Positions 1 to 32,322 of a stretch of 32,322 nt of DNA are shown here, in pieces. The stretch comes from an uncultured Thermomicrobiales bacterium (GTDB lineage Bacteria; Chloroflexota; Chloroflexia; Thermomicrobiales; UBA6265), in assembly GCA_902806375.1 (NCBI GenBank), contig CADCWK010000123.1, positions 1 to 32,322 on the forward strand, written 5' to 3'. The notes under the pieces are model-generated. The model made no database searches. It had not been told where the DNA came from and saw nothing but the letters and a program-made list of their open reading frames with translations. How positions within the stretch are numbered: position 1 is the first letter of the stretch; each line of letters begins with the position of its first letter. The position numbers and the translations under genes are program-made.

Positions 1-53
1 TGGGTCAGAGTGTCGGTGTCCTCGTCCTGAACGATAGCGATGATCATCTTCAT
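1..53 (-). CDS. Partial CDS (first 17 codons, continues off the left edge): DarA/PstA-like PII-fold cyclic-di-AMP receptor (YaaQ/DUF970 family)
   Basis: Minus-strand ATG at 53..51 preceded by GGTGGGAG. Translation MKMIIAIVQDEDTDTLT resembles the conserved YaaQ/DarA N-terminus (MKLIvAvVQDqDsn.L). Only 17 aa are visible. Confidence 0.45.
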   Translation of the reverse strand, partial: MKMIIAIVQDEDTDTLT

Positions 54-174
54 CGGCGTTCTCCCACCATCGTCTGGCCGTAGAATCGGCAGTCTAGCGA
101 CACCACGGTCCGGCGTCCACTGCCGACCGCACGAGCCGTCCGACCCCCTCGCCTGCCGGTGCTCGCTTCCCGGC

Positions 175-2385
175 TCACGTGGCCGGGGCGGGTGCCCCGG
201 CCCCGGCGTCATCCGGGGTGGTGGCCAGTTGCAACCGGACGATGAACGTCGCCCCGGCCCCCTCGTCGCTGAGGACCGAGATCGTCCCGCCGTGGGCCGT
301 CACGATCTCCCGGGAGATGCTCAGCCCGAGCCCCAGGCCGCGCTGGAGTTCGTCCCGCTCGTCGGCGCCCCGGAAGAACGGCTCGAAGACGTGCGCCTGG
401 ACAGCCATCGCGATGCCCCGGCCGTGGTCGGTCACACGGATCTCGGCGGCGTCACGGCGATGCCCGAGCCAGACGTCGATCGGCGTGCTCGCCGGTCCGT
501 GGATGATCGCGTTGCCGATCAGGTTGTCGAGCACCGACCGCAATCGCCGCCGGTCACCGATCACCGTCGCCCCTTCCGCGATCTCCAGCCGCAGGCTGGC
601 CGGCTCGTCCATCGAGAGCTGCGCCCCTGCCACGGCCTCGCTGACGACCACGGCGAGGTCGAGGGGTTCCATCTGGTACCGCATGGTGCCCTGACCCAGG
701 CCGGACAGTGTCACGAGGTCGTCGACGAGATGGCCGAGGTGCCGGCTCTGCTCCGAGATGACCTCGGTCATCTCCAGATACGACGCCAGCGGCCGGTTCG
801 TCCCGGTGGCTCCTGCTGCGTCCGGGACCGGGCTGTCGCGGCGCCCGGTCGAATCGCTCTCCTGTTTCGCCGCCCGTTTCGCCTCCCGGGTCAGGCGCCG
901 GGACAGGAGCTGGGAATACCCCGAGATCGAGGTGATCGGGGTGCGGAGCTCGTGGGACACCACGGCCAGGAAATCCTGTTTGGCCCGGTTCGCGGCCCGT
1001 TCCCCCGCGATGACCTCCGCGTTCCGCAGGGCCAGCGCCGCCTGGTTGGCGATCCGCTCGAGCAGCGTGACCAGCGATGGGTCGAACACCCCCGGCTGAT
1101 GCGACTTCAGCGCGACCGCCCCGATGAGTTCGCCGGCGACCTGCAGCGGGACCCCGACGGAGCTGTGGAAATGCCGGACGCCGGAGCGACCCTCCGGGAG
1201 GGAGGTGCCGTCGGGGCGGACGATCGTGAAGCGTTCGGTGTCCGACGTCACGACCGACCGGCGGAGGGCGAGGACCTGGTTGATGATCCCGTCCCCGGCG
1301 ACGGGGTTCGCCTCCGACCTGGGCACCGGACCGCCACCGGAGACCGGTGGCCCCACGCTGGGCTCCGGCATCTCCTCGAATCGCTCCGGCTGGCGGACAC
1401 CACCGTATGCGTAGTAGGCGATCCTCACCCGCGTCCGGGCGGGATCGATCAGCGCGATGACGGTCGCATCGGCCCGCGTCAGACGGCGCATCTGGTCGGC
1501 GAGGTCGACGCAGAGCTGGTCCAGGTCGATCGTGGCACTCAGGACGTGGCCCACGGCGTTCAGGGTCCGCAACTCCGTCAGGGCCCTGGCCAGCTCGACG
1601 TTTCGCTCCCGGAGCAGGATATTCAGTTCCAGCAGGCGGACGAGTCCGAAGAGCAGCACGAAGGCGATCACGCACGCCACCCAGTAGTCGGTCCGTTGGC
1701 CGATCGTATCGATGATGAGCGCGAGCGACGCCGCGACCAGCACGATGACGACTTCCCAGGCCAGGACGGTCACCAGTGGTGGCCATCGGAACCTGTCCAG
1801 CCAACCGTACGGCAGGGTCCGCCAGTCAGCTGCCGCCCGCCAGTGCAGGCCCGTCAACGCCACGACCTGGATGAGCAGGTAGACACCGAGGAACGGCAGG
1901 AACGCGAAGATCTCCTCATCGCCCGGCAGCGTCAGTGCGTCGCGCGCCTCAGGGTTGATCACGAACCCGCCGACGATCAGCCCGATCATGGTTCGAGCCG
2001 CCCGGAACAGGTGCGCGACCCTGTTCCGTTGCCTCCCGGCGAAGAAGTCGAGGATCGCCCCGGCGGCGACGATGAGCGCCGCCGCGACACCGCCAAAGGC
2101 CAGCAGCGCCGTTAGTGCGAAGGTCAGCGCGATCGTCCAGACGGAATCGCCACTGAGTTCGCTCCGTCGGGTCACGGCCGACCGTGACGTGAGGACGACG
2201 ACCACGAGGAATGGCACCAGCGCCCACTCGGGTCTGAGCGACATCGGTGACCAGATCGCTACCCCGGCGAGGAGCAACCCGGTGAATCCGAGGAGGATCC
2301 CGGTCCAGAGGACGTGCCAGGACAGGCCCGGGTGTCCCCGGGATGGCTGGCGAGGCACTGTCTGTCTGCTGGCTCTGCGATCCAC
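175..2385 (-). CDS. Multi-pass membrane GAF-domain sensor histidine kinase
   Basis: H-box SHELRTPITSISGYSQLL. HATPase_c boxes DNLIGNAIIH, DHGRGI and GLGLGLSISREIV. Central GAF-like segment and several hydrophobic N-terminal helices. The start at 2385 is GTG and is not certain. Confidence 0.88.
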   Translation of the reverse strand: MDRRASRQTVPRQPSRGHPGLSWHVLWTGILLGFTGLLLAGVAIWSPMSLRPEWALVPFLVVVVLTSRSAVTRRSELSGDSVWTIALTFALTALLAFGGVAAALIVAAGAILDFFAGRQRNRVAHLFRAARTMIGLIVGGFVINPEARDALTLPGDEEIFAFLPFLGVYLLIQVVALTGLHWRAAADWRTLPYGWLDRFRWPPLVTVLAWEVVIVLVAASLALIIDTIGQRTDYWVACVIAFVLLFGLVRLLELNILLRERNVELARALTELRTLNAVGHVLSATIDLDQLCVDLADQMRRLTRADATVIALIDPARTRVRIAYYAYGGVRQPERFEEMPEPSVGPPVSGGGPVPRSEANPVAGDGIINQVLALRRSVVTSDTERFTIVRPDGTSLPEGRSGVRHFHSSVGVPLQVAGELIGAVALKSHQPGVFDPSLVTLLERIANQAALALRNAEVIAGERAANRAKQDFLAVVSHELRTPITSISGYSQLLSRRLTREAKRAAKQESDSTGRRDSPVPDAAGATGTNRPLASYLEMTEVISEQSRHLGHLVDDLVTLSGLGQGTMRYQMEPLDLAVVVSEAVAGAQLSMDEPASLRLEIAEGATVIGDRRRLRSVLDNLIGNAIIHGPASTPIDVWLGHRRDAAEIRVTDHGRGIAMAVQAHVFEPFFRGADERDELQRGLGLGLSISREIVTAHGGTISVLSDEGAGATFIVRLQLATTPDDAGAGAPAPAT

Positions 2386-2531
2386 GGTTCCTGCCGGTCG
2401 ACGCCGCTCTGGCCAGACCCCCGCCGGTCACCGCAGTGCGAGGCCACTACGCCACTCGGACTCGCAAGCGGTCTGCCGCGCAACGTTTGGGTCCGGCGGA
2501 CGATCGACGGCGCCCCGGTGGCGCGACCAGC

Positions 2532-3362
2532 CTAGCCGACGTCGCGTCGAGCCCCGGCGATCGACGCGGCGATGACCTCCCGCAGCGGGTCGTGCAGGCC
2601 CGACCCGGCCGCCACGACCTCGATGCCGTACAGATCGAACGGGCCGCCGGCATAATCGGTGACCCGCCCTCCGGCCTCGGCGACGAGGAGCGCGCCGGCG
2701 GCCATGTCCCATGGCTTCAGGTTCCGCTCATAGAAGCCGTCCAGACGCCCACAGGCCACCCAGCACAGGTTCAGGGCGGCGGCCCCGTCCCGCCGAACGC
2801 CCTGGCAGGCGTCCATCAGGGCATCCCAGACCGCCAGCGCCTCGTGTCGCTGGCCCGGCTCATAGGGGAAGCCGGTCGCCAGCAGGCTCCGCAGCAACTC
2901 CGTCTCAGCCGAGACCCGGATCGGCGCGCCGTTGAGCGTCGCTCCCCCTCCCCGCTCGGCGACGAACAACTCGTCGCGCATCGGGTCGTAGACCACGCCG
3001 AGGACGGCCTCGCCCTGCCGCTCCAGTGCGATCGAGACGGCGAAGTGCGGGTAGGCGTGGGCGTAATTGGTCGTGCCGTCGAGTGGGTCGACTACCCAGC
3101 CGTACTCCGACCCGTCGGCACCGCGTGTCCCCTCCTCGCCGAGGAAGCCGTGCTGCGGGAACGCGCCGCGGATCCGGCCGGAGATCAGCTCCTCGGAGGC
3201 CCGGTCGGCGTCGGTGACCAGGTCGATCAGGCCCTTGTAGGCGACCTCCCGTGTCTGGCTCAGCCGGCCGCGCAGGCCCGCACCCGCGTCCAGCGCCGCC
3301 CGGATCGCGATGTCCCGGGCGCCATCGGGGAGAATCGTCGTCGTCATCGGGGTGTCCCTCAT
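2532..3362 (-). CDS. Inositol monophosphatase family protein (SuhB/ImpA/HisN-like)
   Basis: Motifs FLGEEG, WVVDPLDGTTNYAH and MAAGALLVAEAGG. The ORF is trimmed to ATG 3362 (MRDTPMTTT...). The Arg-rich 47-aa upstream extension looks non-coding. ATG 3347 is an alternative start. Confidence 0.88.
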   Translation of the reverse strand: MRDTPMTTTILPDGARDIAIRAALDAGAGLRGRLSQTREVAYKGLIDLVTDADRASEELISGRIRGAFPQHGFLGEEGTRGADGSEYGWVVDPLDGTTNYAHAYPHFAVSIALERQGEAVLGVVYDPMRDELFVAERGGGATLNGAPIRVSAETELLRSLLATGFPYEPGQRHEALAVWDALMDACQGVRRDGAAALNLCWVACGRLDGFYERNLKPWDMAAGALLVAEAGGRVTDYAGGPFDLYGIEVVAAGSGLHDPLREVIAASIAGARRDVG

Positions 3363-3427
3363 GTGATTGACGGGTGCATGCGGCTGGTCGGTATCGACGC
3401 CGCCCCGCGGGCGGGCGTCTGATGGGT

Positions 3428-4579
3428 TCAGGGTGAGCCGACCCCGGTCTCGAGGGGCAGCAGTTCGGCGAGCGGCCAGCGCGGCCGGACATCGTCGGTC
3501 CATTCCCGCGTCGCGCCGCCCAGCCGCCAGGAGGCCGCCGCGCCGATCATCGCAGCGTTGTCGGTGCAGAGCCAGAGGGCCGGGTAATGCACTGCCGGTG
3601 CCCCGCCACCGGGCCAGACCGCCGCGAGTTCGTCGTCCAGCCGTTGCCGGAGGGCCGCGTTGGCCGCCACCCCACCCGCCAGGACCAGCGATCGTGCCCC
3701 GGTCTCGCGCGCGGCCGCGACCGCCTTGACGGCCAGGACATCGACGACCGCCGCCTGGTACCCCGCCGCGAGGTCAGAGACCGGCAGGTCGTCCCGGAGC
3801 CGACGGGGACGGTGCGCCGGGAAGGGCGCGTCGTCAGGCGGTCCTGGCTCGGCTGGCAGGCGGTAGGGCTCGATCAGCCGCAACAGTGCCGTCTTGAGGC
3901 CGGAGAAGCTGAAGTCATGGCTGTCCGGCAGCCAGGCACGCGGCAGATCGAACCTCGCCGGATCGCCCCCCGCCGCGGCCAGCTGGATGAGCGGCCCACC
4001 CGGATACCCCAGCCCCAGCAGGCGGGCACCCTTGTCGAACGCCTCACCGGCGGCGTCGTCCCGGGTCCGGCCGAGGTGGCGATAGCGGCCCGGCGCCTCG
4101 ACCAGGATGATTTCCGAGTGCCCGCCGGAGACGAGCAGGCAGATCGCGGGCAGGGCCGGCGGCGGGACATCGCGCGTGGCGTCGAACGCCGTTCCCGGCG
4201 GGATCACCTCGGGGACCAGCCAGTTGGCGGCGATGTGTCCCTCGAGGTGGTTGACGCCGACCAGCGGTCGGCCAGCCGCGGCGGCCAGCCCCTTGGCGGC
4301 GTTCACGCCGACGAGCAGGGCCCCGGCCAGCCCCGGTCCGGTCGTGACGGCGACGGTGTCGATGTCCCGCATCGTCAGTCCCGCGTCGGACAGGGCGGTC
4401 CGGATGACTGGCGTGATCGCCGTGACATGCCCACGGGCAGCCAGTTCCGGGACCACCCCGCCATACCGCTGGTGCAGCGCGATCTGCGAGGCGACGACGC
4501 TGGACCTCACCCAGCGGCCATCCTCGACGACCGCAGCGGCCGTCTCGTCACACGATGTCTCGATGGCCAGGATCTTCAT
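3428..4579 (-). CDS. tsaD: tRNA N6-adenosine threonylcarbamoyltransferase TsaD
   Basis: N-terminus MKILAIETSCDETAAAVV, plus HLEGHI and the GGVAANAALR motif. Synteny with tsaB and rimI. Start set at ATG 4579; the upstream 61 aa of the ORF are Arg/Pro-rich and unlikely to be coding. Confidence 0.93.
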   Translation of the reverse strand: MKILAIETSCDETAAAVVEDGRWVRSSVVASQIALHQRYGGVVPELAARGHVTAITPVIRTALSDAGLTMRDIDTVAVTTGPGLAGALLVGVNAAKGLAAAAGRPLVGVNHLEGHIAANWLVPEVIPPGTAFDATRDVPPPALPAICLLVSGGHSEIILVEAPGRYRHLGRTRDDAAGEAFDKGARLLGLGYPGGPLIQLAAAGGDPARFDLPRAWLPDSHDFSFSGLKTALLRLIEPYRLPAEPGPPDDAPFPAHRPRRLRDDLPVSDLAAGYQAAVVDVLAVKAVAAARETGARSLVLAGGVAANAALRQRLDDELAAVWPGGGAPAVHYPALWLCTDNAAMIGAAASWRLGGATREWTDDVRPRWPLAELLPLETGVGSP

Positions 4580-4785
4580 GGGACAGCTGCTCTCCGGTGT
4601 ACGGTGGCGTTGGGGACGAGCATCTTCTCCGAGTGAACGGCGGGGACCCACGACCCCGTGCCAGCCCTGACGGGGCGCGGGCGCTCGGCGCTCCCGCCGC
4701 CCGTTCCCGGACACGCCGGTCCGCACCGACACCATGCCCGGCGTCCGTGGCGCCGACGCCATCGCCGATCAGGGACTGCGGGTCG

Positions 4786-5484
4786 TCAGTTGCCAGACCC
4801 CGTCGGGCGGATGACCTGGTCCGCCCCCGCCGGTGCCTGGCCGATCGGAGCGGTGGTGTCGACCGGGGCGGGCTGGGGATGCCGACCGAGGATCACGGCC
4901 CGGTGACCGTCGATCAGGTCGAGGGTCGATGTCTCCCCCAGCGGCGGGGACCACATGATGTAGGCATCCTCGTTGTTGTCGCTGTAGTAGCGCTTCCGGG
5001 TGCCCTGGACGGTGAAGCCGTACTTGCGGTAGAGCGACTGCGCGGACTCGTTCGAGACCCGCACCTCGAGCGTCATCCACGAGGCCTTGCGGGACAGGGC
5101 CTGGTCGATCAGCGAGACGAGCAGCAGTTCGCCCAGGCCACGGCCGCGATGCCCGGGGTCGACGCCGATCGTGGTGACGTGCGCCTCCTCGAACATGTGC
5201 CACATCCCGGCGAAGCCGACGATCCGCCCGTCGCCCTCGAAGTGCCGGACGAGCTGGCGGAGCGGGTTCACCCCGAGGCCGCGGCGGGCTGGCTCGGGCT
5301 CGGTGGTCCCGCCGTCACCAGGGCCGCCGGCACGGTACTCACGTAACACCCGGTAGACATTGTGCCGCTGGTCGAGCAGCTCCCGCCGGTAGGCCGAAGC
5401 CGGCCAGGGGTTGGTGAAGCACCGGCGCTCCACCCGGCTGACCTCCGCGACATCGTCAGCGACCATGGGTTCGATTCGGTACAC
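4786..5484 (-). CDS. rimI: Ribosomal-protein-alanine N-acetyltransferase (GNAT), with insertion and C-terminal extension
   Basis: GNAT acetyl-CoA motif VDPGHRGRGLGELLL, and YRKYGF. Position between tsaB and tsaD is the classical synteny. The start is either GTG 5484 or ATG 5466. Confidence 0.82.
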   Translation of the reverse strand: MYRIEPMVADDVAEVSRVERRCFTNPWPASAYRRELLDQRHNVYRVLREYRAGGPGDGGTTEPEPARRGLGVNPLRQLVRHFEGDGRIVGFAGMWHMFEEAHVTTIGVDPGHRGRGLGELLLVSLIDQALSRKASWMTLEVRVSNESAQSLYRKYGFTVQGTRKRYYSDNNEDAYIMWSPPLGETSTLDLIDGHRAVILGRHPQPAPVDTTAPIGQAPAGADQVIRPTGSGN

Positions 5485-5678
5485 CCTGCGCTCTGCCCTA
5501 GCCGGTCCATCCGGACCGTCCGACCCCGCGAGTCACCCGTCGCCGCGATCGGAGAATGCCCGCTCCGGGACGGATCGTCAGCCGTCCGTTGAGCCGCGTA
5601 TCGGCTGAGCCTAGTATCGGCCGTCCCGGTCCGCGCGTCACGGAGGCCCCATCGGATGGACAGGCCCGGTCCGCCCGA

Positions 5679-6419
5679 TCAGCCCGGGACCGTCGCGGAC
5701 CGGGCGGCACCGTGCAGGTAGACGGCATCCAGGGTATCGGGGTCGTCCGAGTCCCCGGCGACCCAGCGCTGATACCCGATCGCCGCGACGCCGCCCGGTC
5801 GCCGGCCGCGGGCGGGCGCGGGCGGCACCCAGAGGTCGGTCCCGGCAACGGCGGGGGCGATCACGGCGAGCTGCGCGTCGTCGATCTCACCGACCAGGGT
5901 GAGTGGACCGGTCAGGTCAGCGAGGCGCCGGGCGAGGTCCTCGATCGAGCCATTGGCGGGGGGACCGACCTCGACGGGCCGAGCGCCGGCCCCGCCGGAC
6001 ATCGCATGGACCGCCGAGACGACGCGGCCCCGACCGGCGGCGACGACCCCGATGGCCAGCCGGCCCGGAACGAGGACCGGCATGACGGTCGCCGCGAGGG
6101 TCCCGACCCCGATCAGCGGGAGGCCGCCACCGAGGGCCAGGCCCTTGGCGGTCCCGAGGCCCGCCCGTAACCCGTTGAACGTTCCCGGTCCGACCGCGAC
6201 GGCGACGGCGGACAGATCGGCGATGACGAGCCCCATCCGGCGGAGAACGGACTCGATCGCCGGCAACAGCACGGTCGTCTGGTGCCGTCCCGCCGGCCAG
6301 ACCAGCTCGGCGGTCGCGGTACCGTTCGTGACGGCGACACCGAGGAGTTCGCTCGACGTGTCGATCGCCAGCAGCCAGCCCGGCGCGTTCTCGACAGGAA
6401 CGTTAACAATGTGCATCAT
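5679..6419 (-). CDS. tsaB: tRNA threonylcarbamoyladenosine biosynthesis protein TsaB (YeaZ)
   Basis: LLAIDTSSELLGVAV and VAVGPGTFNGLRAGLGTAKGLAL (the GPGSFTGLRIG-type motif). Start taken at the tandem ATG ATG at 6419/6416. Confidence 0.85.
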   Translation of the reverse strand: MMHIVNVPVENAPGWLLAIDTSSELLGVAVTNGTATAELVWPAGRHQTTVLLPAIESVLRRMGLVIADLSAVAVAVGPGTFNGLRAGLGTAKGLALGGGLPLIGVGTLAATVMPVLVPGRLAIGVVAAGRGRVVSAVHAMSGGAGARPVEVGPPANGSIEDLARRLADLTGPLTLVGEIDDAQLAVIAPAVAGTDLWVPPAPARGRRPGGVAAIGYQRWVAGDSDDPDTLDAVYLHGAARSATVPG

Positions 6420-6643
6420 ACCCCCGCACCGTGTGATGTCTTCGCAGTGCCCGGACACCGAGGACCGGTACACGATCAGTGGTTTCCTCAGCGGAGGAGG
6501 GACCGGGGACGATGTCGGTCCTGGGTGGAGAGCACCGCGGGGCCCGTGTTAACCCGTGCTTTACACCGCTTCCCGTCGCATGCGCCATGATCCGTTCGCA
6601 TCTTTTCACGCGTTGAGCGTGCCTGCGCGTCCCGAGGAGTGCC

Positions 6644-7600
6644 ATGGTTCCCCAGACTGAACTGTCCGCGCCCGGGTCGGCGACCGTGGCCACGACAGTC
6701 ACCCCGAGGCAATCAGCCGTCCGGCGCGTATTCCGGAGCGAACACACGCTGTTCCTGCTCTTCGTCCTGCCGAACCTCGTCCTGTTCTCGATCTTCACGT
6801 ACTGGCCGCTGATCTACAACGTCTACCTGAGCCTGAGCACCTGGAACTTTCTCACCCCGGACAAGCCGTTCGTCGGGCTCGACAACTTCCGCTTCCTGTT
6901 CAGCAGCGCCGAGTTCTGGGGGGTGATGCGCTCGACGGCGATCTACACCGTCGGCGCGGTCGGTGGCTCCGTCCTGCTCGGGCTGTCGGCCGCGCTGCTC
7001 CTCAACCAGAAGCTCCGCTTCCGGACGGGCGTCCGGGCGATGATCTTCGCCCCGACCCTGCTCTCCGGCGTCGCGATCAGTATCGTCTGGTTCTACATCT
7101 TCGACCCCCGCGTCGGTCTCTTCCGCGAGATGCTGAGCTGGATCGGTGTCGCCTCCCCGCCCTGGCTGGGCGACCCGGACTGGGCGATGGTCTCCGTCAT
7201 CATCGTCTACGTCTGGAAGAACCTCGGCTTCGCCGCCGTGATCTATCTCGCCGGCCTCCAGGGCATCCCCAAGGACCTCTACGAGGCGGCCAAGGTGGAT
7301 GGGGCCAACGCCATCCAGCGCTTCCGGGACGTCACCTGGCCGCAACTTGGCTCGATCCACTTCTTCGTGATGGTCACGTCGATCCTCGGGACCCTGCAGT
7401 CGTTCGACATCATCCGGACGTTGACCGGCGGTGGGCCGGTCGACGCGACGACCAACCTGATCTATTACACGTACGAGCAATCGTTCATCAATAGCAACGC
7501 CGGCCGGGGCGCCGCATCGGCGATGATCCTGTTCGCCGTCATGCTGGTCGTCACGATCGTGCAGTACCGGATCTCGGAGCGGAGGACACACTATGCCTAG
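6644..7600 (+). CDS. Carbohydrate/glycerophosphodiester-type ABC transporter permease (UgpA/MalF-like)
   Basis: Six hydrophobic segments and the EAA loop YEAAKVDGANAIQRFRDVTWPQL. GAGGAG SD at 6633..6638. Confidence 0.9.
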   Translation: MVPQTELSAPGSATVATTVTPRQSAVRRVFRSEHTLFLLFVLPNLVLFSIFTYWPLIYNVYLSLSTWNFLTPDKPFVGLDNFRFLFSSAEFWGVMRSTAIYTVGAVGGSVLLGLSAALLLNQKLRFRTGVRAMIFAPTLLSGVAISIVWFYIFDPRVGLFREMLSWIGVASPPWLGDPDWAMVSVIIVYVWKNLGFAAVIYLAGLQGIPKDLYEAAKVDGANAIQRFRDVTWPQLGSIHFFVMVTSILGTLQSFDIIRTLTGGGPVDATTNLIYYTYEQSFINSNAGRGAASAMILFAVMLVVTIVQYRISERRTHYA

Positions 7601-8630
7601 GCCGACCTCCCTCCGGGGCCTGCGCCGCCTCGCCGGCGACCATGTCGATCGCTCTCGCCAGCTTGGCGTCGTCGCCCCGGCTCCGGTGCCAGGTTCCCGG
7701 TCGCTGGATGCACTCGAACGCCCAAACCGTGGGCTGATGACCCGGATCCCCTTTGGGAAGATCGTCGGTTATATCCTGATGACGCTCCTGGCAGCGGTCA
7801 TGGCGATCCCGCTCTACTGGATGCTCTCGGGCGCCTTCAAGGAATACGCCGAGATCCGGGCCATTCCGCCGGTCTGGGTTCCTGACGCCTGGCGGAACGC
7901 CTTCAGCCCGGATGCCCTCGGGTTCGGGAACTTCGTCGAAGCCTGGAACGCCGCTCCGTTCGGCCGTTTCTACCTCAACACGCTCATCATCACCGCCGCC
8001 GGGACCGCCGGTGAGCTGTTCAACGCCTGCCTCACCGCCTACGCCTTCGCCTTCCTCCGCTTCCCGAAGAAGGATCTGATCTTCGTCCTGCTGCTGGTCG
8101 CGCTGATGATCCCCGGCGAGGTGACGACCCTCCCCAATTACATCTTCATCGGCAGCACGATCCGGGAGATCTCCTCATCCCTGCTCGGGTTCGAGATCAC
8201 GGGTATCAATACCTACTGGGGCATCTTCCTGCCCGCCGTCTCGACGGCCTATGGCACGTTCCTGCTCCGGCAGGCGTTCCTGTCGCTGCCCCGCGAGGTG
8301 CTGGAGGCCGCCCGGCTCGAGGGCGCCAGCCATATCCGGCTGCTCTGGGACATGGTGATCCCGATGAGCAAGCCGATCCTGATCACCTACGGGCTGATCT
8401 CGGCCGTCGCTCACTGGAACGCCTACCTCTGGCCCCTTGTCGTGACCCGGACGATCGAGATGCGGCCGCTGACCGTCGGCATCTCCTACCTGTTCGACAC
8501 GGAGGGCAATACCAACTACGGCGTCGTCATGGCCGCGACCTGCTTCGTCGTCCTGCCGCTGATCCTCGTCTACATCTGGGCTCAGCGCTTCATCATCGAC
8601 GGGATCGCGGCTGGCGCGACGAAGGGGTGA
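7593..8630 (+). CDS. ABC transporter permease (UgpE/MalG-like)
   Basis: EAA loop LEAARLEGASHIRLLWDMVIPMSKP and a hydrophobic topology. ATG 7593 overlaps the upstream stop by 8 nt, which suggests coupling. The first 48 aa are Arg-rich, so ATG 7737 (MTRIPFGKIVGYIL...) is an equally plausible start. Confidence 0.88.
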   Translation: MPRPTSLRGLRRLAGDHVDRSRQLGVVAPAPVPGSRSLDALERPNRGLMTRIPFGKIVGYILMTLLAAVMAIPLYWMLSGAFKEYAEIRAIPPVWVPDAWRNAFSPDALGFGNFVEAWNAAPFGRFYLNTLIITAAGTAGELFNACLTAYAFAFLRFPKKDLIFVLLLVALMIPGEVTTLPNYIFIGSTIREISSSLLGFEITGINTYWGIFLPAVSTAYGTFLLRQAFLSLPREVLEAARLEGASHIRLLWDMVIPMSKPILITYGLISAVAHWNAYLWPLVVTRTIEMRPLTVGISYLFDTEGNTNYGVVMAATCFVVLPLILVYIWAQRFIIDGIAAGATKG

Positions 8631-8840
8631 CGAGGGGTCCCCGTGCCCTGGACCCCGAAGACGACGCCCCGTCGTGGAGGAGTATGCTGAGAGGATAGCC
8701 AGATTCGACCAGATCCCGTCGTCTCGCAGCCTGTATGTTAACGACGGGTCACCACACGTTCCGGGTCATTCAGGCATGATCCATAGCGTCGCAGGGCCGA
8801 CGTCGGTCCTGTCCGTCCGTCTCATCAGAGGAGCCAGGGA

Positions 8841-10229
8841 ATGTCCCTTTCACGACGCACGATCATCAAGGGTGCCGCCGGCACCGCCACCGCTGGGGCG
8901 ATCGCCCTCAACGGCAAGGCCAGCTCGGTCTTCGCCGCCCCGAACATCATCCGGCGGCAGGCACCGGTCGAACTCAACTTCTGGTACGGCTTCACCGGGG
9001 TCCTCGGGGACCGGATGGCCGACCTGATCAACCGCTTCAACGAGACCAACGGTCAGGGCATCACCGTCACCGGGCTGGCGCAGGCCAACTACGGCGAGAC
9101 GGCCCAGAATCTGACCCTGTCTCTCCAGGACGGCACCAATCCCGACATGGCGCTGCTCGCGGAGATCTGGTGGTTCCGCTTCTACCTGGCGCAGCAGCTT
9201 CTGCCACTCAACGACCTGATCAGCGCCCGTAGCTTCCCGATCGATGACGTCGTCGACTCCTTCCGGTATGAGGGCGTCCGCAAGGGGACACAGTACTGGC
9301 TGCCCCTCGCTCGCTCGACCCCGCTGGTCTACTACAACACCGACATGTGGTCGGCGGCCGGCTACGACACCTTCCCCGCCACCTGGAGCGAGGTCGCGGC
9401 CGCCGCTCCGAGCTTGAACAACGAGGACCAGCAGGTCGTCGCCTTCGCCCTTCCGCCCGCGACCGATTACCTCTCCTGGCCGTTCCACGGTGTCGTCTGG
9501 GCCCACGGCGGCGCCTACAGTGACGACGACTTCACGATCCGGATCACCGAGCCGGGTGCCGTCGCGGCCGGCGAACTCTACCGGCGCGGCATCCAGGAAG
9601 GCTGGATGTACAACGCCGACAGCCAGGTCAACGACTTCTCCAGCGGCTTCGCGGCCATGATGATTGGTTCGACCGGGACCCTCGCCGAGATGCGGACCCT
9701 GACGGCGGAGACCGGCATCAAGTGGAACACGGCGTTCCTGCCGGGTGAGGTCCCGGGCATCAATGAGACGTGCCCAACCGGCGGCGCCGGCGTCAGCATC
9801 ATGGCCAACATCCCGCCCGAGCGACAGGAAGCGGCCTTCACCTTCATCGAGTTCTTCTCGTCCTACCCGGAGGTCATCGCTTGGGCGCAGGGCACCGGTT
9901 ACATGCCGACCCTGAAGTCCGCGATCGCCGGGCCGGAGATGGAGGAGTTCTTCGTCGCCAACCCGACGTCCCGCACCGCCGTCGATCAACTCGCCACCCG
10001 GACCAAGCCCCAGGACGTCGCCCGGGCCTATATCCCCGGTGGCGACCAGATCATCAGTGAGGGGATCTCCGAGATCCTGATCAACGGGACCGAGTCTCAG
10101 GTCGTATTCCAGGCCGTCGCGGAACGGCTGACTGCGGAGGCCGCTACGGTCGTCGAGCAGGTCATCGCGCTCGAAGGCGACCTGACCTCAGGTGTCGCCA
10201 CCCCGCCGGCCGCCACGCCGACCGCGTAA
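8841..10229 (+). CDS. ABC transporter substrate-binding protein, family 1, UgpB-like, Tat signal (paralog 1)
   Basis: Twin-arginine signal MSLSRRTIIKGAAG...VFA/AP with no lipobox Cys. UgpB-like blocks RSTPLVYYN and WAQGTGYMPT. SD AGAGGAG lies 8 nt upstream. P/A/T-rich C-terminal tail. Confidence 0.9.
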   Translation: MSLSRRTIIKGAAGTATAGAIALNGKASSVFAAPNIIRRQAPVELNFWYGFTGVLGDRMADLINRFNETNGQGITVTGLAQANYGETAQNLTLSLQDGTNPDMALLAEIWWFRFYLAQQLLPLNDLISARSFPIDDVVDSFRYEGVRKGTQYWLPLARSTPLVYYNTDMWSAAGYDTFPATWSEVAAAAPSLNNEDQQVVAFALPPATDYLSWPFHGVVWAHGGAYSDDDFTIRITEPGAVAAGELYRRGIQEGWMYNADSQVNDFSSGFAAMMIGSTGTLAEMRTLTAETGIKWNTAFLPGEVPGINETCPTGGAGVSIMANIPPERQEAAFTFIEFFSSYPEVIAWAQGTGYMPTLKSAIAGPEMEEFFVANPTSRTAVDQLATRTKPQDVARAYIPGGDQIISEGISEILINGTESQVVFQAVAERLTAEAATVVEQVIALEGDLTSGVATPPAATPTA

Positions 10230-10264
10230 CCAGCGTCCAAGGTCCTACACCAGCGAGCGACAGC

Positions 10265-10298
10265 AGAGCGCCGGACCCCGACTGGGGTCCGGCGCTCT
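10265..10298 (+). terminator. Hairpin terminator after SBP paralog 1
   Basis: Perfect 15-bp stem AGAGCGCCGGACCCC / GGGGTCCGGCGCTCT with loop GACT, 36 nt after the stop. There is no U-tract, which is common in high-GC genomes. Confidence 0.6.
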
Positions 10299-10456
10299 CG
10301 CGTCCCAGTCAAGTCTTCATCCGCCCGACGAACGTTTTCCCGGTGTTGACGTCTCCCTAACACTGGGCTGCCCCGCGTCGCGCATCATCCAGGAAGTCGC
10401 TCACCATCGTCCCAGTCGGTCGCCACGGGCGCGTGCCCCTATCACGGAGTAACTCG

Positions 10457-11863
10457 ATGGTCCTCTCACGTCGTTCCGTCATCGCCAGCGCCGCGGGTCT
10501 CGGTGCCGCCACCCTCGCCAGCCGCCCGGCCATCACCGCCCCGAAGGTGATCCGCCAGACCGGCTCCGACACCGAGATCAGCTTCTGGCATGGTTTCACC
10601 GGCGCCCGAGGCGAGACGCTGCAGGCACTGGTCGATGGCTTCAACGCCCTCGACACCGGCGTCCAGGTCACGGCCCTTCCCTACGGCTCGTATGAGGAGG
10701 TCGCCGAGAACCTCGTCCGCGCCCTCGGGGACGGCACCGCTCCGGACCTCGTCGCGATGAGCGAGGCGCTCTGGTTCCGCTTCTACCTCTCCGGGTCGAT
10801 CCTGCCGCTCGACGACCTGATCGCCTCGACCGGCTTCGACCTCGAGGACATCATCCCGGCCTTCCGGGCGGAGGGCCAGCGGGCCGGCCAGACGCTCTGG
10901 CTGCCGTTCTCGCGCAGCACCCCGCTGGTCTATTACAACCGCGACCTGTTGCGTGCCGCCGGTCTGGACGCCTTCCCTGCCTCATGGGCGGAGTTCGCGG
11001 ACGTCGCGCCGAGCCTGACAAACACCGACACGCAGGTCTACGCCATCGCCCAGTCCACCATTGCCAACCTCGTCGCCTGGGCCTTCCAGGGCGTGACGTG
11101 GGCCTATGGCGGCGCGTACAGCGACGGCGAGCTCAACATCCTGATCGACGAGCCGGGCGCCGTCGCGGCGGGCGACTTCTACCTTCGCTCAATCGAGGAG
11201 GGCTGGGGCTACGCCTCGCCGCAGGGCAACCAGGACCTTGGCAACGGCTTCGCGGCCGCGACCATCGCCAGCACCGGCGTCCTGAACGACACCTCCGCCC
11301 TGGCCGAGGCGACCGGCTTCGAACTCGGGACGGCCTTCCTGCCCAGCGCCGAACCGGGCGGCCCGACCGCCTGCCCGACTGGCGGCTCCGGTCTGTTCGT
11401 CGTCGGCAGCGCCCCCGCCGAGCGACAGGCGGCCGCCTTCGCCTTCCTCACCTACTGCCTCTCGACCGAGACGACGACGACCTGGGCGCAGAGCACCGGC
11501 TACATGCCCGTCCGGACCTCGGCGATCGAGAGCCCGGCGATGCTGGACTTCTTCGCCGCCAACCCGAACTTCCGGACTGCCGTCGACCAGCTCCCGGTCG
11601 CCCGCGCCTCCGACACGGCCCGGACGTGGGTCCCGGGCGGCGACGCGATCATCGCGACGGGCATCACCCGCATCCTCGTCGAGAGCGCCGACCCGCAGGA
11701 GGTCTTCAGCGAGGTCGCCAGCCAGCTCGAGGTCGAGGCCCAGCCTGTCCGCGACCAGATCATCGCCCTCGAGGGCAACCTGACGACCCAGGGCACCCCG
11801 GGGGCCATCCCCGCTGCGACCCCGGCGGCCACGCCCGCCGCGACCCCGGTCGCCGCGCGGTAA
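10457..11863 (+). CDS. ABC transporter substrate-binding protein, UgpB-like, Tat signal (paralog 2)
   Basis: MVLSRRSVIASAAGLGAATLA Tat signal, with GGAG 8 nt upstream of ATG 10457. Same conserved blocks as paralog 1 (RSTPLVYYN, WAQSTGYMPV). C-terminal (P-A-A-T)3 repeat tail. Confidence 0.9.
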   Translation: MVLSRRSVIASAAGLGAATLASRPAITAPKVIRQTGSDTEISFWHGFTGARGETLQALVDGFNALDTGVQVTALPYGSYEEVAENLVRALGDGTAPDLVAMSEALWFRFYLSGSILPLDDLIASTGFDLEDIIPAFRAEGQRAGQTLWLPFSRSTPLVYYNRDLLRAAGLDAFPASWAEFADVAPSLTNTDTQVYAIAQSTIANLVAWAFQGVTWAYGGAYSDGELNILIDEPGAVAAGDFYLRSIEEGWGYASPQGNQDLGNGFAAATIASTGVLNDTSALAEATGFELGTAFLPSAEPGGPTACPTGGSGLFVVGSAPAERQAAAFAFLTYCLSTETTTTWAQSTGYMPVRTSAIESPAMLDFFAANPNFRTAVDQLPVARASDTARTWVPGGDAIIATGITRILVESADPQEVFSEVASQLEVEAQPVRDQIIALEGNLTTQGTPGAIPAATPAATPAATPVAAR

Positions 11864-11900
11864 CGCGGTAATCCGGACCGGTCGAATCGCATCACGTTCA

Positions 11901-11930
11901 CGGGGCAGCCTGGCGATGCAGGCTGCCCCG
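11901..11930 (+). terminator. Hairpin terminator after SBP paralog 2
   Basis: Perfect 12-bp stem CGGGGCAGCCTG / CAGGCTGCCCCG with a 6-nt loop, 38 nt after the stop. Confidence 0.55.
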
Positions 11931-11982
11931 TCACGCGTACCGACCGGGGACCCCAAGGGCAGGACGCCCGAGACCGGCCACG

Positions 11983-12048
11983 GTGGACACCGGGACGACC
12001 GGCACCCCGGCCGCGACGCCAGCCGCCACCCCGGTCGCCGCCCGCTGA
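11983..12048 (+). pseudogene. Relic 3' end of a further SBP paralog (encodes ...TGTPAATPAATPVAAR-stop)
   Basis: The frame-1 reading ends GTPAATPAATPVAAR*, duplicating the C-terminal tail of paralog 2. The last 27 nt differ from paralog 2 only at third-codon positions and the stop codon. No SBP body lies upstream. It is followed by its own hairpin. Confidence 0.4.
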
Positions 12049-12060
12049 CCTCGTCCTCCG

Positions 12061-12100
12061 GCGCGACGCCGGCCACCAGGCACGGCGTCCGGCGTCGCGC
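12061..12100 (+). terminator. Hairpin following the SBP-tail relic
   Basis: Perfect 12-bp stem GCGCGACGCCGG / CCGGCGTCGCGC with a 16-nt loop, followed by ATTT. Confidence 0.4.
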
Positions 12101-12594
12101 ATTTCCACTCCGGCCCCCACGTGAGCCGGTTCGATCGCCCCGTGGACTCTCCCGGGTCCGGGTCGTCAGGGGACGGTGCCGCGCCCGCGACACCGGTCGA
12201 TGACGCCCCCAGCATTGACCATCTCCGGGCTGCATCCGTCCGGTCATCGGCAGGGCAGCCAGCGGGCCGAGGTGGAGTCCGCGGTGGCCAATAACTTGCT
12301 CACGGCAACTACTGGCACTGCTTCACTGTCCAGCCGGTGTACCGAATCCGTCACCGCCGCGTCTCAACGCCCAGCGGGTGAAGCTGCGGCCGTCCGGTGG
12401 TGGACAAGGTCACCGGAACGGAAGGTGACCAGCATCTGGTCGTCGTCCCGACGCGACGGTTGGAGCCGGGCTCTCCAGGAAACAGGCCGGGGCTTGTCGC
12501 CTGGAGAGCCCGGTCGGTCCCCGTGCGTCACGACCTGAGCGTCCGCCTAAGCACGACCCCTGGCGTCCGTGCAACCGATCGAGGGAGTCCAGCG

Positions 12595-13992
12595 ATGACC
12601 ATCTCCACGAGTCGACGTTCGATATTGAAGGGCGGCGCAGCTGCCGCCATCGGGGGATCGGCGCTCGCGAGCAAGCACAGCAAGGTGTTCGCGGCGCCAA
12701 ACATCATCAGCCAGACTGGTTCGAACGTAGAGATCAACTTCTGGTACGGGCTGGGCGGCGCCCTGGGCGAGCGGATCCAGGAACTGATCGCGGAGTTCAA
12801 CGCGCTGGGTACCGGTGTCACGGTGACGGGCCTCCAGCAGACCAGTTACGACGAGACCGGCCAGAACCTGACCCTGGCGTTGCAGGACCAGACGTTCCCG
12901 GACGTCGTCCTGCTCTCCGAGGTCTGGTGGTTCCGCTTCTATCTCGCCAACGCGTTACTCCCGATGGACGAACTGATCGCTTCCACGGGCTACGACATCG
13001 ACGACGTCGTCGATTCGCTCCGGGCCGAGGGCCACCGCGCCGGTCAGCACTGGTGGCTGCCGGTCGCCCGCAGCACCCCCCTGATGTACTACAACAAGAC
13101 CATGTACGAAGCGGCGGGGATCACCGAACCGGCTGCGACCTGGAGCCAGTTGCGCGAGTACGGCCCTGCCCTCTCCGACGCCGGTAGCCAGACGTACGGG
13201 CTCGGGTTCTACCAGACCACCGGTGACATCTCCTGGCACTTCCACGGAGCGACATGGGCGTTCGGCGGGAACTACAGCACGCCGGACTTCACCCCGACGC
13301 TCGACCAGGGGGGAGCGATCGACGCCGGCGAGCTGTGGCGCTCGTCCGTCGCCGATGGCTGGGCAACGCTCAGCCAGGACCAGGAGCAGGACTTCGTCAA
13401 CAACTTCATCGCGACAGGATTCTTCTCGACAGGCCTGCTCACCAGCCTGACAACCCAGGCCGAGGAGAACGGCTTCGAACTCGGCACGGCATTCCTGCCC
13501 GGAGAACGACCCGATATCACAGCGACGTGCCCGACGGGTGGTTCCGGTCTCGCCCTCCTGAACAGCGGGAACGCCGAGCGACAGGCGGCCGCGTTCTCGT
13601 TCTTCGCCTACTGGTCATCACCGGAGCGGACGGCCGCCTGGTCGCAGGCGACCGGCTACATGCCCGTGCGGAAGTCGGCCATCGCCGGCCCGGTCATCCA
13701 GCAACTGTTCACCGAGAAGCCGAACTACAAGGTGGCGGTCGACCAGCTGCAGACCCGGACCCAGCCGCAGGACGTCATCCGCCGCCTCGTCCCGCCGGGA
13801 GCCAACATCATCGGTGAGGCGATCAACGACATCCTGATCAATCAGACCCCAACGGCCGAGGCGTTCGCAGTCGCCAACCAACGACTGAGCGACGAGGCGG
13901 CGGGGGTCGTCGAGCAGATCATCGCCAGGGAGGGTGACCTCACCAGCGGGGCGACTGTCCCGGATCTCCCCGCGGCAACCCCCGCCAGCTGA
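12595..13992 (+). CDS. ABC transporter substrate-binding protein, UgpB-like, Tat signal (paralog 3)
   Basis: MTISTSRRSILKGGAAAAIGGSALA Tat signal, with GAGGGAG SD at 12581..12587. Blocks RSTPLMYYN and WSQATGYMPV. The 66-aa upstream part of the ORF is rejected as non-coding. Confidence 0.9.
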   Translation: MTISTSRRSILKGGAAAAIGGSALASKHSKVFAAPNIISQTGSNVEINFWYGLGGALGERIQELIAEFNALGTGVTVTGLQQTSYDETGQNLTLALQDQTFPDVVLLSEVWWFRFYLANALLPMDELIASTGYDIDDVVDSLRAEGHRAGQHWWLPVARSTPLMYYNKTMYEAAGITEPAATWSQLREYGPALSDAGSQTYGLGFYQTTGDISWHFHGATWAFGGNYSTPDFTPTLDQGGAIDAGELWRSSVADGWATLSQDQEQDFVNNFIATGFFSTGLLTSLTTQAEENGFELGTAFLPGERPDITATCPTGGSGLALLNSGNAERQAAAFSFFAYWSSPERTAAWSQATGYMPVRKSAIAGPVIQQLFTEKPNYKVAVDQLQTRTQPQDVIRRLVPPGANIIGEAINDILINQTPTAEAFAVANQRLSDEAAGVVEQIIAREGDLTSGATVPDLPAATPAS

Positions 13993-14018
13993 CGCAGAGC
14001 GACCGGACCCCGAAAGGC

Positions 14019-14055
14019 GAGGCGCGGCGACCCCCCAGTAGGGTCGCCGCGCCTC
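14019..14055 (+). terminator. Hairpin terminator after SBP paralog 3
   Basis: Perfect 15-bp stem GAGGCGCGGCGACCC / GGGTCGCCGCGCCTC with a 7-nt loop, followed by CGCGTTT. Confidence 0.6.
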
Positions 14056-14579
14056 CGCGTTTACTCGATACCCGCCAAGACCGGGTCATCTACCCGTCGA
14101 TCACGCCGGCCACGCGAGCCGGGCCGACCTCTCCGGGTCTTTGCCACGACTGGTCGTGGCGGCCAGACCCGATCCCTCTCCTCGGAGGTGGGGCCGGGAG
14201 GGGGGCTCCGAGAGATCTCGTTGGGTCGCCGTGGGGGAACGTTCTGGCCAGCCCGGACGTCCAGATAGCGTCGACCGGGTGTCCCGGGACGGACGGCCGG
14301 TTGCCCCGGAACCATGCCCGAGGCATCTGGTCTGGCTGCCGCATCGTACAATCCGGTAACGGCGTGCCAGCGGCCTGCCCTGGAGGCAATCTGCGGATCG
14401 GCGGGCGGGTTCCGAGTCACCCATCGTATTCCCGACCGCGAGGCATGACACCGACGGCGCGTCCCGCGCGTTACAGACAGCGACCAAAGGCGAGCGCCCG
14501 CTGGCCGGTTCGACCCGCGCCCAGCACCACCTGGCCAGACGGGCGGGTTCGCCACGATTGAGCAAGGAGAGCACGGCCC

Positions 14580-15302
14580 ATGTCCGATTCCGCCAACCCC
14601 ACTGACCGAAGCATCCTCGACGCCGGACTCTCGCGCCGATCCCTGGCCGCGGCGGCGGTCATGACCCCGTTCGCTGGCTTCGGCCTGGCCGGTCTCGCCC
14701 GCGCCCAGGACGAGACGGAGGCGGGCTCGGACCAGATCACCTCTACCGGCGGCGGCGACCTCCCGACTACCGGCGGCATGCGCCCGGGCCCCGGCGGCGA
14801 GCGCCCGGTCCCGCCCTCGACCGCGGGCACGTTGCCGATCGCGATGACCATGGAGAAATTCGCGATCGACAGCGAGGTCTACGGCTCGGAGATCATCGAC
14901 GGCGCCATGCAGGACCCGACGGGCCCGTTCGTCGTAGCCTGGTATCCCACCCTGGGCGACCTGGGGCGCAACGGCAACGTCGTCGTCGCCGGTCACGTCG
15001 ACTACTACAACGTCGGAGCGGCCGTCTTCTACGGCTTCAAGGAGCCGGGCGCCGAGGTCGGTGACCAGATCACCATGATCGGTGAGGACGGCAGCCGGCA
15101 CGTCTACGAGGTCCAGCGCTCGACCACGTATGACAACGGCTCGCTGACCGAGGAGATCATCAACAACGAGGTCACCGGCGCGACCCGCCTCCCGACGCTG
15201 ACCATCATCACCTGCGGCGGCGAGTTCGACGCGATCTCGGGTGAGTACCTGTCCCGGATCGTGGTTCGCTGCAGCCGGGTCACGATCGAGCCGGGCGAGT
15301 AG
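14580..15302 (+). CDS. Sortase family protein (class F-like) with N-terminal Tat-like signal anchor
   Basis: Catalytic triad context VVAGHVD (His), TLTIITCGG (Cys) and LSRIVVR (Arg). N-terminal LSRRSLAAAAVMTPFAGFGLAGLA, then a Gly/Pro-rich linker. SD AAGGAGAG lies upstream. Confidence 0.8.
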   Translation: MSDSANPTDRSILDAGLSRRSLAAAAVMTPFAGFGLAGLARAQDETEAGSDQITSTGGGDLPTTGGMRPGPGGERPVPPSTAGTLPIAMTMEKFAIDSEVYGSEIIDGAMQDPTGPFVVAWYPTLGDLGRNGNVVVAGHVDYYNVGAAVFYGFKEPGAEVGDQITMIGEDGSRHVYEVQRSTTYDNGSLTEEIINNEVTGATRLPTLTIITCGGEFDAISGEYLSRIVVRCSRVTIEPGE

Positions 15303-15334
15303 CCGTTCGACCAGCCCAGCTCACCGACACGCGA

Positions 15335-15363
15335 CGGCCCGCCGGCAGGCTGCTGGCGGGCCG
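15335..15363 (+). terminator. Hairpin after the sortase gene
   Basis: CGGCCCGCCGGCAG / CTGCTGGCGGGCCG inverted repeat (one G-U pair), 33 nt after the stop. Confidence 0.45.
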
Positions 15364-15464
15364 CGGCGTGCCCGGGACCTTCCCGGACGGAGCCGCGCCA
15401 CCTGGCAGTGGTATCCTGCGCCTGCATCGCCGGATATCGTCACGAGGCACGAGGAGCAGGTCGC

Positions 15465-16880
15465 ATGATCGCGGTCGACAGCACGGCCCCGGCGTCCGTC
15501 CGGCGGCTCACCGGGCAGATCACCGCCACCGGGCTGCCGATCCGGGTCGATCGGTCGGAACTCGCGGACCTGCACGTCCGCTGCATGGTCTGCGGGACCG
15601 TCTCGCCCGGCGACCAGCCGATCAACCTGTGCCCGGTCTGCGGCGGGCTGCTGGACGCGGTGATCGATACCAGCCGCCACATCGAACGCGAACGGATCGG
15701 TGCCGGGCTGTCCCCGGCCCTTGCCCGTTCCGGGGTCTGGCGCTACCGGTCGCTGCTGCCACCGATCCCTGAGGCGGCGATCGTGACCCGTGGCGAGGGC
15801 AACACGCCGCTCTACGTCGACGACCGCCTCGCCGCCTTCGCCGGGCTCCGGGCGGGTTCGCTCGGCGTCAAGCACGAGGGCCACAACCCGACCGGCTCCT
15901 TCAAGGACCGCGGCATGACCGTCGGCGTCAGCCACGCCGTCGCGGTCGGCGCCAGGATCGTCGCCTGCGCCAGCACCGGCAACACCTCGGCCTCGCTGGC
16001 GTCCTACGCCGCGGCGGCCGGCATCCCGGCGATGGTCCTCGTCCCCGAGGGCAAGATCTCGGGCGGCAAGCTGGCGCAGACGATCGCCTACGGCGCCCGG
16101 GTCGTCCAGATCGAGGGCGACTTCGACATCGCCCTGCGGCTGCTGCGGGAACTGACGGTCAGCTACGACGTCTACCTGACCAATTCCGTCAACCCGTTCC
16201 GGCCCGAGGGCCAGAAGACGATCATGCTGGAGCTGTTCGAGCAGCTCGGCTGGGACGTCCCGGACGTGATCACCGTCCCCGGCGGCAACCTGGGCAACAC
16301 CGCTGCCTTCGGCAAGGCGATCGACGAGGCGTACGCCGTCGGGCTGATCGCCCGGAAGCCACGCCTGATGACGATCCAGGCGGAGGGGGCTTCGCCGTTC
16401 GCCCGCTACTTCGCCTCCGGCTGGCGCACGTTCACGGCGATGCACGCCGAGACGGTCGCGACCGCGATCAAGATCGGCGACCCGGTCAGCGCGCCGCGCG
16501 CGCGCCGGACGATCGAGGGCACCAACGGCTACGTGACGATGGTCACCGATGACGAGATCCTCGACGCCAAGGCACTGATCGATCAGGTCGGGATCGGCTG
16601 CGAGCCGGCCTCGGCCGCGTCCCTGGCTGGTGCCAAGAAGCTGGTCGCCGAGGGGATCATCGGGCCGGACGAGAGCGTCGTCGGCATCCTGACCGGGACC
16701 GTCCTCAAGGACACCGACGCGATCATGCGCTACCACATGGGCGACGGCGCCGACGGCCATCGCCGCCCGCTGGCCAACCGGCCGATCCGGGTCGACGCCA
16801 CGATCGACGCGCTGGCCCGCCTGCTGGACGGCGTCATCGACGCCGGCCCGGTGATCCCCGCCCCGATGGCGGGCGCATGA
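15465..16880 (+). CDS. thrC: Threonine synthase with N-terminal Cys4 zinc-ribbon
   Basis: PLP-lysine motif HNPTGSFKDRGMTV, plus GNTPLY and CASTGNTSASLA. N-terminal CMVCG...CPVCG. GAGGAG SD 8 nt upstream of ATG 15465. Confidence 0.93.
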   Translation: MIAVDSTAPASVRRLTGQITATGLPIRVDRSELADLHVRCMVCGTVSPGDQPINLCPVCGGLLDAVIDTSRHIERERIGAGLSPALARSGVWRYRSLLPPIPEAAIVTRGEGNTPLYVDDRLAAFAGLRAGSLGVKHEGHNPTGSFKDRGMTVGVSHAVAVGARIVACASTGNTSASLASYAAAAGIPAMVLVPEGKISGGKLAQTIAYGARVVQIEGDFDIALRLLRELTVSYDVYLTNSVNPFRPEGQKTIMLELFEQLGWDVPDVITVPGGNLGNTAAFGKAIDEAYAVGLIARKPRLMTIQAEGASPFARYFASGWRTFTAMHAETVATAIKIGDPVSAPRARRTIEGTNGYVTMVTDDEILDAKALIDQVGIGCEPASAASLAGAKKLVAEGIIGPDESVVGILTGTVLKDTDAIMRYHMGDGADGHRRPLANRPIRVDATIDALARLLDGVIDAGPVIPAPMAGA

Positions 16881-17923
16881 CCGACCGATCCGTCATCACC
16901 GGGGGACGGGCGGCCGGACCGGGAGCGACCGCGCGCTGGACCGAGCAGGGCATCCGGGCACTGACCGCCCACGGCCAGCCGCTCACCGCGCCCTTCACCG
17001 TCCGGGCACCAGCCTCCAGCGCCAACCTCGGGCCCGGGTTCGATGCGCTCGGGCTGGCGCTCGATCTCTGGAACGACCTCGACGTCGACCCGTCCGTCGC
17101 CGAGGACAGCGTCACGATCCTTGGACGCGACGCCGACCTGCTCAACGGGGCGGGTGGCGAACCCCACGAGAATCTCGTCCTGCGGGCGATGCGGCAACTG
17201 GCGGCGGCCCATGGCTGGGAATTGCCGCCGGTCGGGCTGACCTTCCGCAACGGGATCCCGGTCTCCCGCGGGCTGGGCAGCTCCGCGGCGGCGCTCGTCG
17301 CCGGACTGATCGCCGCCGACGCCCTGCTCGGTCTCGGGCTGTCGCGGGATGAGCTCTACGGTCACGCCTGGCGGATGGAGGGACACGGCGACAACGTCGG
17401 CGCCGCCCTCTACGGTGGGGCGATCCTGGCCGTCCCTGGCGTCCCCTCCGCCATCCAGCTCATCGGGCACCCCGGCGCCGCCAGCGACCTCGACGACATC
17501 GCCGCCGTCGCCTTCATCCCCGAGATCACCAGCGCGACGTGGGCTGCCCGGGCAGCACTGCCCGAGCGGATCCCACACACCGACGCCGCCTGGAACCTCG
17601 CCATGGCGGCCGGCATCGTCGCGGCCTTCCTGACCGGCGACCGGCGGGTCCTCGGCGCGAGCATGAACGACCGGCTGCACCAACCGTACCGAGCGCGGCT
17701 GTTCCCCCATCTCGACGCGATCAGCCGGGCCGCCACCCAGGCTGGCGCGATCGGCGCCTGCCTGAGTGGCGCGGGTCCGACGGTGCTGGCCCTGACCTGT
17801 CCGTCGGAGATCCTTGGCGTCGTCGCCGCGGTCGCGGGAGCGGGCGAACGGAGCGGCATCCCCGGGGAGACCATCGTCCTGAACCTCACCCGCGAGGGGG
17901 CGAGCCTCTCGTCCCGGTTGTAA
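16877..17923 (+). CDS. thrB: Homoserine kinase (GHMP family)
   Basis: ASSANLGPGFDALGLAL and the GHMP motif PVSRGLGSSAAALVAG. The ATGA start/stop overlap with thrC suggests translational coupling. Confidence 0.9.
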   Translation: MTDRSVITGGRAAGPGATARWTEQGIRALTAHGQPLTAPFTVRAPASSANLGPGFDALGLALDLWNDLDVDPSVAEDSVTILGRDADLLNGAGGEPHENLVLRAMRQLAAAHGWELPPVGLTFRNGIPVSRGLGSSAAALVAGLIAADALLGLGLSRDELYGHAWRMEGHGDNVGAALYGGAILAVPGVPSAIQLIGHPGAASDLDDIAAVAFIPEITSATWAARAALPERIPHTDAAWNLAMAAGIVAAFLTGDRRVLGASMNDRLHQPYRARLFPHLDAISRAATQAGAIGACLSGAGPTVLALTCPSEILGVVAAVAGAGERSGIPGETIVLNLTREGASLSSRL

Positions 17924-17971
17924 CCGGGCGAACGTGGCGTCGCTGCACCCGTCACCGGTGGTCCTCCCCAA

Positions 17972-18015
17972 AACGAGCCCGCCCCGTCGCTTTGTCGCGA
18001 CGGGGCGGGCTCGTT
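17972..18015. terminator. Bidirectional hairpin terminator between convergent thrB and ppa
   Basis: Perfect 19-bp stem AACGAGCCCGCCCCGTCGC / GCGACGGGGCGGGCTCGTT with a 6-nt loop, flanked by AAA on the left and TT on the right. Confidence 0.7.
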
Positions 18016-18043
18016 GGCGCGCTGACGGCTGACTGCACTTGGC

Positions 18044-18541
18044 CTACGCGGGCAGATCGACGTATCGCTGGCGGCACTCGGCGATCACCTTGGCCACGTG
18101 CTCGACGTCGTGCCAGCCACGCACCTCGGACACCTTGCCCTCGAGTTCCTTGTACGTCGAGAAGAACTGCTCGATCTCCCGCGCCCAGTGACCGCCGGCC
18201 AGCTCCATGGATGTGACCTCGTCGTAGCGTGGGTCACCGACCGGAACGGCGACGACCTTGAAGTCGCTGCCCTTCTCGTCGTTCATGTCCAGGCCGCCGA
18301 TCGGGCGAGCCGGGATGATACAGCCGGGGAACGTCGGCTCCTGGACGATCACGAGGATGTCCAGTGGGTCACCATCCTCCCCCAGGGTCTCGGGGATGTA
18401 GCCATAGTCGGACGGGTAGTGAACGCTGCTGTAGAGCACCCGATCGAGCCGGAATGTCCCCGTGACCTTGTCGTACTCGTATTTGTTCCGGCTCCCGCGG
18501 GCAATCTCAATGAACGCGTCTACCGTCTCGACCTGTCCCAC
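18044..18541 (-). CDS. ppa: Inorganic pyrophosphatase, family I
   Basis: IEIARGSRNKYEYD, YPSDYGYIPETLGEDGDPLDILV and DEKGSDFKVVAV. Start assigned to GTG 18541 because a perfect AGGAGG lies 8 nt upstream. ATG 18574 is the alternative. Confidence 0.92.
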   Translation of the reverse strand: MGQVETVDAFIEIARGSRNKYEYDKVTGTFRLDRVLYSSVHYPSDYGYIPETLGEDGDPLDILVIVQEPTFPGCIIPARPIGGLDMNDEKGSDFKVVAVPVGDPRYDEVTSMELAGGHWAREIEQFFSTYKELEGKVSEVRGWHDVEHVAKVIAECRQRYVDLPA

Positions 18542-18681
18542 CGAAAGTTCCTCCTGAGAACGGCACCGCGCCATGTCGCTAGGGATGATAGCCGACACCC
18601 CACGGTTCTGAATGTCCGGCAACCGGAGGCCCTGCACGTTTTACCAAGAATCAGGCCGCTGCGCCCGGCGCGGCCGTCCAA

Positions 18682-19776
18682 TCAGCGCTGGAGCGTGCCG
18701 GCCTCCACGCCGGCGGCGACGGCCTCGATCTCCGATCGTTGGACGCACAGGAAGTCGCCGGGGATCGTGTGCTTCAGCGCGCTGGCGGCCGTCCCGAGCG
18801 CCACAGCCCGGCTCAGGTCGATACCGGTGCCCGTGCCGGCACGGTCCGCCGCCGTCGCCTCCAGGTAGCCCGCCAGGAACCCGGCAGCGAACGCGTCGCC
18901 ACCCCCGAGCCGGTCGACGATCTCGGTGTCCACCCACGGCGCCCGCGCGATCTCCCCGCTCGCGCCGAGCGCGTACGAGGACAGGCGAATCCCTCGGCTA
19001 CCGACATTCTTCTTCCGGGGCATCGCGACGACACTCACGCCGAGTTCGGATCGGGTCCGCGCCAGGACGTCCTCGATCTGGCCATCGATCTGGAAGAACG
19101 TCCGCAGCGCTCCCCGCCCGGCGAACAGGATGTCGACGCCCGGAACGATCTGGAGGAAGCACTCCGCGGCGTCGGCCTCACTCCAGAGCTTGCTCCGGTA
19201 GTTGAGATCGAAGGCGACCGGCACGCCGAGTCCCCTGGCCGTCCGGATCGCGGTCAGCGTCTCCGCCCGGCAACCGGGACCGAGCGCGGGCGTGATCCCC
19301 GACACATGGAAGGCCGCCGCTCCCTGGAGGATCGCCGGCCAGTCGAACCGGCCCGGCTCGATCCGGGCCATCGCCGAGTCGGCCCGGTCATAGGTGACGG
19401 CCGACGCCCGCGGGTCGACGGCCTCCTCGAGGTAGTAGACGCCCATCCGCCCATCGGCTTCCGGCTGCCAGTGGATCCCGGCGTCGTCGACACCGTGGGC
19501 CCGGGCCGAGCGTCCCAGCCAGCGCCCGAGCGCGTTGTCCGGCAGGACCGTCACGAAGGTACTCGGCAGGCCGAGGCAGGCCAGACCGGTCGCGGTGTTC
19601 AGCTCGGCGCCACCACCCGAGATCCCGAGGGTCTGCGTGCGCTCCAGTCGCTCGTTGCCGGGCGGGGTGAAGCGCAGCATCGCCTCGCCCAGGGTAACGA
19701 CATAGCCGGCGAACCGCCCCGGCGTGATGTCCCCCCGTGCCGTCCCGCCCGTGCCGTCCTGAATGACCGTGGACAC
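18682..19776 (-). CDS. PfkB-family sugar kinase (2-dehydro-3-deoxygluconokinase-like)
   Basis: PfkB signatures GGGAELNTA and DRLGGGDAFAAGFLAGY. GTG start with GGGGAGGA SD. Confidence 0.85.
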   Translation of the reverse strand: MSTVIQDGTGGTARGDITPGRFAGYVVTLGEAMLRFTPPGNERLERTQTLGISGGGAELNTATGLACLGLPSTFVTVLPDNALGRWLGRSARAHGVDDAGIHWQPEADGRMGVYYLEEAVDPRASAVTYDRADSAMARIEPGRFDWPAILQGAAAFHVSGITPALGPGCRAETLTAIRTARGLGVPVAFDLNYRSKLWSEADAAECFLQIVPGVDILFAGRGALRTFFQIDGQIEDVLARTRSELGVSVVAMPRKKNVGSRGIRLSSYALGASGEIARAPWVDTEIVDRLGGGDAFAAGFLAGYLEATAADRAGTGTGIDLSRAVALGTAASALKHTIPGDFLCVQRSEIEAVAAGVEAGTLQR

Positions 19777-19888
19777 GTGTCCTCCCCGTCCGGCGCCTAC
19801 AGGCTCCCGGCATCCGCCACCCTCTCGGGCGATCCGTCCATCTTTCCCTATGGTACGGCCTGTATCCGCGCCGCGGCAGGGACGTGCC

Positions 19889-19917
19889 TTGACAGTCCCG
19901 GACCGGACCGCAACAAT
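19889..19917 (+). promoter_or_regulatory. Candidate sigma-70-type promoter upstream of the ABC ATPase gene
   Basis: TTGACA, then a 17-nt spacer, then AACAAT, in the divergent intergenic region. Pattern match only. Confidence 0.25.
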
Positions 19918-20093
19918 GCCCGCACGGCGTCACCGTGACCGGTGCCGTCGTGGGCGGTCGACCCGTTGAGCGTCGCGGGCGGCCCCGGACTCGTCGCGTA
20001 ACACTGTGGTGCGCGGGATGACGAGGTGGACGATGCTCCCCTGCCGTGGCACCGGCGTGCCCCGCAGGCGTACGAAGCCGGGAGGTCCATCAC

Positions 20094-21200
<1,107 letters not shown>

Positions 21201-21246
21201 CCGGCGGTCAGTCGCCGATCGAACGTTCAGCATCTACGAATGGGAG

Positions 21247-21278
21247 CGCCCCCTGGCCATCAAGGCCGGGGGGCGTTT
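21247..21278 (+). terminator. Hairpin plus TTT terminator after the ABC ATPase gene
   Basis: CGCCCCCTGGCC / GGCCGGGGGGCG stem (one G-U pair), loop ATCAA, followed by TTT. Confidence 0.5.
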
Positions 21279-21363
21279 CCGTGGCCGCTGGAGACCCGAA
21301 CCGCGTACTGGCCCTTCCATGGCTCGGCCGGCCCAGGGCCGCCGCCCGACCGACGGGGACGAC

Positions 21364-21395
21364 GAAGGCCGCCACACTAGCGCGTGGCGGCCTTC
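21364..21395 (-). terminator. Hairpin downstream of hsp20
   Basis: Perfect 12-bp stem GAAGGCCGCCAC / GTGGCGGCCTTC with an 8-nt loop, 44 nt after the hsp20 stop. Confidence 0.5.
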
Positions 21396-21438
21396 CTGTC
21401 TCTTCCCATTGGTCCACCGGCGGGATCGGTCCCGGACG

Positions 21439-22041
21439 TCAGTTCTGGACGATGGTCTCGCCGACGTCCGCGTGGTGACCCGTACCGTTCGTCGTGGGCG
21501 ACCCGCTAGTCTCCTCGGTCGGGAGCGCGAGCGGCTCCGAAGTCGTGGCGTCGCTGCGCCGGACGGTGATCTGGCGGGGCCGGGACTGGGACGCCTTCGG
21601 GAGGTGCAGGTGCAGGATGCCGTTCTCGAAGGTCGCGTCGGCACCGTCCGGGTCGATCTCGACCGGGAGCTTCAGGCTCCGCTGGAAGCTGCCGTAGGGG
21701 AGTTCGTGGATGTACCAGGTCGCCTGCTTGGCCTCCTCCGACTGGGCGACGTTGGGGAGCTGCCCACTCAAGGTGACCGTGTTGTCATGGACCGAGACGT
21801 TGATGTCGTCGGGACCGAGTCCGGGGACCGCGGCGATGATCACGACCTCGCGGGTCGTCTCGTAGACGTCGATGGCGATGCCGAGCCGGCCCCCGGACGA
21901 GCCGCCGTTGAAGCCGCCGCCCCACACCGACCGGAACGGGGAATTGAAGAATGGATCGCTGAAGATGCGATCGACGGCGTCGCGAACGGTGATGCCGCCA
22001 ACGGGGATAGTCACGACCTGTCGAGGGAGTCGGGTGTTCAT
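21439..22041 (-). CDS. Hsp20/alpha-crystallin small heat-shock protein with about 50-aa S/T/P-rich C-terminal extension
   Basis: Alpha-crystallin domain: AIDVYETTREVVIIAAVPGLGPDDINVSV, YGSFQRSLKLP and ADATFENGILHLHLPK. Confidence 0.9.
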   Translation of the reverse strand: MNTRLPRQVVTIPVGGITVRDAVDRIFSDPFFNSPFRSVWGGGFNGGSSGGRLGIAIDVYETTREVVIIAAVPGLGPDDINVSVHDNTVTLSGQLPNVAQSEEAKQATWYIHELPYGSFQRSLKLPVEIDPDGADATFENGILHLHLPKASQSRPRQITVRRSDATTSEPLALPTEETSGSPTTNGTGHHADVGETIVQN

Positions 22042-22351
22042 GGTGTCGGTTCCTTGCCTCTCCGAACGTGGGCCGCCCGGGACCGGGCCAGCCCATGTTC
22101 CGGGCCATCGCCACTGCTGGAAACGCTGGCGGGTCCAACATGTGACCCGCGTCTGATCCCAATCTTACCGTGATGACCGGCTCGATGCAACGCTTCTTAC
22201 ACGATTCGTATCATCCTATCCAAACGGAAGCATCGGAGTGAGACGGGCGAACGATGGGAACGGGATTCGGCTCGGCAGCCTGGGCGTCCCCGCGGAAGAC
22301 CGGCGTGACCCGTCTCCCTGTCCCTCGACCCAGGCCCCGGCGGGAGGCACG

Positions 22352-22392
22352 AAAAAACCAGAGCGTGATGCGGGATGCGCATCACGCTCTGG
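22352..22392 (-). terminator. Canonical intrinsic terminator (hairpin plus U6) on the minus strand
   Basis: Perfect 15-bp stem CCAGAGCGTGATGCG / CGCATCACGCTCTGG with a 5-nt loop, followed on the minus strand by TTTTTT. It is the only U-tract terminator seen in this window. Confidence 0.65.
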
Positions 22393-22462
22393 CTGGGAAG
22401 GGATGAGGAACGGGCTGGGGCCGATGGCTCGACCCGCATTGGGGGGAAGTCCGTCACTCAAA

Positions 22463-22810
22463 TCAGTAAACGTCGTCCCGCCCAAGTTGGATTCGTCCCG
22501 AGCGAGATCGGTTCCGGATACTGGCCACGGGCGCCGATCCTGGCCGGCACGGCGTCAGCCTCCGGGAACTGCGGCACCCCGTATGGCGACGGGCATGCCG
22601 CACTTGCTCGAGGGCCTGCCTGACCGTATCCCACACCACGAGGTCGATCGCCTCGCGCATGACTGCGCCCTGGCTCGTGCCGCGCCGGGCGGCCAGCTTT
22701 CGGATTTGGTCGACCTGATCGGGCCGGGGCGCGAAGCTGGCGGTCGGGTGCGGACGGGAGCCATTGGAAAGGCGTCGATCCTGGCGAGGGCACCGCTCCT
22801 GCCTAAACAA
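22463..22810 (-). CDS. Possible ribbon-helix-helix (CopG/antitoxin-like) protein
   Basis: The segment ASFAPRPDQVDQIRKLAARRGTSQGAVMREAIDLV fits the RHH strand-helix-helix pattern. However, the start is TTG with no SD, and the C-terminal half is Arg-rich and low-complexity, so the gene may be degenerate. Confidence 0.35.
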   Translation of the reverse strand: MFRQERCPRQDRRLSNGSRPHPTASFAPRPDQVDQIRKLAARRGTSQGAVMREAIDLVVWDTVRQALEQVRHARRHTGCRSSRRLTPCRPGSAPVASIRNRSRSGRIQLGRDDVY

Positions 22811-23048
22811 GCGAACGCAGGGCCGCAGCGGATGGGTCAGTCCATTCCCGGACCCCAGCGACGGGGACCCGACCGGTTACCCGCCGTCGCCACCGTTCTG
22901 GTCCGGACCGTGGTGGGAGTAGCCGACGAGCCGGACCGGACGATCACGTCCGGCTGGTCGTCCGGAACGCCAGGGGGTTGGTACCCTACGCACAGGACCA
23001 GGTGGCGAGCGCCGTCGACGTCGACCCGAGCGGGTAGTGGGTGATCAG

Positions 23049-23747
23049 ATGTTTCGTCGACAGCGGGACCAGGAACGACAGGACCGGGTCGTCGTCATCG
23101 GTCTCGGCCGGTTCGGCACCAGCACCGCTCGGACCCTGGCCTCCCTGGGCTATGAAGTGCTAGGCATCGACATCGATGAACGGCCGGTCACCGAGGCGTC
23201 CGATTTCGTGACGCTGGCCGCCCAGGGCGATGGTACAGATGAGGAGTTGCTCCGCTCCCTGCACGTCGAGGAGTCGGACGTCGGGATCGTCGCCCAAGGG
23301 GAGAACCTCGCCGCGAGTGTCCTCGCGACGATGGTGCTCAAACAGATCGGCGTCCCATGGGTGATCTCTAAGGCAGCCAACAAGCTGCACGGCGATGTCC
23401 TGACCCGGATTGGCGCCGACCGGGTAATCTTTCCAGAAGCGGACGCAGGAATTCGTCTCGGGCACTCCCTGGCCGTCCGGACCATCAACGACTACATCAC
23501 GCTCACGCCAACGGCCGGCCTGGCGAAGATGCATGCACCGCAACATTTCATCGGCCGCTCGCTGGCTGACCTCTACAACACGCCCGATCTCGCCCTGAGC
23601 GTCCTCCTGATTCGCCGCAAAGACCAGTTGATCACGGCACCGTCGTATACCGAGCAGATTGAAGCCGACGACGAGATCGTCGTCGCTGGGACCGACGCCG
23701 CCATCAACCGCTTCAGCACCATCGGCCAGCACCCCAAAGGATCGTGA
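23049..23747 (+). CDS. ktrA: K+ uptake system regulatory subunit, RCK_N plus RCK_C (KtrA/TrkA-type)
   Basis: Rossmann motif VVVIGLGRFGTSTARTL. The length of about 230 aa is typical of KtrA. It is followed by and coupled to a TrkH/KtrB gene. GTG 23037 is an alternative start. Confidence 0.9.
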   Translation: MFRRQRDQERQDRVVVIGLGRFGTSTARTLASLGYEVLGIDIDERPVTEASDFVTLAAQGDGTDEELLRSLHVEESDVGIVAQGENLAASVLATMVLKQIGVPWVISKAANKLHGDVLTRIGADRVIFPEADAGIRLGHSLAVRTINDYITLTPTAGLAKMHAPQHFIGRSLADLYNTPDLALSVLLIRRKDQLITAPSYTEQIEADDEIVVAGTDAAINRFSTIGQHPKGS

Positions 23748-25261
23748 CGACCCCGAATGATCCCGTATTCCCTGCGCTTGGACGAGAACGGCAAACGGGT
23801 AATCGGATGACACCGAGTTCCGGTCCTGAGGCCCGGAGGCCCGGTCGGGCGGTGATCCGGCGCCGCGCCCGCTCGACCAAGGTTATCGACTGTCCTCCAC
23901 CGGTAAAGCGACCGTCGGCCGCGAATCCGCTGGCCCACGCGCGACTGTTTGCATTGGCGCTGACGGTCTTTATCTGTATCGGCACCATCCTCCTAATGAC
24001 ACCCTGGGCCACCGCGCCAGGCCAGCAGACCAATTTTTACGACGCCCTCTTCACCTCAATGTCCGCGTCGACCATCACGGGTCTGGCGACGGTCGATACC
24101 GCGACGCACTGGACGTTCTTCGGCGAACTCGTCATCCTCATTCTCGTCCAGATAGGTGGCCTGGGCTTCATGGTCGGCGCCAGCTTGGTCCTCCAGCTCC
24201 TGCGCCGGGGTGATAGTTTGCGCGATGCCATGCTGATGCGGGACGGGGCCCCGACGCTGACTCTGCGGGAAGCCCTCGAGTTCTCTGGCCGCATCATTCG
24301 TTTCACCTTCGCCGTCGAAGCGGTCGGCGCAAGCCTTTTGACAGGGCACTTCTGGCTTATTGCCGGACAGGCCTTCCCCACCGCCCTCTGGAACGGTGTG
24401 TTCCACGCCATCTGTGCCTTCTGTAACGGTGGCTTCGACCTCAGCACGAACTTTGGGTCGTTCATCGCCTACGACGACTCGATCCTGCTCAACGTCGTGA
24501 TCGCGGCGCTGATCCAGACCGGTTCGCTGTCGTACATCGTCTTCCACGATCTCTGGGTCCGGCGCAGATGGAACACGCTCTCGCTCGACACCAAGCTCGT
24601 GCTAGTAGTGAACGGTGTCCTGCTCGTGGCCGGGGCTGTCATCTTCCTGGTCCTCGAGTGGAATGCATCGCTCCAGGACACTCCCACCTGGGCTCGTCCC
24701 ATGGCGTCCGTCTTCCAGAGTGTGGCGGCCCGGTCCGGCGGCTACGCCACCGTGGACTTTGCCAGCGTCACGACGGTGACTCTGCTGATCTGGCTCGGAA
24801 TCATGGCGATCGGCGGGGCGTCCGGCTCAACCGCGGGCGGGATCAAGCTCACGACGACCGGTGTGGTCTCGGTGGCGGTCCTGTCCGCACTCCGGGGTCA
24901 TACGGAATCCCAGGTCTTTGGTCGCCGGATTGCATCGGCGCTCGTGTTTCGCTCGATGGGGATCATCGCCCTGTTCATGATGCTGTACTTCTTCGTCACG
25001 ATCTCGCTCGCCATCACCGAGTCCTCGATCCTTGGCGAGCGGTTCACCACCGCGGCGCTGCTCTTCGAATCAATGAGCGCACTGGCGACGACCGGACTCT
25101 CGACCGGGCTCTCGGCGGAGGTCTCCAATGCAGGCAAGGTCATCCTAGCCCTCGCGATGTTCATCGGGCGGATCGGACCACTCTCGTTCGCCTACGCGCT
25201 CCAGGGCCGCCAGCGCCCGCCGCGCTACCGGTACTCCGAGGAGCCCGTCAGGATCGGGTAG
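23744..25261 (+). CDS. ktrB: TrkH/KtrB-family K+ transporter membrane subunit
   Basis: Repeated membrane-pore-membrane units with selectivity-filter-like Gly motifs (QIGGLGF, NGGFD, RSGGYAT, ATTGLSTG). GTGA overlap with the ktrA stop. ATG 23807 is an alternative start. Confidence 0.9.
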   Translation: MTTPNDPVFPALGRERQTGNRMTPSSGPEARRPGRAVIRRRARSTKVIDCPPPVKRPSAANPLAHARLFALALTVFICIGTILLMTPWATAPGQQTNFYDALFTSMSASTITGLATVDTATHWTFFGELVILILVQIGGLGFMVGASLVLQLLRRGDSLRDAMLMRDGAPTLTLREALEFSGRIIRFTFAVEAVGASLLTGHFWLIAGQAFPTALWNGVFHAICAFCNGGFDLSTNFGSFIAYDDSILLNVVIAALIQTGSLSYIVFHDLWVRRRWNTLSLDTKLVLVVNGVLLVAGAVIFLVLEWNASLQDTPTWARPMASVFQSVAARSGGYATVDFASVTTVTLLIWLGIMAIGGASGSTAGGIKLTTTGVVSVAVLSALRGHTESQVFGRRIASALVFRSMGIIALFMMLYFFVTISLAITESSILGERFTTAALLFESMSALATTGLSTGLSAEVSNAGKVILALAMFIGRIGPLSFAYALQGRQRPPRYRYSEEPVRIG

Positions 25262-25296
25262 GCGGATCGGTACGACCGTCCGGCCGGCCGCCTACC
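25257..25296. terminator. Hairpin between convergent ktrB and the MFS gene
   Basis: GGTAGGCGG / CCGCCTACC 9-bp stem with internal CGGT/ACCG pairing. It overlaps the ktrB stop codon. Confidence 0.35.
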
Positions 25297-25316
25297 GGTG
25301 GCGGGAACCCCGGACA

Positions 25317-26636
25317 TCACCCGGACCGCGCCAGCACCGGGCTGACCGGCACGGGCACCCGGCGGCGCTCCGCCATCGCGACCGCCACCGTCGCCAGCAC
25401 GGCCGTCGCGGCGAGCATCCCGAAGACGGGGACGTAGCCGCCGGCCAGCCCGTAGGCGATCCCGGCACCGACCGGCGCCGACGCGCGGGAGAGGGTGGTG
25501 AACAGGGAGATCGTGCCGGAGATCTCCCCGTACGCCCGACGGCCGAAGAAGTCCGCCACCAGGGTGGCCCGCGTCAGCGTCAGGGCCCCGGTGCTGGCGC
25601 CGAACAGGACGATGAACAGCACCACGCCGGCTGGCCAGCTCCCGAGGGTGACCAGCGCGACGACCGCGACGGCCTGCCCGCCGAAGACGATGACCGTCAT
25701 CCGGCTCCTCGGGATGAACCGGCCAGCCCCGGTCATCACGACCCGGCCGGTGACGGAAAACAGCCCGTAGGCACCGGCCACCAGCGCGGCGAAGGTGCCC
25801 GGGTGACCCTGCTCCGTCAGGTAGGCGAGCAGGTGGACCGTGACGGCAACGGACGTCAGGGTGCTGAGGACGAAGGCGGAGACGAGCCACCAGAAGGCGG
25901 GCTCGCGCATCGCCGACCGGGCGTCGTGACCGGCAACAGCCTGAGGAGCGACGGCATCCGCCGCCACGTCCGTGCTGTCCACCGGCGGGTCGACCGGGGA
26001 CCCGTCGGGCCGGAGCCCGAGATCCTCGGGTCGCCGCCGTAGGACGAGCAGGTGCGGCCCGATCGTCCCGGCGGCGAGGATGACGGCCAGGACGACCAGC
26101 GCGTCCCGCCAGCCGAGCGACCGGGCGAGCAGGTCGGTCAGCGGCAGGAAGACCGTACTGGCCAGCCCCCCGGCCACCGTCAGCGCCAGCAGCGCCCGGC
26201 CCCGGAGCCGGTCGAACCAGGTCGTCAGGACCGCGAAGGCCGGCTCGTAGAACACCGCCGACATCGCCAGGCCGATGACGACCCAGACGGCGAAGTAGCC
26301 GGGGATCGTCTCGACGCGCGACCAGGCCAGCACCGCCAGCGTCGCGACGACCGAGCCGGTCGTCATCAGCAGCCGGGCACCGTGCCGATCCAGCCAGCGG
26401 CCGACCAGCGGCGCGACCAGCCCGGAGACGAGCAGCGCAACCGAGAACCCGCCCGCCAGGACGGTCAGCGACCAGCCCAGTTCGGCCTGCATCGGGACGA
26501 GCAGGGCCGCGAAGGCGTAGTACAGCACGCCGAACGAGATCAGCTCGGTGACCGCGAGCGTCCCGACGATCGACCACCCGTAGTAGCGGCGGGAACGGAT
26601 CGCTGCCAGCTGGTCCAGCGTGGACTCCCTTCCCAT
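25317..26636 (-). CDS. MFS transporter (OFA-like), last gene of the merR-arsR-flavoprotein unit
   Basis: About 12 hydrophobic helices and N-terminal RRYYGWSIVGTLAVTELISFGVLYYAF. It starts 22 nt after the flavoprotein stop. Confidence 0.88.
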   Translation of the reverse strand: MGRESTLDQLAAIRSRRYYGWSIVGTLAVTELISFGVLYYAFAALLVPMQAELGWSLTVLAGGFSVALLVSGLVAPLVGRWLDRHGARLLMTTGSVVATLAVLAWSRVETIPGYFAVWVVIGLAMSAVFYEPAFAVLTTWFDRLRGRALLALTVAGGLASTVFLPLTDLLARSLGWRDALVVLAVILAAGTIGPHLLVLRRRPEDLGLRPDGSPVDPPVDSTDVAADAVAPQAVAGHDARSAMREPAFWWLVSAFVLSTLTSVAVTVHLLAYLTEQGHPGTFAALVAGAYGLFSVTGRVVMTGAGRFIPRSRMTVIVFGGQAVAVVALVTLGSWPAGVVLFIVLFGASTGALTLTRATLVADFFGRRAYGEISGTISLFTTLSRASAPVGAGIAYGLAGGYVPVFGMLAATAVLATVAVAMAERRRVPVPVSPVLARSG

Positions 26637-26658
26637 CGGTCCGTCTCGTCCGTCAGGC

Positions 26659-28098
26659 CTAACGCGGCGCGCCGAGCTGGATCAGTTGTGGGGCAGCTGG
26701 GGTGCAGCAGGCCGCCGCCGTTGCCGGGACGCCAGGCTCCAGCGTGATGACCTGCGGCGTCCCGCCGCCACAGCAGGCGGCCGCACCGGTCGCGGCGGCG
26801 ACCTCATCGACGGTCGCGCCGCAGCACGATGAGGCCGGCGCATCGAACAGGTTGGTCGAGCAGACCCCGGTCTCGGGCAGGACCAGCCGGACGTCGCGGG
26901 CGGCCACCCAGTCCCCGGCGATGGCGGCGGCGACCGACCGGACCTGCTCGTAGCCGGTCAGCATCAGGAAGGTCGGCGCCCGCCCGTAGCTCTTCATCCC
27001 CACGACATAGACATCGGCCTCGGGGTGGCGCAGCTCCTCGGCGCCGTGCGGCGGGACACTGCCGCAGCTGTGCAGGTTGGGGTCGATCAGCGGCGCCAGC
27101 GCGACCGGGCTCTCGACGATCGGGTCGAGCGCGATGCGCAACTCCGACAGGAGCGAGAGGTCCGGCCGGAACCCGGTCGCGACGATAATCTCGTCGACCG
27201 GCGGGAGTGCGGCCTGATCCCCCGAGACGACGACCCCATCGGGGCTGGGGTCGATCCGGGTGGCCCTGAAGTCGCTGACCAGATCGAGACTGCCGGCATC
27301 GACCATCGCCCGGACCTGCACCCCGAGCAGCCCGCGCGCCGGCAGGCCGTCGGCGTCCCCGCCGCCGAACAGCGACGCCAGCCGCTGGGCCGGACGCCGG
27401 ACCGCCCAGGTGATCGCCGTCCCCGGCACCTCGTCGGCCAGCCGGCCGAGGTCGAGCAGCGCGTTGAAGGCCGAGTGCCCGTTGCCGATGACCAGCACGC
27501 GCCGGCCCGCGTAGCGATCCCGGTCGGCGCCGAGGAGGTCCGGGATGCCGTAGACGATCCGGTCGGCGGCGTCGGCCTCACCGGGCACCGCCCGCCCCGA
27601 CGCACCCAGCGGGTTCGGGGAGCGGATCGTCCCCGACGCGTCGATGACGGCCCGCACGCGGACGGTCTCCGTCACGCCGCCGGCCGACTCGACCGTGAGG
27701 AGGAACGGCGCGTCGTCCCGACCAGCCGACTTCATCTTGTCGAAGCCGTCCCGGGCCACGCCCTCGACCCGGACACCGAGCCGGATGCGGTCTCGCAGGG
27801 CGGGCAACGCCGCCAGGGGTGTCAGGTACCGATCGACCAGGTCACGTCCCGTCGGGAAGCCCTCCGGGTCGGGCGCCGACCAGCCCGACGCGGCCAGCAG
27901 GTCCGCCGCGGCGTCATCGACGACGTAGCGCCAGGGCGAGAACAGGCGGACGTGCCCCCACGTCAGGACCCCGGCGCCGACCGTCTCACCCTGCTCGAAC
28001 ACGACCGGCTCCTCGCCCTGCGCGAGCAGCCGGGCCGCGGCCGCGAGACCGACCGGCCCGGCACCGATGACCGCGACCGGGAGGCTGGGGTTAGCCAT
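26659..28098 (-). CDS. FAD/NAD(P)-binding flavoprotein (ArsO/FMO-like oxidoreductase) with Cys-rich C-terminal tail
   Basis: N-terminal dinucleotide fold VAVIGAGPVGLAAA and a second fold VLVIGNGHSAFNALLDL. The C-terminal 67 aa carry 7 Cys, including three CC pairs. GAGGA SD upstream of ATG 28098. Confidence 0.85.
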   Translation of the reverse strand: MANPSLPVAVIGAGPVGLAAAARLLAQGEEPVVFEQGETVGAGVLTWGHVRLFSPWRYVVDDAAADLLAASGWSAPDPEGFPTGRDLVDRYLTPLAALPALRDRIRLGVRVEGVARDGFDKMKSAGRDDAPFLLTVESAGGVTETVRVRAVIDASGTIRSPNPLGASGRAVPGEADAADRIVYGIPDLLGADRDRYAGRRVLVIGNGHSAFNALLDLGRLADEVPGTAITWAVRRPAQRLASLFGGGDADGLPARGLLGVQVRAMVDAGSLDLVSDFRATRIDPSPDGVVVSGDQAALPPVDEIIVATGFRPDLSLLSELRIALDPIVESPVALAPLIDPNLHSCGSVPPHGAEELRHPEADVYVVGMKSYGRAPTFLMLTGYEQVRSVAAAIAGDWVAARDVRLVLPETGVCSTNLFDAPASSCCGATVDEVAAATGAAACCGGGTPQVITLEPGVPATAAACCTPAAPQLIQLGAPR

Positions 28099-28128
28099 GA
28101 ACGTCCTCACTGTCTGCTAGACGGCTGG

Positions 28129-28146
28129 ATCGACCGATGTCGATAT
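28129..28146. promoter_or_regulatory. Operator-like inverted repeat ATCGAC-CGAT-GTCGAT upstream of the flavoprotein gene
   Basis: Perfect 6-4-6 palindrome in the 88-nt arsR-flavoprotein spacer. Near-identical to the copy at 28588..28605. Confidence 0.5.
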
Positions 28147-28186
28147 TTCTGGCGGAGAACTGACCCTGACGGGCTAACTACCGGAG

Positions 28187-28555
28187 TCAGGTCGCCATGA
28201 TCTGGCGCGCGGCTTCGGGGAAGGCGGACAGGCAGGCCCGGTTGACCCGGTAGTACATGAACGTGCCCCGGCGCTCGGCGAAGACGAACCGGGCATCGCG
28301 CAGGACGCGCAGGTGATGGGAGATCGCCGGCTGGCCGAGCGGGAACTGGTCGACGATGTCGCAGACGCAGATCGCGTCCTCGTTCCTCGCGAGGAGGTTC
28401 AAGATCCGGATCCGGGTCGGATCACCGAGGGCCTTGAACCAGGCGGCGAACTCCCCCGCCTGCGCATCCGACAGGACGGGGGCAAGGACCGACCCGGGGC
28501 AACCGGTTCCCGTCGAAATCCGCTCGACTGGCGATGCCGTGACCATGCTCCTCAT
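28187..28555 (-). CDS. arsR: ArsR/SmtB-family metalloregulatory repressor
   Basis: Winged HTH LGDPTRIRILNLL...CVCDIV...ISHHLRVLRDA. The CVC motif sits at the position of the ArsR(R773) As(III)-binding ELCVCDL. The ATGA overlap with the merR-like stop supports the start at 28555. Confidence 0.88.
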   Translation of the reverse strand: MRSMVTASPVERISTGTGCPGSVLAPVLSDAQAGEFAAWFKALGDPTRIRILNLLARNEDAICVCDIVDQFPLGQPAISHHLRVLRDARFVFAERRGTFMYYRVNRACLSAFPEAARQIMAT

Positions 28556-29013
28556 CCTCTCTCCTCGACGCCTACCCTATGGCATTCATCGACCGATGTC
28601 AATATATGAGCTGGCCCGTCGCTTACCCGATGCTCCCAGCCGTGGTGTGCACAGGCGTCGAGGGTGAGACAGTCGCACCGGAGACTCTCCTCCAGGACCC
28701 GGCGAACGGTCTGCATCCGGCTGATCAGCGCGTCGACTTCGGGGAGCTTGCGCCCGGCCATCTCCTGCCATCGCCTGGATGGCGGTGTCCCGTCCGGGAA
28801 ACCGCCGAGCAGTGTCCGGATCTCATCGAGGCGGAACCCGGCCTCCTGGGCCATCCGGACGAGCGCGATCCGGGTCAGCACGTCGCCGTCATAGCGACGC
28901 TGTCCACTGACACGTCTGGGAGACTCGAGGAGACCAACTTGCTCGTAGTATCGGATCGCTGAGGGTCGCAGTCCCGTGCGCCGCGCCACCTCGCCCACCG
29001 TCAACCCATCCAT
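28552..29013 (-). CDS. MerR-family transcriptional regulator with C-terminal C-x-C-x5-C cluster
   Basis: HTH LTVGEVARRTGLRPSAIRYYEQVGLL. C-terminal LRCDCLTLDACAHH resembles three of the four SoxR cluster cysteines. GGAGGG SD upstream of ATG 29013. The upstream 131 aa of the track ORF are antisense to the divergent gene and are rejected. Confidence 0.85.
   Translation of the reverse strand: MDGLTVGEVARRTGLRPSAIRYYEQVGLLESPRRVSGQRRYDGDVLTRIALVRMAQEAGFRLDEIRTLLGGFPDGTPPSRRWQEMAGRKLPEVDALISRMQTVRRVLEESLRCDCLTLDACAHHGWEHRVSDGPAHILTSVDECHRVGVEERG
28574..28605 (-). promoter_or_regulatory. Candidate arsR promoter (TTGACA-17-TAGGGT) overlapped by the operator repeat ATCGAC-CGAT-GTCAAT
   Basis: On the minus strand, TTGACA (28602..28597), a 17-nt spacer, then TAGGGT (28579..28574). 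This lies 19 nt upstream of the arsR ATG. The operator copy spans 28588..28605. Confidence 0.5.
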
Positions 29014-29035
29014 CCCCTGCCCTCCATCGACCCTC

Positions 29036-29066
29036 TTGACTTGAAGTCCGGTTGAAGTCGTAGTCT
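29036..29066 (+). promoter_or_regulatory. MerR-type promoter with 19-bp spacer driving the divergent 3-Cys gene
   Basis: TTGACT (29036..29041), a 19-nt spacer, then TAGTCT (29061..29066). The region contains the palindrome GACTTgAAGTC and a direct repeat of TTGAAGTC at an 11-nt period. Confidence 0.5.
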
Positions 29067-29115
29067 CGCGATGGTACTGGTTCCGATTCCACCGAGCACG
29101 GAAAGACAAGGGCAC

Positions 29116-29514
29116 ATGGACGATAACGGTCGAACGGGCGAGTTTGCCGCCGAGCTCGCGATCAAACGTATTCACGACGACCGATCGCCCCAGAGCGCGA
29201 CGAACGCGCTCCCCATCGCGTGCAGTCTCGATGACCGCGAGCTTGCCCTCCGATCTGAGACGGTCCGTCGCGACCTCTTCGCCCTGGCCGAGGATCGGCG
29301 CGAACTCCCCGATGGGTACGCGTTTCGGTTCGTAGGGAGCGACGACATCATGGCGAAGGTCAACGCCTTCGTCGCGACCGAGCGCCGCTGCTGTTCGTTC
29401 TTTCACATCGAAGTGGCGTTCGAGCCGGGTCTGGGACCGATCTGGCTACGCCTGACCGGTCCGGAGGGGGTGAAGCGATTCGTCGACGAGACGTTCGATC
29501 CCGGCGTCTTGTGA
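29116..29514 (+). CDS. Hypothetical 132-aa protein with a C...CC cysteine triad
   Basis: GC3 rises after ATG 29116, whereas the first 15 codons from ATG 29071 are GC3-poor. Conserved-looking IACSLDD and ERRCCSFFHIEV. I recognise no family. Confidence 0.6.
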   Translation: MDDNGRTGEFAAELAIKRIHDDRSPQSATNALPIACSLDDRELALRSETVRRDLFALAEDRRELPDGYAFRFVGSDDIMAKVNAFVATERRCCSFFHIEVAFEPGLGPIWLRLTGPEGVKRFVDETFDPGVL

Positions 29515-29546
29515 CTCTCTGAGTCGCGATGAAGCGGGCGCCGAAC

Positions 29547-29582
29547 CGGGTCGGGCTGAGGCCATCGAACCTCCCCGACCCG
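29547..29582. terminator. Hairpin between the convergent 3-Cys gene and orf126
   Basis: CGGGTCGGG / CCCGACCCG 9-bp stem with an 18-nt loop. Confidence 0.3.
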
Positions 29583-29633
29583 CGGACGGCAGCCCGGATG
29601 TATCAGGGGTTGGGACAAGCATGCCGGGCAGGT

Positions 29634-30014
29634 TCAGCCAGCGCCCGCAGCCTGGCACGACGGGACGGCCTCGTCCCGACCATTGGCGCCACCGGGCAGA
29701 TCGGCGAACAGCGCCGGGTCGGGCAGCGTGCCGTCCAGCCGGTCCCAGTTGCGGTCGGTGATCTCGGCGCTGTACTTGTCGGGGATGTAGTGGCGGTGGG
29801 CCATCGTCTGGAGCCCGAGGTGCATCAGCTGCCGCCCGTAGGGGATGTGGCGCAGGACGTTGGCGACGTGGATGTGGCGCTGGTGCGTGAAGCCGGGCAG
29901 CTCCCCGGCCAGGAACAGCCGGATCACGTTGGCGTAGCGGCGCTCCACCGTCAGCGACTCGATCGACCGCTTGGGCTTGCCACTGCGACTGAACTGGACC
30001 TCGACCTCAGACAT
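29634..30014 (-). CDS. Hypothetical His-rich 126-aa protein, last gene of the acr3 unit
   Basis: Very high GC3 throughout. GGGAG SD. The ATG overlaps the upstream metallophosphoesterase gene by 8 nt. Contains FTHQRHIHVANVLRHIPYG...MAHRHY. I recognise no family. Confidence 0.65.
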   Translation of the reverse strand: MSEVEVQFSRSGKPKRSIESLTVERRYANVIRLFLAGELPGFTHQRHIHVANVLRHIPYGRQLMHLGLQTMAHRHYIPDKYSAEITDRNWDRLDGTLPDPALFADLPGGANGRDEAVPSCQAAGAG

Positions 30015-30744
30015 GGGCTCCCGCCGTCTCCAGATCGCGGGCGTAGTGGTCCGGCAGCCCGTCGGCCTGCCGGATCGCCTCCGCCATCGCGTCGATATCG
30101 TAGTCCACCCGGTGGTACGTCACCCCGGGCTCCTGCCCGGCGGCAAGTGTCAGCAGGACCCAGCAGGCGCGTGGGTCGCCGTCCTTCGGCTTGCCAGCGC
30201 TCCCGGCGTTGACGAACAGGACATCGCCGACGTGCCGGGACCACGGGATGTGGGTGTGGCCGAAGACCAGGACGTCGCAGTCCGCGCTGGCGGCGATCCG
30301 TTCGAGCGACCGCTGGTCCCGGTCCGCGAACAGGTACTCGTTCATCCGGCGCGGGCTGCCATGCACCATCCGGACCCGGACTCCCTCGACGTCCAGGCGA
30401 ACCTCCGGGAGCAGTCCCTGCAGGTACGCCTTGCGGTCTGGGTCGACCACGCCGCGTGACCACTTCAGCGATCGCTGGCCGCGCTCGCGCTCACCGTCAT
30501 CCTTGTAGGCGCAACCACAGTCGTCCCGGTCGTAACCGACGCCGTCGTCGTAGTTGCCGATGACGGTCGGGATCGCCCGCGCGCGGACCAGGTCGATCGT
30601 CTCGTTGGGCCGCGCACCGTAGCCAACGAGATCGCCCAGGCAGTAGACGGCGTCCGGCGCCGCGACGTCGATGGCGTCCAGCGTCCGGGCCGTCGCGTCG
30701 CTGTTGCCGTGAACGTCACCGAAGATGGCGATCCGGGTCACCAT
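30007..30744 (-). CDS. Metallophosphoesterase (YfcE/MJ0936-like, Metallophos_2)
   Basis: Motifs IFGDVHGN, CLGDLVGYG, GNYDD and VFGHTH. It starts 3 nt after the stop of the small Cys-rich ORF. Confidence 0.9.
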   Translation of the reverse strand: MVTRIAIFGDVHGNSDATARTLDAIDVAAPDAVYCLGDLVGYGARPNETIDLVRARAIPTVIGNYDDGVGYDRDDCGCAYKDDGERERGQRSLKWSRGVVDPDRKAYLQGLLPEVRLDVEGVRVRMVHGSPRRMNEYLFADRDQRSLERIAASADCDVLVFGHTHIPWSRHVGDVLFVNAGSAGKPKDGDPRACWVLLTLAAGQEPGVTYHRVDYDIDAMAEAIRQADGLPDHYARDLETAGAHV

Positions 30745-30747
30745 GGC

Positions 30748-30990
30748 TCAGCAGGCCCCGCAGTCGCACGAGCCGGCCCGGATGCAGCAGAGGACGTGCC
30801 GGATCGCCAGCAACGGCACGAAGCCGCCAACCGTGCCCGTGGAGAGCGCCGTGACCGCGTTGGTGACACACGATTCCAGACCGGGAAACGACGCGCCATC
30901 GATTTCGACGAGAGCCGCCTGCCGGACCCGGTCGATCATCGACCGGCCGGCATCATCGGTCTGCTCAAAGGACGTTTCTGATCCATACAT
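30748..30990 (-). CDS. Small Cys-rich hypothetical protein (ends LCCIRAGSCDCGAC)
   Basis: High GC3 from the internal ATG (MIDRV...) onward. It lies 67 nt downstream of acr3 and is coupled to the phosphoesterase gene. The start is either 30990 or the ATG at 30939. Confidence 0.55.
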   Translation of the reverse strand: MYGSETSFEQTDDAGRSMIDRVRQAALVEIDGASFPGLESCVTNAVTALSTGTVGGFVPLLAIRHVLCCIRAGSCDCGAC

Positions 30991-31057
30991 GGCGATGGGA
31001 CCCTTTCAGGGGCTGGCACCCTCCAACGGGAGCCGCCTGGGCGTCAGTTCTGGCCCC

Positions 31058-32197
31058 CTATGTCAGACGCCGGCCGGCCGACGTGACGGGGATGACGGGC
31101 TCCGTCCCCGCGTCGGCAGGGAACAGCCGATCGCGGAGCCAGAGCGAGAGGTAGACGAGGGCGATCAGGGCCGGGACCTCGATCAGCGGCCCGACCACTC
31201 CAGCCAGTGCCTCGCCCGAGGTGATCCCGAAGACGCCGACCGCGACCGCGATCGCCAGCTCGAAGTTGTTGCCGGCCGCCGTGAAGGACAGCGCCGCGGT
31301 CTGCGGGTAGTCGAAGCCCAGCCGGTGGGAGACGACGAAGGCGAGCCCGAACATGATGACGAAGTAGACCAGGAGCGGGGCGGCGATCCGGAGCACGTCG
31401 AGTGGCAGCTCGATGATGCGGTCGCCCTGGAGCGAGAACATGATCACGATCGTGTAGAGCAGCCCGAGCAGCGCCGTCGGGCCTAGTCGCGGCATGAACC
31501 GGTTGTCGTACCAGTCGGCGCCCTTGCGGGGCCGCAGGATGCGCCGTGTCAGGAACCCGGCCACGAGCGGGATACCGAGGAAGATCAGCACGTTCCTGGC
31601 AATCGTCCAGATCGAGATGTCGACCGCCGACGACTCCGCGCCGAACCAGCCCGGCACGACCGTCAGGAGCAGCCAGCCGAAGACGCTGTACATCAGGATC
31701 TGGAAGACCGAATTGACCGCGACCAGCACGGCGGCCGTGTCGCCGTCGCCGCGGGCCAGCATGTTCCAGATCAGCACCATCGCGATGCAGCGGGCGATGC
31801 CGATCAGGATCAGCCCGTTGCGGTACTCGGGCTGGTCGGGCAGGAACAGCCAGGCCAGCCCGAACATCAGCAGGGGGCCGATCACCCAGTTGAAGACCAT
31901 GGAGGTCGCGAACAGTTTGCCCTGCGACTGGAACCGGCCGAGCGACTCGTAGCTGACCCGCGCCAGCACCGGGTACATCATCCAGAGCAGGCCGAGGGCG
32001 ATCGGCAGCGACACCCCGGCCACCTGGACGGCGTCGATCCGCTCACCCAGATCCGGAACGATCTGGCCGAGCAGGATCCCGAGACCCATCGCCGCGAAGA
32101 TCCAGACGGGCAGGAAGCGGTCGATCAGCGACAGCGTGGGCGGGCCGGCGCCCTCGCCGGCGATCGCCGGGGCAGCCTGGGGGGCGTGCGCCTGCAT
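31058..32197 (-). CDS. acr3: Arsenite/antimonite efflux transporter ACR3 (BART superfamily)
   Basis: LSLIDRFLPVWIFAAMGLGILLG, the ACR3-diagnostic IGIARCIAMVLIWN (conserved Cys) and ELAIAVAVGVFG. Ten hydrophobic helices. Confidence 0.93.
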   Translation of the reverse strand: MQAHAPQAAPAIAGEGAGPPTLSLIDRFLPVWIFAAMGLGILLGQIVPDLGERIDAVQVAGVSLPIALGLLWMMYPVLARVSYESLGRFQSQGKLFATSMVFNWVIGPLLMFGLAWLFLPDQPEYRNGLILIGIARCIAMVLIWNMLARGDGDTAAVLVAVNSVFQILMYSVFGWLLLTVVPGWFGAESSAVDISIWTIARNVLIFLGIPLVAGFLTRRILRPRKGADWYDNRFMPRLGPTALLGLLYTIVIMFSLQGDRIIELPLDVLRIAAPLLVYFVIMFGLAFVVSHRLGFDYPQTAALSFTAAGNNFELAIAVAVGVFGITSGEALAGVVGPLIEVPALIALVYLSLWLRDRLFPADAGTEPVIPVTSAGRRLT

Positions 32198-32281
32198 CCT
32201 ATCCGCCCCTCCCGGTGCGAACGATGTCCGCTGAGTCCGTGGCCGCCCTGGTCCTCATCGTGGTGCGCCTCCCGGCTCCTT

Positions 32282-32301
32282 GATATCGACGGCGATCTAT
32301 C
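32282..32301. promoter_or_regulatory. Weaker third copy of the operator-like motif upstream of acr3
   Basis: GATATCGACGGCGATCTATC shares the ATCGAC half-site, and 12 of 18 positions, with the 28129 and 28588 sites. It lies 85-104 nt upstream of the acr3 ATG. Confidence 0.25.
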
Positions 32302-32322
32302 TGTGCGACCAAAAAAAGCGTC

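Follow-up and report, generated by a model that had tools for sequence, protein, structure and literature searches.

One end of a contig from an uncultured Thermomicrobiales bacterium carries a real arsenic-resistance gene cluster, and arsenic families described in recent years account for most of the genes that had been left unassigned: those of the ArsV oxidase, the ArsK-like pump, and the Car1-type arsenate reductase with a phosphoesterase fold. We put at roughly three in four the probability that this is a composite arsenic cluster, in which accessory genes join components of four known kinds, and which probably covers antimony and organoarsenicals too. The window, meaning the whole stretch of DNA that was analysed, is the complete contig of 32,322 bp, and any genes past acr3 are therefore out of sight. 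The region examined (positions 25317-32322) contains nine ORFs, each where an earlier sequence-only reading had placed it, with all of the genes and cysteine motifs that it listed. That reading had gone on to propose an undescribed pathway. Since the pathway is mostly built from described families, the description does not fit the whole; it survives only for three small conserved proteins (orf126, orf80, and a 3-Cys protein) and a MerR-type regulator. In what follows, activities, substrates, and regulation are deduced from family assignments, motifs, synteny, and co-occurrence.

Organization of the cluster

The assignment of the region to metalloid resistance was borne out by its two marker genes, both of whose products exceed curated cutoffs. 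The ACR3-family arsenite efflux permease (acr3, 31058..32197, minus strand) scores 424.8 bits against TIGR00832 (cutoff 282.8) and 7.4e-53 against Pfam SBF, and its IARCIAMV motif puts the RCIAMV cysteine in place. The ArsR/SmtB repressor (arsR, 28187..28555, minus strand) has a CVC metalloid site (AICVCD), matches HTH_5 at 6.5e-16 and NF033788 at 90.6 (cutoff 55), and is 66-70% identical to ArsRs found immediately 5' of arsV in two other loci (L007 and L038). ArsR of this CVC type would bind trivalent metalloid and so derepress arsV and the adjoining MFS gene, and a second ArsR is expected upstream of acr3, just past the contig end, as relatives have.

The genes had previously been divided into two separate units, a division that comparison with relatives does not uphold. 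The general order in these relatives is contiguous, arsR-acr3-orf80-MPE-orf126-(arsR)-arsV-MFS, where MPE is a metallophosphoesterase. In two sister loci, L001 and L002, the order arsR-acr3-orf80-MPE-orf123-arsV-MFS runs uninterrupted, with acr3 genes in the same position that are 91-92% identical to that of the window; a third, L093, has the same order plus a second arsR. TrkH-TrkA come next after the cluster in all three and in the window alike, and the merR/3-Cys pair is missing from all three. The two gene blocks of the window are the halves of one conserved cluster, separated by the inserted merR/3-Cys pair.

Canonical arsR-acr3-arsC operons share with this cluster a CVC-type ArsR repressor, an ACR3 pump, and a reductase gene 3' of the pump. 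They differ in that the reductase slot is here filled by a phosphoesterase-fold protein rather than an LMWP- or Grx-type ArsC, and in that arsA and arsD are lacking. Indeed, tblastn found no canonical ArsC (LMWP or Grx type), ArsH, or ArsM on the whole contig, and neither arsA nor arsD is present in the cluster. The earlier statement that arsC, arsA, and arsD are all missing thus stands for the canonical genes, but a Car1-type reductase probably occupies the arsC position.

A candidate arsenate reductase with a phosphoesterase fold

The MPE gene (30007..30744, minus strand) encodes a member of the YfcE subfamily (Metallophos_2, 1.6e-24) and a candidate Car1-type arsenate reductase. The protein carries the pair C76-G-C78, along with GNY where the catalytic motif is normally GNH. 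The CGC motif is kept in all ars-linked homologs, and in all of them Tyr likewise replaces the motif-III His of ordinary MPEs. By alignment, CGC occurs neither in PDB 3rqz nor in a non-ars MPE, and it sits within an insert that 3rqz does not have. The pair aligns with C74/C76 of a Paraclostridium enzyme (35.6% identity) from an arsR-MPE-arsM arrangement, which is about 40% identical to Car1 and bears the essential cysteines of Car1 (PMC12124457). Car1 itself is a metallophosphoesterase-type As(V) reductase from Rufibacter tibetensis (Shen et al. 2024, Mol Microbiol 122:201, as cited in PMC12124457), and the likeness of the window protein to it is drawn through the account of the Paraclostridium homolog in PMC12124457.

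Given the CxC pair and the exchange of GNH for GNY, an arsenate reductase is probably present, and the earlier assertion that there is none is probably wrong. The MPE is probably that reductase, of Car1 type. Both proteins have a calcineurin-like phosphoesterase fold with an equivalently placed CxC pair, and both are encoded in ars operons beside acr3. Moreover, the closest cultured homologs of the MPE come from Hymenobacteraceae, to which Rufibacter belongs; the nearest plasmid-borne homologs (42-45% identity) are in ars operons of this family. The differences are that identity to the inspected homologs is only about 35-45%, and that the MPE gene is preceded by orf80 and followed by an overlapping orf126, both absent from the operons of Bacteroidota and Clostridia. 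Arsenate entering the cell would be reduced to As(III) by this protein through C76-x-C78, in the manner of Car1, and the As(III) so formed would leave the cell through ACR3.

Small proteins flanking the candidate reductase

The product of orf126 (29634..30014, minus strand; sharing 8 nt with the MPE gene at its stop) is an all-alpha, highly conserved protein with 8 His. Its family comprises 341 clusters, and identity to the window protein is 62-89% across 33 aligned homologs and 66-100% among the 120 matches listed. It has no Pfam match, and its AF2 model (pLDDT 86) no PDB fold match (best E = 2.2). The unassigned genes had been predicted to be enriched beside ars genes in other genomes, and neighbourhood comparison agrees: orf126 lies within an ars cluster in 15/15 arrangements examined, ten times after the MPE, three times before an LMWP ArsC, and twice beside arsV. 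Usually its translation is coupled to that of an arsenate reductase, whichever of the two folds the reductase has; in 2 of the 15 arrangements (L095 and L105) it adjoins no reductase. From its position alone, orf126 is probably a partner in the arsenate-reduction step.

The second small protein, orf80 (30748..30990, minus strand), ends in CC-x5-C-x-C-x2-C and has the conserved core FVPLLA[IL]R.V..CI..G.C. Its family is small, with 12 clusters at ≥63% identity in a database of 5.8 billion proteins; tblastn finds homologs at 39-51% in L003, L004, and L005, always directly 3' of acr3 or a MIP channel and 5' of the MPE or orf126. Both orf80 and orf126 are conserved ars-linked accessory proteins, to which position alone assigns a role. 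Profile searches with Pfam and NCBIfam left orf80 and the 3-Cys protein without a match, in keeping with their description as unassigned, but placed the flavoprotein, the MFS protein, and the MPE in families.

Vicinal cysteines had been taken as a thread connecting these otherwise unrelated proteins. The argument holds for the CC pairs of the ArsV tail and for the triad of the 3-Cys protein, which are family-wide. It fails for orf80, whose complete tail is found only in close relatives, CxCxxC being gone in more distant homologs, and it gains nothing from orf126, in which the 33 aligned homologs have no conserved Cys. The cysteine pairs and triads fit S3 coordination of As(III)/Sb(III), and like ArsD, an As(III) metallochaperone with vicinal Cys pairs, they lie in an ars operon. 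That said, the sequences are unrelated to ArsD, with no ArsD Pfam match on orf80, the 3-Cys protein, or the ArsV tail, and the ArsA partner is absent.

A module with the arsR-arsV-arsK layout

The protein of 483 aa encoded at 26659..28110 (minus strand; Pyr_redox_3) is an NAD(P)H/FAD flavoprotein monooxygenase that by sequence is a member of the already described ArsV family. Its C-terminal tail bears three CC pairs, and the tail pairs, HSCGSVPPHG, and PETGVCS are conserved in the family. Homologs number more than 8,000, and the species genomes of GTDB contain at least 598 matching stretches. An Achromobacter gene (L077) directly 3' of MarR_ars shares 52% identity with the window protein, and the adjacent MarR carries C36/C37/C157. 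This is the arrangement in which arsV was described in Achromobacter sp. As-55, directly downstream of a MarR_ars with C36/C37/C157, and the Achromobacter ortholog alone gives E. coli resistance to MAs(III) and Rox(III) (bioRxiv 10.1101/2021.08.12.456183). Both ArsV proteins belong to one flavoprotein family with two dinucleotide-binding motifs and FMO-like relatives; the window protein has the longer tail, bearing three CC pairs where the Achromobacter protein has one. Organoarsenical handling, as suggested before, is a reasonable reading.

The transporter gene that follows (25317..26636, minus strand; MFS_1, 2.5e-35) has MFS_ArsK as its top NCBIfam match, at 161 bits far under the equivalog cutoff of 400, which MFS genes in the same position do exceed in L054 (550.7) and L067 (453.5). 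An ArsR gene lies immediately 5' of arsV in 23/76 testable loci, and an MFS gene immediately 3' in 32/74. The original ArsV papers are those of Zhang et al. 2022 (Environ Microbiol 24:752) and Chen et al. 2021 (Environ Microbiol 23:7550), and the arsRVK (arsR-arsV-arsK) layout has reportedly been published. ArsR, the flavoprotein, and the ArsK-like MFS protein reproduce that layout, with the regulator 5' and the ArsK-type transporter 3' of the flavoprotein gene. Departures from it are the divergence of the MFS protein from the ArsK equivalog, the joining of merR to the operon ahead of arsR, and, in the lineage of the window, linkage of the module to acr3-orf80-MPE-orf126. ArsV would use NAD(P)H and O2 to oxidise trivalent organoarsenicals, MAs(III) and Rox(III) for example, as well as Sb(III), its CC-rich tail probably capturing the substrate, and the ArsK-like protein is predicted to export trivalent species.

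The flavoprotein had formerly been called FMO/ArsO-like, an identity rejected by its 45 bits against NF040505 (cutoff 425). Although ArsO, the flavin monooxygenase of Streptomyces arsRBOCT, is likewise class B-like and has its gene within an ars cluster, it belongs to a different family, being about 350 aa long with no CC tail. In L077, arsV and an ArsO-like gene occur together.

Two other assignments of the enzymes may be weighed against these. The MPE might be a genuine phosphoesterase or arsenoesterase (hydrolysing arsenylated metabolites, for instance ADP-arsenate or arseno-sugar phosphates) or serve nucleotide signalling, with arsenate reduced by an ArsC elsewhere in the genome, for which a contig of only 32 kb leaves room. 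It does score as a YfcE-family phosphodiesterase and still has most metal-ligand motifs (GDVHGN, GDLVGYG, GHTH), and a homolog adjoins canonical ArsC in Rubrobacter and Deinococcus sp. QL22, so that MPE and ArsC are not mutually exclusive. We nevertheless consider this unlikely: the motif-III His is Tyr in every ars-linked MPE, the CGC insert is conserved solely in those proteins, one member of the group is reported as an As(V) reductase needing exactly these cysteines (PMC12124457), and neither the window cluster nor its relatives hold another reductase. Less probable still is that the flavoprotein is an ArsT-like disulfide or thiol reductase whose CC tail feeds electrons to the CxC reductase, with orf126 as adaptor and MPE, orf126, and flavoprotein forming a self-contained system for arsenate reduction. 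Gene overlaps are in its favour (the orf126 homolog with the flavoprotein start by 4 nt in L001, L002, and L095, and the MPE with the orf126 homolog by 8 nt in L001 and L002), as are an invariant Cys in HSCGSVPPHG besides the CC pairs and the JGI annotation of the family as thioredoxin reductase. Yet the single thioredoxin reductase match spans only the N-terminal FAD-binding motif, the TrxR CxxC is absent from the family, and the solved structures closest in sequence are chiefly those of flavin monooxygenases. Moreover, the flavoprotein accompanies ArsR and MFS, with neither MPE nor orf126, in the majority of the 80 loci fetched from GTDB species, and the Achromobacter ortholog by itself confers MAs(III)/Rox(III) resistance on E. 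coli (bioRxiv 10.1101/2021.08.12.456183).

The inserted merR/3-Cys pair

The regulator gene merR (28552..29013, minus strand; MerR_1, 3.3e-17) is the first gene of merR-arsR-arsV-MFS, its TGA overlapping the arsR ATG (ATGA). The protein is SoxR-like, scoring 98.5 against TIGR01950 (cutoff 116.9), and falls under the cutoffs of the SoxR, MerR, CueR, and ZntR models. SoxR/MerR activators resemble it in their MerR HTH and dimerisation helix, C-terminal Cys cluster, divergent target gene, and 19-bp spacer. Its cluster has just three cysteines, C-D-C-L-T-L-D-A-C (CxCx5C), of the four in SoxR, and a further difference is its recurrent partner, an uncharacterised 3-Cys domain that in Rhodococcus is fused to the regulator. 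The motif CxCL[ST]xxxC is common to the window protein and to MerRs of Paenibacillus and Peribacillus (36-40% identity) that are divergent to 3-Cys genes.

The partner in the window is a 132-aa protein (29116..29514, plus strand) with cysteines at C36, C92, and C93. Its alpha/beta domain places it in a large uncharacterised family, for which a search at E<=1e-3 gives 2,479 representative clusters and in which the C...CC triad is invariant among 48 diverse members; its AF2 model (pLDDT 84) has no PDB fold match. The divergent MerR-type promoter suggested for this gene has a consensus-level candidate at 29036..29066 (plus strand), read from the sequence as TTGACT (29036-29041), a 19-bp spacer, and TAGTCT (29061-29066). 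The spacer contains two TTGAAGTC direct repeats and a GACTTGAAGTC palindrome. An automatic promoter scan passed over it because only 16-18 bp spacers were allowed.

Insertion of the pair has divided the ancestral cluster in two and left MerR, with its CxCx5C motif, to be co-transcribed with arsR-arsV-MFS. MerR probably activates the divergent gene through the 19-bp-spacer promoter, and the invariant triad of the 3-Cys product is a probable binding site for a soft metal(loid). A possible though somewhat doubtful alternative is that the insert is a module for mercury or another soft metal that landed in the ars cluster and has no function related to arsenic. The sister loci do without the pair; in Peribacillus a Tn3-type element carries the same pair next to merR1-merA, and in two Firmicutes it comes with a small membrane peptide bearing a MerF/MerT-like CC pair. 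Because of this company of mer genes and a MerF-like peptide, the inducer may be Hg(II) rather than As(III)/Sb(III). Against a role apart from arsenic stand the translational coupling of merR to arsR-arsV-MFS through the ATGA overlap, and the neighbours of the family elsewhere. A homolog in Adhaeribacter follows ACR3 within the ars operon, SBF/ACR3-type transporters recur as neighbours in Rhodococcus, Peribacillus, and haloarchaea, and homologs in Firmicutes and haloarchaea are divergent from a MerR or HTH gene, beside SBF transporters.

Gene content of the arsenic resistance cluster

All nine open reading frames named in a sequence-only reading of the window, which is the whole 32,322-bp contig of the MAG of uncultured Thermomicrobiales bacterium AVDCRST_MAG33, were found between 25317 and 32322, and the metalloid island proposed there is a real arsenic-resistance cluster. 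Four minus-strand genes occupy its right-hand part: acr3 (31058-32197), orf80 (30748-30990), a metallophosphoesterase (MPE) gene (30007-30744), and orf126 (29634-30014), which overlaps the MPE gene by 8 nt. Next comes a plus-strand gene (29116-29514) encoding a 132-aa product, here called the 3-Cys protein, and then, again on the minus strand, merR (28552-29013), arsR (28187-28555), the gene for a 483-aa flavoprotein (26659-28110), and an MFS transporter gene (25317-26636); the merR stop overlaps the arsR start as ATGA. The motifs quoted in the earlier reading also proved correct: ACR3 has RCIAMV, ArsR has CVC, the flavoprotein tail has three CC pairs, orf80 terminates in CC-x5-C-x-C-x2-C, and the 132-aa protein has C36...C92C93.

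The two classical members of the cluster are readily assigned. ACR3 scores 424.8 bits against the TIGR00832 equivalog (cutoff 282.8), and its translation contains GIARCIAMVLIW, the R-C-I-A-M-V segment with the conserved cysteine; an exact look-up of the product returned no match. ArsR matches PF01022, the winged-helix HTH_5 family (58.4 bits versus 22), and NF033788 (90.6 versus 55), and carries the C-V-C metalloid site in its DNA-binding region (NEDAICVCDIV). Elsewhere on the contig there are no additional ars genes, the remainder consisting of sugar-ABC and housekeeping genes, and neither ArsH nor ArsM was detectable on the contig by tblastn. An Rfam scan of the window was empty. Unrelated to the ars cluster is a plus-strand run at 6644-13992, in which two ABC permease genes precede three consecutive extracellular solute-binding genes (SBP_bac_8, SBP_bac_1).

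The suggestion that these genes constitute an undescribed pathway has not survived, because the core of the island is ACR3 and ArsR together with a probable Car1-like reductase, a flavoprotein assigned to the ArsV family, and an ArsK-like MFS. Families described only in 2018-2024 (ArsK, ArsV, and the Car1-type reductase) explain most of this apparently non-canonical island from an uncultured lineage of Chloroflexota. New are the combination of genes, an arsR-arsV-MFS operon headed by merR, and three proteins that are conserved yet unannotated: orf80, orf126, and the 3-Cys domain. In genomes, these three families are tied to arsenic genes closely enough to make them worth testing directly.

A probable arsenate reductase of the phosphoesterase fold

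The absence of an arsenate reductase, as originally claimed, stands for the canonical type: five ArsC sequences used as tblastn queries (a Grx-type one from the Achromobacter xylosoxidans locus L077, two of the LMWP type, and two annotated ArsC from Rubrobacter) had no significant match on the contig, three queries having no match below E = 0.2 and two none at all at E <= 1. It probably does not stand for reductases in general, as the MPE, with its CxC pair, is a likely one. This protein has a calcineurin-like fold (PF12850, 87.1 bits; PDB 3rqz, 2.6e-20). PMC12124457, citing Shen et al. 2024, describes Car1 of Rufibacter tibetensis as an As(V) reductase that "evolved from a metallophosphoesterase". 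It also reports that the ars operons of Paraclostridium contain metallophosphoesterase genes with about 40% identity to Car1, which retain, Orf1 included, the Cys74 and Cys76 essential in Car1.

In our alignment, C76-G-C78 of the window MPE falls in register with C74-G-C76 of the enzyme encoded by a plasmid-borne arsR-MPE-arsM set in Paraclostridium bifermentans, a close relative of Orf1. The CGC pair is kept in every ars-linked homolog inspected (L001, L002, L003, L038, L085, Hymenobacter, Rubrobacter, and L017) and is missing from the MPE of L025, which is not ars-linked, and from the nearest solved structure, 3rqz, which has a deletion at this segment. Within the CGC-bearing, ars-linked set, GNY replaces the catalytic GNH of ordinary MPEs. 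The closest cultured homologs, at 42-45% identity, belong to the Hymenobacteraceae, the family of Rufibacter, and to the Sphingobacteriaceae (Mucilaginibacter, Pedobacter). Those inspected in Hymenobacter and Adhaeribacter share an ars operon with acr3, and acr3 and the MPE gene are direct neighbors in Mucilaginibacter and Pedobacter; uncharacterised MPE genes after acr3 have been noted before in Mucilaginibacter (PMC10652896). No Rufibacter records occurred among the plasmid matches to the MPE. The window MPE is thus, judging by these sequence comparisons, probably the missing arsenate reductase, of the Car1 type. The link to Car1 is well supported but indirect, because it was drawn through the Paraclostridium homolog and not through Car1 itself. 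Chloroflexota, Rubrobacter, Clostridia, and Gemmatimonadales all have MPE homologs with this CxC pair, and the suggestion is that the Car1-type reductase extends far outside the Bacteroidota; if so, surveys of arsenic cycling that look for arsC would count genomes of this kind as reductase-free.

Two further loci deserve mention. In L086, the Car1-like MPE gene (7272-7907) is split into three short ORFs, reflecting either a pseudogene or an assembly error, with an intact orf126 homolog downstream. A Hymenobacter sublimis plasmid (L087, 4466-7931) carries a Bacteroidota version of the MPE ars operon that includes DUF6428, GNAT (ArsN-like), and DUF5990 genes, all further unexplained ars-linked families, and is adjoined by a cluster of merTP and a GDCCVxC selenoprotein.

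The flavoprotein and its neighboring transporter

The flavoprotein had been described as FMO/ArsO-like, a label whose ArsO part has to be abandoned: it scores only 45.2 bits against the ArsO equivalog NF040505, whose cutoff is 425, and its sequence instead places it in the ArsV family. It has a Pyr_redox_3 match and its PDB relatives are mainly flavin monooxygenases. The family is very large and highly conserved, with more than 8,000 database clusters (the best 120 all at least 61% identical) and at least 598 matching stretches in GTDB species genomes, from which 80 loci were fetched, Chloroflexota, Acidobacteriota, Proteobacteria, Actinomycetota, and Bacillota among them. Two dinucleotide-binding motifs, for FAD and NAD(P)H, are invariant in the family alignment (GAGPVG at 16-21 and GxGHSA at 209-214), and among the aligned long-tailed members HSCGSVPPHG, PETGVCS, and three to four CC pairs in the tail are invariant or nearly so. 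The CC-rich C-terminal tail is encoded at 26659-26830 in the window, whereas the tail of the Achromobacter ortholog (L077) is short and contains just one CC.

The order of genes characteristic of arsV, with a metalloid regulator upstream and an ArsK-type MFS downstream, is found at the flavoprotein locus. Among the 80 species loci, ArsR lies directly upstream of the flavoprotein gene in 23 of 76 that could be tested and an MFS directly downstream in 32 of 74; the downstream MFS passes the ArsK equivalog cutoff of 400 in Mesorhizobium sp. ZC-5 (L054, 550.7) and Rhizobium sp. FKL33 (L067, 453.5). An arsRVK operon was reportedly found in Ensifer adhaerens ST2 by Zhang et al. in 2022. The Achromobacter xylosoxidans homolog at L077 (428 aa, sharing 52% identity with the window flavoprotein over about 440 aa) is directly preceded by a MarR with cysteines at 36, 37, and 157. 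Since MarR_ars followed by arsV is the arrangement published for Achromobacter sp. As-55 (bioRxiv 10.1101/2021.08.12.456183), the window flavoprotein appears homologous to characterised ArsV, a link that runs through the L077 homolog. The window MFS occupies the ArsK position, and ArsK (NF033733) is its best-scoring family, but its 161.1 bits fall below the cutoff of 400; it is therefore ArsK-like by position and not an equivalog.

One cluster and its proposed pathway

Look-ups of orf80 and flavoprotein homologs in other genomes yielded a set of related arrangements, and these do not support the division of the island into two separate units that was made at the outset: the genes form a single contiguous cluster in L001, L002, and L093. 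The first two of these loci have the order arsR-acr3-orf80-MPE-orf123-flavoprotein-MFS, co-directional and mostly overlapping (orf123, like orf125 and orf112 below, is an orf126 homolog). L093 adds to this string a second arsR ahead of the flavoprotein gene, and the window is the L093 arrangement with an inserted divergent merR/3-Cys pair. L100 reads arsR-acr3-MPE-orf-arsR-flavoprotein-MFS, without orf80, and L003 is rearranged as arsR-flavoprotein-acr3-orf80-MPE-orf. Only the acr3/MPE/orf126 half, with neither flavoprotein nor MFS at the locus, is present in L085 (arsR-arsM-acr3-orf81-MPE-orf125) and L102 (acr3-MPE-orf112).

The surroundings are shared as well. Potassium-uptake genes for TrkA and TrkH, convergent with the cluster, follow the MFS gene in the window (23037-25261, plus strand) and in L001, L002, L093, and L095. 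Upstream, SulP-STAS is common to these same four relatives, as is DUF305 except in L095, and a P-type ATPase with HMA domains is found in L001, L002, and L095. These flanks mark a stable chromosomal metal-homeostasis neighborhood, not a mobile island.

From the family assignments, motifs, and synteny observed, we infer every activity in the following scheme. The CxC phosphoesterase-fold enzyme would reduce As(V) to As(III), possibly aided by orf126, and ACR3 would export the As(III). Trivalent organoarsenicals and Sb(III) would be oxidised by ArsV, exported by the ArsK-like MFS, or both. The ArsR proteins would gate both halves of the cluster, while the inserted MerR would be co-transcribed with arsR-arsV-MFS and would activate the 3-Cys gene through a promoter with a 19-bp spacer.

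Conserved unannotated proteins: orf126 and orf80

The most conserved protein of the cluster is orf126, with 341 clusters in total; the 33 homologs aligned, from Chloroflexota and Gemmatimonadota, show 62-89% identity with the window protein. Neither Pfam nor NCBIfam has a match for it, and no cysteine is conserved among the 33 homologs; GKPxR, H44, R46, H47, H65, R74, K80, Y81, W90, and DLP are invariant, and the GGA that follows nearly so. The AlphaFold model is confident and all-alpha (pLDDT 86), and a Foldseek search of the PDB with it gave nothing significant (best E = 2.2).

The suspected linkage of orf126 to arsenic genes held up, all 15 distinct arrangements (about 15 were inspected) being ars clusters. 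The gene lies directly after the Car1-like MPE gene, mostly overlapping it, in 10 of the 15 (the window, L001, L002, L003, L038, L085, L086, L093, L100, and L102), immediately ahead of an LMWP-type ArsC gene, with overlap, in three (L004, L005, and L083), and between arsR or acr3 and arsV in the other two (L095 and L105). Such contexts suggest that orf126 is an ars gene proper, most likely assisting the step of arsenate reduction, and of the three unannotated families it makes the strongest case for a new ars gene. An all-alpha protein without cysteines and with invariant His, Arg, and Lys residues, it may work with two unrelated reductase folds, the Car1-type MPE and LMWP ArsC, perhaps by bringing arsenate to the enzyme or holding it in place, or by linking the enzyme to its source of electrons.

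The orf80 family is small, comprising twelve clusters at 63% identity or more, plus homologs of 39-51% identity in L003-L005 (tblastn), and it has no Pfam or NCBIfam match. The gene always follows acr3 or a MIP channel gene and precedes the MPE gene or orf126. Only C-I-x-x-G-x-C is conserved in the family, the CxCxxC tail being lineage-specific, and the case for orf80 as a metalloid binder is weak. It shows no similarity to DUF6428 or DUF5990 of the Hymenobacter ars operons, nor to the small CC membrane peptides encoded between MerR and 3-Cys genes in Firmicutes. As for an ArsD metallochaperone among the Cys-rich proteins, searches of Pfam and NCBIfam found no ArsD domain on orf80, the 3-Cys protein, or the ArsV tail.

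The divergent merR/3-Cys pair

Between merR and the 3-Cys gene lies a promoter-like element, TTGACT-19 bp-TAGTCT (29036-29066), whose spacer contains two TTGAAGTC repeats. A sigma-70 promoter scan found nothing, because it permits spacers of 16-18 bp only. The 3-Cys protein has no Pfam or NCBIfam match but belongs to a large unannotated family (2,479 representative clusters at E <= 1e-3), and 48 diverse members all keep C36, C92, and C93. Its predicted fold is alpha/beta (pLDDT 84), with nothing significant in the PDB by Foldseek and only a chance match by sequence (E = 0.47). The top match of the representative search, P0253 (7,147 aa, 40 matched stretches), is a Cys-free repeat protein without the CC motif and therefore a compositional artefact, not a relative.

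About 10 loci of the family were inspected for context. In Adhaeribacter, the homolog is the gene after ACR3 in an arsR-arsN2-arsM-MPE-acr3 operon, and in Rhodococcus it is the C-terminal domain of a MerR protein adjoining an SBF transporter. It is divergent from MerR in Paenibacillus and Peribacillus. In Haladaptatus and Halogeometricum its divergent partner is an HTH gene, and an SBF transporter lies alongside; in Halomarina the homolog directly adjoins an SBF transporter, the nearest HTH gene being about 1.7 kb away. The domain is also fused to rhodanese, DinB/MDMPI, SnoaL, and HTH_17. Examples in P0256, P0258, P0307, and P0320 include rhodanese at either end, SnoaL-like, and DinB/MDMPI partners, and these fusions suggest a broader thiol or persulfide chemistry, beyond metalloid binding.

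The window MerR is SoxR-like, keeping only the last three SoxR cysteines (CxCx5C), a pattern also present in the MerRs paired with 3-Cys genes in Firmicutes, to which it is 36-40% identical. It is not SoxR itself, reaching 98.5 bits against TIGR01950 (cutoff 116.9) and lacking the first cysteine of the CX2CXCX5C [2Fe-2S] motif. Scores for mercury MerR (63.8 versus 150.9), CueR (67.3 versus 147.4), and ZntR (47.1 versus 168) are likewise below cutoff, and a mercury MerR is rejected on its cysteine pattern as well as its score. On two Firmicutes plasmids, membrane peptides of 78-83 aa encoded between MerR and the 3-Cys gene (L096, 2747-2998; L098, 2702-2938) look like Hg(II) importers of the MerF/MerT type, with the transmembrane motif CALCCALP and a tail rich in cysteine. 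In Peribacillus the module adjoins merR1-merA. Hg(II), like As(III) or Sb(III), could therefore be the inducer.

The best reading of the merR/3-Cys pair is a conserved module for sensing or binding soft metals or metalloids, its tight coupling to arsR-arsV-MFS in the window being lineage-specific; it may control or serve SBF/ACR3-type exporters. Were that true, the MerR(CxCx5C)/3-Cys pair would be the first As(III)/Sb(III)-responsive activator of the MerR family. The joint reading, that orf126 is a new ars gene and that this pair is a widespread two-part soft-metalloid sensor/chaperone module, is a tentative one, to which we give a probability of roughly 0.3. A YnfA-family small membrane protein is also encoded beside the 3-Cys gene or its MerR in Adhaeribacter (L090, 6316-6645) and Paenibacillus (L096, 1933-2259).
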